Below are positions 1 to 64,000 of a stretch of 64,000 bases of DNA, in pieces. Position 1 is the stretch's first letter. Each line of letters begins with the position of its first letter. The translations under genes were made by a program, and so were the position numbers. The stretch covers positions 44,599-108,598 of the forward strand of contig JAEYON010000068.1 in NCBI GenBank assembly GCA_023411645.1, written 5' to 3'. The stretch comes from Bacillota bacterium. Its GTDB lineage: Bacteria; Bacillota; Clostridia; Acetivibrionales; DTU013. The notes beneath the pieces were generated by a model, which did no database searches, was not told the DNA's origin, and worked only from the letters and a program-made list of their open reading frames with translations.

Positions 1-3000
1 CTCAGCCTCGGTGAACAGCTCGCCTGCCAGTTCCGGGAATGTGTTCATGAGCTGTGTATATCGGACCTCACCCTTCAGGAAGTCCTGGAACGGTTCGGTT
101 GGTTCTTTGGATTCCAGCACGAACGGGTTTTTACCTGCGGTTCGCAGCTCGGGGTTGAAACGGTACAGGTGCCAGTAACCTGCATCCACTGCCCTTTTTT
201 CCTCTGCAATACTGGTACCCATACCGGATTTGATGCCGTGAGAGATACAGGGCGCATACGCGATGATCAGTGAAGGACCCTTGTAGTTTTCCGCTTCAGC
301 CAGTGCTTTTATGGTCTGGTTCATGTTCGCACCCATGGCGATCTGTGCTACGTAAACGTATCCATAGCTCATAGCCATCATGCCAAGGTCCTTCTTCCGG
401 ATTTTCTTGCCGGATGCGGCAAATTTGGCTACGGCCGCTGTAGGCGTTGCCTTGGAGGACTGGCCGCCGGTATTGGAATAGATCTCGGTATCCAGCACCA
501 GCAGGTTCACGTCGTCTCCCGACGCCAGCACATGGTCGACACCGCCGTAACCGATATCATAGGCCCAGCCGTCGCCTCCCACGATCCAGAAGGATTTCTT
601 CACCAGAAAGTCTTTCTTTTCAAAAATTTCTTCAAGCAATGGATTACCATTGCGGCTGATACTGCCCAATGCCTCTGCGACTTTTGCGGACGCAACCTTG
701 GACGCTTCGCCGTCGTCTTTTGTATCCAGCCATTGCCTGAAAGCCTGGGCAACCGGTTCCGGCACGCCCTGCGTCAACGCCTGCTGCATCAGATCGGCCA
801 GCTTTGACCTGATCTGGCGTACACCCAGGTACATGCCGTAGCCGTATTCCGCATTGTCTTCGAACAGCGAGTTCGCCCATGCGGGCCCCTTGCCGTCCGA
901 ATTGACGGTATAGGCAATCGAGGGAGAACTGGCACTCCAGATGGAGGAGCATCCCGTAGCATTGGCGATCATCATGCGTTCGCCGAACAACTGGGTGATC
1001 AGCCGCACATAGGGGGTCTCGCCGCAGCCGGGACATGCGCCGTTATATTCCAGAAGCGGTTGTGAAAATTGACTGCCCTTGAGTGTGTTTTTCTCCATAA
1101 GATTATCCTTAGTGGACAGTGTCAGCGCAAACTCCCAATTCCCAAGCTGCTCCTCCGCTTCCTGTTCCGCTGGTTTCATTACCAATGCTTTTTCCTTTGT
1201 TGGGCATACATCCGCGCAGTTGCCGCAGCCGGTGCAATCCAGCGGGTTCACCTGTACGCGGAAGCGGAGATGTTCAAAACCTTTACCGAGCGCCTTGAGA
1301 GTGGTATATCCTGACGGCGCTCTGCCGGCTTCGCTGTCATTCAGAAGGAATAGCCGTATGGTGGCATGAGGACAGACATAGGAGCACCTTCCGCATTGAA
1401 TGCAGTTCTCGGGCTGCCATTGAGGAAGCATAACGGCTATTCCGCGTTTTTCATATGCGGTAGTACCCAGAGGATGAGTTCCGTCCTCTATGCCTGAAAA
1501 GGCGCTGACAGGCAGCTCGTCGCCTTCCATGCGTGCCATCGGCCGCTGTATCCTTCGGATGAAATCGGGCACGTTCTCAGGCTCCTTTTCTTCATCCGCG
1601 GCAGCAGACCAGGCAGGAGGCACTTCCACCTTGTGCAGTGCATCCAGTGACCGATCCACAGCCTGATTATTCATATCAACAATTTTTCGGCCTTTTTTGC
1701 CATAGGCCTTTTCAATGGAGGCCTTCAGGTAGTTTATGGCGTCGTTGACAGGAATGACATTGGACAGCTTGAAGAATGCGGTTTGCATTATCATGTTGAT
1801 TCTGTTTCCCAATCCTACATCACCGGCTATTTTAATCGCATCGATGGTGTAAAAGTCGATTGCGTTTTGTGCGATATACCTTTTAACCTCGTTCGGAAGG
1901 TTGAGCTCCAATCCTTCCTTGTCCCAGGGACAGTTCAGTACAAATACACCCTTTGCTTTCAGCCCCTTCAAAATGTCATAGTTGTACAGGAAGGATTTAT
2001 TGTGGCAGGCGATATAATTGGCGTCGTAAACCAGATAAGGGCTTCGGATGGGCTTTTGGCCGAACCTCAGGTGCGACACCGTGGTGCCGCCGGACTTCTT
2101 GCTGTCATAGGAAAAATATGCCTGAACATAAAGATCTGTATTATCGCCAATGATTTTTATTGCGGATTTATTGGCACCGACCGTACCGTCGGACCCAAGT
2201 CCCCAGAATTTGCAGCTGATTGTTCCCTGAGGTGTTGTCTCAATGGGTTCGCTTTCAGGCAATGATGTGTTTGTCAGGTCATCTGTGATGCCTATGGTGA
2301 ATCCGTCCTTTGGACTTTCGCCGCGCAGGTTGTCAAATACCGATACGATCTGCGAAGGTCGGACATCCTTTGAGCCTAGACCATACCGCCCGCCGACGAT
2401 CGAAGGCCTCCGCCTGCTTGAGTACGGCCCGGACGCATTCTGCCCTCCCGTATTGTACATGGCTTTGCATACGTCCAGATAAAGCGGCTCTCCGGGTGAA
2501 CCGGGTTCCTTCGTACGATCAAGCACAGCTATCTTTTGAGTGGTTTGCGGAATGATATCCATTAAATGTTTTTCGGAAAAAGGTCTATAGAGCCTGACTC
2601 TAACAGCTCCGGTTTTTTGCCCTGAGGCATTGAGATAATCCACCGTTTCATCAATTGTGTCACAGACCGAGCCCATGGCCACGATGACAAATTCAGCGTC
2701 GGGAACGCCGTAATAGTCCATAAGCTTGTAATTTCTGCCTGTAATTCTGCCAATTTCCCTCATATAGCCCTCTGTAATAGCGGGAACTGCGTCGTAATAG
2801 CTATTGGAGGCCTCTCTGCCTTGGAAATAAATATCGGGGTTCTGGGCGGTTCCTCTGGCAACAGGATGCTCCGGATTCAGCGCTCTGTCCCTGAAAGCCT
2901 TCACCGCATTCCTGTCCAGCAGACCGGCCAGCTCATCATATTCGATTGTGCCAATTTTCTGGTACTCGTGGGAAGTCCTAAAGCCATCAAAAAAGTGAAT

Positions 3001-3495
3001 AAATGGCACTCTTGAGCGTATGGAAGATAAATGCGCCACACATCCCAGATCCATGACCTCCTGAACGTTGGAGGAGGCCAGTAAAGCAGCGCCGGTTTGC
3101 CGGCAGGCCATCACATCCTGATGGTCGCCGAATATAGACAAAGCGTGAGCCGCGATAGCGCGCGCAGATACGTGCAGCACTCCCGGCAGCAATTCACCCG
3201 CCATCTTGTATAAGTTAGGTATCATCAGCAGTAATCCCTGTGACGCAGTATAGGTGGTGGTAAGTGCGCCGGCCTGCAGCGAACCGTGCATTGCTCCTGC
3301 AGCGCCAGCCTCGGACTGCATTTCAACGACATTAACTGTTTGGCCAAACAGATTCTTTTTACCGTGCGCCGCCCATTCATCGGTCATCTCCGCCATAGGT
3401 GAGGAAGGGGTGATTGGAAAGATCGCCGCTACCTCGGTGAATGCGTAGGAAGCGTAAGCGGCAGCTTGATTTCCGTCCATTGTTGACATTTTCAT
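1..3495 (-). CDS. nifJ: Pyruvate:ferredoxin/flavodoxin oxidoreductase (PFOR, NifJ type); C-terminal end cut by window edge
   Basis: Absent from the ORF track because no stop lies inside the window. Hand translation of the minus strand from ATG 3495 (AAGGAG about 10 nt upstream) gives MKMSTMDGNQAAAYASYAFTEVAAIFPITPSSPMAE... It contains IVGGRYGLGSKD, ferredoxin motifs CIQCGRCSYVCP and CTGCGNCADVCP, GACPGCGETPY, and the TPP motif GGDGWAYDIGYGG. The frame stays open for 1165 codons to nt 1. Confidence 0.93.
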   Translation of the reverse strand, partial: MKMSTMDGNQAAAYASYAFTEVAAIFPITPSSPMAEMTDEWAAHGKKNLFGQTVNVVEMQSEAGAAGAMHGSLQAGALTTTYTASQGLLLMIPNLYKMAGELLPGVLHVSARAIAAHALSIFGDHQDVMACRQTGAALLASSNVQEVMDLGCVAHLSSIRSRVPFIHFFDGFRTSHEYQKIGTIEYDELAGLLDRNAVKAFRDRALNPEHPVARGTAQNPDIYFQGREASNSYYDAVPAITEGYMREIGRITGRNYKLMDYYGVPDAEFVIVAMGSVCDTIDETVDYLNASGQKTGAVRVRLYRPFSEKHLMDIIPQTTQKIAVLDRTKEPGSPGEPLYLDVCKAMYNTGGQNASGPYSSRRRPSIVGGRYGLGSKDVRPSQIVSVFDNLRGESPKDGFTIGITDDLTNTSLPESEPIETTPQGTISCKFWGLGSDGTVGANKSAIKIIGDNTDLYVQAYFSYDSKKSGGTTVSHLRFGQKPIRSPYLVYDANYIACHNKSFLYNYDILKGLKAKGVFVLNCPWDKEGLELNLPNEVKRYIAQNAIDFYTIDAIKIAGDVGLGNRINMIMQTAFFKLSNVIPVNDAINYLKASIEKAYGKKGRKIVDMNNQAVDRSLDALHKVEVPPAWSAAADEEKEPENVPDFIRRIQRPMARMEGDELPVSAFSGIEDGTHPLGTTAYEKRGIAVMLPQWQPENCIQCGRCSYVCPHATIRLFLLNDSEAGRAPSGYTTLKALGKGFEHLRFRVQVNPLDCTGCGNCADVCPTKEKALVMKPAEQEAEEQLGNWEFALTLSTKDNLMEKNTLKGSQFSQPLLEYNGACPGCGETPYVRLITQLFGERMMIANATGCSSIWSASSPSIAYTVNSDGKGPAWANSLFEDNAEYGYGMYLGVRQIRSKLADLMQQALTQGVPEPVAQAFRQWLDTKDDGEASKVASAKVAEALGSISRNGNPLLEEIFEKKDFLVKKSFWIVGGDGWAYDIGYGGVDHVLASGDDVNLLVLDTEIYSNTGGQSSKATPTAAVAKFAASGKKIRKKDLGMMAMSYGYVYVAQIAMGANMNQTIKALAEAENYKGPSLIIAYAPCISHGIKSGMGTSIAEEKRAVDAGYWHLYRFNPELRTAGKNPFVLESKEPTEPFQDFLKGEVRYTQLMNTFPELAGELFTEAE

Positions 3496-3621
3496 ATTGG
3501 AGTACTCCTTCGAAATAAACTATTCTTACTCTTGTAGTATTTCAAAAAAAATCCGTATCATGTATGAATCTATCCATCCATCCATATTGATATGATTACT
3601 GTCAGACACTGTCGGAAAAGT

Positions 3622-3650
3622 TTGAAAAACGTGAAATAATTGTATATAAT
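3622..3650 (+). promoter_or_regulatory. Sigma-A-type promoter for the c-di-GMP/kinase operon
   Basis: TTGAAA (3622-3627), 17-nt spacer, TATAAT (3645-3650), about 45 nt before ATG 3695. Confidence 0.5.
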
Positions 3651-3694
3651 GTTAGGAAGCACATGGATATTGTGAGAGTGTTGATGAGGTACAT

Positions 3695-5659
3695 ATGGAT
3701 AAAAAGCTTGGTAAAATCTTGATCGCCGATGATAATAAAGATATCCATGAGGATATCAGATATATTCTTGATTCCTCTTCTGAGGAAATTGATGATTATC
3801 AAGAAACCAGGCTTCTGAAAGAGGAACTCTTCGGCGAAAGCAGTATTATCGGTAAAAACGAGCCGACCGTTGACGTAAAGTATAGGATTGACGACGCATT
3901 CCAGGGAGAAGAGGCCGTCAGGATGGTTCAATCAGCAGTAGCTTCCGGGGATCCATATTCTCTTATATTTATGGATGTCAGAATGCCGCCCGGTATCGAC
4001 GGCATAGAAGCGATCGAACAAATATGGGAAATAGACCCCGATGTAGAAGTTGTGATCTGCACTGCGTACTCTGATTATTCGTGGGACAAGATCGTATTGA
4101 AGCTTGGTCAGAACGATAATTTGCTCTTTATAAGAAAACCGTTTGATAATGTTGCACTAAAACAAATCGCCCTTGCCATGACGACAAAATGGAACCTGAA
4201 AGGTCAAGTGAAGGAATATATAGGGAACCTGGAGAAGCAGGTTACCATGCGCACTACGGAGCTTACAGATTTGGTCGGTCAACTCAAGGATGAAATAGCA
4301 CTGCGAAAGGAAAAGGAAAGGCTGCTGGCGTATAGCGCCCATTATGATTCGCTGACAGAACTGCTGAATAGACGTTCTTTCTATTCCTACGTTTTGTCTC
4401 TATCCGCAGATGAGACATCTAATGGGAATGTACAGAAGTTATCGCTGTTCTATATCGACCTTGATGATTTTAAAAGCGTCAATGATATTTATGGGCATGA
4501 TATCGGAGACAAACTGCTGCTTAAGGTTGCAAAAAGAGTAGAGGCCGTGCTGGCCGATCACGTTTGTACAGTTCCTGACCATATCAGTGACAGCGGAACT
4601 GTAAAAGCTATATACAGGCTTGGTGGAGATGAGTTTACAGCAATCATTGATGCCGATGACACACTAGAGGTTTCGATCATTGCACAAAAGCTGATCGATG
4701 CTATAAAGGAGCCATTTTTTATTTGCGGACATGAACTGATTTCCGGATGCTCTATTGGTATCAGTATTTTTCAGCAGGACAATCTGCCTCCGGATACACT
4801 GCTCAAGTCTGCGGACATTGCTTTGTATGAGGCAAAAAAGAAGCACGGTAGTTATGTGTTCTACGACGAGTCCGAATCAATCTCCCTGCTTAATGAGCTG
4901 AAGATCGAAAGGGATCTTAAAAAGGCTGTTATGAAGGATCAGATCGACATAAACTTCCAGAGACTTGTCAACACACAGGAGGATATCATAGGTGTGCAGG
5001 CCCTGGTGAGATGGCATCATCCGGAGTTTGGAGAGCTTACTGCCGACCAGTTTATTCATATCGCAGAAAAATCAGATCAGATTATCATGCTCGGAACAGC
5101 TGTCATAAAAAAGTCCCTGAGTTATTTGAAGCAGATGCATAAAATGGGCTATGAAAACTTTTTTGTAATGGTCAGTTGTACCGCGAAGGAGTTTTATAAC
5201 CCCGGCTTTGTTGAGATTGTTAAAAACGCCTTGAAGGAGGCTGACATGGATCCGGCCTGCCTGAAGCTAAGTCTGGAGTACAAATTTTCATTCCAGGCGA
5301 CAGCGGGAGCATTGGCTATTATCAGGGAATTGTATGAGTTTGGCGTTCGGTTTGCCATAAATGGTTTCGAAAGTGATTATCCAACCTTTGTATTCCTGCA
5401 GCAGGTACCCAGGGATACAATCATCAGGCTTAACAGGGATTATGTAAAAAATATTGTATCGGACGACAAGCACCGAAGGTTCCTGCTTGCGCTCATTGAT
5501 ATTATCGATACGTGGGATCTTAATGTAATTATCAGCGGAATTGAAACCAGCGAGCAGAAACAATTGATTGATAGCAGGAATTGTATTCTTCAGGGGTATC
5601 ATTTCAGTGTTCCGAAGCCTTTCAGCCAGTTTGTGGAGGAACTGAAAGCAGGAGAATAA
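3695..5659 (+). CDS. Response regulator: REC, coiled coil, GGDEF (intact), EAL-like (degenerate)
   Basis: 654-aa ORF. REC motifs: ILIADDN and FMDVRMPPGIDG. Cyclase motifs: DLDDFKSVNDIYGHDIGD and RLGGDEF. The C-terminal EAL fold ends in QGYHFSVP but has QALVRW, NGFESDY and SGIET where EAL, DDFGTGY and EGVET are expected. Confidence 0.9.
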   Translation: MDKKLGKILIADDNKDIHEDIRYILDSSSEEIDDYQETRLLKEELFGESSIIGKNEPTVDVKYRIDDAFQGEEAVRMVQSAVASGDPYSLIFMDVRMPPGIDGIEAIEQIWEIDPDVEVVICTAYSDYSWDKIVLKLGQNDNLLFIRKPFDNVALKQIALAMTTKWNLKGQVKEYIGNLEKQVTMRTTELTDLVGQLKDEIALRKEKERLLAYSAHYDSLTELLNRRSFYSYVLSLSADETSNGNVQKLSLFYIDLDDFKSVNDIYGHDIGDKLLLKVAKRVEAVLADHVCTVPDHISDSGTVKAIYRLGGDEFTAIIDADDTLEVSIIAQKLIDAIKEPFFICGHELISGCSIGISIFQQDNLPPDTLLKSADIALYEAKKKHGSYVFYDESESISLLNELKIERDLKKAVMKDQIDINFQRLVNTQEDIIGVQALVRWHHPEFGELTADQFIHIAEKSDQIIMLGTAVIKKSLSYLKQMHKMGYENFFVMVSCTAKEFYNPGFVEIVKNALKEADMDPACLKLSLEYKFSFQATAGALAIIRELYEFGVRFAINGFESDYPTFVFLQQVPRDTIIRLNRDYVKNIVSDDKHRRFLLALIDIIDTWDLNVIISGIETSEQKQLIDSRNCILQGYHFSVPKPFSQFVEELKAGE

Positions 5660-5660
5660 A

Positions 5661-8216
5661 ATGGATTATTCTATTAAAACCGGTCCGGTCAAAAAAGATA
5701 GGTATACTATCGGATTTTTGGATGATAACCAGGATAATGATTTCCACAGCCAAATTCTTGCCGGTATTGTTGAAGCTGCAAATGAGCTGAATGTTGATGT
5801 TATAAGGTTTAGCTATTATTCCTCTCACACAGCTTATAAATTCTCCCATCAGGTGGATATGGTGCTGGACCACATCGGTCAGTATCAGCTTGATGGCTTG
5901 ATTTTTCTTGGCTGGACACAGGCCGGAGCTATGTACAATTATAACGATTTTATGAGGCGTTTCAGTGAAATTCCTCTTCTGAGTCTGGGTACCAGCTACG
6001 ATGATATCCCCGCTGTCATCTTTGAAGGAGATAAGTTCGTCAGGGAAATGATACTGCATCTAATTCAGGAACACCATTACAGGAAGATCGCCTACATCGA
6101 AAATAACAGGCCGGACAGCAGAACAGATGCATATGTGCAGACAATGGAAGAGTTCGGCATTTACAACCCGCTGCTTTATGTCAGCGACAGCCAATTGCAG
6201 GGGCTGAGTTTTAGTGATCGTAACAGGCGGGCAGTTGAGATATTGTTAGATGAAAGAAAAATGGATATTGACGCGATTGTTTCCCTAAATGTGGCTGAAA
6301 CGGCTTTCTTATTGGCTGAACTGAACAGACGCGGAATCCAGGTTCCAAGCAATATTGCCGTAGTCAGTTATGAGGATAGTGGTACCGCCAAATACGCTTC
6401 TCCCGGCTATACAACCGTTTATTTCCCGTGGAGGGAACTTGGGTATATGGGATGTGTCAATATAATAAAGCTTCTTCGGGAGGGAAGCATACCTAAAGAG
6501 TATTTATTGAAGGATAAGGGGCGTATCATATACAGGGAATCCTGCGGATGTATGCCTTATTACATAAAATCGGCCGAGGTTACCCGGGTAAAAGCTGTTG
6601 ACCATGGCCTTTCCTGTCTGACAGATAGCGAATTTCTTGCGATTGTCCGATTCATGGATGGCTTGTATAAGGGCTCGGGAATCTGTTCGGAGCGTCTTCT
6701 GAGAGCTTTTATATCTTCATGTATGGATCAGGACAGCTTAACGTTTCTCAAGGAGCTGGACAGGCAGCTTCGCGATACAAAGGAACACTCCAGAGTGGGA
6801 GAACTGATCTCCAATGTCAGAGCCTGTCTCTTCCCGTGGCTGGCCAAAGAAGTTGGGATGCTGCTATGGGCGGGAGATCTGTTTTTACAGTCCCAGGTTC
6901 TGGTCAGTGAGCGAAGTGCAGGCATGCATGGCGGCAACGTACTCAATGCAAGAGTGGCGGATCAGAACATGCAGATCATCAGCCAGATGCTGCTGTTCAA
7001 CTTCAGCCTTCAAAACCTGATAGATTCGCTTGAAAAGGGTATGCCCCTTCTGAATATAAAAAGTTGTTATATATTTATTTCAAACTCTATTTTTAAGGAT
7101 TCAGATGTAGAGGAGGATCTTTTTGATAACAGTGTGCTGCTTTTCAGATACACACACGGAGAAAAAAAGAAGACCTCAGGTACCGCCGGAAGTCTTAGAG
7201 AACAGCTTTCCGAAATACTGACACAGGATCCCGAACGCATATTTCTTGCCTATTTGCTGCATGTAACGGATGAAGTTATGGGCTTTGCTCTGTTCAGCTG
7301 CGGACCCGCGGACGAGAGACTCTATCAGACACTGACTACTAATATCAGCGCAGCCTTAAGTGGTGTTGTTCTCCTGAACAGGCTGAATATTACATACAAA
7401 AAGCTTGTTGATCATGCTCAAAGAGAAGGGATCGCTGACATTGCAACTAATATCCTGCACAATATTGGCAATATTCTTAACAGCATCAGTGTGTCCGTCC
7501 ATTTAATGGAGGAAAGTGCAAAATCAACGGTAATCGAGGATATCATCAAGGCAGGCAAGCTGTTACAAGAGAATATGGATTGCCTGGAAGAATTTATTGG
7601 CGAGGGTGGTAAGGGCAAGAAGCTAATGAAATTTTATCTTAGTCTCGGCCGTACTGCGCAAAAGATGCAGGATCAGCTCATATACAATCTGAACAGGCTA
7701 AAAACAAAGGCGGAGGCAATCAATGAGGCCGTTACCGCACAACAGAGCTATGCTGGTGTAGACGCAAAACTAGAGGAACTCTACGTTGAAACGATCCTTG
7801 TGGATGCTCTGAAATTGAATCAGGATGACCTGGATAAGTTCGAGATCGCAGTTGAGAAGAATATCCTATCGAACTTCAAGGTAGTTGTTAACCGAGCAAA
7901 GCTGTTTTTTATTCTTTTCAATATCATATCAAATGCTAAGGATGCTATGACTTTACCTTTGGTATGGGAAAAAAGACTCATCATTTCCATGTATGAAGAC
8001 GATACCGGAAAATTTGTTAGGATCAGCGATACTGGTATTGGTATATCTGAAGATATATTAAACAGGATATTTGAATATGGGTTTACGACAAAGTCAGGTA
8101 AATATGGCTTCGGCCTATATAGCTGCGCTAGCTACATTGCGGAAATGGGCGGCTCAATCTGGGCGCAGAGCGACGGAGAGGGGAAAGGAGCAGCCTTCAT
8201 TCTCAGGTTTCCGTGA
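5661..8216 (+). CDS. Soluble sensor histidine kinase with N-terminal LacI/PBP1-type sugar-binding-like domain
   Basis: 851-aa ORF with SD GCAGGAGAA before the ATG. The N-terminal ~300 aa resemble the LacI-family ligand-binding core without an HTH (TIGFLDD..., DGLIFLGW, AVVSYEDS). I see no signal peptide or TM run. H-box-like ILHNIGNILNS; N-box NIISNAKDAM; G-boxes DTGIGIS and GFGLYSC. Confidence 0.75.
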   Translation: MDYSIKTGPVKKDRYTIGFLDDNQDNDFHSQILAGIVEAANELNVDVIRFSYYSSHTAYKFSHQVDMVLDHIGQYQLDGLIFLGWTQAGAMYNYNDFMRRFSEIPLLSLGTSYDDIPAVIFEGDKFVREMILHLIQEHHYRKIAYIENNRPDSRTDAYVQTMEEFGIYNPLLYVSDSQLQGLSFSDRNRRAVEILLDERKMDIDAIVSLNVAETAFLLAELNRRGIQVPSNIAVVSYEDSGTAKYASPGYTTVYFPWRELGYMGCVNIIKLLREGSIPKEYLLKDKGRIIYRESCGCMPYYIKSAEVTRVKAVDHGLSCLTDSEFLAIVRFMDGLYKGSGICSERLLRAFISSCMDQDSLTFLKELDRQLRDTKEHSRVGELISNVRACLFPWLAKEVGMLLWAGDLFLQSQVLVSERSAGMHGGNVLNARVADQNMQIISQMLLFNFSLQNLIDSLEKGMPLLNIKSCYIFISNSIFKDSDVEEDLFDNSVLLFRYTHGEKKKTSGTAGSLREQLSEILTQDPERIFLAYLLHVTDEVMGFALFSCGPADERLYQTLTTNISAALSGVVLLNRLNITYKKLVDHAQREGIADIATNILHNIGNILNSISVSVHLMEESAKSTVIEDIIKAGKLLQENMDCLEEFIGEGGKGKKLMKFYLSLGRTAQKMQDQLIYNLNRLKTKAEAINEAVTAQQSYAGVDAKLEELYVETILVDALKLNQDDLDKFEIAVEKNILSNFKVVVNRAKLFFILFNIISNAKDAMTLPLVWEKRLIISMYEDDTGKFVRISDTGIGISEDILNRIFEYGFTTKSGKYGFGLYSCASYIAEMGGSIWAQSDGEGKGAAFILRFP

Positions 8217-10768
8217 GAATGAAAAGCGGCGTGAGTGAGATGAAAAAGAGATTGACGATCGGATTGATGGATGAAGATGCTTATGATGAATATCATACGA
8301 TGATCGCAGAAGGAGTAAGAATGTCTGCCAAGAAATATAACATCAACATCATCCGTTTTGGGCATTTTTTAGACAGCGACACATCAATAAATCCGTTTCA
8401 GGAAGGCGTACTCCACAAATTTATTAAACAGTTTGATCTGGACGGCCTGCTATTTCTCGGATGGGCACGTGCGGCTCATAATACAGCGTTTTGTGATGTG
8501 TTCGCAGATATCCCGATGACCAGCTTTGGCTCCAGTCTCGCAGGAATACCAAGTGTGATTTTCCATGGACAGGTCTATATTGAGGAGATACTTCATCATC
8601 TGATCCATGAACACGGGATGAAAAAAATTGCCTTTATATCGCCAGTCAGAGCGGACTCGCGCAGAAAGACCTATCTGAGAGTCATGAAGGAATGTGATCT
8701 CTTCGATCCACAGCTATTAGTCAGTGAAAATGAATTGACGGATCTCTCTGTAGATGAAAGGGGGAGAAGAGCTGTAGAGATCCTGCTCGATGAAAGAAGG
8801 ATAAGACCGGAGGCCATCGTATCGCTTTATAATGAGGAGACCTATGAGGTGATTAAAACATTGAACGCCAGAGGTCTGCGGGTCCCTGAGGATATTGCAG
8901 TGACCAGCTATGAAGATGGCGAGATGGGACGGTTCTCGACTCCCGGATTCACAACAGTGTATTTTCCGTGGAAAGAGCTTGGGTATTACGGCTGTGAAAC
9001 GCTATACAGCCTTATTACAAAAGCAAGCGAACCATTGACCAATCATGTAATGGGTAAAGTTATATACAGGAACTCCTGCGGATGCATTCCCAGCTCGGCC
9101 AGGAGGATGAAAACAGGCAGACTCGAGGCGGCAGAGAAACGTTTCGACGAGCTTAATGAGTGTGAAATGAACCTTATTGCGGAAGGACTTGCTGTGGAAG
9201 CCGCTATCACTGTCGCAGAAATGAGGGCCTTGCTGGATAAATTTACGCAGGCGGTGCGGGATGGTTCCAGTCAGCCCTTCCTGAGAGAATTTGAAGTAAT
9301 TCTCAGGAAAAGCCTGATCAATAATGTGGATACGGAAAGCGGGCGTTTCGCCGTTTTGTTCCGGGAGAAGCTGATGCCATGGTTCCTGCCATATGCACAG
9401 GAGAATACTGATATCATTGTCAGGGTGGAGAATCTGTTCCATCAGATGCAGGTCCTCTTACAGAGCGAGATAACTAATGCGTGGTTTAGAGAAGATATCA
9501 GATATAATAATGTGAAGCTTACTGTCAAGGAAGTCGGACAGATTCTGATTACTCACTTCAATCCGGCAAGTCTGATGGATTCTATCGAGACAATCCTTCC
9601 AAGAGTTGGTGTGAATAGCTGCTATATTTATCTGTTCGGCGGTGCCGACAGCCGAGGTATGTTTGATAATCACCATCTTGAGTTTGAATATAGGGAAGGC
9701 AGAAGAATTCGTAACGGCAATGTGCGAAATAAAAACAGAAGCTTTGAAGAGGTTTTATTCGAAGATGACAAGTCTCATTTCTTGCTTGCACATTTGTTGT
9801 ATATTGGAAATGATTTTATCGGTTTTATCATCTTTGACCCACTGCAGTCGGATCTTAGGATTTATCGCGCCCTGGGTCTGCATATTTCAACAGCGCTAAA
9901 TGGTGTTAACCTATTTGAAAAACTTGATGCAAGCTACAGGAGACTGATGATTCAGGCGCGTAGGCGGGGAATGGAGGACTCGACCGGAATTCTGCATAAT
10001 ATTGCAAACATCATGAACAGTGTCAATGTAACAACGCAGTCCATTGAAAAGCTGATGACTGTCAGCGCAGTCAATGATCTTAGGATGGCTAACGAAATGC
10101 TGAAGGCGAGATTTGAAGACCTGGAGGACTTTATAAAAAATGATCCGAAGGGTAAAAAACTAATGCAATACTACGTTTCCATTGGAGAGTCTTTTGAAGA
10201 CTATCAACAAAAGCTGCAAACATACATCAGCCGCCTGACGGACAAGGTAGGCTTAATAGAAGGGATCATCAATGAACAGCAGAGCTTTACAGCTGTCAGG
10301 TCAAGCCTTGAGGAACTGGATCTTGTGCCTATTGTCAATGATGTGCTCAAGATGTATCAGACTTTGATCGACAGGCTTGGAATTAGAGTGGTCAGAACGG
10401 TTGACGATTCTGCAGTAGCTCTTGTGCAAAGGACTAAACTGTTTCACGTGTTGACCAATATCATTAAAAATGGTATAGAATCCATGGAGAAAATGGACGA
10501 AGATGGCAAGACGCTTACAGTCTCCGTATACAGGGAATTAGATAATGTTTTTATTCGTATTTGTGACAGCGGCCCAGGCATTTCGGCAGGGAATCTTGAG
10601 AGCATATTTGCATACGGTTTTACAACGAAGAAGGATGGTCATGGCTTTGGTCTGCACAGCTGTGCCAACTATATGACTGAAATGAAGGGCAGGATATGGG
10701 CGGAGCATGGAGAAGGCGGAAGGGGAGCCGTGTTTGTGATGCAGTTTATGATCCTTCCCGGTGTCTGA
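8213..10768 (+). CDS. Paralogous soluble PBP1-type sensor histidine kinase (tandem duplicate)
   Basis: 851-aa ORF with the same architecture as 5661..8216 (TIGLMDED, DGLLFLGW, AVTSYEDG; ILHNIANIMNS; NIIKNGIESM; DSGPGIS; GFGLHSC). The ORF-track start overlaps the upstream stop. The real start may be ATG 8240 (MKKRLTIGL). Confidence 0.75.
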   Translation: MRMKSGVSEMKKRLTIGLMDEDAYDEYHTMIAEGVRMSAKKYNINIIRFGHFLDSDTSINPFQEGVLHKFIKQFDLDGLLFLGWARAAHNTAFCDVFADIPMTSFGSSLAGIPSVIFHGQVYIEEILHHLIHEHGMKKIAFISPVRADSRRKTYLRVMKECDLFDPQLLVSENELTDLSVDERGRRAVEILLDERRIRPEAIVSLYNEETYEVIKTLNARGLRVPEDIAVTSYEDGEMGRFSTPGFTTVYFPWKELGYYGCETLYSLITKASEPLTNHVMGKVIYRNSCGCIPSSARRMKTGRLEAAEKRFDELNECEMNLIAEGLAVEAAITVAEMRALLDKFTQAVRDGSSQPFLREFEVILRKSLINNVDTESGRFAVLFREKLMPWFLPYAQENTDIIVRVENLFHQMQVLLQSEITNAWFREDIRYNNVKLTVKEVGQILITHFNPASLMDSIETILPRVGVNSCYIYLFGGADSRGMFDNHHLEFEYREGRRIRNGNVRNKNRSFEEVLFEDDKSHFLLAHLLYIGNDFIGFIIFDPLQSDLRIYRALGLHISTALNGVNLFEKLDASYRRLMIQARRRGMEDSTGILHNIANIMNSVNVTTQSIEKLMTVSAVNDLRMANEMLKARFEDLEDFIKNDPKGKKLMQYYVSIGESFEDYQQKLQTYISRLTDKVGLIEGIINEQQSFTAVRSSLEELDLVPIVNDVLKMYQTLIDRLGIRVVRTVDDSAVALVQRTKLFHVLTNIIKNGIESMEKMDEDGKTLTVSVYRELDNVFIRICDSGPGISAGNLESIFAYGFTTKKDGHGFGLHSCANYMTEMKGRIWAEHGEGGRGAVFVMQFMILPGV

Positions 10769-12275
10769 AGGTCAGACGGTACATACAGAACATACCGCCG
10801 AAGCAGGTAATGACGATGCATGAAGCCAAGATCACAGGAGAGGCGCCTCCAAGTAAATTCATAACGATTCCGGATGCCAGCCAGACGGCTGTGCCCATCA
10901 GAGCAAGCGTGACCACATCCTGAAGCGTCACTTTTATTTCGCAAACTTTTTTTATTTCTCTTATGTTTAATATAAAGGAAGCTATGGATGTAAGAATGAC
11001 GGACAGGCCATAACCGTATATATTCAGCACTGGTATCCCTGCGAGCAGAAAGATGAGCAGCAGACTTTGCGCAGAGTTAATCAGTGAGTTTTTAAGCAGT
11101 GTATTTTGTCTGCCAAGGGCATTTAGAATGCCGAAGGTGGGCATTGAAATAAACATGACCAGGCGGATAAGAGCTCCAAAACGGATCATTTCACCCAGAT
11201 CATTTCTTTTATAAAACACAAGCCCCAGCGTATCAGGGATCCTCAGGCATACCAGCGCAGTGGAGATTCCGATTATACCTGATATCCTGAGGATTTGAGC
11301 GATCCGCTCTTCAGCAGACCAGTAATCTCTTTTGCTGATACCCGGTGATAGCTCCGTTACCAGTACGGTCAGCATGGAGCCAATGATGATATAGGGAAGC
11401 GTAGTGATATTCAGAGCCATGCCTGCGAATCTTCCAATCAAAGCAAGCGCGTCGCTGTAGGTAAAGCCGGCTGCAACAAGCCTATGAGGCAGAACAAGTG
11501 CGGACAGGGCTGAAATAATGGAAGAAATAACTCCTTCGACGCACAAAGGGACAGATATCACAAACACATCAAATATAAGCTGAATTCTGGAGATAGACTT
11601 GCCGATGTTTCCCTTAAGCTGTGAATTGCGAATTTTATAGCAAATAAACAAAAGCAGCAAACTGACGGCTTCTCCTATTGCCAGAGCAAAATAAGCTATG
11701 GTGACGGTTTTGCTGACATCAGAGCCGGGAGAAAGCAACAAAACGGCGCCAAGCAGGATGGATACCCTCAGAAACTTTTCCAGAATGTCTACGGAAGCTG
11801 TAACCTTATACTGACCAAGACCATAAAAATATCCCTTGATGACAGCCGAAAGCGGAACAAAAATCAGCGCGGGGCTAATTATCATGATAGCGCCTGCTGC
11901 GCGTGGATCTTTGACGATATGCTCAGCAATAAAGCTGTGACAAACCAGGACAAGCAATGCCACACATGTGGACCATGCCGCGACAAATAGAAAGGCAGTA
12001 CTGACTGTCCTTTTTAGATTTCTGTATTCCTTCCGATGAAAATACAGGGTAGTTGTTTTTGAGATGGCAGTAATCAGACCATCAGTTGTGATGCACAGCA
12101 AAAGGCCGTAAACAGGCATGACAAGACCATACAGGCCAAGACCTTCAGCGCCCAGCTCCCTTGAGAGGACAATCGAAAAAATAAAGGAGATAATGCCTGT
12201 AGCCATATTGGATAAAGTCAGTGTGAATGAATCCATATAAAATTTGTCTAATGGTATCGCTGATAATCTTCTCAT
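10746..12275 (-). CDS. spoVB: Stage V sporulation protein B-like MOP/MurJ-family flippase
   Basis: 509-aa polytopic membrane ORF. The N-terminus (LSNMATGIISFIFSIVLSRELGAEGLGLYGLVMPVY) is typical of the SpoVB/polysaccharide-biosynthesis family. It lies next to tgl. Confidence 0.7.
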   Translation of the reverse strand: MRRLSAIPLDKFYMDSFTLTLSNMATGIISFIFSIVLSRELGAEGLGLYGLVMPVYGLLLCITTDGLITAISKTTTLYFHRKEYRNLKRTVSTAFLFVAAWSTCVALLVLVCHSFIAEHIVKDPRAAGAIMIISPALIFVPLSAVIKGYFYGLGQYKVTASVDILEKFLRVSILLGAVLLLSPGSDVSKTVTIAYFALAIGEAVSLLLLFICYKIRNSQLKGNIGKSISRIQLIFDVFVISVPLCVEGVISSIISALSALVLPHRLVAAGFTYSDALALIGRFAGMALNITTLPYIIIGSMLTVLVTELSPGISKRDYWSAEERIAQILRISGIIGISTALVCLRIPDTLGLVFYKRNDLGEMIRFGALIRLVMFISMPTFGILNALGRQNTLLKNSLINSAQSLLLIFLLAGIPVLNIYGYGLSVILTSIASFILNIREIKKVCEIKVTLQDVVTLALMGTAVWLASGIVMNLLGGASPVILASCIVITCFGGMFCMYRLTFRHREGS

Positions 12276-12304
12276 AAGTTAAAACTATTCGTTGCATATC
12301 TTAA

Positions 12305-13063
12305 TTATGAAGAATTTTTCCAGTACTGGTATAATCCCTTGAAGTTCGGACGTGTTGCGGTATCCATCAGGTATGCCGATATCTGTGAATCCTCGACCCT
12401 GTTTCTGTTCAATGCTTCAATAATACCGTCCGCACTGGTTATCCCGATACCATGCCCGTAGTATTTGCCACTTCCTAGATCAATGGTATTCTCTCCCTGC
12501 CACTCCGGGGTGAGCGGGTTCACATCAGGATTCCTGAAATATCTGCAGTCCCCGGGGATGTAGTCAGGCAGCTTGCGATATGTTGAGATACCCATTAATT
12601 CATCCATATCTTGCCAGTTCATCAGAATAATTTCAGGAAACGCTCTGTTGAACAGATCTGCCCCATATGAACCTAGTACTGCTTTGTAATAGACGATCAT
12701 AACGGCAGTAGCACATTCCGTTCCATAAAGTCTTGTATGGATGAAGATATCATTGATCGCATCAGACGGCTTCACATCTCTTTTCAGTACAAACCCACCG
12801 TCCAGTCTGCGGTCCCAGAAATCTTCGTTACACTTGGATTCGCGAAAGGTTCGAAAGGCAAGACGGGCTCTGTATAAGTCAACTGAAGCATCTATGATAT
12901 TCCTGCGAAGCTTGATTTCAAAGGTTAGCTCCTCAAGGGAGGAATACTGATAAGCATGTGTGCTTTTAGTCAGCTTATCGATCATTTCGGCCTCGGCGCT
13001 GCCGGCCGGAAATGAATCCAAAAGGGCCTGGGCGTTGAATTCGCCATCAGCTAACTGAATCAT
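12305..13063 (-). CDS. tgl: Protein-glutamine gamma-glutamyltransferase (spore-coat transglutaminase Tgl)
   Basis: 252 aa. It aligns by eye with B. subtilis Tgl along its length (EELTFEIKLRRNI, YGTECATAVMIVYY, GDCRYFRNPDVNP, WQGENTIDLG..KYYGHGIGI). Confidence 0.85.
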   Translation of the reverse strand: MIQLADGEFNAQALLDSFPAGSAEAEMIDKLTKSTHAYQYSSLEELTFEIKLRRNIIDASVDLYRARLAFRTFRESKCNEDFWDRRLDGGFVLKRDVKPSDAINDIFIHTRLYGTECATAVMIVYYKAVLGSYGADLFNRAFPEIILMNWQDMDELMGISTYRKLPDYIPGDCRYFRNPDVNPLTPEWQGENTIDLGSGKYYGHGIGITSADGIIEALNRNRVEDSQISAYLMDTATRPNFKGLYQYWKNSS

Positions 13064-14067
13064 TGATATCCCCCCATCATCTGTGATGCAAGTGCAGACT
13101 GTTCATTGACAGAAAGTCGGATCCAGCTGTTCCATTGATAAATATTCCTTCTGTAAAGCATCCAGGAAAAGGCCGCTAACTGCTGCTGGCGCTTTTCCGG
13201 TAATTTTTGAAAGGCGGAAAGCTTCTTAATTTCACTGGGAAGGAATGGCATTAAAGGCTCGCCGGTATTGATCGACACGGGATGGCATAAATATTTTGCC
13301 GATGCAGACACGCTATATGGCATTGGCTTATTGCTCACATGAAGATTTTCGCCTGTATAACACAGGAAAGGCCTGTTTTCATCAAGCCAGCCTGAAACCC
13401 ATGAATATGGTGATATACTGGTATGTACGGATTTGTCCCCAATGCCGGGAATGAAAGATAGCAGCTTTTTCGCTAACAATGCGTCACGGCTGTCACGAGA
13501 GTTTAGTCTCTGAGCCAGCAGCAGTAAGCTGTCAGGACTACGTGCTTCAAAAAACGCCCAGACCAGTTCGTGGATCAAAGCTTTGCGCCTGTTACGGGCA
13601 AAGATCATTTCTGCAAGTGCCGGTAATTGGGTCGTGTCACCGTGACTTTTTATAAGCAACGCTGCGGAACGTTCCATCAATAACTCGTATTTGCTGTCGA
13701 AGCCATCCTCAAGTCCCCCTGTGCCGACGATCCATCTGAGGGCTGAATTAGTATCATCATCCCGGGAGCGAAGCTTCCTTTCAAGACTTTCCGGGCTCCT
13801 TTCTGAACGATTTTGCATTTGGGCCGACAGGAGGTTTGCAATATCAATGGCCTTTCGATAGACCTTATCAAGGCCGCTTTTTATTGTTTTATCATCAAGC
13901 TCAGATTTTAACTGGTACAATGTACCGAAATGCAAGTTTTGATCATTCAGCAGTTCTATTGCTTTATTATGATCTATCTGATATTGCTCCCGAAAATAGT
14001 TTTTTAGCTCCTGAGGTCCATTGCTGAACCTTAAGTTGTCCAGCAAACTCAGCGGCCTGTCATTCAT
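13060..14067 (-). CDS. Hypothetical protein, translationally coupled to tgl
   Basis: 335-aa ORF whose stop overlaps the tgl start by 4 nt (13060-13063). I recognise no family motif. It looks helical-repeat-like. Confidence 0.55.
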   Translation of the reverse strand: MNDRPLSLLDNLRFSNGPQELKNYFREQYQIDHNKAIELLNDQNLHFGTLYQLKSELDDKTIKSGLDKVYRKAIDIANLLSAQMQNRSERSPESLERKLRSRDDDTNSALRWIVGTGGLEDGFDSKYELLMERSAALLIKSHGDTTQLPALAEMIFARNRRKALIHELVWAFFEARSPDSLLLLAQRLNSRDSRDALLAKKLLSFIPGIGDKSVHTSISPYSWVSGWLDENRPFLCYTGENLHVSNKPMPYSVSASAKYLCHPVSINTGEPLMPFLPSEIKKLSAFQKLPEKRQQQLAAFSWMLYRRNIYQWNSWIRLSVNEQSALASQMMGGYQ

Positions 14068-14107
14068 AGGATCTTCCTCCCTTCACGGCTGTGCCGACAT
14101 ATCCTGC

Positions 14108-15079
14108 TCATAGTCTGCTTTTCAGAGCATCGAATTTGCTGCGAAGCAGTGTGTCGGGATTGTGACGAAGCCCCAGATCGACAGCTCTTGAAGCCTTAAC
14201 GGTATCGCCCGCTCCCCATAGTGAACTGGCAAGGTTATACCAGCTTAAGGTATCGTTTGGATTCTCCCTGAGGTTTTTAATATAATACGGGACTACTTTG
14301 TTTGCGAGGTATCGTGATGGATTCAATTTTTCCAGATCGATACCGTTCCAGTGAACCAGATCAATATTGTATATCCCGGCTGCTTCCTCATCCCAGAAGG
14401 CAATGGCATCAATGATGGAGCCGGAAGCGGTGCGGGACTTCTGTACCTCCAGCTTATTGTATTCTCTGTTGAATAGTTTTCTGGCGCCGTCATCTGTTAA
14501 TGCATATGCAAGTAGTACATTCCTTTGATGCTTTGATACAAGCCCAAGCAAAAGGTGCTTCTTGCCATCTCCTGCCACATCAGCGCTGTTGCGGTAGTGT
14601 ATCGCAACAAAGTCTGGATTGCTTATCTCAGCCATCTTGTACCATTGTACTTCATCCCTTTTCAAAACCATTGTCCTGATACCGTCAGTGGTTGTATACG
14701 AGGTGACCAGCTCGCTTCGGCCATCTGAGTCCAGGTCGGTAAACTGAATATCGTTGGCATTTTCGGGATATTGTGGCTTCAGCAGCCTGGCGCCGGGCGG
14801 CAAAAAGCTGTTCACTACAGCATGGTAGTCGACCTTCCCCGGTTTTTCCGTGATTTGTGAAACGGCGTTGTTCAGGCCTTTTATCAGTGACTCCACCGGT
14901 TTTCTCAGATCCTCGGCGGATGGCAATCTGACGACAGGTGGTTTGATGTCCGGAAATTTTATTTCCGGCAGTCTGACAGCCGGTAAACGGTTGGATTTTA
15001 TCAGATCGGAATAATATTGCAGGCTTTTACGTGTTAATTTATCCAGGACTTCAAGCCCCGAGCCTTTAGGCAGCTGCAT
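14108..15079 (-). CDS. Hypothetical protein with FG-GAP/VCBS-like DxDxDG motifs and a TPR-like C-terminus
   Basis: 323-aa ORF containing FTDLDSDGRSELV and SADVAGDGKKHLL, with C-terminal WYNLASSLWGAGDTVKASRAVDLGLRHNPD. First gene of the tgl-containing minus-strand block. Confidence 0.55.
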   Translation of the reverse strand: MQLPKGSGLEVLDKLTRKSLQYYSDLIKSNRLPAVRLPEIKFPDIKPPVVRLPSAEDLRKPVESLIKGLNNAVSQITEKPGKVDYHAVVNSFLPPGARLLKPQYPENANDIQFTDLDSDGRSELVTSYTTTDGIRTMVLKRDEVQWYKMAEISNPDFVAIHYRNSADVAGDGKKHLLLGLVSKHQRNVLLAYALTDDGARKLFNREYNKLEVQKSRTASGSIIDAIAFWDEEAAGIYNIDLVHWNGIDLEKLNPSRYLANKVVPYYIKNLRENPNDTLSWYNLASSLWGAGDTVKASRAVDLGLRHNPDTLLRSKFDALKSRL

Positions 15080-15150
15080 GGATATACCCTCTTTACACAG
15101 TTATTCTCCTATATTCTATGCAGCTAGTTCGGAATGGTGATAGAGTAGAA

Positions 15151-15183
15151 GGCCCGGCTGTCGCTCTACGCTGCAGCCGGGCC
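15151..15183 (-). terminator. Hairpin downstream of wrbA (possible bidirectional terminator)
   Basis: GGCCCGGCTG (15151-15160) pairs with CAGCCGGGCC (15174-15183). The flanks are T-rich on the plus side and moderately so on the minus side. Confidence 0.5.
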
Positions 15184-15229
15184 TTCCATTTCTTTATAGT
15201 TCTGCCTATTTACCGGTGTGTCTGACTAA

Positions 15230-15838
15230 TTACTTACCCTTTTTCAGCCATCCGGCAACCTCAACGGCTCTTTTTGTCTGAAAGACTACTGCATCCCTGA
15301 CATCCTCCGCCATTTTTCCATCCTGGCCTTGCGTAACAGATGTTCCGTAGGGATTGCCGCCTGCCTTGAAGACGGCTCCATCCAGATAGCCTGGAGTAAC
15401 AATGATTGCACCCCAGTGCATCATTGAAGTATACAGACTCTTAATGGTAGCTTCCTGACCGCCATGAGGATTTTGTGCTGAAGCCATGGCAGTGACGACC
15501 TTGTTTGCCAGAAGTCCTTTGGACCATGGACCCCCTTGAATATCGATAAACTGCTTCATCTGTGAGGCAATATTTCCGAAACGTGTGGGCGCGCTGAACA
15601 CAATCGCATCTGCCCAGACCAGATCATCTGAACCTGCCTCACTTATGTGCTTTGTTGCATCAACATGAGCCTTCCAGGCGGGATTTGAGTTGATGGCTTC
15701 TTCCGGTGCCAGTTCGTGCACCTTGAGAAGTCTCACCTCGGCTCCGGCGTCCTCGCCTGCTTCAGCTGCCCATTGGGCAAGCTGGTGATTAATGCCTGTG
15801 GAGCTATAATATATAACTGCTAATTTAACTTTTTCCAT
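15230..15838 (-). CDS. wrbA: NAD(P)H:quinone oxidoreductase, WrbA/flavodoxin-like fold
   Basis: MEKVKLAVIYYSSTGINHQLAQWAAEAG...; SD GAGGTGA sits 8 nt before ATG 15838 (the ORF track starts 18 nt further upstream). Confidence 0.85.
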   Translation of the reverse strand: MEKVKLAVIYYSSTGINHQLAQWAAEAGEDAGAEVRLLKVHELAPEEAINSNPAWKAHVDATKHISEAGSDDLVWADAIVFSAPTRFGNIASQMKQFIDIQGGPWSKGLLANKVVTAMASAQNPHGGQEATIKSLYTSMMHWGAIIVTPGYLDGAVFKAGGNPYGTSVTQGQDGKMAEDVRDAVVFQTKRAVEVAGWLKKGK

Positions 15839-16015
15839 AGTAAATTCACCTCGCATAATTCTACTTTTCTGATAATATATTTACCATTCTTAGAATGAAA
15901 CAAACATAAAGAGCTGCGTAAAAAGTACATTGCGCTAAAGTTTCCTTTTATTACACGGCATACAAATTGAAGAACACTAAACAGAAATAGAAAATAAAAA
16001 AATTTGGTATTGCTA

Positions 16016-16044
16016 TTGACAATAGTGTAATTAAGGATTATGAT
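16016..16044 (+). promoter_or_regulatory. Sigma-A-type promoter of cysK, -35 embedded in a 13-bp palindrome
   Basis: TTGACA (16016-16021), 17 nt, TATGAT (16039-16044). The perfect palindrome CTATTGACAATAG (16013-16025) overlaps the -35. Confidence 0.55.
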
Positions 16045-16108
16045 TTATATCATACAAAACATATATGAATTATAATAATATTTAGGTCAGAATGATGGAG
16101 GTAGTTGT

Positions 16109-17041
16109 ATGGCAAGAATTTTTAAGAGTCTCACAGATTTAATAGGGAAAACACCATTACTGGAATTGTCTAATTATGAAAAGAAACATGGGTTGAAAGG
16201 AACGGTTGTTGCAAAGCTGGAGTATTTCAATCCTGCAGGGAGTGTAAAGGACAGGATAGCTAAAGCTATGATTGATGATGCCGAAACAAAGGGCCTGTTA
16301 AAAGCGGATTCCGTAATTATTGAGCCGACTAGCGGCAATACCGGTATCGGACTTGCATCTGTTGCGGCGGCGAGAGGATACAGGATCATCCTTACAATGC
16401 CTGAGACTATGAGCATCGAGCGCAGGAATCTTCTGAAGGCATACGGAGCGGAGCTTGTACTTACGGAAGGAGCAAAAGGAATGAAGGGCGCAATCGAAAA
16501 AGCACGCGAACTGGCGGCGCAGACCCCGAACTCTTTCATACCAGGGCAGTTTGACAATCCTGCCAATCCCGCAGTCCATAAGGCGACGACCGGCCCTGAG
16601 ATATGGGAAGATACCGACGGGAAGGTGGACTTCCTTGTTTCCGGTATCGGTACCGGGGGAACCATCACAGGCGTCGGCGAATTTTTAAAATCAAAGAAAC
16701 CGGATGTCAGGGTCATAGCGGTTGAGCCGGCTGATTCACCGATGCTCTCTGAAGGCAAAGCAGGCCCGCATAAGATTCAGGGAATTGGCGCAGGGTTTGT
16801 ACCGGCGGTTCTGGACACGTCCGTTTATGATGAGATTATCACAGTGAAAAATGAAGATGCCTTTGCTACGGGCAAGGAATTATCCAAAACAGAGGGACTG
16901 CTGGTTGGGATTTCGTCAGGCGCCGCCTTATGGGCTGCAACACAGATTGCACAGCAACCGGAGAATACAGGGAAAACCATCGTTGTTATTTTGCCGGATA
17001 CAGGTGAAAGATATTTGTCCACACCCCTATTTGCAGAGTAA
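16109..17041 (+). CDS. cysK: Cysteine synthase A (O-acetylserine sulfhydrylase)
   Basis: 310 aa. [20 protein letters not shown] (PLP lysine) and [10 protein letters not shown]. Full-length CysK pattern. Confidence 0.92.
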
Positions 17042-17182
17042 TGTGCAATAGCGTAATTGTTCAGGCCATATTGATATTGCGCAATAAAAGGAAACTTTAG
17101 CGGAATACAGCTCTTGCAAATGAAGCTCATGTTTCCGCTATTGCACAATATCAACGTCCTTCTGTAGACATATACAAATTTC

Positions 17183-17211
17183 TTGAAATGAAGATGCCTG
17201 CATAGTATAAT
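17183..17211 (+). promoter_or_regulatory. Sigma-A-type promoter of the O-acetylhomoserine sulfhydrylase gene
   Basis: TTGAAA (17183-17188), 17 nt, TATAAT (17206-17211). Confidence 0.5.
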
Positions 17212-17231
17212 CGGATAAAACTCCCAAGGAC

Positions 17232-17273
17232 AGACAGATAAAAAGACAGATAAGTAGTTAGCAAGACAGATAA
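17232..17273 (+). repeat. Three direct copies of AGACAGATAA in the 5' UTR
   Basis: AGACAGATAA at 17232-17241, 17244-17253 and 17264-17273, between the -10 box and ATG 17298. Confidence 0.8.
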
Positions 17274-17297
17274 ATAGATAGAAAGTGAGTGATGTGA

Positions 17298-18587
17298 ATG
17301 CCAAATGAAAGAAACCTGAAATTTGAAACTCTGCAACTCCACGCAGGACAGGAAAATCCTGATCCCGCAACCGGTGCGAGAGCCGTTCCGATCTACCAGA
17401 CCACCTCCTATGTTTTTGCCGATTTCGCTCAGGCGGAAGGCCGGTTTGGGCTCACAGAGGGCGGAAATATTTATACGCGAATCATGAATCCGACCACGGA
17501 TGTTTTTGAAAAGCGCATTGCGGCTCTTGAGGGGGGTATTGCTGCCCTTGCGGTGGCCAGCGGCGCTGCGGCAATTACCTATGCCGTCCAGAATATAGCT
17601 CATGCGGGCGACCATATTGTATCCGCCAACACTATATATGGAGGTACATACAATCTTTTTGCACACACATTTAAGGATTTTGGAATCGATGTGACTTTCG
17701 TTAATCCGGATGAGGAGGGAAGTTTCGAATCGGCAATCAGGCTGAATACCAAGGCTATTTTTATTGAGAGCCTTGGCAACCCCAACTGCAGTCTTGTGGA
17801 TATTGATGCTCTGGCAGAGCTTGCACACAGAAACGGCATTCCTCTCATAGTTGACAATACATTTGCAACGCCTTATCTCCTTCGTCCCATCGATCATGGT
17901 GCGGATATTATTGTACATTCGGCCACTAAGTTTATTGGGGGTCACGGAACATCAATCGGCGGAGTAATTGTTGACAGCGGAAGGTTTGATTGGGTTGGAT
18001 CCGGCAAATTCCCGTACCTGACGGAGCCTGATCCAAGTTACCATGGCGTGCGCTTTACAGATGCAGCCGGCGCTGCGGCCTATATTACTAAGGTAAGAGT
18101 TACTTTGCTCAGGGATACGGGAGCAGCACTGAGCCCGTTTAATTCATTCCTGTTTCTGCAGGGATTGGAGACGTTATCACTTCGTGTGGAGCGGCATGTA
18201 GAAAACACGCTCAAGGTCATTGATTTCCTCGGGAGCCATCCAAAAGTGGAAAGAGTCAATCATCCGTCCCTTCCCGACAGCCCATACAACAAGCTTTACG
18301 GGGAATACTTCCCAAAGGGTGCAGGTTCCATCTTCACATTTGAGATCAAGGGAGGCGCGCAAGAAGCAAAGACTTTTATCGACAAGCTTGAGATATTTTC
18401 CTTGCTTGCAAATGTTGCCGATGTAAAATCTCTTGTAATCCATCCTGCAAGCACGACTCACTCCCAGATGACTGAACAGGAGCTTATGGAATCAGGGATC
18501 AGGAAGAATACGATACGTCTGTCTGTAGGCACAGAGCATATAGACGACCTGATCTGGGATCTTGACCAGGCACTGGCAGCTCTGTGA
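17298..18587 (+). CDS. metY: O-acetylhomoserine (thiol)-lyase / sulfhydrylase, PLP-dependent
   Basis: 429 aa. [39 protein letters not shown] and [11 protein letters not shown] (PLP lysine). Confidence 0.9.
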
Positions 18588-18632
18588 TGGAATGATACAG
18601 TAGTATTACACAATTTTCGGGTGCTTAAACAG

Positions 18633-18671
18633 GACGTCTATTTCGATATGACAATAGACGTCTTTGCTTTT
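18633..18671 (+). terminator. Rho-independent terminator after metY (possibly shared with convergent uxaC)
   Basis: GACGTCTATT (18633-18642) pairs with AATAGACGTC (18653-18662), followed by TTTGCTTTT. Confidence 0.7.
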
Positions 18672-18783
18672 GGAGATGAGAACGAGGTTCTCACACAGAA
18701 AAGAGGCAAAGCTGTTACCAAAGTGCAGGAGAGCTTTTCGCAATACGAGATGAACCTTTGGAGTGGGAGCTGAATATGCCGGA

Positions 18784-20196
18784 TTATAGACCAAAATAGT
18801 CGACAGCGTTATTATAGCAGATATTTTGCACCATATTCCCCAAAAGGTCCATATCTTGTGGAGCCTCACCGGTATGCACCCATTTTCCGAGCAGGTTGCA
18901 CAGGATTCTGCGGAAATATTCATGACGTGTGTACGATATAAAACTTCTGGAATCAGTAAGCATACCGACAAAGCGGCTGAGAAGCCCCAGATTTGCCAGC
19001 GTAACCAGTTGTTTTTCCATTCCATCCTTCTGATCGTTGAACCACCACGCCGAGCCCAGCTGCATTTTGCTTGGGATGCCTCCTCCCTGAAAACAGCCGA
19101 TAATTGTTCCCAGAACTTCATTTTTAGATGGGTTCAGGCTGTAAAGGATAGTTTTAGGAAGCTCATCAGTTTCATCCAGCGTATTCAAGAAGAGGGAAAG
19201 GCTAGAGGCCGTATTCCAGTCCCCGATAGCGTCGAAGCCTGTATCAGGACCCAATTTACGCATCATTCGCGTATTATTGTTCCTCATTACATCCATGTGA
19301 AGCTGCATGACCCACCCGAGACGAGCATACTGTCTTCCAAGGAATAGCAGGATCTCAGTTTTGTACAAGCCGATCTCCTCCCCGGTCATAGGTTCACCTT
19401 CCAGGCCCTTTGCAAAGGCTGTTTGAAGGCTGTTCTTACCGCCGTTCTTTTTTACATCCTGATAGACGATTGGATCCAGTGCATGATCCGATATCCGGCA
19501 GCCTGCGGCATGGAAGAATTCAATCCTCTTGAGAAGAGCAGCTTTTACATCTTCGGTTCCCTTGATATCAACGCCGGAGACTGCAGATAGTTTTGCAATG
19601 TATTGAGCAAATCCTGATTTGTCAATATTGATTGCTTTATCCGGCCTGAAGGCAGGAAGCACCTTAACATCAAAGGTATCATCCTTAAGCAGGGCAGAGT
19701 GGAAGGAAAGATCATCGACGGGATCGTCTGTAGTGCAAAGCATCTTCACATTAGAACGTCTGATGAGGTTTCTTGCTGTAAAATCCTTTGTCTTTAGCTG
19801 GGCGTTGCAGTCATGCCATATTTTTTCTGCTGTTTGCGGTCCAAGCAATTCATCGATGCCGAAATAGCGTTTCAATTCAAGGTGTGTCCAATGATATAGT
19901 GGATTGCCGACACTATTGGAGATTGTATCAGCCCATTTCAGGAATTTTTCATAATCGTCGCCGTCTCCTGTGATATAGCGTTCATCCACTCCGTTAAACC
20001 GCATAGCGCGCCATTTGTAATGATCGCCTCCAAGCCAGAGCTCGGTGATGTTGCGGTATTGCTTGTCCTGAGCGATTTCCTCAGGGTTAAGGTGACAGTG
20101 GTAGTCCAGAATAGGCATATTTTCAGCATACCGGTGATAGAGCTCGGATGCAGTTTTATTCTCCAGTAGAAAATCACGATCCATAAATTTTTTCAT
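18784..20196 (-). CDS. uxaC: Glucuronate isomerase
   Basis: 470 aa. FMDRDFLLENKTASELYH, PILDYHCHLNPEEI and LWLGGDHYKWRAMR are typical UxaC motifs. Confidence 0.92.
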   Translation of the reverse strand: MKKFMDRDFLLENKTASELYHRYAENMPILDYHCHLNPEEIAQDKQYRNITELWLGGDHYKWRAMRFNGVDERYITGDGDDYEKFLKWADTISNSVGNPLYHWTHLELKRYFGIDELLGPQTAEKIWHDCNAQLKTKDFTARNLIRRSNVKMLCTTDDPVDDLSFHSALLKDDTFDVKVLPAFRPDKAINIDKSGFAQYIAKLSAVSGVDIKGTEDVKAALLKRIEFFHAAGCRISDHALDPIVYQDVKKNGGKNSLQTAFAKGLEGEPMTGEEIGLYKTEILLFLGRQYARLGWVMQLHMDVMRNNNTRMMRKLGPDTGFDAIGDWNTASSLSLFLNTLDETDELPKTILYSLNPSKNEVLGTIIGCFQGGGIPSKMQLGSAWWFNDQKDGMEKQLVTLANLGLLSRFVGMLTDSRSFISYTRHEYFRRILCNLLGKWVHTGEAPQDMDLLGNMVQNICYNNAVDYFGL

Positions 20197-20458
20197 TTAT
20201 CTGTGCCTCCGATATGAGTTGATATTCAATATATACTCTGAACGAGAGTTTTGTAATCATCTCTATTATATATCGACAAAGTGCAAGTAAATTTGCTTTT
20301 ATTGCCTGTATACATGCAAGAATTGCTGTATTCTATTTTCAATACCTGGCCATCCGGCCAGGGTATAATCCCTCCATGTGATTGAAGCGTGTCGGCGAAT
20401 TATTTAATACACTTAGAGAAGTAATAATAGGTGTATCAGATAAAATGGGGTGATTGCA

Positions 20459-20812
20459 ATGAGAGTGCTGATAGCCGATGATCAGGCCGATGTACGGTCT
20501 GCCTTGAAGATACTGCTTGAACAAGAGAAGCATATATGTCTGTTTTATGAGGCTGAGGGAATTAGTGAGATGCTGTTAAAGACAGAATGCATGCAGCCGG
20601 ATCTGATTCTGCTCGATTGGGAACTGTCCAACAAGGCCATGAGGCAAGTGGTGCCGATCTTGAGACAGTTGGATCCGGGAGTCAGAATTATTGCGCTCAG
20701 CGGACGACCCGAGGCTTCGGATAAAGCGTTGAAAGCGGGAGTTGATGCTTTTGTCAGCAAAGGAGAAACGGCGGAGGAGCTTCTTAAGGCTATTAATGGG
20801 ACAAAACGTTGA
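20459..20812 (+). CDS. Single-domain (CheY-like) response regulator
   Basis: MRVLIADDQADVRSAL...LILLDWEL...ALSGRPE...KAGVDAFVSKGE. REC only, no output domain. ATG 20459 is preceded by GGGGTG; the ORF track starts at GTG 20450. Confidence 0.85.
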   Translation: MRVLIADDQADVRSALKILLEQEKHICLFYEAEGISEMLLKTECMQPDLILLDWELSNKAMRQVVPILRQLDPGVRIIALSGRPEASDKALKAGVDAFVSKGETAEELLKAINGTKR

Positions 20813-20985
20813 ACCTGGCTGTCTGGTCAGGTATGAAAACTGAGCAGCTGACCCGGCTGAAATCCATCCTTTAGACTGATGTGAACAATCAGACAAAACT
20901 TTATGATAAATGCTGTAATGAAAAGCATCCGAAGCTTCGTATATTAACAACGGACTTCGTGAATGACTTAGCCGGAGGTGTTTGA

Positions 20986-21525
20986 ATGGAAAGAACAGAT
21001 TATGATTTGGTTAGGGAATGCCTGGAGGGCAACAAAGATGCCTTTACTGAGTTGATATCAAGATATAAAAGGCTTATTTACTCTGTTGCCTGGAAATTTT
21101 CAAAGGACAATGAAGAGGTTAATGACATGGCACAGGATGCATTTATTAAGATTTACAGATCACTGGCCAAATACGACAGCAAGTACAAATTTTCAACCTG
21201 GAGCGTCAAGGTTGCGACCAATATATGTCTGGACCATGTAAGGCGCAAAAGAATCAATCTGGTCTCACTTGATGAGATAGAAGGCTTTACAGGCAGTAAT
21301 AATTCTCCCGAAGAAAGCTATCTGAGGAAGGAACATTCCAAAATGCTGAAAAATGCCATAGATGAGTTGCCGGAGATTTATAGGGTGCCGATTGTTATGT
21401 ACCACCAAAAGGGAATGTCCTACAAGGAAATTGCGGATTTTCTCGGAAAGCCGATGTCTATTATCAAAAACAGAATATTCAGGGCAAGGAATGCATTGAA
21501 GGAGAACCTGATCGGTGTTGCATGA
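20986..21525 (+). CDS. ECF-type sigma-70 family RNA polymerase sigma factor
   Basis: 179 aa. Region 2: FTELISRYKRLIYSVAWKF...AQDAFIKIY...FSTWSVKVATNICLDHVRRK. Region 4: MSYKEIADFLGKPMSIIKNRIFRAR. No adjacent anti-sigma-like ORF. Confidence 0.88.
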   Translation: MERTDYDLVRECLEGNKDAFTELISRYKRLIYSVAWKFSKDNEEVNDMAQDAFIKIYRSLAKYDSKYKFSTWSVKVATNICLDHVRRKRINLVSLDEIEGFTGSNNSPEESYLRKEHSKMLKNAIDELPEIYRVPIVMYHQKGMSYKEIADFLGKPMSIIKNRIFRARNALKENLIGVA

Positions 21526-21562
21526 TGCTTGACTGACATGCAGCTGTAAAATATAATGGTGT

Positions 21563-21614
21563 GGACAGTTATTGAATATAAATATTGAAGTAACTGTCCA
21601 TTTATTTGTTTTTA
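21563..21614 (+). terminator. Rho-independent terminator after the sigma-factor gene
   Basis: GGACAGTTA (21563-21571) pairs with TAACTGTCC (21591-21599), followed by ATTTATTTGTTTTT. Confidence 0.7.
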
Positions 21615-21627
21615 TGGGGGACGCAGG

Positions 21628-22188
21628 ATGAAAAGCATTTATGTAGTGATGACTGCTACGGGCACCTGGTTTTCTAAATGTATTGGGTTGTATACCAGAG
21701 CGAGATATAATCATGCTTCTATTTGCCTTGATTCGGGAATAGATGAGTTTTATAGCTTCGGCAGAAAAATTGCGTGGTTTCCGCTCGTTGGCGGATTTGT
21801 GATTGAACATAAGGATACGGGTTTGTTTAAGGCTTTTGGAAATACAATGTGCGCTATTTACAAACTCGATGTAGATGACGCCAAGTATGAGGTGCTTAAG
21901 AAGTCAATCGAGGCGTTTATTATAAACAGAAAGATCTACGGATACAACATTCTCGGATTAATTGGTGTAATACTTAATATTCCGATGAAGAGAAAAAACA
22001 AATTCTTTTGTACCCAGTTTGTGGCAACTATGATGAAGTTGAGTAATATCTATGACTTTGGAAAGGATCCCTCTCTTGTCACTCCTCAGGATCTGTGTGA
22101 GATCAGTGAACTGATACTTGTCTATGAAGGCAGACTCTCTGACCTCGGATGCGGTCTTAGTGTCAACCGTCTGGCAGTCAACGGATAA
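21628..22188 (+). CDS. Permuted papain-fold (YiiX/YaeF, NlpC/P60-superfamily-like) protein
   Basis: 186-aa ORF with an early His (RARYNHASICLD) and a later Cys (NKFFCTQFVATMM), the order seen in permuted papain-like amidases. Assigned by motif recall only. Confidence 0.45.
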   Translation: MKSIYVVMTATGTWFSKCIGLYTRARYNHASICLDSGIDEFYSFGRKIAWFPLVGGFVIEHKDTGLFKAFGNTMCAIYKLDVDDAKYEVLKKSIEAFIINRKIYGYNILGLIGVILNIPMKRKNKFFCTQFVATMMKLSNIYDFGKDPSLVTPQDLCEISELILVYEGRLSDLGCGLSVNRLAVNG

Positions 22189-22289
22189 AAAAAGAAAGAG
22201 GGACGATTTGAGATATTATCAACTCCAAACCGTCACCTCTGATTTATCACCTCTAATTAGTTTTTGTTCTCTGTCATCTATTCTCTGTA

Positions 22290-23060
22290 CTATAGCACAT
22301 AGACCATTCGCCCGATTCTTGCCTTTAGCGGTTTTGACCAGAGCCATTTGTTTGTGGCACTGTCATCAAAGTAGTATAGTGCACCGTTACTTGGATCACT
22401 GCCATGAAGAGCCTCAAGGGCAGCATTTCTGTCATTCTGCGTTGCAGGATTGTTGATCCAGCCGTTTTCAACCGGGGTGAACTGATAATATCCGTTACTG
22501 CTCACTTCATATATGACGGATGTTATCGTATCAGGAAAAAGATCGCTTTTAACTCTGTTTACAACAACTGCGGCGACACCTACCTTTGCGGAATAGGGCT
22601 CGCTTTCCGCCTCGGCTCTGACCAGTCTGGCCAACAGATCAAGCTCGGCCTCCGTATAAGGTATAACTGCCTTGCCTGTATCGACAATAGCATTGGCAGT
22701 GCCTGATGGAATATTCAGCTTTTGCCCGGGATAGATCATATTATCCCATTTGTTGTTGGCTTTTCTCAGTGAGCTTAATGATACCCTGTATTTATCAGCG
22801 ATCTTTATAAGTGTATCTCCGCTTTTTACTGTGTGGGTATCCGCTCGGACATATAATTGCTGCCCAGGATAGATCATGCTGCCGGAGAGCTTGTTGTCCG
22901 ACATAATGGTATTGGCTGAGGTGTTGAACATTTGACCGATTTTATACAATGAATCGTTTTTCTGCACAGTATAGCTTGCGCCAAATGCTGTATTTACTTG
23001 CATAAAGCATGACAATAAAATACCAGCAACCAATGCGGTACTTTTCCTAATGGTTTTCAT
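22290..23060 (-). CDS. Secreted cell-wall hydrolase: signal peptide, 2 LysM domains, SleB-type (Hydrolase_2) catalytic domain
   Basis: 256 aa. Signal peptide MKTIRKSTALVAGILLSCFMQVNTAFG. Two LysM repeats (YTVQKNDSLYKIGQMF..., HTVKSGDTLIKIADKY...). C-terminal LLARLVRAEAESEPYSAKVGVAAVVVNRV...YQFTPV...ALYYF. Confidence 0.85.
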   Translation of the reverse strand: MKTIRKSTALVAGILLSCFMQVNTAFGASYTVQKNDSLYKIGQMFNTSANTIMSDNKLSGSMIYPGQQLYVRADTHTVKSGDTLIKIADKYRVSLSSLRKANNKWDNMIYPGQKLNIPSGTANAIVDTGKAVIPYTEAELDLLARLVRAEAESEPYSAKVGVAAVVVNRVKSDLFPDTITSVIYEVSSNGYYQFTPVENGWINNPATQNDRNAALEALHGSDPSNGALYYFDDSATNKWLWSKPLKARIGRMVYVL

Positions 23061-23075
23061 ATGTTTCCTCCTATT

Positions 23076-23210
23076 GCCTCCGGGGTTAGTTATCGGATTC
23101 GGGTAGAGGCACCCTACTCATTTCGAGATTCACCCTTAGGAAACAGCCAGCGATATCGCAAGCGCATCCATTTGTTGCGTCCCCCGTACTCCTTTTGGAG
23201 ATTCGGCATT
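23076..23210 (-). promoter_or_regulatory. c-di-AMP riboswitch (ydaO/yuaA motif) in the 5' leader of the LysM/SleB-type hydrolase
   Basis: Minus-strand read: GCCGAATCTCCAAAAGGAGTACGGGGGACGCA...GGGTGAATCTCGAAATGAGTAGGGTGCCTCTACCCGAATCCGATAACTAACCCCGGAGGC. This matches the two pseudo-symmetric ydaO cores (AAUC..ACGGGGGA and GGUGAAUC..CCCGAAUCCG..AGCUAACC). An extended -10 TGTTACAAT lies at 23224-23232 and SD AGGAGG follows the motif. Confidence 0.85.
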
Positions 23211-23341
23211 TATTAATAAATATATTGTAACAAAGGCCTCTCCCCAATTTCCAGACTATATTTATGGCAGAGAAGGAAATATGGTACAATATATGAAGGA
23301 ATGAGGTATTTGCAAATAAATTGGGTCGGGTAGGTGGAAAT

Positions 23342-24124
23342 GTGTATGGATTGGTTTTAGAAGGTGGCGGCGGTAGGGGATCCTATCAGATTGGCGCCTG
23401 TATGGCAATTAAAGAGAGAGGCCTTGATATCCGAATGGTTGCAGGAACCTCGGTAGGGGCATTGAATGGTGCAATGGTAGTTCAGAACGATATCGAAAGA
23501 GCGTATGATATCTGGTATGAACTCAACCCGGGCAGAGTGATTCAAGCGACAGGCGATGAGATCGCCAGCTATATTAACAATGGTTTTAAACCTGAGTCGT
23601 TCAGGGCCTTTGTGAAAAGCATGAGAAAGGTTATATCTGAAGGAGGTCTGGATGTCGCCCCTCTCGAGGAAATGGTCAAGAATGTGATTGACGAGGACAG
23701 GATCAGAAAATCACCTATAGGCTTTGGCGTTGTTACTGTGGATCTTACCATGAGAAAAGCTGTTGAGATTTTTAAAGAAGATATTCCATCCGGCCAGCTT
23801 GCGGATTATGTCATTGCGAGCGCCAGCTTCCCGGCATTTAAAAGAACGATCATCGACGGAAGAGTTTTTATCGACGGCGGCTTCTATAATGTTCTTCCGG
23901 TGAACCTTGTCAGCAGCAAGGGCTTTAAAGACATTATCGTGATCAGGACATTTGGTTTTGGGATGAAAAGATACGTTGACGAAAGTATTCTTAATATCAT
24001 CAGTATAGCACCGTCCGTCAAGCTTGGATCCACGATGGATTTTAGCAATGCGACGGCTAGAAAAAATTTGAAAATGGGTTATGAGGATGCATGCAGAGTT
24101 CTTGAGAAGATAAAAGATTGTTGA
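23342..24124 (+). CDS. Patatin-like phospholipase
   Basis: GLVLEGGGGRGSYQIG (oxyanion GGxR) and AGTSVGALNG (GxSxG). GTG 23342 is preceded by AGGTGG; the ORF track starts at TTG 23321. Confidence 0.85.
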   Translation: MYGLVLEGGGGRGSYQIGACMAIKERGLDIRMVAGTSVGALNGAMVVQNDIERAYDIWYELNPGRVIQATGDEIASYINNGFKPESFRAFVKSMRKVISEGGLDVAPLEEMVKNVIDEDRIRKSPIGFGVVTVDLTMRKAVEIFKEDIPSGQLADYVIASASFPAFKRTIIDGRVFIDGGFYNVLPVNLVSSKGFKDIIVIRTFGFGMKRYVDESILNIISIAPSVKLGSTMDFSNATARKNLKMGYEDACRVLEKIKDC

Positions 24125-24244
24125 TTCCGAAAGGGATTATTTGGACGTTATTATGAATATCACCGATTCAGGGCATGATATATCGAGGCGGGCAGCAAGC
24201 TTTGTTTGCGCGTTATAAATGCTTGGAATGGTGATATTTGTATA

Positions 24245-27200
24245 ATGGGTTTATTTATTGCGACAACATATGTAATTCTATCAGGCGTTATTATTTATTT
24301 GCTGATATTAATTTCCAGACGTAAGGCTGACCGGTGTGTCGAAGTTCGTGACACCATACTTGCAACGGAAGAGTTAGAAAGGCATGCAATAGAAATAGCC
24401 AGAAGCCATCCGGTGATGAAATCGGCAAAAAGCCTCCATTGGCTGGTACGCAGGTTAAATAGCAATTATAGCTTTATAGTAGGAATATATAAAGCTTTGA
24501 ATATCGACGCCAGAGAATCATTCCCGTCAGCTCCTGCAGCTGAGTGGCTTCTTGATAATTTCTATATTATTGAGGAGCAGGTCAAGCTTATCAGAAGAAA
24601 TTTGTCAAGAGGCCGGTATTCAAAGCTTCCGGTATTGAAGGAGGGTTACCTGAAAGGATACCCGAGAGTTTATGCTATTGCTCTTGAGATGGTTGCTCAC
24701 TCTAACGGAGGCATTGACGACAGGATCATTACAACATTTATTCATGCATATCAGACCCAGACGATGCTGTCAATAGCTGAACTGTGGGCTTTTCCAATCA
24801 TGCTGCGGATTGCCGTGCTGGAAAGCATACGCAATGTGTGTGAAAAGATTCATACCTCCCGTATAGAATGGCATAAAGCAGAGGAGCTTGCCTCCCACAT
24901 TCTGACCCGCAAGCCGGACGAACAGGAAATCAAACAGCTCCTGGACGATCAGTTCAGTGAAGGGAAGCTGGTTACGTCGTCATTCACAGAGCACCTTGTC
25001 CAGCGCCTCCGAAAGGCTGGGAAGGGTAATTCTTCAGTTACTGCCCTCATGGATGCGTATCTGGAAAAAGAGCATTCTTCTATTGAGAAAATGACAGCAG
25101 AGGAACATCAAATGCAGGCTGAGATGCAGGTTGCCATCGGTAATTCCATCACCGGACTGCGCCTGATCTCAGAGCTTGACTGGTCTGAAATGTTTGAAGC
25201 GCTCAGCCACGTAGAACAGATTCTCAGGAAGGACCCCAGCGGTGTCTACGGGCAGATGGATTTTGAGTCAAGGGATTATTACAGACATGGGGTCGAGAAA
25301 CTTGCAAGGGCTTTTAACGTATCAGAGATCCATGTGACAAACAAAGCGATTGGTTGCGCAAAAGCCGGTGCCGGAAATCCGCCGCAGGATCATGTGGGAT
25401 ATTATCTGATCGGCAAAGGGCGCGAAACGCTTGTGGCGTTGCTTGAAAAGTCTTCGAAGCGGAGATGGGTGTTTTCATTTGCATCGCTAAAAAAGCCAAA
25501 AAGGCTTTATGCAGCTATCATATTATCTTTGACTGCCTTTTTGGTGTGCTTCTTCACCTATTATGCATTGAGCCGGAATAATGCGCAATCATTCCTATGG
25601 CCGTTTGTAACGGTATTGTTGACATTGATACCGTGCAGTGAATTTGCTATTAGTGTGACCAATACGATATTCGGCCATGTCTACAGACCAACGATGATGC
25701 CGAAGCTTGAACTGAAGGACGGTATTCCGAATGAACTGGCAGCCTTTGTGATCGTCCCTACCTTGCTGACCAGTCCGGGGCGTGCAGAAGAATTGCTCAG
25801 GCAGTTGGAAGTTTATTTTCTGGCAAACCGTGAGAAAAACCTGTATTTTGCTTTGGTTGGTGATTTTAAGGATGCCCCTTCGCAGACGCAGGAAAAGGAT
25901 GAGGGGATCGTCTCTGCTGTTCTAAATGGGGTTGAAGAGCTGAACGGGAAATATTCGGCTGACGGCCATGACATATTTTTCTACGTTCACCGAAAAAGAA
26001 GCTATAGCAAATCCCAGGATAGATGGATGGGCTGGGAAAGAAAAAGAGGCGCTGTACTGGAGTTTAACAGGCTTCTGAGAGGAGAAACAGATACGGGCTT
26101 CAATGTGATTAGCGGGGACGTTTCTCAACTGTCGGACATACGTTATGTTATCACGCTGGATGCGGATTCAAACCTTCCCATGGGAACAGCAAAAAGGCTG
26201 ATCGGAACAATGGCTCACCCACTGAACAAAGCCTGTGTGGACGAGGAGACCGAAACGGTGACCTCAGGATATGGGTTGCTTCAGCCGAGAATCTGTGTAA
26301 GCATAGCAGGAGCGAACCGGTCACTTTTCACAAAAATATTCGCAGGTCAGGGAGGGATTGATCCTTATACCACCGCTGTGTCCGACATATACCAGGATAT
26401 ATTTGACGAAGGAATCTTCACAGGCAAAGGAATCTATGAGGTTGATGTTTACAGAAGGGTGCTGGAGAACAGGATCCCCGATAACAAGGTGCTCAGTCAC
26501 GATCTGCTGGAAGGCTGTTATCTGCGTGCGGGGCTGGCCAGTGACATTGAACTGGTAGATAGCTACCCGAGCGGATATCAATCCTATACCGCCAGGCAGC
26601 ACAGGTGGGTCAGAGGAGATTGGCAGCTTCTGCCCTGGCTGGCAGGAAGAGTGGAAAAGCTTAACGGAAATAAAGTAAAAAATACATTGTCCGGTCTGTC
26701 GAAATGGAAAATAGCAGATAACCTGCGCAGAAGTCTCATTGCCCCATCTCTTCTGCTCCTGCTCATTGCAGGAATAGGCTTTCTGCCCGGAAGCAATTTA
26801 GTATGGATTGGATTTGTCATTCTTGTCTCGTCAACACCGTTGACTACAGGATTTCTAAACGTGCTGCTGAGCGGGAATTTACTATATTTTAGCGGCAAAA
26901 CAAATTCAACTGTCATTACCGGTATCAGGGCAGCTTTTTATCAATCTGTACTAATGCTTATGCTGATCCCGCATCAGACGTGGATTATGGCGGATGCGGT
27001 GATCCGCACAATATACAGGACCTTCATTTCTCATAAAAACATGCTTGAGTGGGTTACTGCAGCAGATGTAGAAGCGAGCGCAAAAAACAGTCCAGGCACT
27101 TATCTGAGGAAAATGTGGTTTGTATTCCCGGCGGCAGTTGCGTTAGCCGGTGCTGCCGCACTTTCTCCGGAAGGTCTTGGAATTGTTGCTGTGATCGTGA

Positions 27201-30200
27201 CTTTATGGCTGCTGTCCCCTTGGGTGGCATATTGGATAAGCAAACCGATTGAAAAACGCACCAGAAGTCTGTCAATCGAAGACAATGCCATGCTCAGACG
27301 AATGTCGCGCAAGACTTGGAGGTATTTCGAAGATTTTGCTGGAGAAACGGATCATTTTCTGCCTCCGGATAACTATCAGGAGGATCCTCCCAAAGGCGTC
27401 GCGCACAGGACCTCTCCTACAAATATTGGACTTTTACTTATCTCAATTCTCTCTGCCGCCGACATGGGTTTTATCGGATGGAAGAGCCTTGTTGAAAGAC
27501 TTGAAAAGACTATAAGCACTATTGAAAAAATGGAGAAGTGGAAGGGACATCTCTACAACTGGTATGATACAGTGACACTGGAAACTTTGCGGCCTATATA
27601 TGTTTCTACTGTAGACAGCGGAAATCTGGTGGGATACTTGATCGTTGTAAGAGAAGGATTGAAAGAGTTTTTCAAAAAGAAGATACCGGAACCTAATTTA
27701 GTACTGGGATTAAAGGATACACTGGATTTGGTTTGCAAAGAAGAGAGAACTGATATCGGTTCCAAATTGCGTCAGGCCCTGTCTGAGCCTTCTTTGGTGC
27801 TTGGTGAAAAAAGCGGGGATTTGCGTAATTGGTTGGGCATTCTAAAGGAACTTACCGGTTGGTGCAGTTCATTAGCGGCAGATCACAGGCATAAGAGCAG
27901 CAAATGGCTCCCGAAACTTACAGAAACGGTAGAAGAATTTGCTAATGAATTGATTATGTTCTATCCATATCTGGAACGGCCTGAGCTTCTAAATATACTG
28001 GAACCGGCACCGTCCGGAACAGAGGCCATATTCCAGGACGTATCCCAGGCAATATCCAATATAGATATGTACAAGCCCGCTACGCCGTCGGAATTGTTGA
28101 AGCGTTATCAAACAGTAATCGGGCTGATCGGACAGTTGCTAGACCGTCAGGATTACCGGAAAGATCATATATGGGCGGAACATGCACAGATCCTCAACGA
28201 TATGCTCAGGGAAGCCCAAAGAAGAATTGAGGGCAGTATCCAAGAGGTTCATAATCTGACACGCCGAATTTCTGTACTCATTGATGAGACAGAGTTCACA
28301 CCGCTGTTTGATCATAAAAGGATGTTGTTCTCGATTGGATATAATGTGGAAGAAGGCCGGTTGAGTAAATCTTACTATGACCTGCTTGCCTCCGAGGCGA
28401 GACAGGCCAGTTACATCGCCATAGCACGCGGTGAGGTTGACCGCAGACATTGGATGAGAATGGGCAGAAAACTGACTGCGGCGGACGGAGGGAAAGGGCT
28501 TGTGTCCTGGACTGGTACAATGTTTGAATATCTGATGCCGCTTCTGATTATGCGCAACTATGAAAACACCCTATTTGATGAAACTTATTCGTTCGCTGTA
28601 AGAGTGCAAAAAAAATATGGCAAGCAGCATGGCATACCATGGGGAATATCTGAATCCGGTTATAGCGCGCTTGATTTCAACCTAAACTATCAGTATAAGG
28701 CGTTTGGCGTACCGGAGCTGGGGCTGAAGCGGGGGCTGGCAAATGATATGGTGACTGCGCCTTATGCATCAATGCTGGCATTAAATGTGAGCGGCATATC
28801 GGCTGTGGAGAATCTCAAGCAACTGGCTGATCTGGGAGCAGATGGACTGTGGGGATATTATGAGGCAATCGACTTTACACCATCCAGACTTGATAAGGAT
28901 GCCAGCTACTACATTGTTAAAAGTTATATGGCTCACCATCAGGGGATGAGTCTGGCAGCCATGAACAATTTCTTTAATTCGAATATATTGCAGGAACGCT
29001 TTCATTCTGACCCTGTAATTAATTCAGCGGAGCTGCTGCTTCAAGAAAAAATACCGGAAAAAGTGCTTTATACCAGAGAATTCAGCAAGGACAGCTTTGT
29101 ACGTTTAAAAAAGAGCGATCAGACAGAGGGAATGGTAGTGCGGACATTTGGTCTACCCGGCACTCTTCCGCCTAACGTAAACATTCTATCCAATGGAGTC
29201 TATAATGTGATGGTAACCGACGGCGGTTCAGGATACAGTAAAAACTCAAATATGGACGTTACAAGGTGGGAAGCTGATTATTTTACAAAGAACGGATTCT
29301 ATATTTTTATTAAGAACGTCAATTCCAATGTAGGGTGGTCTGCCACGCTGGATCCGCTGGATGTTGAACCGGAAAAGTACAGAGTAGTTTTTTCTCCTGA
29401 CAAAGCAGAATATGTGCGTAGGGATGGAAACCTGGAAACCCATTTGGAAGTCACGGTTTCCGCTGAGGATAATGCTGAAGTGAGGATGGTATCGGTAACA
29501 AACCATAGCAACCATATCAGGATTGTGGAATTTACCAGTTATCTTGAAGCGGTGCTGGCTCCCGGACATGAAGATGCGGCTCATCCGGCCTTCAGTAAAT
29601 TGTTTGTTAAAACAGAGTTTGTCCCACAGCAGTCTTGCCTGCTTGCAGTACGAAAGCAAAGAACAGAAGAGAAGAAACCGCTATGGCTTATGCATACAAT
29701 GGTTGTGGATTCGGGATCCGTCATAGGAGATCTCCAATATGAAACGGATCGGATGAAATTTATAGGTCGCAACCGTAATATATCCAACCCTAAAGCACTG
29801 GAGCCGGACCAGCCTCTGAGCAACAGTGAAGGCTCTGTTCTCGACCCGGTTATGAGCTTGCGAAGACGTGTTGAGATTGCCCCGGGACATACAGTCAAGG
29901 TTGTATATACTGTTGCTGTTGCGCATACAAGACAGCAGGCGCTTGAGCTTGCCGAGAAATATAACGATTACAGGACCTCCAGGAGGGTTTTTGAGCTGTC
30001 CTGGACAAGAAGCCAGGTAGAAAACAGATACCTTGGGCTTGAGAATAAACAGATTGAGTTCTATCTGGAGCTAATCCCATTCATACTTTATGACAGCCCG
30101 CTAAGAAGGGAACACGCTGGATATATCGCAAACAATACCGGTGCTCAGCAGGAGCTTTGGCCCTTTGGTATTTCGGGGGACATTCCGGTTATTCTTGTTG

Positions 30201-33085
30201 AGGTCAATGAAATGGAAGACATGGAGATGGTTGAATGGGCAATAAAAGGCCATGAATTTTGGAAGATGAAAGGTCTGATGATAGATCTTGTTCTGGTGGT
30301 GAATAAGAAAGAAGGCTATTCACAGCCGCTGAATGATCAGATCAGAAATATCATTGCCGCAAGTCATGCAAGAGAAAGCATCAATCATTACGGGGGCGTG
30401 TTTATCAGAAATACCGCCGAGATGGATCAGGCGCAGGTGACATTGCTCTATACGGTGGCCAAAATAGTCATAAAGGACAGCATCGAAGCATTGAAAGGCC
30501 GTGTGAAGGAACTGCGCATTTTATTAGATCGGACTCCTCCGGCGGTTGTCAGCAGCAAACCGGAAAAAGTGCAGCCTATTTTTGTGCATCAGCCCGCTAA
30601 TGAAAGAAAACTATTGTTTTTTAACGGCATCGGCGGATTTTCCGCAGATGGAAAGGAATATGTGATCAGGCTGCCCGGAGGTTCGCACACACCTGCGCCA
30701 TGGTCGAATATCATTTCAAATAAAAAATTCGGTTTCCTGGTTACGGAAAGCGGAGGCGGCTATACATGGGCGGAGAACAGCCGGGAATTCAAACTGACGC
30801 CATGGTCCAACGATCCTGTAACAGACTGGCAAGGTGAGGTTTTCTATATGTGCGATACCCATCAGAAGTGCCATTGGACACTGACTCCATCGCCGGCTGG
30901 CGATAATGAGCTTTATACGATAAGGCACGGTCATGGTTACAGTATTTTTGAACACAACAGCCATGGACTCAGTCAGTCTCTGACCATGTTTGCGGCGCTG
31001 GATTCACCGGTCAAGATCTGCCTTGTTACGATTACTAATATTACCGGAAGAAAAAGGGATCTGACCATCACCTATTATACCAGACCGGTGTTAGGTGTTG
31101 ATGAAAACCAAACGTCACCATATATCGTCACGTGGCGGGATGAAAGAGGGGTCCTTTTTGCTGAAAATAAATACAACAATGAGTTCAGAGGACGGGTTGC
31201 GTTTTTGTCTACGAATATAAAAGATTCTTCTGTGACCGGCGACCGGATTTCATTTATCGGCCAATCAGGAGACCTCTCCGAGCCGATGGCCCTGACAGGT
31301 GAAACCCTCGGGGGAGTGACTGGAGCGGGGATCGATCCTTGTGCTGCCATCATGGGAAACATAAAACTGGAGCCGGAGGAGGAAGTCAGTGTTGTCTTCC
31401 TGCTCGGAAGCGGAGAAAATGCAAAACATGCAGCAGAGCTTGCCGCCCGGTTCAGTGATATACAGACGGCCTCTGATGAGCTGGATAGGGTAAGAGAATA
31501 CTGGAGGAGAATACTGGAGGCCATACAGGTGCATACGCCGGATGATTCTTTTGATGTAATGATAAACGGATGGTTTATGTATCAGACAATCGCATGCAGG
31601 ATTTGGGCGAGATCAGGTTATTATCAGGCAGGGGGCGCATATGGCTTCAGGGATCAGCTTCAGGACAGTATGTCGCTGCTGAATACATGGCCTTTGATGG
31701 CCAGGGATCAAATTTTGCTGCATGCTTCAAGGCAGTTTGAAGAAGGGGATGTACAGCACTGGTGGCATATGGAGGGGGGTAAGGGAATCCGTACAAGGTA
31801 TTCGGATGATTTACTCTGGCTTGCTTATGTTACTGCAGAGTACATTGAGAAGACCGCAGACACATCCATCCTGTATGAACAGGTGCCTTTTCTGAAGGGC
31901 AGCATTCTGGTTGAAGGAAATGATGAGAAATATGAGCAGCCCCAAATCTCGGATAAAGTTGCCCGTGTATATGAGCACTGCACTCTAGCAATTGACAGAT
32001 CTCTGGCCACAGGACCTCATGGGTTGCCACTCATAGGCAGTGGCGACTGGAATGACGGAATGAATACGGTCGGCAATAAAGGTATGGGGGAAAGTGTCTG
32101 GCTTGGTTGGTTTCTGATCTCCATACTAAAAAAGTTCATTCCTGTCTGCCGGCTTATGGAGGATTTTGATAGAGCTCAGGCATACCGTGAAGCAACTGAC
32201 CGACTTCAGGAAAACATGGAAAGGAACGCCTGGGATGGAAGCTGGTATAGAAGGGCTTACTTTGATGATGGCACACCGCTGGGTTCAGTTCATAATTCAG
32301 AATGTATGATTGATTCTATTTCCCAGTCCTGGTCTGTTATATCAGGGGCAGCAAAGCCGCACCGGATGGAGGAGGCAATGGATGCAGTCCAAAAGTATCT
32401 GGTAGACAGCAATGAGGGGATCATCAAATTGCTGACACCGCCCTTTGACAAAGGGGACCTGCATCCCGGATATATTAAGGGATATGTACCCGGCGTCAGG
32501 GAAAACGGCGGTCAATACACCCATGCGGCCACATGGGCAGTTATGGCTTTTGCGCTGCTCGGTAAGGGAGATAAGGCAAGCGAGTTGTTCCATATGTTGA
32601 ATCCGGTAAATCATACCAGAACAGAACTTGAATATTCCAGATATAAAACGGAGCCTTATGTCATAGCGGCTGATGTCTATTCGGTACTTCCTCATACAGG
32701 CCGCGGCGGATGGACTTGGTATACAGGAGCGGCAGGGTGGCTTTATAAGGTAGGCCTGGAAAACATCGCCGGATTCAGGAAAAAAGGAGACAGATTGCAT
32801 ATCAATCCATGCATACCAAAGAATTGGGACGGATTTGAGATCGATTACCGTATGGAGCAGGCTGTCTACCACATTCAAATAAAAAACCCCGACAGCTTGA
32901 ACTGCGGAGTTTCATATATTGCCGTAGATGGTAAGCCGTGTCTGGGCGGTTTTATTATCCTTGAACGGAGTGGATTCCACAGGGTCGAAGTTATCATGGG
33001 CACACCGCCTGTATCTGATCAAGATGCCGAATCCAATCCGGAGTCCGAGACATATGTGACAGGATCAAGCATTGGAAATTCATAG
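24245..33085 (+). CDS. Cyclic beta-1,2-glucan synthase-like giant protein (Cgs/ChvB/NdvB family: TM segments, GT84-like transferase, GH94-like phosphorylase)
   Basis: About 2946 aa from ATG 24245 (the ORF-track TTG 24206 gives 2959 aa). Hydrophobic segments near residues 15-35, 430-480 and 850-1010. Transferase motifs VITLDADSNLP and QHRWVRGDWQ. C-terminal GH94-type motifs RYSDDLLWL, GSGDWNDGMN, ENGGQYTHAATW and GGWTWYTGAAGW. Confidence 0.8.
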   Translation: MGLFIATTYVILSGVIIYLLILISRRKADRCVEVRDTILATEELERHAIEIARSHPVMKSAKSLHWLVRRLNSNYSFIVGIYKALNIDARESFPSAPAAEWLLDNFYIIEEQVKLIRRNLSRGRYSKLPVLKEGYLKGYPRVYAIALEMVAHSNGGIDDRIITTFIHAYQTQTMLSIAELWAFPIMLRIAVLESIRNVCEKIHTSRIEWHKAEELASHILTRKPDEQEIKQLLDDQFSEGKLVTSSFTEHLVQRLRKAGKGNSSVTALMDAYLEKEHSSIEKMTAEEHQMQAEMQVAIGNSITGLRLISELDWSEMFEALSHVEQILRKDPSGVYGQMDFESRDYYRHGVEKLARAFNVSEIHVTNKAIGCAKAGAGNPPQDHVGYYLIGKGRETLVALLEKSSKRRWVFSFASLKKPKRLYAAIILSLTAFLVCFFTYYALSRNNAQSFLWPFVTVLLTLIPCSEFAISVTNTIFGHVYRPTMMPKLELKDGIPNELAAFVIVPTLLTSPGRAEELLRQLEVYFLANREKNLYFALVGDFKDAPSQTQEKDEGIVSAVLNGVEELNGKYSADGHDIFFYVHRKRSYSKSQDRWMGWERKRGAVLEFNRLLRGETDTGFNVISGDVSQLSDIRYVITLDADSNLPMGTAKRLIGTMAHPLNKACVDEETETVTSGYGLLQPRICVSIAGANRSLFTKIFAGQGGIDPYTTAVSDIYQDIFDEGIFTGKGIYEVDVYRRVLENRIPDNKVLSHDLLEGCYLRAGLASDIELVDSYPSGYQSYTARQHRWVRGDWQLLPWLAGRVEKLNGNKVKNTLSGLSKWKIADNLRRSLIAPSLLLLLIAGIGFLPGSNLVWIGFVILVSSTPLTTGFLNVLLSGNLLYFSGKTNSTVITGIRAAFYQSVLMLMLIPHQTWIMADAVIRTIYRTFISHKNMLEWVTAADVEASAKNSPGTYLRKMWFVFPAAVALAGAAALSPEGLGIVAVIVTLWLLSPWVAYWISKPIEKRTRSLSIEDNAMLRRMSRKTWRYFEDFAGETDHFLPPDNYQEDPPKGVAHRTSPTNIGLLLISILSAADMGFIGWKSLVERLEKTISTIEKMEKWKGHLYNWYDTVTLETLRPIYVSTVDSGNLVGYLIVVREGLKEFFKKKIPEPNLVLGLKDTLDLVCKEERTDIGSKLRQALSEPSLVLGEKSGDLRNWLGILKELTGWCSSLAADHRHKSSKWLPKLTETVEEFANELIMFYPYLERPELLNILEPAPSGTEAIFQDVSQAISNIDMYKPATPSELLKRYQTVIGLIGQLLDRQDYRKDHIWAEHAQILNDMLREAQRRIEGSIQEVHNLTRRISVLIDETEFTPLFDHKRMLFSIGYNVEEGRLSKSYYDLLASEARQASYIAIARGEVDRRHWMRMGRKLTAADGGKGLVSWTGTMFEYLMPLLIMRNYENTLFDETYSFAVRVQKKYGKQHGIPWGISESGYSALDFNLNYQYKAFGVPELGLKRGLANDMVTAPYASMLALNVSGISAVENLKQLADLGADGLWGYYEAIDFTPSRLDKDASYYIVKSYMAHHQGMSLAAMNNFFNSNILQERFHSDPVINSAELLLQEKIPEKVLYTREFSKDSFVRLKKSDQTEGMVVRTFGLPGTLPPNVNILSNGVYNVMVTDGGSGYSKNSNMDVTRWEADYFTKNGFYIFIKNVNSNVGWSATLDPLDVEPEKYRVVFSPDKAEYVRRDGNLETHLEVTVSAEDNAEVRMVSVTNHSNHIRIVEFTSYLEAVLAPGHEDAAHPAFSKLFVKTEFVPQQSCLLAVRKQRTEEKKPLWLMHTMVVDSGSVIGDLQYETDRMKFIGRNRNISNPKALEPDQPLSNSEGSVLDPVMSLRRRVEIAPGHTVKVVYTVAVAHTRQQALELAEKYNDYRTSRRVFELSWTRSQVENRYLGLENKQIEFYLELIPFILYDSPLRREHAGYIANNTGAQQELWPFGISGDIPVILVEVNEMEDMEMVEWAIKGHEFWKMKGLMIDLVLVVNKKEGYSQPLNDQIRNIIAASHARESINHYGGVFIRNTAEMDQAQVTLLYTVAKIVIKDSIEALKGRVKELRILLDRTPPAVVSSKPEKVQPIFVHQPANERKLLFFNGIGGFSADGKEYVIRLPGGSHTPAPWSNIISNKKFGFLVTESGGGYTWAENSREFKLTPWSNDPVTDWQGEVFYMCDTHQKCHWTLTPSPAGDNELYTIRHGHGYSIFEHNSHGLSQSLTMFAALDSPVKICLVTITNITGRKRDLTITYYTRPVLGVDENQTSPYIVTWRDERGVLFAENKYNNEFRGRVAFLSTNIKDSSVTGDRISFIGQSGDLSEPMALTGETLGGVTGAGIDPCAAIMGNIKLEPEEEVSVVFLLGSGENAKHAAELAARFSDIQTASDELDRVREYWRRILEAIQVHTPDDSFDVMINGWFMYQTIACRIWARSGYYQAGGAYGFRDQLQDSMSLLNTWPLMARDQILLHASRQFEEGDVQHWWHMEGGKGIRTRYSDDLLWLAYVTAEYIEKTADTSILYEQVPFLKGSILVEGNDEKYEQPQISDKVARVYEHCTLAIDRSLATGPHGLPLIGSGDWNDGMNTVGNKGMGESVWLGWFLISILKKFIPVCRLMEDFDRAQAYREATDRLQENMERNAWDGSWYRRAYFDDGTPLGSVHNSECMIDSISQSWSVISGAAKPHRMEEAMDAVQKYLVDSNEGIIKLLTPPFDKGDLHPGYIKGYVPGVRENGGQYTHAATWAVMAFALLGKGDKASELFHMLNPVNHTRTELEYSRYKTEPYVIAADVYSVLPHTGRGGWTWYTGAAGWLYKVGLENIAGFRKKGDRLHINPCIPKNWDGFEIDYRMEQAVYHIQIKNPDSLNCGVSYIAVDGKPCLGGFIILERSGFHRVEVIMGTPPVSDQDAESNPESETYVTGSSIGNS

Positions 33086-33696
33086 TTTTCCTGCCCCAAC
33101 TCAGCTAACAGATTTATTGTGTTATGAAAGTCGGAGATCAGATCCAACCCATTTGCCTCCAGGATATGCTGAAGCTGGCCGTTTTCTCTATACATCCACC
33201 TTGTATATCTGGAACGCTCCAGAATGTAATCCTTAATCACATTCTGGAAATCGGCCTGTCTTAGAATCTCTTCACATATAAAGAAGTTACAGACCGTAGT
33301 GCGGAATCGCACCGGTAATTTACAACCGGAGCCTGGGCTAACAAACGGACAGGTCCTGAAAAATATGGTATGATCTCTTATGCTGCCGGTTTCTAAAAGC
33401 TTTCCGGATGATATGTATTTTTCGTATGCTTCCTTATCAAAAGGCCCTTTGGCATAGATATTGTATCTATTCACAATAGTGCCGGGATTTGACAATATAA
33501 TTTCGAGTGTCTTATGCCCACTATCCAGTATTGCCATTCTTTGAATATCTACCAGTGTAAACTCGGGAAAATAATGACAGCAGCCTCTGTTTTTAATACT
33601 GCATAAGCTTTTTCCCATCAGACTGTTACAGCTGGAACAATCTGTACAGCCAATCTGCGGAATACCGTGATCAAAAAAAATATAAATATTTCCCAT
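33019..33696 (-). CDS. YkgJ-type cysteine-cluster (CxxCxxCC-like) protein
   Basis: 225 aa. N-terminal CTDCSSC...GCCHYFP and later RTCPFVSPGSGCKLPVRFRTTVCNFFIC, resembling the UPF0153/YkgJ pattern. SD AGGGGG sits 7 nt before the ATG. The 3' end overlaps the glucan-synthase 3' end by 67 nt. Confidence 0.5.
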   Translation of the reverse strand: MGNIYIFFDHGIPQIGCTDCSSCNSLMGKSLCSIKNRGCCHYFPEFTLVDIQRMAILDSGHKTLEIILSNPGTIVNRYNIYAKGPFDKEAYEKYISSGKLLETGSIRDHTIFFRTCPFVSPGSGCKLPVRFRTTVCNFFICEEILRQADFQNVIKDYILERSRYTRWMYRENGQLQHILEANGLDLISDFHNTINLLAELGQENYEFPMLDPVTYVSDSGLDSAS

Positions 33697-33728
33697 AAAT
33701 CGCCCCCTGATAAATTTTTTACTTCTAC

Positions 33729-33757
33729 ATTATAGTTTCGGTGAGGTCTCTCAGCAA
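33729..33757 (-). promoter_or_regulatory. Sigma-A-type promoter of the Cys-cluster protein gene
   Basis: Minus strand: TTGCTG (33757-33752), 17 nt, TATAAT (33734-33729). Confidence 0.4.
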
Positions 33758-33810
33758 TACCTTTTTTAATTTAAAATACCTTTTTTAATATAAAATACCT
33801 TTTTTTAAAC
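33756..33810. repeat. 19-bp tandem direct repeat, about 2.8 copies
   Basis: AATACCTTTTTTAATTTAA (33756-33774), AATACCTTTTTTAATATAA (33775-33793), AATACCTTTTTTTAAAC (33794-33810). Exact 19-bp period of the AATACC cores (33756, 33775, 33794). Confidence 0.85.
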
Positions 33811-34018
33811 GCGAAAGAATGCTGTAAATGGGAAATTATGTTGTAAACGTAACAAAATTGTTATACAATTGTCATTACAATAGTCAAATATTTTCTGTAG
33901 ACGGTATTTTGTTCCAGGCTTATCCCGTTTTTTAAGACAAGGTAGTACGGCTTTAGCATTACTTCCGTATATAAGGTATGCTGGCCGCCGGTTTTTTTAC
34001 TGCGGGAGGTGAGTATCC

Positions 34019-34204
34019 TTGAAGAGAACGATGAGTAGGTGTTATGAAAATTGCATCAATAAACTGCGTAATGAACTTCACAATCTGATCGATTCAGAAA
34101 AAATTACCAGTAAAATTGTACAAAAGAGAAGTCGGGAGCTTGACCATTTGATTTTCTTGTATTACCAGCAGTGTAGAAAAGATCAGGAATTAAAGGAGCC
34201 GTAA
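34019..34204 (+). CDS. Spo0E-family sporulation regulatory aspartyl-phosphate phosphatase-like protein
   Basis: 61 aa. INKLRNELHNLI...SRELDHLIFLYY matches the Spo0E-family SQELDxLI helix-hairpin pattern. SD GGGAGGTGA lies before TTG 34019. Confidence 0.5.
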   Translation: MKRTMSRCYENCINKLRNELHNLIDSEKITSKIVQKRSRELDHLIFLYYQQCRKDQELKEP

Positions 34205-34992
34205 AAGAGAATTCCTAAAAATGGCAGCACAATAATTGCAGTGGCTGGATGACCGCTACCTGCCGTTGATATATGTTGGCCAAAGATTGTCTGGCCTGCA
34301 ATGATGTAACCGGTTATCAGACCCAAAACCAGGCCGCCGACCGCTCCCGCTGTGATCATGAGCGGGTGGCGATGGTCGCAGGAAGGTTCGCTGATATCGT
34401 CGGGATACATAATGTCTGTCCAAAGCAATTTTTTCCTTTTTACGAGTGAATAGCACAGTGGGAGAAGGATAGGCCCCAAGACCAGTGTGATTACTACGTT
34501 ATTGAGCGTAATAATTATGGCCAGAGCTGAGAAGCTTGCCATATTCAGAATATCAAGTCCCCATGCGATTGTTACCGAGCAGGCGATACTTGCAATAAAG
34601 CTGATTATGCCGAATTGTGCCAGCTTCCATGGAGTATTGATATTAGGTGTTTTGTCCTCGCCATATCTTGGCTTGATATGATTCCACAGTTTATATGGGA
34701 TATAGGCATACATAAAATTTCCGATAAAACCGAAAAAAGAACCGGCCGACAGCGTGCCGAAACAATCTCCGCCAAGATTCCCGAGTGCGGAGCCCCAGGC
34801 ACCCGCTGGCCCGAATAGCAGCCCGAATATAACCGGCAAAAGCGATGCCGGCCTTATTTCTGTAATACCCGGAATAACAGGTATCGATTTGGTAGGAAGT
34901 AAAAGCAGCATGTATATACCCGCACATAATACGGTTAATGCAACCATGTTTCCGTACTTCCACATCCTTACGATTTCCTTCACAAAATGCAC
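34183..34992 (-). CDS. Polytopic membrane protein, ECF-transporter S-component-like
   Basis: 269 aa with about 6 hydrophobic segments. RPASLLPVIFGLLFGPAGAWGSALGNLGGD resembles S-component signatures. The start is uncertain (GTG 34992, GTG 34983 with SD GAGAGGTG, or ATG 34965). The substrate is unknown. Confidence 0.5.
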   Translation of the reverse strand: MHFVKEIVRMWKYGNMVALTVLCAGIYMLLLLPTKSIPVIPGITEIRPASLLPVIFGLLFGPAGAWGSALGNLGGDCFGTLSAGSFFGFIGNFMYAYIPYKLWNHIKPRYGEDKTPNINTPWKLAQFGIISFIASIACSVTIAWGLDILNMASFSALAIIITLNNVVITLVLGPILLPLCYSLVKRKKLLWTDIMYPDDISEPSCDHRHPLMITAGAVGGLVLGLITGYIIAGQTIFGQHISTAGSGHPATAIIVLPFLGILFYGSFNS

Positions 34993-35330
34993 CTCTCGGT
35001 AATTGCAGCAATTGGTAATCCCGCAATTATTGTACCATTTTCCAGTTCAAAATGTCTATATTGCGGCTGATAATGTTTATTGTAACCTATCTCAGAACGG
35101 TTGCAGTTTTTGCATCAAACTTCAGAATAGGCTTGCTGTAGTGGATAATTATTTTATGTTCAGTGCTCAAAATTTCAGGTATGATAGTGCTTTTTCAACA
35201 AAAAAGCTGTGATTTACGCAGAAAAGTGGCCTATAACTATAAAAACACACCATAATACTTGCAAAAATGAGCAAGGTATGAAAACTGCTAGTACTACTTA
35301 CAAAACATACTAAACATATCAAAATTGGTG

Positions 35331-35359
35331 TTGACAATTTATTTTCACCGGAATATAAT
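35331..35359 (+). promoter_or_regulatory. Strong sigma-A-type promoter of the transsulfuration pair
   Basis: TTGACA (35331-35336), 17 nt, TATAAT (35354-35359). The inverted repeat AAATTG-N7-CAATTT (35322-35340) overlaps the -35. Confidence 0.6.
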
Positions 35360-35413
35360 ACCGACATAACATATATATTTACTATATTATTCTTAGGGGA
35401 ATCACGATGCTTT

Positions 35414-36589
35414 TTGAAAGAGGTGTTAGCTATAGGGAATTATGGGAAAATTGAAACTGCACTTATTCATGACGGTATTTATGGGGACAAACAAACAGGT
35501 GCTGTAAATACCCCCATCTATCAGACTTCAACATATGAGCAGGAAGAACTCGGCAAACATAAAGGATGGGAATATTCCCGTACGGGCAACCCAACGAGAG
35601 CTGCACTGGAAGCGCTGATAGCCGCTCTGGAGGGTGGTGCCGCCGGGTATGCTTTTGCGTCCGGTATGGCAGCTACCACCGCCGTGCTCAGTCTCTTCCA
35701 AAGCGGAGACAAAATTGTTATCTCCAGCAATGTATACGGCGGCACATTCCGCGTACTTGACAAGGTTTTCAAGCACTTCGGTATAAATTATATCATTGTG
35801 GACACAACGGATCTGCCCGTACTTGAGCAGGCGCTGACACCGGATGTGAAGGCAATCCTGATTGAAAGCCCGGCCAATCCGCTGCTGACTATCACCGACA
35901 TCGCAGCGGTTGCCGGACTCTCCAGGCAAAAGGGTATTCTTCTGATTGTTGACAATACTTTTATGACGCCTTACCTTCAGCGGCCGCTGGAGCTAGGAGC
36001 GGACATTGTCCTGCATTCCGCTACTAAATACTTGGGCGGACACAGTGATTTGATTGCAGGTTTAGTTGCAGTTAAATCGAAAGAGCTGGCCGAGAAGCTG
36101 CATTTTATCCAGAACGCCACCGGCGGTATTTTACAGCCATTTGACTCGTTCCTTCTTATCCGCAGCATAAAAACATTGGGTGTTCGGATGGATCGCCATG
36201 TGGAAAACGCGGAGCGGATCGCTCAAATTTTAAAATCGCATGAGGCGGTCAAAACGGTGTATTATCCGGGACTCCCAGATACACAGGGGTATGAAATCAA
36301 TAAAAAGCAAGCCCAAAATGGCGGTGCGATGATTTCTTTTGAGTTGGAAGATACTTATGATTACCGGAAATTTTTTAAAAGGCTGAAGCTTATTGCACTG
36401 GCGGAATCATTGGGCGGTGTTGAGTCCCTCGCATGTCACCCGGCAAGTATGACTCACGCTTCCATTCCAAAGGAAATACGTGAGAAGGTGGGTATCACAG
36501 ATGGACTTATTCGTTTATCAGTCGGGCTTGAACATTATGAAGACCTTGCATCAGACCTGAAGCAGGCAATTGAGGGGGCACGAATGTGA
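35414..36589 (+). CDS. Cys/Met-metabolism PLP enzyme (cystathionine gamma-lyase / gamma-synthase / beta-lyase family, MccB/MetB/MetC-like)
   Basis: 391 aa. IETALIHDG, TPIYQTSTY, NPTRAALEALIAALEGG and HSATKYLGGHSD (PLP lysine). There is no in-frame ATG near the N-terminus, so the start is uncertain (TTG 35414 or GTG 35423). Confidence 0.88.
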   Translation: MKEVLAIGNYGKIETALIHDGIYGDKQTGAVNTPIYQTSTYEQEELGKHKGWEYSRTGNPTRAALEALIAALEGGAAGYAFASGMAATTAVLSLFQSGDKIVISSNVYGGTFRVLDKVFKHFGINYIIVDTTDLPVLEQALTPDVKAILIESPANPLLTITDIAAVAGLSRQKGILLIVDNTFMTPYLQRPLELGADIVLHSATKYLGGHSDLIAGLVAVKSKELAEKLHFIQNATGGILQPFDSFLLIRSIKTLGVRMDRHVENAERIAQILKSHEAVKTVYYPGLPDTQGYEINKKQAQNGGAMISFELEDTYDYRKFFKRLKLIALAESLGGVESLACHPASMTHASIPKEIREKVGITDGLIRLSVGLEHYEDLASDLKQAIEGARM

Positions 36590-37494
36590 TTTACGAAGAC
36601 ATGCAGCAATTGATTGGAAATACACCCCTTGTCCGGTTATCGCACTCCGGCTTTCCTGAAACGCTGCGTATATACGCCAAGCTGGAGCTATATAATCCTT
36701 CCGGCAGTGTCAAGGACAGAATCGGCAAATACATGATTGAAGATGCCGAGCGCCGGGGAATCCTGAAGCCAGGATCCACCATCGTGGAAGCAACCGCCGG
36801 AAATACCGGGTTGGGCATCGCTTTTGCCGCACTAAATAGAGGCTACCGTCTGATATTTGTGGTTCCAACAAAGTTCTCACAGGAAAAGCAAACCTTACTC
36901 CGGGCTTTGGGTGGAGAAATAATTAACACACCTTTGGAAGACGGAATGATGGGCGCAGCGCAAAAAGCCGAACAAATCCGTATCGACATTCCGGGAGCGG
37001 TTACATTAGGACAGTTTAAAAACCAAAGCAACCCGCAGGCGCATTATGAAACCACAGGCCCTGAAATCTGGAGTGAAATGAAAGGACAGATTGATTTTGT
37101 GGTAGCTGGGGCAGGCAGCGGTGGCACCTATACCGGTATATTGCGTTACTTGAAAGAACAAAACCCAGATATCAGAGGTGTTTTGGCTGATCCCATCGGT
37201 TCCACCATGGGTGGCGGTGAACACGCAAACTATGACATTGAAGGCATCGGTAACGATTTTATTGCCGAGACGATGGATATGTCACTTGTGGACGATGTAA
37301 TCAAGATCAGCGATGCCGAAGCAATGGATGAAGTAAAGCAACTGGCCCTAAAAGAAGGAATCATTGCCGGATCTTCCTCAGGTGCGGCGTTGGCGGCGGT
37401 CAAACATCTGGCGCAAAAGGTTTCCGCAGGCAATATTGCTACTATTTTCCCCGACCGGGGAGACCGGTATTTTAGTAAAAACATATTTGGATAA
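36586..37494 (+). CDS. CysK/CysM/MccA-family PLP enzyme (cysteine synthase or O-acetylserine-dependent cystathionine beta-synthase)
   Basis: 302 aa. IGNTPLVRL, NPSGSVKDRIG and TAGNTGLGIA. It overlaps the upstream stop by 4 nt; the alternative start is ATG 36601. Confidence 0.88.
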   Translation: MIYEDMQQLIGNTPLVRLSHSGFPETLRIYAKLELYNPSGSVKDRIGKYMIEDAERRGILKPGSTIVEATAGNTGLGIAFAALNRGYRLIFVVPTKFSQEKQTLLRALGGEIINTPLEDGMMGAAQKAEQIRIDIPGAVTLGQFKNQSNPQAHYETTGPEIWSEMKGQIDFVVAGAGSGGTYTGILRYLKEQNPDIRGVLADPIGSTMGGGEHANYDIEGIGNDFIAETMDMSLVDDVIKISDAEAMDEVKQLALKEGIIAGSSSGAALAAVKHLAQKVSAGNIATIFPDRGDRYFSKNIFG

Positions 37495-37521
37495 AAAATC
37501 AAATTATTACCTTAAAAAACC

Positions 37522-37550
37522 TTGACTAGAAAAAGATGATATGCTATACT
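37522..37550 (+). promoter_or_regulatory. Sigma-A-type promoter of the leader ORF / nitrogenase-like operon
   Basis: TTGACT (37522-37527), 17 nt, TATACT (37545-37550). The inverted repeat TATGCT-N7-AGCATA (37540-37558) overlaps the -10. Confidence 0.55.
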
Positions 37551-37597
37551 AAAGCATAGTAAATCTATATGTTTAATCAGAAATAGGAGAGTCAACT

Positions 37598-37756
37598 ATG
37601 AACAAGCATATAAACACCGTCAATACAGTTGTTTGCAGCGTTTCTGCCATGTGCATGATGCGAGTGTCTTGTTGCATCAGTATGTCAATGATGCGAATGT
37701 CTTGCTGCACCTGTATGCCCATGTGTTGTGACAATCCTATTCCCAAACCCGCATGA
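37598..37756 (+). CDS. 52-codon Cys/Met-rich leader ORF (candidate attenuation leader peptide; shorter than the 60-aa ORF-track cutoff)
   Basis: SD AGGAGA (37585-37590) lies 7 nt before the ATG. Translation: MNKHINTVNTVVCSVSAMCMMRVSCCISMSMMRMSCCTCMPMCCDNPIPKPA*, with 9 Cys and 9 internal Met within residues 13-44. An internal 22-nt repeat encodes MMR[V/M]SCC twice. A terminator hairpin starts 13-16 nt after the stop. Confidence 0.6.
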   Translation: MNKHINTVNTVVCSVSAMCMMRVSCCISMSMMRMSCCTCMPMCCDNPIPKPA

Positions 37757-37769
37757 TTTTCCGTCTGTG

Positions 37770-37809
37770 AAAGGCACAGTTCGTGTAAAATGCGGACTGT
37801 GCCTTTTTT
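37770..37809 (+). terminator. Intrinsic terminator / attenuator between the leader ORF and the nitrogenase-like genes
   Basis: GGCACAGT (37773-37780) pairs with ACTGTGCC (37796-37803). The stem extends upward through TCGTG/TGCGG (G-U pairs) to a 5-nt loop and downward via AAA/TTT. T6 follows at 37804-37809. Confidence 0.75.
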
Positions 37810-37902
37810 AATCCTCGAAAAAGCAACTGAAAAAAGCAGCTCTGTGTCGGGCAGGGGCTCGCTACTTGCTGACCACAAATCTCTCAAAACAGGAGGAGAA
37901 TA

Positions 37903-39378
37903 ATGAGCAAAGTCAATTTATCCTTGCCGGAGGTGCAGATCCGGGAAATCCGTATTAACTCAATAACCGGTTACCAGGGCAGTGCCAGGGAATTGGTTGA
38001 CTGCTCCCGCCGCGGACTGAAGGACAAAAACCGATCTTTCAGCCAGTGCCTTGGATGTGCAACCTCCAAGGCGGCTTGTATGACAATTATGGTTCAGGAC
38101 GGCGCGGTCATCAGCCACGGACCGGTGGGCTGCTCGTCCTGCTATCACGAGTTTGCCTTTACCTACCGTGTCAATTCACCGCTGCGGGGCGTGGAAAATC
38201 CTACCCAACGCAAAATCTACTCCACCAATCTGAAGGAGAAGGACACAGTATACGGCGGTGGAAAAAAGCTGGCAAAGACAATCCGTGAGGTTTATAACCG
38301 CACACACGCCAGAGTAATCTTTGTGCTGACAACCTGCGCGGCGGGCATAATCGGCGATGATGTGAACAGCATCTGCGATGAAGCGGAGGATGAACTGGGT
38401 GTTCCCGTGGTGGCGATTTTCTGCGAAGGCTTCAAGTCCAAGGTTTGGACGACAGGTTTTGACGCAGCCTACCACGGCATTGCGCGCAAGTTGATTGAGC
38501 AGCCCCGCCGGCGAAGAAATGACATCATCAATGTCATAAACTTTTGGGGATCTGATATTTTTAAAGACTGGTTCGCGGAATTCGGTGTGATACCCAACTA
38601 TATCACACCCTACTCCACACTCGAAAGCATCCGTTGGTCATCCGAGGCGGCAGCGACGGTGCAAGCTTGCTCGACGCTGGGCTCCTATCTGGGTGCCGCG
38701 CTGGAACAGCAATTTGGTGTTCCCGAGCTGCCGACAGCACCGCCTTACGGCATCGCCCAAACCAACCGCTGGTTCCGCGCCCTTGGCAAGTTGCTGGGAA
38801 AGGAAGATGTGGCCGAACGGGTGATTGCTGAAAAGAGGGAAAAATATCTGCCCCAGATAGAAGCAATCCGGGAAAAGCTCACGGGGAAAACCGCCTATGT
38901 CACAGCAGGCGCCGCCCATGGTCATGCTCTTCTGGGTGTGCTGGCAGAACTTGGCATAAAAGCTCAGGGAGCCGCCATCTTCCACCATGACCCGCTTTAC
39001 GACAACGGCGTGCCCGAGGGCGATCAGTTGGCTCAGCGAGTAAGCGACTTTGGCGATGTTCCCAACTTCAATGTCTGCAACAAGCAGGAGTTTGAACTGG
39101 TCAATTCGCTCAACCGTATCCGCCCTGACCTTCTTCTGGCACGGCATGGCGGCATGACACTCTGGGGCGCAAAGCTCGGCATCCCGTCGCTGCTCATCGG
39201 CGATGAACACTACAGTATGGGATACGAGGGATTGGTCAAATATGGTCAGCGAATAATTGAAACGCTGGAAAATGATGAATTTGTCAAGAATCTGGAGCGG
39301 CACGCCATCAACCCCTACACCAAATGGTGGCTGTCTCAGGAACCATATACATTTTTGCAGGGAGGTTCGGGTAAATGA
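37903..39378 (+). CDS. Nitrogenase-like component 1, alpha (NifD/NifE-like) subunit
   Basis: 491 aa with SD AGGAGGAG. ISHGPVGCSSC and VLTTCAAGIIGDDV match NifD P-cluster Cys contexts. By-eye alignment also places VQACSTLGSY and GDEHYSMGYEG at the NifD Cys275 and His442 cofactor-ligand positions. Confidence 0.85.
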   Translation: MSKVNLSLPEVQIREIRINSITGYQGSARELVDCSRRGLKDKNRSFSQCLGCATSKAACMTIMVQDGAVISHGPVGCSSCYHEFAFTYRVNSPLRGVENPTQRKIYSTNLKEKDTVYGGGKKLAKTIREVYNRTHARVIFVLTTCAAGIIGDDVNSICDEAEDELGVPVVAIFCEGFKSKVWTTGFDAAYHGIARKLIEQPRRRRNDIINVINFWGSDIFKDWFAEFGVIPNYITPYSTLESIRWSSEAAATVQACSTLGSYLGAALEQQFGVPELPTAPPYGIAQTNRWFRALGKLLGKEDVAERVIAEKREKYLPQIEAIREKLTGKTAYVTAGAAHGHALLGVLAELGIKAQGAAIFHHDPLYDNGVPEGDQLAQRVSDFGDVPNFNVCNKQEFELVNSLNRIRPDLLLARHGGMTLWGAKLGIPSLLIGDEHYSMGYEGLVKYGQRIIETLENDEFVKNLERHAINPYTKWWLSQEPYTFLQGGSGK

Positions 39379-40718
39379 GCAAAGTCGAATTGATAGAACA
39401 GGAGCGTTACGTCTGCGCTATTGGGGCTCTGCAAAGCGTGGTTGCTATTCCCCGTGCCGTGCCCATTTTGCATTCCGGCCCCGGGTGCGGGGACATGGTT
39501 CAGGGCTTCTTTGGGCACTCCACCGGATATGCTGGAGGCAGCACCTCTCCATGCACAAATTTTTCAGAAAAAGAAGTAGTGTTTGGCGGCATCGATCGTC
39601 TGCGGCAAATCATTGCCAACACATACAAAGTATTGGATACGGATTTACAAGTGGTACTTACAGGCTGCACGGCGGGCATAGTAGGCGACGATGTAGATAG
39701 CCTCGTGGAGGAGTTTCGCAGCGAGGGCAAACCCATCGTGTCTGTAGAAACGGCTGGATTCAAGTGCAATAACTTTGAGGCGCACAGCTTGGTGGTTAAT
39801 GCAATCATCGATCAGTATGTGGATGGTTTTTCTGAAGAGAATCCTGCATGCAGTGAAAAGAATACAGTGAACCTGTTTGCCTCCCTTCCATACCAGGACC
39901 CGTTCTGGAAAGGAAACCTCGCTGAATACAAGCGGCTGCTTGCCGGTATCGGGCTCAAGGCTCAAGTACTGTTCGGGCCGCAGTCTGGCGGAGTAAAGGA
40001 GTGGCAGCAGATTCCCCGTGCGAACTTCAATATCCTTATTTCCCCATGGTATGGACTGCCTATTGTCGAGAACCTGGAACAAAAGTATGGTCAGCCATTC
40101 ACACATTTTATGCATATTCCTATTGGGGCGAACGCAACAGAAAAATGGCTTAGACAGGTCATTGCCTTCGCCAGGGAGCAGGGTGCGGAAATTGATGAGG
40201 AAAAAGCCGAAGCCTTTTTACGCAGTGAAATTCATGCCTATTATGAAGAAATTGACAGCCTGGCTACCTTCTTGTTGGAATTCCGCTACGGACTGCCGAA
40301 TCATGTTCATATTTTCCACGACGCAGGATATGTTCTGGGCCTATCCAAGTTTCTTCTTCACGAGGTTGGGGTAGTGCCCAAAGAGCAATTTGTTACCGAT
40401 AATACACCGGAGCGATTCCATGAAGGGATAATCGCAGATATAAAGAGCACTTCCGATAAGCGGGACATCCCGTTGTTTTTCGAGTCGGATGCAGGACGGG
40501 CGCAAGACATTCTGCGCGGCATTTCCCATAGCGGTCGCGGACTCATTATTGGCAGCGGCTGGGAAAAGGAACTGGCCGCAGAAAAGAATACGGACTTTCT
40601 TACTGCGGCGCTGCCATCTTCTTACCGTTTGGTGCTTACAACCAACTACGCCGGTTTTAGCGGCGGATTGCGTGTGATTGAGGACATTTACAACACGGTT
40701 CTGCCGACGTACCGATAG
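39375..40718 (+). CDS. Nitrogenase-like component 1, beta (NifK/NifN-like) subunit
   Basis: 447 aa. Overlaps the upstream stop by 4 nt. YVCAIGALQS, ILHSGPGCGDMV and VLTGCTAGIVGDDV match NifK P-cluster Cys contexts. Confidence 0.85.
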   Translation: MSKVELIEQERYVCAIGALQSVVAIPRAVPILHSGPGCGDMVQGFFGHSTGYAGGSTSPCTNFSEKEVVFGGIDRLRQIIANTYKVLDTDLQVVLTGCTAGIVGDDVDSLVEEFRSEGKPIVSVETAGFKCNNFEAHSLVVNAIIDQYVDGFSEENPACSEKNTVNLFASLPYQDPFWKGNLAEYKRLLAGIGLKAQVLFGPQSGGVKEWQQIPRANFNILISPWYGLPIVENLEQKYGQPFTHFMHIPIGANATEKWLRQVIAFAREQGAEIDEEKAEAFLRSEIHAYYEEIDSLATFLLEFRYGLPNHVHIFHDAGYVLGLSKFLLHEVGVVPKEQFVTDNTPERFHEGIIADIKSTSDKRDIPLFFESDAGRAQDILRGISHSGRGLIIGSGWEKELAAEKNTDFLTAALPSSYRLVLTTNYAGFSGGLRVIEDIYNTVLPTYR

Positions 40719-40727
40719 GAGGCCGCT

Positions 40728-41063
40728 ATGAACGCACGGATTGCTTTCGCCAGTACGGGCGATTATATTGATCAGCACTTTGGCTCCGCACGGTATTGGC
40801 AGGTGTACGATCTTGCAGAAGATGGAACCTGCCGGCATGTTGAAACCCGGAGGACACAGGCCAAATGTCAGGGAAACTGCGAAGGCGGTTTTGACCACTT
40901 GCTCAGGACGCTGGAGGACTGTGAAGCCGTATTCGTAAGCAAAATTGGTCAATCCGCAGCGGCGTTTATGATTGGCCGCGGTAAGCGGGTATTTGAGGCG
41001 GCGGGGGCAATCGATGAAATTATTGATCAAATTTCGGGTGAAAACCTGTTGGAGGAGGGCTAA
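40728..41063 (+). CDS. NifX/NafY/NifB-C-terminal-type FeMo-cofactor-binding domain protein
   Basis: 111 aa. RIAFASTGDYIDQHFGSARYWQVYDL...AVFVSKIGQSAAAFMIGRGKRVFEA is the typical dinitrogenase cofactor-biosynthesis domain pattern. Confidence 0.8.
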   Translation: MNARIAFASTGDYIDQHFGSARYWQVYDLAEDGTCRHVETRRTQAKCQGNCEGGFDHLLRTLEDCEAVFVSKIGQSAAAFMIGRGKRVFEAAGAIDEIIDQISGENLLEEG

Positions 41064-41066
41064 ACC

Positions 41067-41942
41067 ATAGCTTTTTCATTTGAGGAATTAACAAAATTCC
41101 ATCCCTGTTTTGCGGTGGGAGCAAAAAACAATAAAGGACGCGTCCATCTGCCGGTTTCACCAGGCTGCAACATCAACTGCCTCTTTTGCGACCGCAGGCT
41201 GAACAATATCGATCAGCGGCCTGGCGTCACTTCGAGAATTATTTCCCCGCAGGAAGCTGTGGATGTCGTGCGTAAGGCGGTTGCCCTCTGCCCGGGTATC
41301 ACGGTGGCAGGAGTGGCCGGACCGGGAGACACTTTGGCGACGCCATATGCACTGAGAACCTTTCGGTTAATCAAAGCGGAGCTGCCTGATATCATCAAGT
41401 GCATGAGCACAAACGGGTTGCTTTTACCGGACTTCGCAGATGAAATCATTGATGTGGGCATAGATTCTCTCACTGTCACAGTCAACGCCGTTGACGCGGA
41501 AATACAGTCTCAAATCTGCAGCGGCATAACATACCAAGGCAAGCGCTATGAGAACACTACCGCTGCCGAGATCCTGATTACCAATCAGCTTGCCGGGATC
41601 AAGAAGGTTGCAGATGCCGGAATCACTGTCAAGGTCAATACCGTGCTGATTCCCGAAATCAACGTGGGGCATGTGGCGGAGGTCGCAAGGACAGTCAGTG
41701 AAGTGGGTGCGCGGATTTATAATATTATTCCGCTGATCCCCCAACACAAGCTCGCGTGGTGTTCCGCACCCGGCTGCGATCTGATTAGTAGTACACGCAT
41801 AGAAGCCGAGCGGTACATCAAGGTTTTCCGGCATTGCCAGCGGTGCCGAGCCGATGCGGCGGGAATCCCCGGCGGCGCAGATGTGTCGGAACAACTTTTT
41901 ATTAGCTCTGTAAGGCTGGAAAATACTTTCTCGCACGGCTGA
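41067..41942 (+). CDS. NifB-like radical SAM cofactor-maturation protein (start uncertain: ATA 41067 with SD, or GTG 41115 as in the ORF track)
   Basis: RVHLPVSPGCNINCLFCDR (CxxxCxxC), GVAGPGDTLA, CMSTNGLLLP, KVNTVLIPEIN and HCQRCRADAAGIPGG align with NifB. The in-frame codons 41064-41114 encode ...FHPCFAVGA, matching the NifB N-terminal HPC motif, yet contain no ATG, GTG or TTG. Confidence 0.8.
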   Translation: MAFSFEELTKFHPCFAVGAKNNKGRVHLPVSPGCNINCLFCDRRLNNIDQRPGVTSRIISPQEAVDVVRKAVALCPGITVAGVAGPGDTLATPYALRTFRLIKAELPDIIKCMSTNGLLLPDFADEIIDVGIDSLTVTVNAVDAEIQSQICSGITYQGKRYENTTAAEILITNQLAGIKKVADAGITVKVNTVLIPEINVGHVAEVARTVSEVGARIYNIIPLIPQHKLAWCSAPGCDLISSTRIEAERYIKVFRHCQRCRADAAGIPGGADVSEQLFISSVRLENTFSHG

Positions 41943-41975
41943 GATAAATTAGATGATGAAAGGTGGTGGTGTTAT

Positions 41976-42857
41976 ATGTGCAGCGACTGTGATATGTGCG
42001 ACACGGCCGACCATACCTTTATGCCGATGATGGCGAAAATCAACTTGTGTTTGTGGAGGGGGAAAGATGATATGGGATATATAGAAATAAAAGATCTGCA
42101 CAAGGCCTTCCATATTCGAGGACAGTCGCTCGATGTTTTGAAGGGTGTAGATCTCAGCATAGAAAAAGGCGAAATTTTCGGCATTATAGGTTATTCCGGT
42201 GCGGGAAAATCAACGCTGGCACGATGCATTAATCGGCTTGAGGAGGCTGATAAAGGCGAAATCATAGTGGACGGAGTAGATATCAGATCCTTAAGCAAAA
42301 AGAATCTGTTGCGGGAACGCCGCAACATCGGAATGATTTTTCAACAGTTCAATCTGTTTGAGGCTCAAACTGTGTACGAAAACATCTCTTATCCTTTAAA
42401 AATATCCGGGGTGCCGAGCCGTGAAATAAGAGAGCGTGTACTTGAAGCGGCAGAAGTTGTGAGTTTATACGACAAGCTAGACGCTTACCCGGGCGGATTG
42501 TCCGGAGGACAAAAACAACGAGTCGGAATCGCGAGGGCTATCGTCGGAAGACCGAATGTATTACTAAGCGACGAGGCGACAAGCGCGCTTGATCCTCAGA
42601 CTACGCTTTCGACACTCGAATTATTAGAGGAAATCAACGCAAAGACAGGTATCACTATATTGATGATAACTCACGAGCTTGACGTAATCAAGTACAGTTG
42701 CACACGGATGGCCGTGCTTGAAAACGGTATCATTATCGAAAGCGGCAAAACAACCGAGGTTTTTGGAAACCCCAAAAGCAAAACGGGAGAACTATTCTTT
42801 AAGGTTTACACCGAATTTCGGAATCAAAAGGAATACGCAGGAGGTGATGGAATTTGA
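41976..42857 (+). CDS. metN: Methionine-type ABC transporter ATP-binding protein (alternative start ATG 42072)
   Basis: Walker A GYSGAGKST, signature LSGGQKQRV and Walker B LLSDEATSALD. The canonical MetN N-terminus MGYIEIKDLHKAF begins at 42072 (SD GGAGGGGG). The ORF also opens at ATG 41976 (SD AGGTGGTGG), adding a 32-aa Cys/Met-rich extension. Confidence 0.88.
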   Translation: MCSDCDMCDTADHTFMPMMAKINLCLWRGKDDMGYIEIKDLHKAFHIRGQSLDVLKGVDLSIEKGEIFGIIGYSGAGKSTLARCINRLEEADKGEIIVDGVDIRSLSKKNLLRERRNIGMIFQQFNLFEAQTVYENISYPLKISGVPSREIRERVLEAAEVVSLYDKLDAYPGGLSGGQKQRVGIARAIVGRPNVLLSDEATSALDPQTTLSTLELLEEINAKTGITILMITHELDVIKYSCTRMAVLENGIIIESGKTTEVFGNPKSKTGELFFKVYTEFRNQKEYAGGDGI

Positions 42858-43564
42858 GCTTGCTTGATACCCCGCTATGGGATGTCATTAAGGGCAGTTT
42901 CGCTTATGAGGTATGGGAAAGGGTCACTCCGGCGATTCTTGAAACACTTTATATGACAGGCGTAGCGTCATTAATAACATTGGTGTTCGGGCTCGCTCTC
43001 GGAATACTTATGACGGTGACCAACCCCCATGGACTAATACCTCTCAGAGTGTTTTATGCAGTATCGGGATGGTTTATCAATATCTTGCGCTCACTGCCGC
43101 AGATGGTGATGATAATTTTACTGATACCTGTAGCACGGTTCTTTTTTGGAAAAAGCTATGGAACGAACCCTTGTATGATAGCTATAGCCGCTTGTCTGAT
43201 TCCGATGTATGCGCGTATTGTCGAAAGCAGCATACTTGAAATCTCAAAGGGCAAGATCGATGCCGCAAAGTCAATGGGAAGCACGTATACTCAGATTATA
43301 TTTCGGATTCTGTTACCGGAAACACTTCCATCGCTCATCCGAGGCTTTACGGTAACGGTTATCGCCGTCTTGTCAATGACCGCACTAGCTGGAATGTTCG
43401 GCGCGGGAGGTGTCGGAGACATAGCGGTCAGGTTCGGTTATCAGCGGTTTCAGCATGATGTGCTGTTTGCAGCAGTTTACGTTTTAATTGCACTGGTGCA
43501 GATTATCCAGTTTCTTGGGGATTTCTTATCAAAGAGAATCCTCCGGAAACGAAATCTGATTTAA
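42854..43564 (+). CDS. metI: Methionine-type ABC transporter permease
   Basis: 236 aa, about 5 TM segments, MetI-like EAA region (KIDAAKSMGSTYTQIIFRILLPE). Overlaps the metN stop by 4 nt. Confidence 0.85.
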   Translation: MSLLDTPLWDVIKGSFAYEVWERVTPAILETLYMTGVASLITLVFGLALGILMTVTNPHGLIPLRVFYAVSGWFINILRSLPQMVMIILLIPVARFFFGKSYGTNPCMIAIAACLIPMYARIVESSILEISKGKIDAAKSMGSTYTQIIFRILLPETLPSLIRGFTVTVIAVLSMTALAGMFGAGGVGDIAVRFGYQRFQHDVLFAAVYVLIALVQIIQFLGDFLSKRILRKRNLI

Positions 43565-43598
43565 TAAAAAATTCAACACAAATAAAGGAGAATAAACC

Positions 43599-44462
43599 AT
43601 GAAAAAATTTCTTAATTTCTTACTCTCAGCAATACTTATACTGTCATTTGCAGCTTGCTCGAACAAGAACGTGCAAACGTCAGGTGAAGCGGTCGAAATT
43701 ATTGGTATCGCCGACCTTGTGCCCCATTCGGAACTCATTAAACATGTCACTCCCAAGCTTCTTGAGCAAGGAGTAAAAGTAACCCTAGCAACAACGGCTG
43801 CGGACAATACAACCAATGAAAAGACAAATGCAGGTGAAATAGACTTTAACTTTTTTCAACACAATCCTTATCTTCAGTCAGAGAATGAAGCAAACGGGTT
43901 TAAGCTCTCAAATGCTGGAGATATTCATGTTGAGCCGATTACAGCATATTCTGACAAGTATAAGGATGTGTCTGAAATTAAGGATGGCGATACGGTCGCG
44001 ATTCCGAATGACGGTACGAACGAGTATCGGGCGCTGCGTATCCTTGAGCAGAATGGTTTCATTAAGCTGAATACTGAAACTGCAAACAGCTTGTCGGCTT
44101 CCATAGCTGATATTGTTGAAAATATTAAAAATCTCGAAATTGTTGAGATTGACAGTGCGCAGATTATCCCTACCAAAGACGACTACGATTTCTTCATCAC
44201 AAACACTAACAAGGTATTAGAGGCGAAAATCACTTCGACGAGGCTGTTCAGTGAGGGCGGAGACAGTCCTTATGCAAACATAATAGCTGTGAACTGGAAC
44301 AACCTCTCTACTGAAAAGACGGAGGCGGTTAAGAAACTTGTTGCGGCGCTCCAGTCCGACGATACACGAAAATTTATCGAGGAAAAGTACAACGGTGCGG
44401 TTATACCGGCGAAACTTCAAAATAATCCTGGTGATGCGTCCGCAAAACCTACTGCCGAATAG
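43599..44462 (+). CDS. metQ: MetQ/NlpA-family substrate-binding lipoprotein
   Basis: 287 aa. Lipoprotein signal MKKFLNFLLSAILILSFAAC. NlpA-family core (FNFFQHNPYL, VAIPNDGTNEYRALRILEQNGFIKL). Confidence 0.85.
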   Translation: MKKFLNFLLSAILILSFAACSNKNVQTSGEAVEIIGIADLVPHSELIKHVTPKLLEQGVKVTLATTAADNTTNEKTNAGEIDFNFFQHNPYLQSENEANGFKLSNAGDIHVEPITAYSDKYKDVSEIKDGDTVAIPNDGTNEYRALRILEQNGFIKLNTETANSLSASIADIVENIKNLEIVEIDSAQIIPTKDDYDFFITNTNKVLEAKITSTRLFSEGGDSPYANIIAVNWNNLSTEKTEAVKKLVAALQSDDTRKFIEEKYNGAVIPAKLQNNPGDASAKPTAE

Positions 44463-45335
<873 letters not shown>

Positions 45336-45356
45336 GAAAAATGGCGGATATGATTT

Positions 45357-45392
45357 ACCCCGCGAAGTCACATAACTGTGATTTTGCGGGGT
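45357..45392 (+). terminator. Terminator-like hairpin ending the nitrogenase-like operon
   Basis: ACCCCGC (45357-45363) pairs with GCGGGGT (45386-45392), with inner TCACA/TGTGA pairing. The trailing TATTTATA is a weak U-tract. Confidence 0.55.
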
Positions 45393-45558
45393 TATTTATA
45401 TTAGGGACATATCTGTGTAGCCTGACACTCAAAACAAAACACACTGTGTGAATTTTCTGAATTACAGTATTCTTTTTCCTGAAAATATGGTAGCATATTA
45501 TAAGTCAGTTTCTTAGGACGGTAATGCCAGAAAATGACAAATTTGCCTTATATCCTTT

Positions 45559-46176
45559 GTGAATAAGAGCGGGAGGTCGATTGTATTGGAAAGGACAATT
45601 AGTAAGAAAAAGTTTGGCACGAGACAAATTGCTGTGATCGGTATGTTATCCTCCATATCGATTGTGCTTGGAGCCACAGGATTCGGTTTCATCCCATTAC
45701 CCATGGCAAAGGCGACGATTATGCAGATTCCTGTAATTATCGGAGCTATACTGGAAGGCCCCATTGTAGGCGCGACCGTTGGATTGATTTTTGGTATCTT
45801 CAGCATCGTTCAGAACCTGACAAATCCTACGTCGGCGTTGTCATTTGCATTCATCAACCCTTTGGTATCAGTGCTGCCGCGAGTTCTAATCGGTATTACT
45901 ACCTATTACAGTTACAAGAATCGCATTGTAAAAAACGATATCGTCAATACAGGCATTGGTGCTGCTGTAGGTTCGCTGACTAATACGGTAGGGGTTTTGG
46001 GAATGATATATGTTATATATGCGGCGCAGTATGCCGAAAAATTCGGTATCGAGGCCAATGCTGCAGCGGGGGCAATTTTTACGATTGCGTTGACGAACGG
46101 TATTCCGGAAGCGGTTGTCGCAGTGGTGATTACTATACCGATAGTGCTGGCCGTCAGGAAAATTATAAAGAAATAA
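45559..46176 (+). CDS. ECF-transporter S component (substrate unknown)
   Basis: About 196-205 aa. IAVIGMLSSISIVLGATGFGFIPLPMAKATIMQIPVIIGAILEGPIVGATVG is a typical S-component pattern. The likely start is TTG 45586 (SD GGGAGG 9 nt upstream). Confidence 0.7.
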   Translation: MNKSGRSIVLERTISKKKFGTRQIAVIGMLSSISIVLGATGFGFIPLPMAKATIMQIPVIIGAILEGPIVGATVGLIFGIFSIVQNLTNPTSALSFAFINPLVSVLPRVLIGITTYYSYKNRIVKNDIVNTGIGAAVGSLTNTVGVLGMIYVIYAAQYAEKFGIEANAAAGAIFTIALTNGIPEAVVAVVITIPIVLAVRKIIKK

Positions 46177-46188
46177 AGGAGCTAAGAA

Positions 46189-46680
46189 ATGGGACTCTAC
46201 GAGCAATGGAAAGAAATGGTGCAAGCTCAGCAAGGGCAGGCGGAATACAATGCCTTTTGGAATGAGTATCTGGAGAAGGAGAAATCAAATTACCAATATA
46301 TATTGGGAAACAAGCTTAGCAAGCTGGAGGGCAGGCTTGGAGATCTGGCAAAGACGTTTTCCATGGAGCCGGTGGTTTTCACCGGCTTCCTGGATGGGAT
46401 TAATACCAGTATAACAAGCGAACTGGATCTTGATACGTTAAATGAAGACACAGTGCTGTCATCTGAAATCGATTTTGAGAAGCTTTACTGGAACATGCAC
46501 GAAGCAAAGGCAGACTGGCTCTACAATCTGAAAGAGTGGGACGGTATTCTTTCAGGAGATAAAAGGGACGAGATTACAAAGGCGTTCAGGTTATCGAAGA
46601 TGGCTGTCAGCAGCAAGGTTGGCAGAAATGACCCGTGTCCATGCGGCAGCGGCAAAAAATACAAGAAATGCTGCGGGTAA
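46189..46680 (+). CDS. SEC-C motif domain protein
   Basis: 163 aa ending [19 protein letters not shown]. Confidence 0.7.
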
Positions 46681-46719
46681 GGTTTGGCTATAGACGTTTA
46701 TGAGAAGGAGATAGTGTTT

Positions 46720-47937
46720 ATGACGGAGAGAATTAAAATGGCCGTGCCCATTGTTGAAATGGATGGCGATGAAATGACCAGGATCATCTGGAAGCTTATC
46801 AAAGATATCCTGCTTGATCCATATATAGAGCTAAATACGGAGTACTACGATCTCGGACTCAAACACAGAGATGAGACCGATGATAAGGTGACGCTGGATG
46901 CGGCGTATGCAACTAAGAAATATGGTGTAGCAGTGAAATGTGCCACCATTACGCCCAATGCTCAGAGAGTAGAAGAGTATGGATTGAAAAAGATGTGGAA
47001 GAGCCCGAATGGCACTATCAGGGCAATACTTGACGGGACGGTCTTCAGGGCGCCGATCGTTGTAGAGAGCATCGAACCTTCGGTGCGTACGTGGAAGAAG
47101 CCAATTACCATCGCAAGACATGCATACGGCGATATCTACAGAAATGTGGAGTACCGTGTGGAGGGTCCGGGCAAGGCGCAGCTCATATTTACGGGAGAGG
47201 ACGGGAAACAGAACAGCGAGACAATATTCGAATTTGATGGCCCCGGCATCATTATGGGAATGCACAATGTCGACGCATCTATTCAGAGCTTTGCCAGAGC
47301 GTGCTTCAATTACGCGCTGGATGTGAAGCAGGATCTGTGGTTTGCCACAAAGGATACAATCTCCAAAAAATATGATCATACCTTTAAGGATATTTTCCAG
47401 GAAATCTTTGATTCTGAATACGAAGAGCAATTCAAGCAGGCAGGAATCGAGTACTTTTATACGCTCATAGATGATGCGGTGGCCAGGGTAATACGCTCTG
47501 AAGGCGGTATGGTCTGGGCTTGTAAGAATTATGACGGGGATGTGATGTCGGATATGGTCGCTACTGCCTTTGGAAGTCTGGCTATGATGACCTCCGTGCT
47601 GGTATCGCCGGAAGGCTTCTATGAGTATGAGGCTGCACACGGAACCGTTACGAGACATTATTATCGATATCTGAAGGGTGAGGATACTTCTACCAATTCC
47701 ATGGCCACACTTTTCGCCTGGACAGGAGCACTCAGGAAAAGGGGCGAGATTGACGGCAACTCCGCACTGGTTGACTTTGCGGATAAACTGGAGGCAGCTT
47801 CTCTCAGAACCATTGATGAGGGAGTCATGACGAAGGACCTGTCAACACTCTCGAACGCACAGAATATAAAAGTCGTAAATACGGAAGGCTTTCTCAACGA
47901 AATCCGCAAGCGCCTGGATGCTATGCTCAGTGAGTAA
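46720..47937 (+). CDS. icd: NADP-dependent isocitrate dehydrogenase (IDH1-like ~400-aa subtype)
   Basis: [24 protein letters not shown]...KCATITPN...[30 protein letters not shown] lies before ATG 46720; the ORF track starts at TTG 46684. Confidence 0.9.
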
Positions 47938-47956
47938 GATTAGGAGTTGATTATCC

Positions 47957-49207
47957 GTGCTGCAGATGGCAGGTGTTATAGCCGCAGAAATGCTGGCTTC
48001 ATTATTTGTAAATTACTTCTTCGTCTTTTTGTATATTCTGGTCATTGTGTACATACGTGCTGCGCACCAGAGATACTCCGAGCTTCAGAGCACTATCTAT
48101 GGAAAGCCGGAGAGGAGCCTTCGAGAGATCACCGAGCAGATCATTCTCATTGGGTTGATCGCCGGCTTTATTTCAAGCTTTTTTACTGTTGCTGCAGGGG
48201 TTACCATCGAAACCGAGACGGTCCGGTATTTGTTTTTAATAATGTGTTTGCTTCTGCTTTTTGATCTTAGGCTCGTATGTATCTCATATGCGGCAGGGAT
48301 TTTGGCTTCTGCAAGCTTGATTTTTGGGTCGCCGAAAGTCAATATATCGTCCCTTCTTTGTCTTGTGGCGGTTTTGCAGCTTGTGGAAAGCATCCTGGTC
48401 TATTTGAACAGGAAAGGTGCATGTGTGCCCATATTTATAAAGCATAATGGCGAGATAGCGGGAGCCTTTCTGATCAGAAGATTCTGGATGATACCTGTGG
48501 TTTTTTTCACGCATCTAATGCAGCCTGGAGTGAATTCGCTGAATCTTATTCAGGAATGGCCGATGAATTTCTATTCCCCGGCTCTGGAATCCGGAGTATG
48601 GGCGCTGGGCCTGGATTGTCTCGTGGCTGTATTATGCCATACGGACATTGCCATCACAAGGCATCCGGAGAAAAAATCAGCCCAAAGCGCCGGAATGCTG
48701 TTTGTCTATAGTACTGCTTTATTGTTGATGGCGTTTCTCTCTCTGGATGTTGCTTGGATCGGGTATATTGGGGTAATATTCTGTGTGCTGGGACATGAAG
48801 GGATCTATTTTTATTCAAAACTCTCTGAAAGAGCCGGAAGGCCCCTTTTCAGTGCCGTGAAACGTGGCTTGAGGGTCATGGAGGTGCTTGCGGACAGCCA
48901 TGCAGCTAAAATGGGGTTGGAGCGCGGAGATATAATATTGAGTATAAACAATAATGATATTCAGACAGATGAAGGTGTCGGTGAAGCGTTGAGAGAGTTT
49001 CCAACTTATACATGGATCCATGTCCTCAGTTGGGATGGTAAGGAAAAGACTGTAGAATATAAATGTTTTCCGGGCGGATATAATAAACTTGGCATAATTT
49101 CTGTTCCGAGGGAAAAAGAAGTTACTTACAAAACCGAATACTTTGAGCGTATGAGCATTCTTCAGAATATTGTCAACCGGTTCAGAGGAATGGATAGAAT
49201 GACCTAA
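47957..49207 (+). CDS. Polytopic membrane protein with C-terminal PDZ domain
   Basis: 416 aa. Multiple hydrophobic segments followed by GLRVMEVLADSHAAKMGLERGDIILSINNNDI (PDZ-like). I found no HExxH motif. Confidence 0.6.
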   Translation: MLQMAGVIAAEMLASLFVNYFFVFLYILVIVYIRAAHQRYSELQSTIYGKPERSLREITEQIILIGLIAGFISSFFTVAAGVTIETETVRYLFLIMCLLLLFDLRLVCISYAAGILASASLIFGSPKVNISSLLCLVAVLQLVESILVYLNRKGACVPIFIKHNGEIAGAFLIRRFWMIPVVFFTHLMQPGVNSLNLIQEWPMNFYSPALESGVWALGLDCLVAVLCHTDIAITRHPEKKSAQSAGMLFVYSTALLLMAFLSLDVAWIGYIGVIFCVLGHEGIYFYSKLSERAGRPLFSAVKRGLRVMEVLADSHAAKMGLERGDIILSINNNDIQTDEGVGEALREFPTYTWIHVLSWDGKEKTVEYKCFPGGYNKLGIISVPREKEVTYKTEYFERMSILQNIVNRFRGMDRMT

Positions 49208-49260
49208 ACAACTTAAACGATAAAGATTTGATTTTAATGCTGGGAGAAGAGGTGTGTGAA

Positions 49261-51189
49261 ATGGATAGGGCAGCTGCTGACAGTCATTATTTGATTGCTC
49301 GAAGGCTTGGGCAAAAAGAATATTCCAGAAATATTTCAAGGGGACAGAACGGGTATCTGCCTTTTCTGGAGGGTATTCTGAAAAATATTGAAATAGTATA
49401 TGAGTTGGATTTGGGTTTAATTGATATTCCACTAAAAAAAATAGTGGGTACCTATACCTATGGCAGAAGTAGATCCTTTGCCGGTAACTACATGCCGCTG
49501 CTTTCGCCGAAAGCCGAATTTGCGCTCAAATGGTCTACGCTTTGCGAAGCTCATATCAATGAGGGAATACGCGATCCAATCAAGGTATATGAATATATGA
49601 ATTGGTTTTATGTTGTAGAGGGCAACAAGAGAGTTAGTGTCCTCAAATATTATGATGCGTACTCCATCCCCGGAAGGGTCGCAAGACTGGTTCCAAAGAG
49701 GGATGAAAGCGATGATGCCATTACAATATATTATGAGTTCCTTGACTTCTACAAAAAAACCGGTATTAATCTGATTTGGTTTACAAAGAGGAATTCCTTT
49801 AGCATACTGGCAGGGTATCTGGACAACTTCGTTCCTGACAAAAATCTGATGAATATTAGTAAGTACAAGTATTTCGCCAATTCTGTCTATCTGCCATTCA
49901 GAAAGGTTTACCTGGATCTTGGTGGACAAAAGCTGCCTATCACGACAGGAGATGCGTTTCTGGAATATATTACGGTTTACGGTATGCCGGACGGAATTGA
50001 TGATGAAGAATTGAGATCACGGCTGAATGCATTTATCATAGAACTGGAGCAAATGAGCGGCAACAAAGCAGTTGACATCCAGACGATGCCTATCGACACA
50101 GGTGAAAATCTCATTTCTGCCGTCACTGCTTTTGTCAGACCGAAGAAGCCGCTCAAAGTGGCCTTTGTATATGCGAAGGACACCAACACCTCCAGTTGGA
50201 CCTATGCGCAAGAAATGGGCAGAAGTCATGTGAATAAGGTGTTTGGCGAGGCAATCAACACATCCTTTGTGGATAATGTTCCGGAGACACTTGAGGCGTA
50301 TGATACGCTAAAACAACTTGCAGAGGATGAGAACGACGTTATTTTTGTCACAAGTCCGGCCTTAATCAACGCTACGTTGAAAGCGGCTCTGGAATTCCCG
50401 GGCACGAGGTTCCTTAATTGTTCCGAGACCCATTCCTTCAAGCATGTCAATACTTTTTATGGCAGGATCTACGAGCCCAGATTCCTTGCGGGCATTGCGG
50501 CAGGGTCTGTTACAAAGTCAAATGTACTGGGTTATGTGGGAACGTACCCAATTCCCGGCGTGATAAACGGCATCAATTCTTTTGCTCTTGGGGCAAGAAT
50601 GGTCAATCCTGATGTCACCGTTAAGGTAGAATGGCTAAATGGTTGGGATGATATGAAAAGAGCCGAACATGCCAGGGAGGAACTGATAAGCCAGGGAGCC
50701 GACATTATTTCACACCACGATACGCTCTCCAATCCCGAGGTTTCGGGGGAATATGGAGTATATACCGTGCTTAGCGGAGTAGGTGCCGATGGAAGCACTA
50801 ATGAATATATAGCTGCACCGGTTTGGAATTGGGGTATTTTTTACGAGAAAATGCTGCGAAATCTGATGAACTCCCGGAAGCCATCCGGTTCTGGGCAGAA
50901 GGTAATAAATTTCTGGTGGGGGATGGATTCGGGCATCGTTGATTTTTTCTACTCCAGACGGCTGGTTCCTGCAGAGACACAAAAGCTACTGGATTTTCTG
51001 AAAAATATGATCATCAATGGGATGTTCTCTCCGTTTGCAGGGCCAATTTATAGCCAGGATGGTACGCTAATGGTGAAAAAGGGCGAGATGGCAACGCGTG
51101 AACAGATTGTCGGAATGGACTGGTTTGTTAGTGTGATCGACAGTAAACTGCCTCAAATTGATCAGAACTTACAATCAATGATATGGTAA
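49261..51189 (+). CDS. Fusion protein: ParB/Srx-like N-terminal domain plus BMP/PnrA-type (PBP1) binding domain, no signal peptide
   Basis: N-terminus: GIRDPIKVYEYMNWFYVVEGNKRVSVLK. C-terminus: KVAFVYAKDTNTSSW...IFVTSP...VLGYVGTYPIPGVINGINSFALGAR...GADIISHH. SD GAAGAGGTG lies before ATG 49261. Confidence 0.6.
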   Translation: MDRAAADSHYLIARRLGQKEYSRNISRGQNGYLPFLEGILKNIEIVYELDLGLIDIPLKKIVGTYTYGRSRSFAGNYMPLLSPKAEFALKWSTLCEAHINEGIRDPIKVYEYMNWFYVVEGNKRVSVLKYYDAYSIPGRVARLVPKRDESDDAITIYYEFLDFYKKTGINLIWFTKRNSFSILAGYLDNFVPDKNLMNISKYKYFANSVYLPFRKVYLDLGGQKLPITTGDAFLEYITVYGMPDGIDDEELRSRLNAFIIELEQMSGNKAVDIQTMPIDTGENLISAVTAFVRPKKPLKVAFVYAKDTNTSSWTYAQEMGRSHVNKVFGEAINTSFVDNVPETLEAYDTLKQLAEDENDVIFVTSPALINATLKAALEFPGTRFLNCSETHSFKHVNTFYGRIYEPRFLAGIAAGSVTKSNVLGYVGTYPIPGVINGINSFALGARMVNPDVTVKVEWLNGWDDMKRAEHAREELISQGADIISHHDTLSNPEVSGEYGVYTVLSGVGADGSTNEYIAAPVWNWGIFYEKMLRNLMNSRKPSGSGQKVINFWWGMDSGIVDFFYSRRLVPAETQKLLDFLKNMIINGMFSPFAGPIYSQDGTLMVKKGEMATREQIVGMDWFVSVIDSKLPQIDQNLQSMIW

Positions 51190-51755
51190 CCGTAAGCATT
51201 AACAATAGTAGTGTCCTTGTACTGCATCGTTCTGGACTGGCGTTTATAATTCAGATGCTGATGACCATGAAAGAAATATCTGGGCGAATGATTGTCAATT
51301 AGGTCGACAAAGCTTTGAAAACCGCGATGAGCAAGATCATCACCATCGCCAAGACCCAGTGCTGGCGCGTGTGTAAGAAGAATGTCAAAACCTTTATTTT
51401 TTTTGATCTTATGCCGCAGCTTCCGGATTCTTTTAGACATCTCTTCCTCTGTATACTGGTAATGCTGGTTGCTGTAGTTTATAGAACCACCAAGACCGAG
51501 TATTCTGACACCGTTGTAGGTCAGTATTGTATCATCTGCGCTGACGCATCCTTCTGGAGGTCTGGTAAGATAAGTCTTATTATGGTTTCCAGGCACATAA
51601 AAGAGAGGCACGTGAATCATTGTCACCAAAAAAGAAAGGTATTCTGCTTTAAGGTCACCGCACGACAAAACAAGCTCTATATCCTTAAAGCGCTCCCGGT
51701 CAAAATAATCCCATATATATGACTCTTCGCGATCTGAAACCAATAATATCTTCAC
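51162..51755 (-). CDS. Calcineurin-like metallophosphoesterase
   Basis: 197 aa. MKILLVSDRE, SCGDL, VPGNHN, LTHAP and GHQH motifs. Confidence 0.8.
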   Translation of the reverse strand: MKILLVSDREESYIWDYFDRERFKDIELVLSCGDLKAEYLSFLVTMIHVPLFYVPGNHNKTYLTRPPEGCVSADDTILTYNGVRILGLGGSINYSNQHYQYTEEEMSKRIRKLRHKIKKNKGFDILLTHAPALGLGDGDDLAHRGFQSFVDLIDNHSPRYFFHGHQHLNYKRQSRTMQYKDTTIVNAYGYHIIDCKF

Positions 51756-51782
51756 AACTTGATATTATACTTAATTCTGCGT

Positions 51783-51811
51783 TTATAAACAATAAGATAA
51801 TGTGCTATAAT
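51783..51811 (+). promoter_or_regulatory. Extended -10 promoter of asnS
   Basis: TGCTATAAT (51803-51811) with TTATAA 17 nt upstream of the -10 hexamer. Confidence 0.45.
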
Positions 51812-51857
51812 GGAAAGAAAGATTGTGGCAATACTATAAATCGGGGAGGAATAGTGC

Positions 51858-53249
51858 GTGAAAGCAAGCATCAGACAACTATACAGAGGGGACGGCCAAT
51901 TCTATGGACAACAGATTGAACTGTCCGGCTGGGTCAGGACAATCAGAGATTCCAAGACCTTTGGCTTTATTGAATTGAATGACGGTTCCTTTTTCAAAAA
52001 TTTGCAAATCGTTTTCGAAGAAGGAGTTATAAATAATTTCAGAGAAATCGCAAAGCTGCCCCAAGGCTCTTCTGTAAGGGTGCAGGGTGAGCTGGTGGAG
52101 ACACCCGGAGCTAAACAACCCTTTGAACTAAAGGCTTCGGCTATTGATATTGAAGGGCTTTGCGCACCGGATTATCCTCTGCAGAAAAAGCGTCATTCCT
52201 TTGAGTTTCTGCGTACCATAGCGCATCTGAGGCCGAGGACCAATACATTTTCTGCAGTATTCAGGCTCAGGAGCGCTTTATCCTATGCAATACACAGCTT
52301 TTTTCGGGAGAGGGGCTTTGTTTATGTGCATACACCCATCATTACCGGAAGTGATTGTGAAGGAGCAGGGGAGATGTTCAGGGTGAGTACCTTTGATCCT
52401 GATCAAATTCCGAGGGATGAAAATGGTAATGTGAATTATAAAGAGGACTTTTTTGGAAAAGAAACCAGCCTTACGGTAAGCGGACAGCTTTCGGCAGAAG
52501 CCTATTGTATGGCCTTCGGAAAAGTCTATACCTTTGGACCGACGTTTCGTGCCGAAAACTCCAACACGGCAAGACATGCTGCAGAATTCTGGATGATAGA
52601 GCCTGAAATAGCATTTGCGGGGCTGCCGGAAGATATGGCTTTGGCCGAGGATATGATGAAGTATCTTATCAGCTATTGCCTTGAGCATGTACCCGAAGAG
52701 ATGGAGTTCTTCAACACATTTGTAGACAACACGCTTCTGGACAGACTCAATAATGTGCTTCATTCCGATTTTGCACATGTTACTTATTCGGAAGCGATCG
52801 AAATTCTGGAAAAGGAAAATGCCGGTTTCGATTATCCTGTTAAGTGGGGGAGCGACCTGCAGACCGAGCATGAAAGGTTTCTGACTGAAAAAACGTTTAA
52901 AAAACCGGTATTTGTCACAGATTATCCTAAGGAAATTAAAGCTTTTTACATGAGAGCGAATGATGACGGAAAGACCGTTGCAGCTATGGATCTGCTTGTG
53001 CCTGCAGTCGGGGAGATCATAGGCGGGAGCCAGAGAGAGGAACGTCTCGATCTGCTTGCAGCTCGTATGGAGGAGATGTGCCTTGATGAGAAGGATTACT
53101 GGTGGTACATGGACCTTAGGAAGTACGGCGGAGCAAAGCATGCGGGATTTGGACTCGGCTTTGAACGTGCCGTGATGTATCTGACCGGTATGGCCAATAT
53201 CAGGGATGTTATCCCATTTCCCAGGACAACAAAATCTGCGGAGTTTTGA
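51858..53249 (+). CDS. asnS: Asparagine--tRNA ligase
   Basis: 463 aa. [50 protein letters not shown] and [12 protein letters not shown]. Confidence 0.92.
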
Positions 53250-53296
53250 TCAAAAATAATTAAATATTAAACAAATAGATAGTGAGGTCGTATATT

Positions 53297-53701
53297 ATGA
53301 ATGAAATAGTAAGAGAACAAACACGAGAGGACAAAATCAGAATTTCTGAGGAAGTTATTGCCACAATAGCAGGAATAGCAGCGTCAGAAAACGAAAATGT
53401 CGCATCAATGGGCGGCGGTTTCGTGGATGGCATTGTTGGAATGCTTGGCAAAAAGGCTCCCAGCAAAGGCATAAAAGTAGAAATGAAAGAGAATCAGGTC
53501 AATATCGATCTGGCTGTTGTCATGCAGTACGGCTGCAAGATTCATGAGGTTGCACGCGATATGCAGGACCGTGTGCGCAAGGCAGTTCAGGAAATGACCG
53601 GACTCGAGGTTTTGAATGTCAATGTCAGCGTTTTGGGCGTCAGCTTGAGTAAAGAAAACGGAAAAGTTGAGGTTATCGACGATCTTTCTGCTCAGGCATA
53701 A
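53297..53701 (+). CDS. Asp23/Gls24-family envelope-stress protein
   Basis: IRISEEVIATIAGIAASENENVASM...VNIDLAVVMQYGCKIHEVARDMQDRVRKAVQEMTGLEV. Confidence 0.8.
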   Translation: MNEIVREQTREDKIRISEEVIATIAGIAASENENVASMGGGFVDGIVGMLGKKAPSKGIKVEMKENQVNIDLAVVMQYGCKIHEVARDMQDRVRKAVQEMTGLEVLNVNVSVLGVSLSKENGKVEVIDDLSAQA

Positions 53702-53729
53702 CCTCTGGAAATCAGATGGGCCGGGTAGG

Positions 53730-54767
53730 ATGAAAAGAATATTGTTTAAGACGTTTGTTGTGTTATCTTCTGCATTACTGCTCATAATACTGATCTTTTT
53801 TACAGACAGTTTTGATGCATTGATGCAAATTGTTACAAATGCAAAGATTGGGTGGCTTGCTGTTGGCTTCGGATGTATGGTTGCTTACTGGATACTGGAT
53901 GCAGTCATTCTGCATACCATATCGGCCACAATGGATAAAGGGCAAAGGATGAGGGATTCTGTCAAGGTTACCATGATCGGGCAATTTTTTCATTCTATTA
54001 CCCCTTTTGCGGGGGGCGGTGAGCCGGTACAAGCCTATATAATGGTAAAGGATGGTCTCCAACCGGGTGTTGCCGCCTCCATATTTGCCGTAAAAACTAT
54101 TTTACACGAATTAATTATCGTACTATATGCTATAGCATCATACTTATTTCATGGTGCTGCTTTTACAGCGAGGATACCTCAGTTCAATTATTTCTTTGTA
54201 GCGGGTCTTGTGCTGAATGCAGCTTTTTTAGCCTTTATACTGTTGCTTATGTATAAAGCGCAGGCAGCAAAAAAAGTATTAGTGTTTATTTGCAGGCTGT
54301 TGGAGAAAACGAAGCTGATCAAAAATAGAACCGCCATTGAGAATAAAATCAACTGTGAGGTGGCAAGTTTTAAAGATGGGGCGTTGATTCTCAAAAAGGA
54401 CCGCAAATCCCTCTTAACACTGCTGGCGGTACAGATATTGCAATTTACATTTATTTTTGCGATAACCTTTTGTATACAGCTTGCCGTAGAATCCCAACAT
54501 GCTTCATTTTCTGAGATGATTGCGGCGCAATCCATGATCATGCTGATCTCGGTGCTTATCCCGACACCTGGCGCTACAGGCGGGGTTGAAGGGATAAGCT
54601 ATATATTCTTTGGGATGTTTTTCCGTAAAGATTTTATTATACCGGTGATCTTGATCTATAGGCTTCTAACCTATTACCCGTCAGTTCTGTTTGGGGGACT
54701 GTTCACAGTGCTGGCGCCTGAAAGACCGCTAAAGCGTGAAACAATGAAAAAGTTATCAGATTATTAG
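53730..54767 (+). CDS. Flippase-like (MprF transmembrane-domain / UPF0104) membrane protein
   Basis: About 345 aa, polytopic. ...IGQFFHSITPFAGGGEPVQAYIM... is typical of the lysylphosphatidylglycerol-synthase TM-region family. Confidence 0.65.
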   Translation: MKRILFKTFVVLSSALLLIILIFFTDSFDALMQIVTNAKIGWLAVGFGCMVAYWILDAVILHTISATMDKGQRMRDSVKVTMIGQFFHSITPFAGGGEPVQAYIMVKDGLQPGVAASIFAVKTILHELIIVLYAIASYLFHGAAFTARIPQFNYFFVAGLVLNAAFLAFILLLMYKAQAAKKVLVFICRLLEKTKLIKNRTAIENKINCEVASFKDGALILKKDRKSLLTLLAVQILQFTFIFAITFCIQLAVESQHASFSEMIAAQSMIMLISVLIPTPGATGGVEGISYIFFGMFFRKDFIIPVILIYRLLTYYPSVLFGGLFTVLAPERPLKRETMKKLSDY

Positions 54768-54836
54768 ACATTATTGTCCGGGCTGCGTATTATCTTGTGT
54801 AAACACATTTATGCAGAAAAAAGGAGTAAAGAAAAT

Positions 54837-55289
54837 ATGGATAGATTGCATCGTTCAAAAAGGAATAAGGTACTTTTCGGAGTATGCGGAGGATTGTCCG
54901 AATATTTGCGGATAGATGCTACACTTATCAGGATCATATGCATTCTGGCTCTTTTCACGGGTGCCGGGTTTGTTTTGTACCTTGTTGCAGCATTGATCAT
55001 GCCCGAAGACAAGGGATATACGTCGGATGAAAGCCAGTGGAACACCGGTGCGCAGACCCAAACCAAAACGGATTTCGAAAGCGAATTCAATAAGGATGCC
55101 GAAGAGTGGGGCCGTCCTGCGAAATATCCGGCAGAGAAGAACAGGGTAGTCATCGGAGCAATCCTTTTGGGTCTTGGGATCCTGTTTCTGGGAAAGCAGT
55201 TTATGCCGGGGCTTTTTAACATGAAAATCATGGTGCCCATGCTGCTGGTCGTGATCGGCGGGATTTTCGTTCTGAGGGGAAGAAGATAG
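54837..55289 (+). CDS. PspC-domain membrane protein
   Basis: MDRLHRSKRNKVLFGVCGGLSEYLRIDATLIRIICILALF. SD AAAGGAG lies before ATG 54837. Confidence 0.8.
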   Translation: MDRLHRSKRNKVLFGVCGGLSEYLRIDATLIRIICILALFTGAGFVLYLVAALIMPEDKGYTSDESQWNTGAQTQTKTDFESEFNKDAEEWGRPAKYPAEKNRVVIGAILLGLGILFLGKQFMPGLFNMKIMVPMLLVVIGGIFVLRGRR

Positions 55290-55318
55290 GAGTACAAGTA
55301 CAGGCCAGCGGGGTGTAA

Positions 55319-56623
55319 ATGATAAAACGGTCAGATTATGAGCAGATGATATTTGAACTGAAGGAAAAGTATACGAAGATTTGGCAAAACACGCCCGATA
55401 CGCTTCCAGCGTTTCGGGCACGTTATACTGCCGACCAGCACAAAAAAAGAGAGGCGGCTATGAGCAGCATTGCTGACGGGATAGTCCGACTAATCAAGGA
55501 GTTTTCGGATAAGAACCCGGAAGATTCCGTCAGGTGGGGGTCTGAACTGAAAAGGCTCGTTTACGGCTGCGGAGTGGATATTCTGGGGCTTGAAGGCAAT
55601 AGCATGAAAATGCTGCTGGAGAATGGCTTCTGTGATGTGACATCCGGTTTTATTTCCAGAGCCCGTGAGTTTGACGCTGGATTTAAGCTGGAAGATATTT
55701 TTCAATCCCTGAGGAATACATGGATAATGAACTGTATTCAGAAGCTGATGGGAATGAAGGTCGATTTGACGCCATCCATTTTTGCATATAGCATGCTTTA
55801 CCCATATACAGATAATTATCTTGACGCCTTGTCTGTGTCTGAAAAAGAAAAAATGCAGACAAATCAAAATTTTAGAAGAAGACTGGCAGGCGTAGATCTA
55901 AGGGCTGCATCACTTCTGGAGGAAAAGCTGTTCCGGCTTGTCCGGATGATAGAAGGCCAGTATCCTCGCAGCAGTTTTCCTATGGTATATGAAAGCTTAC
56001 TTGGTATACAGACAGCACAGGAGAAAAGCTTACTGCAGTCGGCTTACATTAATGAGCCTTACCCGGACATACTGGAGATCAGTATCGAGAAGGGCGGATG
56101 TTCTGTTCTGGCGGACGGGTGCCTGTTAAGGGGCGGATTATCCGAGCAGGAAGCCTCATTTATCTTTGGCTTCGGCGTAATGCTGCAGTTTATTGACGAT
56201 TTGCAGGATGCCAATGATGACAGAGGCAAGGGGCATGTCACTATTTTCTCCGGACGGAATACAAGGACCATGGCTGAGAACATGACTAACAGGCTGATCA
56301 ACTTTGTGGCCGGTATTCTAAATGATGACAAGTGCTTTTGCTCTCAGGAAGCGCTGGAATTAAAGCGGTTGATAAAAGACAGCATTCTGATTCTGGCAAT
56401 GGGGGCTGTTGCCTGCAACAGCGACATGTATGGCAGGGACTGGCTTAGAACACTTGAGGAGTATTCGCCGCTTAGTTTTAAGTACCTGAAGAGCTTTTAT
56501 AAAAGAATGGGAAGAGAGTTCGGAAAACTAAAAATCAAATTGGCCGTTAAGCCTCTTGAAATCCCCATGGCAAGAGCATTTGCCAGCGGAATTCTTTCAC
56601 AATCTTCTATAAAAATATCATAA
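55319..56623 (+). CDS. Uncharacterised protein with isoprenoid-synthase-like Asp-rich motifs
   Basis: 434 aa. YPYTDNYLD and, about 135 aa later, GFGVMLQFIDDLQDANDD, which resembles the second Asp-rich motif context (FQxxDDxxD) of polyprenyl and terpene synthases. Confidence 0.45.
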   Translation: MIKRSDYEQMIFELKEKYTKIWQNTPDTLPAFRARYTADQHKKREAAMSSIADGIVRLIKEFSDKNPEDSVRWGSELKRLVYGCGVDILGLEGNSMKMLLENGFCDVTSGFISRAREFDAGFKLEDIFQSLRNTWIMNCIQKLMGMKVDLTPSIFAYSMLYPYTDNYLDALSVSEKEKMQTNQNFRRRLAGVDLRAASLLEEKLFRLVRMIEGQYPRSSFPMVYESLLGIQTAQEKSLLQSAYINEPYPDILEISIEKGGCSVLADGCLLRGGLSEQEASFIFGFGVMLQFIDDLQDANDDRGKGHVTIFSGRNTRTMAENMTNRLINFVAGILNDDKCFCSQEALELKRLIKDSILILAMGAVACNSDMYGRDWLRTLEEYSPLSFKYLKSFYKRMGREFGKLKIKLAVKPLEIPMARAFASGILSQSSIKIS

Positions 56624-56732
56624 TGCAAACTCCGACTTTATCCGATAACATATTTAGAATTGTTGAAAAAAGCAAAGTAATGCGATATAGTCGTTATTAT
56701 TATGTCTTGATATGTGCAAAGGATGAATAGAT

Positions 56733-57545
56733 ATGGATTTAGGTACGATTATTGGCCTATTGGCCGGAATTGCCTGTGTCATTATCTCCATTTTTATCGG
56801 AGACGGTGAATTATTATCATATTGGGATCTTCCCTCGGTATTTATTACTATCGGTGGCGGCATATGTTCTACGCTAATTAATTACAGGCTCAAAGATTTA
56901 TTGAGTGTTTTTAAAGTGACGCTGCATGTATTCACCGACAAAGCATCCTCAGCATCTGATATCATTGCCCAAATGGTAAAGCTCTCTGAGAAGACCAGAA
57001 GAGAAGGACTCCTTTCGATAGAGCCTGAGCTGGAGGAGATGGAAGATCCATTTATCAAGCAGTCTCTTCAGTTGGTAGTCGATGGGATTGAGTCTGAGAC
57101 TATACAGGATTTTATGGATACGGAAATTGAAAACATGCAATCAAGGCATGGTAAAGGGATTGCCATCTTCAACACGATGGGCGCAATATTTCCCGCATGG
57201 GGCATGATAGGTACGCTGCTTGGTCTGATTAACCTGCTGCTGAAGCTGGATGATCCGGCGCAGATAGGGCCGTCAATGTCTGTTGCATTGGTCACTACCT
57301 TTTATGGCAGTATACTATCGAATTTCGTCTGTATACCGATAGCAGGAAAGCTGAAAATGAAGAGCGATGAAGAAGTCCATCAGATGGAGATGATCGCGGA
57401 GGCCGTCATATCCATTCAGGCCGGTGAAAATCCCAAGATGCTTGAACAGAAGCTCAGGATATACCTAAGTCCTGAAGAGAGAAAAATGGCTGATAAGAAA
57501 GAAACGGAAGAATCGGAAGATACCAATAGGCCGGTGTCTGTATGA
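56733..57545 (+). CDS. motA: Flagellar stator protein MotA (MotA/TolQ/ExbB family)
   Basis: 270 aa. MDLGTIIGLLAGIACVIISI..., GLLSIEPELEEMEDPFI and ALVTTFYGSILSNFVCIPIAGKL. Confidence 0.85.
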   Translation: MDLGTIIGLLAGIACVIISIFIGDGELLSYWDLPSVFITIGGGICSTLINYRLKDLLSVFKVTLHVFTDKASSASDIIAQMVKLSEKTRREGLLSIEPELEEMEDPFIKQSLQLVVDGIESETIQDFMDTEIENMQSRHGKGIAIFNTMGAIFPAWGMIGTLLGLINLLLKLDDPAQIGPSMSVALVTTFYGSILSNFVCIPIAGKLKMKSDEEVHQMEMIAEAVISIQAGENPKMLEQKLRIYLSPEERKMADKKETEESEDTNRPVSV

Positions 57546-57559
57546 TGGGGGTGATGTAG

Positions 57560-58354
57560 ATGGCCAGAAGAAGACGCGCTCCAGTGGATTCAGGTGGAGG
57601 TGGAGGTTCGTGGCTGACCACTTATAGCGACCTTGTCACATTGCTTCTTTGTTTTTTTATTTTGCTTTTTTCCATGGCGATAGTTGATAAGCAGAAATTC
57701 CAGGAAGTGGCTCTTTCGTTGCGTTCTGCTTTTTCTGGCGGAACCGGTATTATGAAGTCAAGTGATGGGGATTCTATGATCAGTATTACTCCCTTTGAGG
57801 ATGGTGAACAGATTTTACAGGACTTATCTGACTCAAACAAAGAGGATGACGGCAATATTGATGAGGGTCTGTTGGATGATACTGCAGGGGACACGGCTGA
57901 GAGATTAGAGACCATAAAGATTGCAAAGATTAATATACAAGGCTTGATTGATCAGATGGGACTGAACGAAAACATTAAGGTCATCGATGAAGAGAGCAGA
58001 ATCATTTTAAGGATGGATTCCATTATTTTATTCGATTCCGGAAGTGCGGATATGAAGTCCACCTCAATACCGATCGTTGAAAAAATGGGTCAGATATTGA
58101 AGACACTGGATACAGAAATATTGGTTCAGGGACATGCGGACGACCGTCCGATCCACACTGCGTTGTACCCTTCAAACTGGGAGCTGTCGACTAAAAGAGC
58201 GACAAATGTGGTGCGGTTTTTTGTGGATAAATCCGGAATGAAGGAAGAGCATCTTACTGCCGCCGGCAATGCTGAATTTAAGCCGATTGCGCCGAATGAT
58301 ACTGAGTATAACAGACAGAAAAACAGAAGGATCGATATTGTTATTCTAAAGTAA
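57560..58354 (+). CDS. motB: Flagellar stator protein MotB (OmpA-like C-terminus)
   Basis: 264 aa. WLTTYSDLVTLLLCFFILLFSM, and C-terminal VQGHADDRPI...SNWELSTKRA. Confidence 0.85.
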   Translation: MARRRRAPVDSGGGGGSWLTTYSDLVTLLLCFFILLFSMAIVDKQKFQEVALSLRSAFSGGTGIMKSSDGDSMISITPFEDGEQILQDLSDSNKEDDGNIDEGLLDDTAGDTAERLETIKIAKINIQGLIDQMGLNENIKVIDEESRIILRMDSIILFDSGSADMKSTSIPIVEKMGQILKTLDTEILVQGHADDRPIHTALYPSNWELSTKRATNVVRFFVDKSGMKEEHLTAAGNAEFKPIAPNDTEYNRQKNRRIDIVILK

Positions 58355-58519
58355 AAAGTGATCTTTTTCAGCGATCAAGCATGATAAATCCTATATAACA
58401 GATAACTTGGGTATATTATTATATATATCCTTTTATTTTTATGGTAAAATAAATGAGAAATATGAATGAAGAGAAACTCCTTAAATATGAATGTCACGAC
58501 TCGAGGATAATAATATCGG

Positions 58520-59101
58520 ATGGATTCGATCATACTTGCTTCCTCCTCCCCGAGGAGAAGAGAATTACTTAGCCAGGCGGGAATACCGTTTACCGTTGTG
58601 CCGGCTGATGTGGATGAAGAAAATGCAGAGCTTTCCGGAACTCCGGAACGGAAGGCGGAACAGCTTGCTTATATGAAAGCGGCCGCAGTTGCGGGAAAAA
58701 TCGGCGAAGGACTTGTCCTCGGTGCGGATACCATTGTAGTATGCGCAGGAGAGGTGTTTGGAAAGCCTGTTGATCGTGATGATGCCCGAAGGATGCTTGA
58801 GATGCTGAGTGGACGGGAGCATCAGGTCATTACAGGCATTGCTGTACTTGATGCAGCAAAAAAGACGACAAGGATCGAACATGAGGTTACCAGAGTCCGG
58901 TTTTCAAAGCTGCTGCCTGAGGAAATCGAGGCGTATATCAGTTCAGAAGAACCTTTCGACAAAGCCGGCTCATACGCAGTCCAGGGAAAGGGCGCCCTTA
59001 TGGTAGAGGGCATCGACGGCTGCTATAGCAATGTTGTCGGGCTTCCATTAAGGAAGCTGTATATGGTGCTGAAGGAATTCGGCGTACAGGTTCTTGAGTG
59101 A
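58520..59101 (+). CDS. maf: Maf-like nucleoside triphosphate pyrophosphatase
   Basis: ILASSSPRRRELL...GADTIV...KAGSYAVQG. Confidence 0.9.
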   Translation: MDSIILASSSPRRRELLSQAGIPFTVVPADVDEENAELSGTPERKAEQLAYMKAAAVAGKIGEGLVLGADTIVVCAGEVFGKPVDRDDARRMLEMLSGREHQVITGIAVLDAAKKTTRIEHEVTRVRFSKLLPEEIEAYISSEEPFDKAGSYAVQGKGALMVEGIDGCYSNVVGLPLRKLYMVLKEFGVQVLE

Positions 59102-59160
59102 TATTATTTTAGAAATAATAAAATTACAAAATATAGATAATAATAGAAAATAATGGTACA

Positions 59161-59910
59161 ATGAAAGAGGTGATGTTTTACAGATTATTAAGAAATGTGG
59201 GGTTGACCAAAATGGAATACAGACTTAGAATGAAGGATATACCTGTAAGCGAGAGGCCTTATGAGAAGCTGGAGAAGTACGGGCCCGAGACACTGTCAAA
59301 TGCCGAGCTGCTTGCCGTTATTATTAGGACAGGCAGTATTGAAGAAACATCAGTCACTCTGGCTCAAAGGCTGCTTTCTCTTGGGAATGACAGAGGGGGG
59401 ATAGCATTCCTTCACAATCTGTCAGTGGAAGAGCTAAAAAAGACCAAAGGGATCGGAAGAGTCAAAGCATTGCAGATCAAAGCGGTCATGGAGCTTTCCA
59501 AGCGCATATCCTCTTCGATTATTAATAATGGGCGTGTGTCGATCAAGTCGCCTGTTGAGGTCAGTACGCTGTTGATGGAGGAAATGCGTCACCTGAAGAA
59601 GGAAGTATTCAAAATCATCCTGCTGAATACAAAGAACCATATTATCAAGGTTCTGGATGTTTCAGTCGGAAGCCTGAATTCATCGATTGTTCACCCAAGA
59701 GAGGTTTTCAGTGAAGCAGTGAAGGCAGGATGCAGCGGGATATTGCTTGTACATAACCACCCCAGCGGTGATCCTGAGCCGAGCAGGGAAGATATAGATA
59801 CAACACAGAGGCTGATTAATGCGGGTAATATTTTAGGAATAAAAGTCCTTGATCATGTAGTTATCGGGGACGGAAGATACATAAGCTTTAAGGAGCAGGG
59901 ATTGGTATAG
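59161..59910 (+). CDS. radC: RadC-family JAB-domain protein
   Basis: ERPYEKLEKYGPETLSNAELLAVIIRTG and HNHPSGDPEPSREDIDTT. The start is uncertain, with several in-frame ATGs at 59161-59233. Confidence 0.85.
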   Translation: MKEVMFYRLLRNVGLTKMEYRLRMKDIPVSERPYEKLEKYGPETLSNAELLAVIIRTGSIEETSVTLAQRLLSLGNDRGGIAFLHNLSVEELKKTKGIGRVKALQIKAVMELSKRISSSIINNGRVSIKSPVEVSTLLMEEMRHLKKEVFKIILLNTKNHIIKVLDVSVGSLNSSIVHPREVFSEAVKAGCSGILLVHNHPSGDPEPSREDIDTTQRLINAGNILGIKVLDHVVIGDGRYISFKEQGLV

Positions 59911-59987
59911 AATTATAATTAATTTTTTCACATATGGAAAATTTAGTTTTGTGATAGGTCGTTATAAACAACTTGGGAGGATATAAA

Positions 59988-61010
59988 ATGGGATTTTTTG
60001 CAAAAGACATCGGAATTGATTTGGGTACAGCCAATACGCTCGTTCACGTAAAAGGCAGAGGGATTGTAATTAGAGAGCCCTCAGTTGTGGCTATAAATAA
60101 AAATTCGAAAACAATCCTTGCGGTCGGCGATGATGCAAAAAGCATGATCGGCAGGACGCCAGGTGATATTGTAGCAATCAGGCCTATGAAGGATGGAGTT
60201 ATTGCGGACTTTGACATTACCCAGAGCATGCTCAAGTACTTTATCAAAAGAGCGATGGCCGGTGGTGTCGTATCAAAACCGAGAGTTGTCATATGTGTGC
60301 CGTCCGGAGTGACAGAGGTCGAGAAAAGAGCGGTTGAGGAAGCGACTCTTCAGGCAGGGGCAAAGGAAGCATATTTGATAGAGGAGCCTATGGCAGCTGC
60401 CATAGGAGCGAATCTGCCTGTTGAGGAACCAACCGGCAGCATGATTGTCGATATCGGTGGCGGTACCAGTGAAGTGGCTGTTATATCGCTGGGAGGAGTA
60501 GTTACGAGCAAATCTCTCAGAATCGCAGGAGATGAATTTGACGAAGCAATCGTTCATTTTGTCAAAAAGGAATACAACCTGATGATTGGCGAGAGATCGG
60601 CTGAACAAATCAAGTTGACGATTGGAAATGCTTTCCCCAAGCCCAAGGAGGAATATATCGAGGTCAGGGGCAGGGACCTGATCACCGGACTCCCAAAGAA
60701 CATAACAATCTCGTCGGGCGAGATCAACGAGGCGTTGAAGGAACCGATAAATTCCATTGTGGACTCTATTAAATATACCCTGGAAAAAACACCCCCGGAG
60801 CTGGCTTCCGACATTATGGACAAAGGTATTATGCTTGCAGGCGGAGGAGCTCTCTTAAGCGGCTTGGACAAGCTTATTCATGAAGAAACAGGCATGCCGG
60901 TTATGATTGCAGAAAATCCGTTGGATTGTGTGGCAATCGGAACAGGTAAAGTCCTTGAGGAAATCGAGACTTTGAAGCGTGTACTGATAACGCCAAGAAA
61001 ATTGAAATAG
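59988..61010 (+). CDS. mreB: Rod-shape-determining protein MreB
   Basis: [19 protein letters not shown]..., [19 protein letters not shown] lies before ATG 59988. Confidence 0.95.
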
Positions 61011-61026
61011 AGAGGAGACATGTCCA

Positions 61027-61884
61027 TTGCTGCGTCTTTTCAAGAGCAAATGGTTTATCGTGTCTTTTATTACAATTGTTTTGCTTGTAGTGATGGGGGT
61101 TTCTGTAAATAAAGACAGCAAGCTTCATTGGCTCAATAACATCATCAGCGTGCCAATGAAGCCGGTTCAGGGATTTCTATCCTCAGTCGGTCAAAAGGTT
61201 GAAGATATATTATCTTATTTTAAAGATATAGAAGATGTAAAAAAAGAAAATGATATGCTAAGAGCGGAAGTAGCCGAACTGAAGAAGCAAAACAGAGAAA
61301 TGGCAACGCTGGAGAGCAAGAATGAAGAGCTGAGGCGGGCCTTGAGCCTGAAGGAGCAGTTTGGCGGCTATACTATCCACGGCGCAAATATTATTGCTGT
61401 AGATCCAAGCAATTGGTTCAGCGTGTTCAAAATCGATATAGGTAACACTGACGGAATTTATACTGACGCACCGGTTGTGACAAATGGAAAGGGTCTTGTG
61501 GGCAGAGTTGTTTCCTCCGATATTTCCACCTCAAATGTGCAGACAATCATTGACGCTCAGAGTGCCATCTCCGGCTGGATTGCAAAAGCAGGAGGGGGCC
61601 ATGCCATAGTCAGAGGTGACATGGAGCTCAAGGGAAAGGGCTTATGCAAAATGGATTATATTCCTCTTGAGGTGGATGTTGAAGTCGGTGATGTGATCGA
61701 GACATCGGGATTGGGCGGTATATATCCTAAAGGGATAGTAATTGGCGAGGTCATTGAGGTGAGAAAATCAAACAGCGAACTTGACCGTCATGCTATCATT
61801 CAACCGGCGGCTGATTTTAAGAGACTTGAAGAGGTGTTTGTATTAAAAAGTGAGAAAAATATAGAGTCAGGCAGTGCTGAATAA
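61027..61884 (+). CDS. mreC: Rod-shape-determining protein MreC
   Basis: 285 aa. N-terminal TM segment, coiled coil (ENDMLRAEVAELKKQNRE), GLVGRVV and TSGLGGIYPKGIVIGEV. Confidence 0.88.
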   Translation: MLRLFKSKWFIVSFITIVLLVVMGVSVNKDSKLHWLNNIISVPMKPVQGFLSSVGQKVEDILSYFKDIEDVKKENDMLRAEVAELKKQNREMATLESKNEELRRALSLKEQFGGYTIHGANIIAVDPSNWFSVFKIDIGNTDGIYTDAPVVTNGKGLVGRVVSSDISTSNVQTIIDAQSAISGWIAKAGGGHAIVRGDMELKGKGLCKMDYIPLEVDVEVGDVIETSGLGGIYPKGIVIGEVIEVRKSNSELDRHAIIQPAADFKRLEEVFVLKSEKNIESGSAE

Positions 61885-62400
61885 ATGAAAAAAAAGTTAT
61901 TTTTCTATTTTTTCTTTATATTGTTGTTATTGTTGCTGCAAACAACCTTAATGCAGTATGCAACAATTTATGGGGTTTTACCGAATCTGCTGGTGGTGTT
62001 TATTATTTCTTCCGCCTTTCTCAGGGGAAACGTTGAAGGCGGCGCTGTCGGACTGTTTGCAGGACTTGCGGCTGACATGATGTTTGGAAGTGTGTTTGGA
62101 TTTAATGCTTTGTTCGGGCTATATCTTGGCATTACAGTTGGGTCGTTGAACAAAAGAATGTACAGGGATAATTTGCTGATTGCCGTTTTCTTTACTTTTG
62201 TATATTCTTTAGCATATGAGTCTGTAATTTTTATTGTAAATAACGTGATGAACGCTCACATGAACTTTCTTTATGCATTTACAGCTATCATTCTGCCCGA
62301 GTCGGTATATAACAGCGCAATAGCTATTTTGTTGTTTCCATTGATGATTAGAGCTGACAAATGGTTCAATGATTCCGATAAAACGATCAGAAAGTACTAA
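61885..62400 (+). CDS. mreD: Rod-shape-determining protein MreD
   Basis: 171-aa polytopic ORF immediately after mreC. Confidence 0.75.
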   Translation: MKKKLFFYFFFILLLLLLQTTLMQYATIYGVLPNLLVVFIISSAFLRGNVEGGAVGLFAGLAADMMFGSVFGFNALFGLYLGITVGSLNKRMYRDNLLIAVFFTFVYSLAYESVIFIVNNVMNAHMNFLYAFTAIILPESVYNSAIAILLFPLMIRADKWFNDSDKTIRKY

Positions 62401-62435
62401 AGAGGGTTGGGTGCCTAAAAGCAGAGGTGTTGTCA

Positions 62436-64000
62436 TTGAAAGAGAAGCTGAATAACAGATATTTAATACTCAGTTTTGGATTCCTGATTTTTGGTTTTAT
62501 GATTGTTTTTCGCCTTTTTAATCTGCAAATTGTGGAAGGTGAAAAATATTATGCCAGCTCATATAGAAGATTACTAAAGGAAAGTGATATAGAAGCGCCC
62601 AGAGGAAAGATTCTCGACAGAAATGGCGTCCCGCTTGCGGTCAATAAACAGGGGTATTCGGTATATCTGGTTAAAACCAGCATTACGACGGCAGAGCTGA
62701 ACGAAATGCTGCTCAAGCTTTCAGACCTGTTTGCCAAAAATTCAGAGAGCTATGCAAACAGCCTGTCAAAATACCTGACATTTAATCCCATTACATTCAA
62801 TGATAGGTCGGAGAAGGAAATCAAGGCGTGGCAAACCAATTCCAACAGACTTGATCTAAAGGAGGAGGAGGTCAGGACAGATGCCGGAGACCTCTTCAAA
62901 CACCTCAGGGAAACAGTGTTTAAAATCGATGAGGCGTATACTGAAGAGCAAGCCTACAGGATCATGTTGTTCAGATATGAAATACTGATCAACGGCTGGA
63001 ACTTTACGAAAGGCGGTACTATATCACTGGCCGATGATGTGAGTATGGATACGATCTACGAATTGGAGGAAAGAAATCACGAATTCCCGGGTGTCATTAC
63101 GGTACTTGAGCCCGTCAGGGAGTATGTCGATGCCACTGATGAGGCACATGTGCTTGGGTATATCCGGTCAATTTCACAAAACCGGTATGATGAGCTTAAG
63201 GACGAGGGCTATAGTAATGATGACTTGATTGGTTACTCAGGAATTGAGCTGCAGGCAGAAAGATACCTCAGAGGGCGGAACGGGAAAATGAGCATAGAGG
63301 TTGATACTACCGGCAGGCTGACTCAAAAGAAGGAGACTGTTGCGGCGATCCCCGGAAGCGATGTGATACTGACCATCGATACAAATCTTCAGAAGGTTGC
63401 GATGGAGTCCCTGGCACGGAATATAGATATCATCAGAAATAAAAAGGAAGACAGCAACTATGGGGACGCTAACGCTGGAGCTGCAGTTGTTTTGGATGTT
63501 AAAACCGGCGAGGTTCTGACCCTGGCAAGCTATCCCAGCTTCGATCCGCAGGTTTATCTGGCTGACTCGGAGGATATAGAAGCACGGAATATTATTAATG
63601 CCTTGAACAATGATGAAAACAAGGCACAGGTCAACAGAGCCATTGCAGGCATGTATGAGCCAGGTTCTACATTCAAGCCGCTTGTTGCCATTGCCGGGCT
63701 TGAAAAGGGAATTATCACTCCCTCAAGTAGCAATATCCGTGATCCTGGCCGTGTCGTTATTGGAAATAGAGATTTGTTCTGTCTGGAAAGGCCAACTTCA
63801 GGCCATGGGGTGCTGAACCTGAAGAGAGCGCTGGAAACCTCGTGCAATGTCTATTTTTACTTGCTTGGTGTGGATACCGGTATCGATACGCTTGGCGTTT
63901 GGGCGGAGCATTTTGGATTAGGTAAGCTGAGCGGGATTGATCTGCCAAGTGAAAAAGCGGGCTACATGTCATCAAAGGAACTAAAGAAGGAACTCAGGAA
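62436..64000 (+). CDS. mrdA: Penicillin-binding protein 2 (elongation transpeptidase), 3' end beyond the window
   Basis: Not in the ORF track because no stop lies in the window. Hand translation from TTG 62436 (SD AGAGGTG) gives LKEKLNNRYLILSFGFLIFGFMIVFRLFNLQIVEGEKYY...APRGKILDRNGVPLA..., later YEPGSTFKP (SxxK) and ETSCNVYFY (SxN). Confidence 0.88.
   Translation, partial: MKEKLNNRYLILSFGFLIFGFMIVFRLFNLQIVEGEKYYASSYRRLLKESDIEAPRGKILDRNGVPLAVNKQGYSVYLVKTSITTAELNEMLLKLSDLFAKNSESYANSLSKYLTFNPITFNDRSEKEIKAWQTNSNRLDLKEEEVRTDAGDLFKHLRETVFKIDEAYTEEQAYRIMLFRYEILINGWNFTKGGTISLADDVSMDTIYELEERNHEFPGVITVLEPVREYVDATDEAHVLGYIRSISQNRYDELKDEGYSNDDLIGYSGIELQAERYLRGRNGKMSIEVDTTGRLTQKKETVAAIPGSDVILTIDTNLQKVAMESLARNIDIIRNKKEDSNYGDANAGAAVVLDVKTGEVLTLASYPSFDPQVYLADSEDIEARNIINALNNDENKAQVNRAIAGMYEPGSTFKPLVAIAGLEKGIITPSSSNIRDPGRVVIGNRDLFCLERPTSGHGVLNLKRALETSCNVYFYLLGVDTGIDTLGVWAEHFGLGKLSGIDLPSEKAGYMSSKELKKELR

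Follow-up and report, generated by a model that had tools for sequence, protein, structure and literature searches.

A probable cysteine- and methionine-responsive leader-peptide attenuator upstream of a nitrogenase-like operon in a Clostridia-type bacterium

In the 64-kb stretch of DNA analysed here (the window), a nitrogenase-like operon is preceded by a short open reading frame (ORF) rich in cysteine and methionine codons, an intrinsic terminator and an alternative hairpin that contains the stop codon of this frame. The locus is quite probably a ribosome-mediated (leader-peptide) transcription attenuator, which would report the supply of charged tRNA-Cys and tRNA-Met. This core reading, in which the position of the ribosome on the Cys/Met-rich leader selects between antiterminator and terminator, had been proposed in an original prediction, and is supported by every computational test run: relatives retain the ORF together with its Shine-Dalgarno sequence, promoter and terminator, and the alternative hairpin is conserved and covaries. 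From these sequence features we infer that the leader is translated, that ribosomes stall on it, that termination depends on sulfur supply and that the downstream genes play a role in sulfur salvage. The features of the locus are listed in Table 1.

Table 1. Features of the leader locus and of the flanking operons (positions in the window).
Feature	Position	Strand	Description or basis
Upstream operon	35331-37494	+	Promoter/terminator scan, Pfam, NCBIfam
Upstream operon promoter	35331-35359	+	12/12 matches
Upstream operator copy	35368-35385	flipped orientation	1 mismatch to 18-mer
Cystathionine gamma-lyase-like gene	35414-36589	+	
CysK/CysM-like gene	36586-37494	+	
Sigma-70-type promoter	37522-37550	+	TTGACT-17-TATACT, TG extended -10; 10/12 matches
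Palindromic operator-like element	37552-37578		Just 3' of -10; core 18-mer ATAGTAAATCTATATGTT at 37556-37573
Shine-Dalgarno sequence	37585-37590	+	AGGAGA, 7 nt 5' of ATG 37598
Leader ORF	37598-37756	+	52 codons + TGA; peptide MNKHINTVNTVVCSVSAMCMMRVSCCISMSMMRMSCCTCMPMCCDNPIPKPA
Sensor block, residues 13-44	37634-37729	+	9 Cys + 9 Met in 32 codons, counted from translation
Tandem duplication	37649-37714	+	33 nt (11 codons); doubles core MMR[V/M]SCC
Antiterminator hairpin (P-a, P-b, P-c)	37749-37795	+	Lowest-energy fold of truncated transcript
P-a	37749-37754 with 37790-37795	+	CCGCAU with AUGCGG; last sense codon + U of stop
P-b	37762-37763 with 37782-37783	+	CG with CG; predicted fold
P-c	37765-37769 with 37775-37779	+	CUGUG with CACAG; predicted fold
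Intrinsic terminator	37770-37809	+	17-bp stem 37770-37786 with 37790-37806, loop 37787-37789, U-tract to 37809
Regulated operon (putative)	37903-45335	+	Pfam, NCBIfam, terminator scan
NifD-like gene	37903-39378	+	
NifK-like gene	39375-40718	+	
NifX-like gene	40728-41063	+	
NifB-like radical SAM gene	41115-41942	+	NCBIfam 252 bits, TIGR01290
ABC ATPase gene	41976-42857	+	
Permease gene	42854-43564	+	
NlpA/MetQ-like lipoprotein gene	43599-44462	+	
NifH-type Fe protein gene	44478-45335	+	NCBIfam 459 bits
Terminator after operon	45357-45392		Terminator scan

The 5' part of the locus was found as the original prediction had read it, including the promoter with its 17-nt spacer, the Shine-Dalgarno sequence 7 nt before the start codon, the 52-codon frame ending at TGA 37754-37756, and the nine Cys and nine Met codons among residues 13-44, to which the start Met is additional. 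Over its whole length the leader ORF holds nine Cys and ten Met codons, nine of the Met codons being internal, and Cys and Met together make up 18 of the 32 residues from 13 to 44. No other short frame in a six-frame scan of the 64-kb window has at least six Cys/Met in 12 residues, and this enrichment is far beyond chance. A 22-nt direct repeat described earlier is real, but it is not the whole repeated unit and belongs to the longer 33-nt duplication, whose copies (37649-37681 and 37682-37714) are 82% identical; the duplication is present only in the window and in the near-identical locus L204, and all other relatives carry a single copy. The 5' untranslated region, which contains the Shine-Dalgarno sequence, is about 45 nt long, and P-a begins 20 nt after the last sensor codon, which ends at 37729. 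The peptide has no match in Pfam, NCBIfam (E <= 10) or PDB. A minus-strand ORF at 37573-37887 likewise has no Pfam match and is treated as spurious. Gene callers overlook leader ORFs of this kind, and in L203 and L204 a spurious antisense ORF is called instead.

Homologous leaders with the core C-M-M-R-x-S-C-C occur in 16 loci of Clostridia-type genomes and metagenomes, among them the window, L010, L011, L014, L015, L016, L024, L026, L034, L069, L081, L086, L202, L203 and L204. Wherever a family locus was looked at closely, it comprises a Shine-Dalgarno sequence, a start ATG, an ORF of 29-52 codons rich in Cys and Met, and a terminator; a GGAG, GAGG or AAGG motif lies at most 22 nt upstream of the ATG in all 13 family members examined. 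Start codon, Shine-Dalgarno sequence, frame and stop position are retained through indels in multiples of three, and a conserved CUG follows the stop at a distance of 7-10 nt in the six relatives inspected. Except in L015 and L016, a stretch of 5 to 11 codons with neither Cys nor Met lies between the final sensor codon and the stop. Differences within the family fall 280 times on first, 246 times on second and 491 times on third codon positions, third-position changes being about twice as frequent as either of the others, and Cys, Arg and Ser codons of the conserved core vary, with synonymous alternation of TGC/TGT and CGA/CGC/CGT. Judged by these substitutions, the leader ORF evolves like coding sequence. 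Among the closer family-A peptides the core is conserved at the amino-acid level despite synonymous change, and an alignment of nine peptides shows no variation in its Met-Arg and Cys-Cys (M, R, C and C), a sign that the peptide may be constrained in more than its codon composition.

At greater distance, Cys/Met richness is kept and peptide sequence is lost. At least eight further loci (L018, L046, L052, L073, L074, L075, L077 and L080) carry short Cys/Met-rich ORFs which are unrelated in sequence and are followed by a terminator. On the question of whether composition or peptide is conserved, the distant leaders thus side with composition, and the enrichment, the loss of which in homologous loci had been named as evidence against the attenuator, is kept in related and unrelated leaders alike, although it is weaker in L011 (7/41). 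A second class of upstream ORFs, with MCSDCDMCD, is also present in related loci. Leader carriers that can be cultivated include Ruminiclostridium sufflavum (L026) and an Acetobacterium (L052). A peptide search and a profile of nine sequences yielded no more than three short proteins, since such ORFs are seldom called as genes. In a metagenome pattern scan with TGYATGATGCGNNNNTNNTGYTGY, L086 was the only true new member among the matches listed, almost all others of which were chance matches inside genes, and a covariance model of the attenuator, run against 84 sources, returned no members beyond those known, apart from the weak matches L034 and L014.

The terminator had been described as a strong hairpin with a T-run about 95 nt before the first NifD-like gene, and the measured values agree: the 17-bp stem has a folding energy of -28.4 kcal/mol (z = -6.4; equalled in 0/200 shuffles), and the NifD-like gene starts 94 nt past the U-tract, its own Shine-Dalgarno sequence lying 80-90 nt past the terminator. 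A simple terminator scan of the window did not list this hairpin. RNAalifold applied to 11 relatives predicts 13 terminator pairs, five of them with compensatory changes, and a covariance model built from the terminator finds the element solely behind leader ORFs in the 772 kb searched.

The pairing of CCGCAT with ATGCGG, which had been suggested as the alternative to the terminator, is present and complementary, but it forms only the base of a composite hairpin of about 13 bp to which CG:CG and CUGUG:CACAG also contribute. This antiterminator, at -15.7 kcal/mol, is the lowest-energy fold of a transcript cut in the middle of the terminator 3' arm, and it ties up the lower part of the terminator's 5' arm and the upper part of its 3' arm. 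All 11 family members tested share this architecture as the lowest-energy fold of their nascent RNA (-15.7 to -21.7 kcal/mol). Against shuffled sequences its z-scores range from -0.8 to -3.5, the value of -1.7 for the window (17/300) being only marginally better than that of shuffles and the antiterminators of L202 and L011 not significant. In a plain MAFFT alignment P-a is out of register between subfamilies, and a structure-guided alignment was used instead, in which 92% of cells pair, compared with 19-52% when the partners are slid by one to three columns. Four antiterminator pairs change on both sides, with a covariation score reached by 2/500 shuffles, in an alignment that was built with the structure in mind and padded with N, which biases the counts towards the structure, and in a small, related family with an effective number of 4.4. 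In L010 and L024 one position changes in step from U/A/U to C/G/C in three strands, namely the 5' strand of the antiterminator and the two arms of the terminator.

In the full-length transcript the lowest-energy fold is the terminator (-28.4 versus about -15.7 kcal/mol for the antiterminator), and read-through would therefore depend on kinetics. The stop codon (37754-37756) overlaps P-a and lies within the antiterminator 5' strand, and for this reason a terminating ribosome would mask the antiterminator, whereas one stalled at Cys or Met codons would not. Family A, the unrelated family B (L073 and L074) and L052 all have their stop inside or beside the antiterminator 5' strand; the geometry of L080 differs, its terminator following immediately 3' of the stop with no antiterminator seen. 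When leaders were folded up to the antiterminator 5' strand, no 1:2-type pause or anti-antiterminator hairpin common to the family was found. A helix between the Shine-Dalgarno region and an anti-Shine-Dalgarno sequence (37582-37594 with 37729-37741) was considered as a family feature and rejected, being significant only in the window and L026.

In the proposed mechanism, transcription would start at the leader promoter, probably also under a repressor acting at the adjacent palindrome, and the leader would also receive read-through transcripts coming from the transsulfuration genes upstream. After loading at the Shine-Dalgarno sequence, a ribosome would translate the 52-codon ORF. With Cys and Met plentiful, it would reach the stop codon at 37754, where its footprint, if of the usual size, would cover the antiterminator 5' strand from 37749 to about 37769; with the antiterminator masked, the terminator would fold and RNA polymerase would stop before the nitrogenase-like operon. 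With Cys or Met scarce, the ribosome would stall at one of the 18 sensor codons, all of which lie 20 nt or more upstream of the antiterminator, and P-a, P-b and P-c would fold as they are transcribed. With the lower part of the terminator 5' arm and the upper part of its 3' arm engaged in this hairpin, polymerase would read on into the NifDK-like, NifB, NifX, ABC-transporter and NifH genes.

Control at the leader would add to control at its promoter, which is among the two best plus-strand promoter matches between 33000 and 48500. In most of the relatives compared (L069, L081, L086, L010, L024, L026, L015, L016, L011 and L014), a TTGAC-17-TAnnAT promoter with TG is found in the corresponding position, while it is weaker in L202 and not evident in L203. 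The palindrome just 3' of the -10 is probably the binding site of a repressor. Its core 18-mer recurs, with one mismatch and in flipped orientation, just 3' of the 12/12 promoter of the upstream Cys_Met_Meta_PP/PALP operon; the expected count of the 18-mer is 0.08, and two matches were reached in 1/100 shuffles. A similar element, AAACATA..TATGTTTA, lies 3' of the -10 in many related loci, including loci without a leader ORF. No regulator gene to explain the operator is recognisable near the locus. As a candidate operator common to both promoters, the site adds a second layer of control to the model as first proposed. In line with the claim that no terminator separates the transsulfuration genes from the leader, between 36586 and 37522 the scan gives only weak terminator-like hairpins of 5-7 bp, within coding sequence at 37445-37468.

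The operon downstream of the leader would serve sulfur salvage (Mar-like), as suggested by gene context and literature (PMC13474568). The tie between leader and nitrogenase-like genes drawn in the original prediction holds in the window but is not general, since in relatives the leader also precedes O-acetylhomoserine-sulfhydrylase-like genes or transporters. The first downstream genes in the relatives checked all belong to sulfur metabolism or to an NFL cluster (L075 left out). They are NifD-like (identified in relatives from ORF translations), NifB-like, Cys/Met PLP enzymes or parts of ABC transporters, with Pfam matches to Cys_Met_Meta_PP, radical SAM, ABC ATPase and DUF4418/FtsX. In several loci the leader stands directly before a Cys_Met_Meta_PP gene, with no maturase, and in several relatives no radical SAM gene comes after it.

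Other readings of the locus were weighed against the attenuator. The peptide could itself be a functional Cys/Met-rich small protein (metal-, sulfur- or Fe-S-binding, a membrane peptide or a RiPP precursor), with a leaky terminator setting the ratio of an abundant peptide to the downstream enzymes. Leaky terminators after precursor genes are known in RiPP operons and provide a precedent, and such a protein would fit the core conserved at the amino-acid level through synonymous codon changes, with its invariant M, R, C and C, as well as the N-terminal MNK(H/R)IN..NT..CSVSAM kept among closer relatives. We nevertheless regard this as quite unlikely: distant leaders lose the sequence but remain rich in Cys and Met, with the arrangement of stop and antiterminator preserved, L203 has a further Cys in place of the conserved Arg, and a plain terminator would need no covarying alternative hairpin that contains the stop codon. 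A SCIFF-type or other radical-SAM RiPP precursor, which had already been doubted, was rejected, as no NCBIfam family matches (E <= 10; SCIFF and other RiPP precursor models included), several leaders directly precede a Cys_Met_Meta_PP gene without a maturase, and the sole radical SAM enzyme in the vicinity resembles NifB and scores no better than E 1e-6 against RiPP- or SPASM-type models. It is very unlikely, in our estimate, that the leader encodes a programmed arrest peptide, in which the nascent chain with its core MR..CC, rather than tRNA charging, would stall the ribosome in response to a small molecule or cell state. The geometry would be the same as in the attenuator, the four core residues are invariant in the nine family-A peptides, MRM or GRM motifs recur in the distant leaders L034, L073, L074 and L077, and arrest peptides are documented in Clostridia, with CliM as precedent (PMC13183943); against this, the motif is wholly absent in L052, L080, L014 and L011 and is broken by the Arg-to-Cys change in L203, and the only feature common to all leaders is a high density of Cys/Met codons, as a charging sensor needs.

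A switch run by a trans-acting factor (an RNA-binding protein or small RNA) or by transcription speed, with the ORF incidental or untranslated, appears highly improbable. Leader translation is predicted from sequence, the recurrent UGCAUGAUGCG-like words might serve as binding sites for a protein, and the fact that no pause hairpin was found would fit; yet the retention of start codon, Shine-Dalgarno sequence, frame and stop through multiple-of-three indels, the third-position excess, the convergence of unrelated leaders on in-frame Cys/Met codons and the narrow range of the stop-to-CUG distance all speak against an incidental frame. There is also a small chance that the leader has a dual function in which the peptide itself, nascent or released, takes part, either through arrest tuned by a sulfur-related ligand or redox state or as a small thiol-rich protein acting in trans by binding metal or sulfur; such participation is suggested because Met-Arg and Cys-Cys are invariant in nine peptides and MRM or GRM recurs in unrelated leaders. 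If this were true, the dual-function leader, the shared operator and the MCSDCDMCD ORFs would together constitute a Clostridia-wide, ribosome-read sulfur regulon.

The attenuator favoured here can be compared with several known systems. Enterobacterial leader-peptide attenuators include trpL, hisL, leuL, thrL, ilvL and pheL, and the thr and ilv leaders sense more than one amino acid. The window shares with the trpL/hisL type a short leader ORF rich in codons of the pathway, a terminator, and a mutually exclusive antiterminator whose 5' strand would be masked by a ribosome at the leader stop. It differs in that Cys and Met would be sensed together, in a Clostridia-type Firmicute; the antiterminator is a composite of three parts, no conserved 1:2 pause/anti-antiterminator hairpin was detected, the genes concerned are nitrogenase-like, MetY-like or transporter genes, and a repressor-type operator precedes the leader. 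Unlike in trp, the antiterminator would be free in the absence of translation. In Firmicutes, T-boxes and S-boxes usually do this job. Like an S-box (SAM-I) or a Cys or Met T-box, the leader would terminate transcription prematurely before sulfur amino-acid genes and relieve this on shortage, but those elements sense through an RNA aptamer or uncharged tRNA and not through a translating ribosome. An S-box or T-box was rejected for the window, which has no Rfam match at the gathering threshold except for a c-di-AMP riboswitch elsewhere. With Rfam at E <= 10, only chance miRNA- or snoRNA-like matches were found in 35200-38000, and neither an S-box nor a T-box was found on the operon strand of 16 related loci; no riboswitch or T-box that would otherwise explain the terminator was found.

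Leaders with Cys codons upstream of sulfur operons have been described in mycobacteria and predicted in Actinobacteria (PMC1262725), and the window resembles both in this respect. According to the abstract of the mycobacterial report, polycysteine leaderless small ORFs precede cysteine/sulfur operons, stalling at Cys codons reports the Cys supply, and several operons share the device as a 'ribulon' (Canestrari et al., bioRxiv 10.1101/834739). Those small ORFs differ from the present leader, which has Met as well as Cys codons and a terminator/antiterminator pair, in being leaderless, and no intrinsic terminator was found there (10.1101/834739). Control of the type described there, by unmasking of a ribosome-binding site, was rejected for the window, which has a 5' untranslated region with a Shine-Dalgarno sequence, and a terminator rather than a duplex sequestering the ribosome-binding site. 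In Rhodobacterales, the uORFC-8-2 motif upstream of cysS, a candidate ribosome-mediated attenuator, similarly combines a Cys-containing upstream frame with an intrinsic terminator 3' of it, but the frame has only two tandem Cys codons, without Met enrichment, and lies before a cysteinyl-tRNA synthetase gene in alpha-proteobacteria (PMC8632094); the motif has no sequence or structure similarity to the window leader, which has no Rfam match to it. Reports of regular leader-peptide attenuators in Firmicutes are rare; one, a prediction only, concerns a His leader peptide that precedes hisZ and hisS paralogues in bacilli, and differs in amino acid, genes and taxonomic class (PMC2965389). The earlier statement that no combined Cys and Met leader had been described holds for the open-access literature and bioRxiv, where no description from Clostridia was found (an absence that is not proof), but Cys-only leaders are known from Actinobacteria and Rhodobacterales. 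The window leader is most likely a variant of ribosome-mediated attenuation for which we found no earlier description.

If confirmed, it would be the first leader-peptide attenuator known to us which reads Met codons, likewise the first to read Cys and Met together, and a third RNA-level sensor of sulfur supply in Firmicutes beside S-box riboswitches and T-boxes. Regulation in Rhodospirillum rubrum involves the LysR-type SalR and a post-translational regulator of the PadR family (PMC13474568), and for Mar/NFL-type nitrogenase-like sulfur-scavenging clusters in anaerobic Clostridia the leader, if confirmed, would be the first handle on regulation. It would also constitute a compact sulfur-responsive expression switch, and its presence before nitrogenase-like genes may serve as an independent hint that these genes act in sulfur acquisition rather than in nitrogen fixation.

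All features on which the original prediction of a dual Cys+Met ribosome-mediated attenuator was built were located where it had placed them, and two of them proved larger than described. The leader ORF carries 9 Cys and 9 internal Met codons in residues 13-44 (37634-37729, here the sensor block), and across all six frames of the whole window no other short frame has 6 or more Cys/Met in any 12 residues. The 22-nt repeat noted within it is present, but forms the centre of a 33-nt tandem duplication. Likewise, the hairpin following the ORF was correctly recognized but its strength understated, as it has a 17-bp stem and a dG of -28.4 kcal/mol (z -6.4), equaled by 0 of 200 shuffles. In the related contigs L203 and L204, automatic gene callers missed the Cys/Met leader ORF and annotated minus-strand ORFs of 45-49 aa over it (801-938 and 2671-2820, respectively); the minus-strand ORF of 104 aa in the window (37573-37887) has no Pfam match.

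Features of the leader locus and its surroundings (positions in the window unless a locus is named)
Feature	Position	Strand	Remarks
c-di-AMP riboswitch (ydaO/yuaA leader)	23060-23218	-	Rfam, 72.5 bits, complete; only Rfam match in the window
Promoter of upstream operon	35331-35359	+	perfect, 12/12
18-mer ATAGTAAATCTATATGTT, second copy	35368-35385	-	1 mismatch, flipped; directly 3' of the upstream operon's -10
Cystathionine gamma-lyase-like gene	35414-36589	+	upstream of leader
CysK/CysM-like gene	36586-37494	+	upstream of leader
Leader promoter TTGACT-17-TATACT	37522-37550	+	TG extended -10; 10/12 positions match
18-mer ATAGTAAATCTATATGTT	37556-37573	+	directly 3' of the leader promoter -10
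Shine-Dalgarno AGGAGA	37585-37590	+	7 nt ahead of ATG 37598
Leader ORF	37598-37756	+	translates to MNKHINTVNTVVCSVSAMCMMRVSCCISMSMMRMSCCTCMPMCCDNPIPKPA
Tandem duplication	37649-37681 and 37682-37714	+	11 codons
P-a (predicted fold)	CCGCAU 37749-37754 with AUGCGG 37790-37795	+	antiterminator helix
P-b (predicted fold)	CG 37762-37763 with CG 37782-37783	+	antiterminator helix
P-c (predicted fold)	CUGUG 37765-37769 with CACAG 37775-37779	+	antiterminator helix
Terminator stem	37770-37786 with 37790-37806	+	3-nt loop, U-tract
Terminator closing downstream operon	45357-45392	+	strong
MCSDCDMCD-type ORF	L069 ~7125-7182; L026 ~7329; L014 ~8136; L007 ~8120; L017 ~8090; L010 ~7218		

The comparison covered 80 loci encoding NifD-like relatives (55-90% identity), mostly from Clostridia-type genomes and metagenome-assembled genomes, and extra contigs from protein look-ups and one metagenome scan. 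Leaders homologous to that of the window (family A) share the core C-[MLI]-M-R-x-[SFC]-C-C and occur in L069, L081, L086, L202, L203, L204, L010, L024, L026, L015 and L016, with more diverged copies in L011, L014 and L034. In every family A locus examined in detail, an ORF of 29-52 codons starts with ATG behind a Shine-Dalgarno sequence and is followed by the same terminator, and the same kind of promoter precedes most of the leaders. The gene behind the leader is NifD-like in the window, L204, L010, L024, L026 and L011, a Cys_Met_Meta_PP gene in L069, L203, L014, L034, L086, L081 and L202 (several of them O-acetylhomoserine sulfhydrylase-like), and, in L015 and L016, DUF4418 with a permease of the FtsX type. 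Therefore, the leader is a module of sulfur operons generally, not of nitrogenase-like genes as such. The tandem duplication, which doubles the sensor, is restricted to the window (37649-37714) and the near-identical L204 (2747-2812), with a single copy in all other members; the sensor codons appear to have been doubled recently. L203 (847-972), whose NifD-like protein falls within the window's 90%-identity cluster, has Cys in place of the otherwise invariant core Arg (CMMCISCC) and one A·C mismatch in the lower terminator stem.

Several observations bear on whether the ORF is read as codons. Length differences within family A are whole codons, differences at codon positions 1/2/3 amount to 280/246/491 over 28 pairwise comparisons, and the conserved core shows synonymous alternation (Cys TGC/TGT, Arg CGA/CGC/CGT, Ser TCT/TCC). 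Short ORFs that are rich in Cys/Met and followed by a terminator, but unrelated in sequence to family A, stand ahead of NifB-like genes in L073, L074 and L077 (e.g., MCMMCQMRMF), of a MetY-like gene in an Acetobacterium (L052; MCCCMPVGMFNCC), of an ABC ATPase gene in L080, of a NifD-like gene in L018 and, in Eubacterium oxidoreducens (L046), of a Cys_Met_Meta_PP gene; another occurs in L075. Composition is kept where peptide sequence is lost, a distinction that the original prediction had proposed to examine, and this favours a codon sensor. The peptide itself may nevertheless matter beyond its codon content, because Met-Arg and Cys-Cys are invariant in nine aligned family A peptides and MRM or GRM recur in some distant leaders; the Met-Arg/Cys-Cys motif is lacking in L203, L052, L080, L014 and L011.

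Other leader types were encountered in the same set. In L080 (3235-3390; CMMCMCSM), the terminator stem begins 11 nt past the stop and no antiterminator was detectable; a ribosome terminating here would reach into the terminator itself, pointing to a switch of different or inverted logic. Several relatives, but not the window, have a second type of short ORF, rich in Cys/Met/Asp (MCSDCDMCD...) and headed by a strong Shine-Dalgarno sequence, in the interval from the NifB-like gene to a second Cys_Met_Meta_PP gene. It is not followed by a terminator, its frame enters the start of the next gene in several loci, and it could serve as a leader for translational coupling or encode a small metal-binding protein. 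L008 has, ahead of its NifD-like gene (~3800-3960), a promoter and then a long perfect hairpin rich in A/U and with a U-tract (CTGGAGGTTAAAAAACAT...ATGTTTTTTAACCTCCAGTTTTTG), but no Cys/Met ORF, a candidate for another leader type of the same operon.

The pairing of CCGCAT with ATGCGG, originally put forward as the alternative structure, is real, but the antiterminator is larger and merely has this pairing as its base. When the window transcript was folded after cutting mid-way in the terminator 3' arm, mimicking a polymerase nearing the U-tract, the lowest-energy fold was a three-part hairpin (-15.7 kcal/mol), the partial terminator alone reaching only -5.3 kcal/mol. The same three-part fold is the lowest in energy in 11 of 11 family A members tested (-15.7 to -21.7 kcal/mol), with pairing sequences varying by subfamily (CCGCAU:AUGCGG; CCCGUGA:UUACGGG; CCG-GAAAU:AUUUC-CGG; GUCCG:CGGAC plus A/U pairs; GAAUUU:AAAUUC). 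In an alignment built with the structure in view, from few and related sequences (effective number 4.4), 92% of antiterminator cells pair, versus 19-52% with partners slid by 1-3 columns, four pairs are altered on both sides, and the covariation score is matched by 2 of 500 shuffles. Single-sequence shuffle z values are modest (-0.8 to -3.5; window -1.7). The terminator has five compensatory pairs, and in L010 and L024 U/A/U changes to C/G/C in step across the antiterminator 5' strand and both terminator arms, the pattern expected for two mutually exclusive helices. For the full-length RNA the terminator has the lowest energy, and read-through must therefore be kinetic. A search for a conserved hairpin of the 1:2 type (pause or anti-antiterminator) was negative. 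The Shine-Dalgarno region (37582-37594) is complementary over 13 nt (85%; duplex z -3.2) to the 3'-terminal part of the ORF (37729-37741), a pairing that might restrict renewed initiation at the leader; it reached significance in the window and L026 alone and was rejected as a family feature.

A ribosome covers roughly 12-15 nt downstream of its A site. The stop codon (37754-37756) is located within P-a, and a ribosome terminating there would occupy P-a and P-b as well as most of the 5' strand of P-c; with the antiterminator masked, the two arms of the terminator could pair with each other. A ribosome stalled at the sensor codons would leave the antiterminator free, because the last of them ends at 37729, 20 nt ahead of P-a. 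In six relatives read, the stop lies 7-10 nt from the conserved CUG element, and the Cys/Met-free tail between the last sensor codon and the stop comprises 5-11 codons, except in L015 and L016. The antiterminator 5' strand also spans the stop codon in the unrelated leaders of L073 and L074 (family B) and in L052, which is convergent support for the same mechanism.

A second layer of control probably acts at the promoter. The 18-mer directly following the leader -10 has an expected count of 0.08, and two matches were reached in 1 of 100 shuffles. Many related loci have a similar palindrome, AAACATA-N-TATGTTTA, 3' of the -10, among them L001 and L003, both without leader ORF or terminator. Since the second 18-mer copy is flipped, a DNA site for a dimeric repressor is favoured over an RNA element, and the palindrome is probably the operator of a sulfur repressor; no regulator gene for it was recognisable near the locus. 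Further upstream are a single ORF of 2959 aa (24206-33085, +) and a stretch of ~2.2 kb (33100-35330) whose only long ORFs, of 225 and 269 aa on the minus strand, have no Pfam or NCBIfam match. By Rfam, no riboswitch or T-box is present at the leader locus, and the element itself matches no Rfam family. Downstream follow NifD-like, NifK-like, NifX-like, NifB-like radical SAM (252 bits vs TIGR01290), ABC ATPase, permease, NlpA/MetQ-like lipoprotein and NifH-type (459 bits) genes; the nitrogenase-like ones resemble the Mar/NFL sulfur-acquisition systems (PMC13474568). Regulation of the latter is described there only for Rhodospirillum rubrum, via the LysR-type SalR and a PadR-family regulator.

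Leader-peptide attenuation is textbook knowledge for trp, his, leu, thr, ilv and phe in enterobacteria. In Firmicutes such leaders have been reported to be rare, one case being a His leader of bacilli (PMC2965389). For Actinobacteria, Cys leader ORFs lacking terminators have been predicted (PMC1262725), mycobacterial polycysteine ORFs have been demonstrated to work by unmasking a ribosome-binding site (10.1101/834739), and an upstream ORF with two Cys codons and a terminator has been put forward for the cysS gene of Rhodobacterales (PMC8632094). Full-text searches of open-access papers and bioRxiv yielded neither a Met-codon-reading leader nor one combining Cys and Met, nothing comparable from Clostridia, and no description of the regulation of nitrogenase-like sulfur clusters in this class. 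The mechanism would be classical, and the amino-acid specificity, host group, composite antiterminator and regulated genes new, as far as could be found. All support for the attenuator is computational; the relatives, the codon-wise evolution, the covarying antiterminator and the stop-codon geometry strengthen and sharpen the original reading. A Cys/Met-sensing, ribosome-mediated transcription attenuator is the most likely explanation of the locus, held with good confidence, and together with the promoter-proximal operator it would gate the nitrogenase-like sulfur-salvage operon.

Follow-up and report, generated by a model that had tools for sequence, protein, structure and literature searches.

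An ATA codon at the orthologous start position of a NifB/MarB-like gene within a Mar-like operon of a Bacillota bacterium

A predicted Mar-like operon and its nifX-nifB junction

The stretch of Bacillota DNA analysed here (64,000 nucleotides, hereafter the window) carries genes in the order NifD-like, NifK-like, NifX-like, NifB-like, MetN/I/Q-like and NifH-like, with CysK-like and Cys_Met_Meta_PP genes upstream (Table 1). The nifD-like to nifH-like genes are one predicted transcription unit, running from a promoter-like site to a terminator-like hairpin. NifK-, NifH-, NifB- and metNIQ-like genes, together with PALP and Cys_Met_Meta_PP genes, make up a sulfur-assimilation neighbourhood that can be compared with the thiol cluster of R. 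rubrum, and the MarD-like subunit retains the [Fe8S9C]-cluster ligands, Cys270 and His429 of MarD corresponding to Cys256 and His415 of the window protein. Judged by homology and gene neighbourhood, on which the class assignment is based, the operon is of a Mar-like (methylthio-alkane-reductase-like) Group IV nitrogenase-like type for sulfur acquisition, with the NifB-like protein as its predicted MarB-type maturase. Group IV nitrogenase-like systems other than Mar include Isr and Nfa, and Mar activity requires MarB or NifB, being undetectable when both are lacking (PMC13474568).

Table 1. Coordinates of the operon and of the features at the nifX-nifB junction (window positions).
Feature	Position	Strand	Evidence or remark
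Promoter-like site	37522-37550		TTGACT-17-TATACT with TG
MarD-like catalytic subunit	37903-39378	+	PDB 9FMG MarD (chain A), E=5e-127; uses NifB product
MarK-like catalytic subunit	39375-40718	+	Uses NifB product
NifX-like gene	40728-41063	+	Nitro_FeMo-Co domain, 111 aa, PF02579 E=5e-19; stop TAA 41061-41063
Extended Shine-Dalgarno (SD) GGAGGAGGG	41051-41059	+	Within nifX 3' end, 7 nt before ATA
ATA, proposed near-cognate initiator	41067-41069	+	Orthologous start codon position; aligns to ATG in L065, L066 and L067
NifB/MarB-like radical-SAM gene	41067-41942	+	291 codons read from ATA
HPCF motif	41100-41111	+	Cys codon 41106-41108, equivalent of MthNifB Cys18 (K1 cluster ligand)
First canonical in-frame start, GTG	41115-41117	+	True start elsewhere; product from GTG lacks the HPC cysteine
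Radical-SAM CxxxCxxC motif (CNINCLFC)	41166-41189	+	Sequence reading and NifB structure alignment
MetN/MetI/MetQ-like ABC transporter genes	41976-44462	+	Pfam ABC_tran, Lipoprotein_9; BPD_transp_1 on near-identical L060
NifH/MarH-like reductase	44478-45335	+	TIGR01287, 459 bits
Terminator-like hairpin, strong	45357-45392		After NifH/MarH-like gene; terminator scan

Two further observations concern the surroundings of these genes. No riboswitch or T-box was recognisable, at E values up to 1, in the leader between the CysK-like and NifD-like genes (37495-37902, ~400 nt), despite the apparently sulfur-related nature of the operon, and an Rfam search of the window returned no element in this leader or at or near the nifX-nifB junction; the sole match above gathering score in the window is a c-di-AMP riboswitch (ydaO/yuaA leader, RF00379) at 23060-23218 on the reverse strand (72.5 bits, E=6.7e-15). 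Downstream of the NifB-like gene, the MetN-like ORF as listed (293 aa) begins with a 32-residue Cys-rich extension (MCSDCDMCDTADH..., 41976-42071) that is missing from its relatives of 261-267 aa, and its true start is probably the ATG of MGYIEIKDL, which is preceded by GGAGGGGG. Relatives have an additional gene between nifB and metN (467 aa, Cys_Met_Meta_PP, in locus L065; a 70-aa ORF in locus L066), of which positions 41976-42071 of the window may be a remnant.

Rereading and translating the window bore out the anatomy of the junction as given in the initial annotation. The NifX-like and NifB-like ORFs share one frame and are separated by a single TAA; the codons from 41064 to 41114 read T I A F S F E E L T K F H P C F A and include no in-frame ATG, GTG or TTG; the first canonical start, GTG 41115, falls downstream of HPCF; and GGAGGAGGG at 41051-41059 is followed by a 7-nt spacer to ATA 41067. 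No near-cognate codon other than ATA occurs from the TAA to GTG 41115, and the TAA ends 3 nt before the ATA. Worked by hand, GGAGGAGGG pairs with a Bacillota-type anti-SD over ~8 positions, G-U pairs included. The TTG at 41080 was considered as a start and discarded as irrelevant, being out of frame and opening an ORF of 3 codons only. No special RNA structure was predicted at the junction (z-score -0.21).

The coding sequence upstream of GTG 41115 and its start codon in relatives

That the stretch before GTG 41115 is real NifB coding sequence, as had been proposed from the sequence motifs, is upheld by agreement between the TIGR01290 (nifB) model, the solved NifB structures and conservation of HPCF. 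The TIGR01290 alignment begins at residue 10 of the extended protein and covers profile positions 9-292 of 441 with 266.9 bits; since this score is below the model cut-off of 343.65, we have filed the protein as NifB-like/MarB-like and not as a NifB equivalog. Solved NifB structures align from residue 5 (PDB NifB 7JMA, E=2e-81). Among 114 homologues H, P, C and F are each at least 97% conserved, and the extended protein keeps 122 of the 123 columns that show at least 97% conservation, the single deviation (Y to F) lying within the ordinary range of homologues. HPCF aligns to H16-P17-C18 of MthNifB (M. thermautotrophicus), which places Cys14 of the query (41106-41108) opposite Cys18. Moreover, CNINCLFC, RVHLP, KCMSTNG and HCQRC all align to MthNifB residues, so that the CxxxCxxC motif, the further K1 ligands (equivalents of His31 and Cys115) and the K2 CxxC (equivalents of Cys260 and Cys263) are all present. 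In MthNifB, Cys18 ligates the K1 [Fe4S4] cluster and also bridges the fused K-cluster, the ligand roles of the other K1 and K2 residues being assigned in the same study (PMC8179604), and the equivalent Cys30 of M. acetivorans NifB has likewise been assigned to K1 (PMC6053413). Only translation from a start before GTG 41115 includes the HPC motif. Because a product begun at this GTG would be without the Cys18 equivalent, GTG 41115 is not the true start; in orthologues its position is occupied by a Val or Met codon inside the protein.

The consequences for annotation are visible in the databases. The entry for this gene, P0079 (99% identical, 227 aa, on the near-identical contigs L060 and L061), has been called from an internal GTG, and the HPC motif and the radical-SAM CxxxCxxC motif are both missing from it. 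With the NifB-like protein truncated by gene callers in this manner, a Mar-type system that is in fact intact would be taken for one without a functional maturase. Two other entries of 275 aa that lack HPC, P0083 (L062, 181-231) and P0105 (L063, 2953-3003), were considered as further cases and rejected as gene-caller artefacts; canonical starts are present 16 codons upstream at the orthologous position, GTG for P0083 and ATG for P0105.

A database search with the extended protein returned homologues that are almost all 291 aa long, exactly the length read from ATA, the closest of them beginning MAFSFEEL...HPCF. Genome loci could be recovered in 59 cases; the HPC motif is present in 54 of these, and in all 54 a canonical start lies upstream of it. 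In most loci this start is an ATG exactly 11 codons before the HPC histidine, just where ATA stands in the window; across more than 50 related loci the NifB-like start is ATG, occasionally GTG or TTG. Wherever the N-terminus aligns without indels, the start codon of the related locus is the one matching ATA 41067. In the closest relatives (L065, L066 and L067; 85-88% amino-acid identity) the junction reads GGAGGAGGcc-TGA-atC-ATG-GCa-TTT-TCA-TTT-GAa-GAA, compared with GGAGGAGGgc-TAA-acC-ATA-GCt-TTT-TCA-TTT-GAg-GAA in the window. The SD is conserved as GGAGGAGG in L065 and L066 and is GGGGGAG in L067; its conservation in relatives that bear ATG indicates that it is ancestral and not compensatory.

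On this comparison, the window carries a G-to-A transition at the third base of the NifB-like start codon (ATG to ATA); its surroundings (SD, stop codon of nifX, stop-NNN-start arrangement) are ancestral, and the codon that has mutated is the start. An ATG-to-ATA substitution is the simplest description of the locus and was not among the options of the initial annotation; it is compatible with a loss-of-function allele too. Of the options that had been listed, initiation at AUA 41067, with or without termination-reinitiation, fits the comparative data, ATA standing at the orthologous start position behind an ancestral SD. Among the loci surveyed, no orthologue beyond this species-level lineage relies on ATA.

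ATA at the orthologous position was also encountered in L064 (JGI 3300042615, 2054-2125, protein P0101), whose NifB-like protein is 79% identical. Here an in-frame GTG lies 3 codons before the ATA and overlaps the nifX TGA (GTGA). L071, a relative of L064, has ATG, and the two junctions are more than one change apart, including a 1-nt length difference. With an in-frame GTG upstream and several changes relative to L071, L064 was rejected as a clean second case of ATA, and the difference between the two loci looks like start-codon turnover with small indels. It is a speculative and rather improbable idea, prompted by the ATA of L064, that loss of ATG at the start codon recurs in the gene family.

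Two further options in the initial annotation were a NifX-NifB fusion of about 404 aa, made by ribosomes reading through TAA 41061-41063, and a fused gene recently split by a nonsense mutation. The one argument for either is that a single stop separates two ORFs in the same frame. A NifX-like gene lies directly upstream of a NifB-like gene in 37 loci, and the two are separate genes in all of them. Across these loci the stop-to-start spacing ranges from -17 to +34 nt, the nifX stop may be TGA, TAA or TAG, and 13 of the 37 spacings keep the frame, the chance level of ~1/3, which makes the shared frame in the window incidental. Furthermore, the best 120 matches, at 227-313 aa, include no fused homologue of ~400 aa, and the stop-NNN-start layout is likewise present in the closest relatives, there with ATG as the start. 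Among bacterial stop codons, UAA leaks least. The variation in spacing, frame and stop runs counter to a read-through fusion, and a split fusion is at odds with the stop being ancestral and the mutated codon being the start; we consider both highly improbable. Comparison of orthologous loci had been put forward as the way to decide whether the stop is conserved, whether an ATG is present and whether the genes are fused: an ATG is indeed found there and fused genes are not, while the stop is ancestral in its position and variable in its codon.

Polymorphism since the substitution

An identical junction, ATA included, occurs in five further contigs, namely L060 and L061, which are the contigs of P0079, and L068, L069 and L070, which were found through their identical NifX-like protein (this protein is identical on 6 contigs). 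The five come from at least four datasets among ENA and Logan assemblies. Together with the window they represent three haplotypes of one species, with 100%, 99.83% and 99.66% identity to the window, and ATA is the sole allele in the sampled population. A scan of JGI metagenomes for an ATG allele of the same lineage with the pattern GGAGGAGGGCTAAACCATNGCTTTTTCATTTGAGGA, which would recover the ATG or the ATA allele, gave 0 matches of either and is therefore uninformative. A difference of a single base from the relatives is also what a sequencing or assembly error over a true ATG would leave; the five other contigs, however, share the junction and yet differ from the window elsewhere, and the presence of ATA in three haplotypes that are distinct at other sites argues against assembly error so strongly that we give this explanation almost no credence.

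Since ATA is common to all three haplotypes, parsimony places the differences among them after the mutation. Synonymous divergence among the ATA haplotypes is ~1.6%, and over this divergence nifB has acquired neither a stop nor a frameshift. The MarD/K/H-like genes show 12 synonymous changes and 1 nonsynonymous change, the MetNIQ-like genes 9 and 1, and the PALP gene 4 and 0. The 12:1 ratio shows that strong purifying selection continues to act on the enzyme dependent on the NifB product. The NifB-like gene itself differs by 2 synonymous changes and a single codon replacement, L106S, confined to the L060/L061 haplotype. This single nonsynonymous event compares with 6-11 expected under neutrality (P=0.0002-0.015); at the local synonymous rate (3 changes in ~595 synonymous sites, by hand) ~3 would be expected in nifB (P ~0.16), and the nonsynonymous to synonymous ratio of 1:2 does not differ significantly from that of the other genes (Fisher P=0.24). 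The test is weakened by low diversity across nifK, nifX and 5' nifB and is suggestive only of purifying selection on NifB after the mutation. Compared with relatives, the NifB-like gene has a dN/dS of ~0.10 and an intact ORF. A relative-rate dN test of the window against L065 and L066, which is dominated by the time before the ATA mutation, gave window-branch ratios of 1.24 for NifB and 1.2 for the NifD-like gene, and the NifB branch shows no acceleration relative to the NifD-, NifK- or NifH-like genes.

Differences between the strains are unevenly distributed. The segment 39323-41312, spanning nifK, nifX and 5' nifB, contains one change in 2 kb. Clusters are found in two short non-coding stretches: 37823-37901, with 5 SNPs in ~80 nt just before the NifD-like start (L068), and 45450-45543, beyond the NifH terminator, with 7 SNPs in ~95 nt (L060). 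Codon 106 of the NifB-like gene (41382-41384) is CTG (Leu) in the window and L068 and TCA (Ser) in L060, L061 and L069; all three bases differ, in haplotypes that are otherwise ~99.7% identical, and the change looks like a multinucleotide substitution.

These data bear on a reading in which ATA is a young loss-of-function allele that silences the NifB-like gene, the ORF being intact through recency and the Mar-like enzyme being served by another NifB paralogue or in the course of being lost. Several points are in keeping with such an allele. AUA is a poor initiator that gives 1-2% of the AUG output in E. coli (bioRxiv 10.1101/063800), and ATA is relied on by no orthologue outside the lineage. 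L106S is non-conservative, the close relatives that were compared having Leu or Phe at position 106, and is one of only two nonsynonymous polymorphisms in the NifD/K/X/B-like genes (the other is the C-terminal K474I of the NifD-like protein). NifB can substitute for MarB in R. rubrum (PMC13474568), so a second genomic nifB could supply the cofactor, and the nonsynonymous deficit in nifB is not significant at the local synonymous rate. Against silencing, the gene has passed through ~1.6% synonymous divergence since ATA arose with one amino-acid change and an unbroken reading frame, and it retains the near-complete set of conserved residues described above. The MarD/K/H-like genes remain under strong purifying selection, and tblastn found no second nifB in the 64-kb window. 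Moreover, an extended SD with the nifX stop 3 nt away is the kind of context in which AUA gives 10-30% in a Firmicute (PMC13009471). On balance we regard a silenced gene as rather unlikely.

Candidate initiation at AUA and comparison with known systems

Our preferred reading, to which we assign a probability of about 0.65, is that attenuated initiation at AUA 41067 yields a full-length 291-aa MarB-like protein that includes the HPC cysteine. The codon has the attributes of a near-cognate start, in that it occupies the orthologous position, no canonical alternative would preserve the essential residues and a strong SD lies at the right spacing. The near-cognate AUA would be paired with initiator tRNA and positioned by the ancestral extended SD 7 nt upstream, and ribosomes terminating nifX translation 3 nt upstream would add initiation by translational coupling. 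Expression would be expected to reach only a small part of the AUG level, and a maturation enzyme needed in catalytic amounts may tolerate this. We infer both the use of AUA and its efficiency from this context and from precedents in other bacteria.

A stronger version of this proposal would have AUA acting as an adaptive translational attenuator instead of a tolerated defect, keeping the NifB(MarB):NifX ratio low and tying synthesis of the maturase to nifX translation and to IF3 or growth state; we hold this to be quite doubtful. If AUA is used at all, a natural nitrogenase-type cofactor maturase would owe its expression to a near-cognate start within an operon, which bears on how little NifB/MarB suffices and is of relevance to the engineering of nitrogenase-like systems. 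The case would add an example of near-cognate starts and no new mechanism.

The nearest precedents are the AUA starts of S. aureus infC, ccpN and the lineage-specific citZ, which have extended SDs and give ~10% of the AUG output, up to 30% in the case of ccpN (PMC13009471). In these genes, as in E. coli infC and pcnB with AUU, a near-cognate codon stands where orthologues have AUG, as it does in the window. The S. aureus AUA cases combine a strong extended SD at normal spacing with attenuated output, and the SD and spacing in the window are alike. The AUA of citZ, found in the S. aureus NCTC 8325 lineage, is a lineage-specific substitution, as is the ATA described here, which is kept in one species-level population only, whereas the near-cognate starts of ccpN and infC are conserved across genera. 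The window gene differs from the S. aureus and E. coli examples in being internal to an operon and beginning 3 nt after the preceding stop, so that coupling or reinitiation may contribute. The S. aureus AUA starts have measured outputs; the AUA start proposed here is a candidate predicted from sequence.

The pairing of NifX-like and NifB-like proteins recalls the canonical NifB-NifX fusions (for example A. vinelandii NifB, model TIGR01290), in which the same two domains cooperate in cofactor-precursor trafficking. In the canonical fusion, however, NifX forms the C-terminal domain of a single covalent chain, whereas in the window, as in its relatives, the NifX-like protein is encoded by a separate upstream gene with its own stop.

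The closer counterpart is MarB of R. rubrum (marBHDK; PDB 9FMG is MarDKH). Like MarB, the window protein is a stand-alone NifB-type radical-SAM protein with HPC, CxxxCxxC and C-terminal Cys motifs, and MarD/K/H-like genes are encoded alongside it. A further likeness lies in the metNIQ-type transporter genes of the operon and the sulfhydrylase-family genes nearby. It differs from R. rubrum Mar in its gene order, D-K-X-B-metNIQ-H with a separate NifX-like carrier gene before B, in its host, which belongs to the Bacillota (Oscillospiraceae-like according to the best genome matches) and is not a proteobacterium, and in the ATA that takes the place of the start codon of its MarB-like gene.
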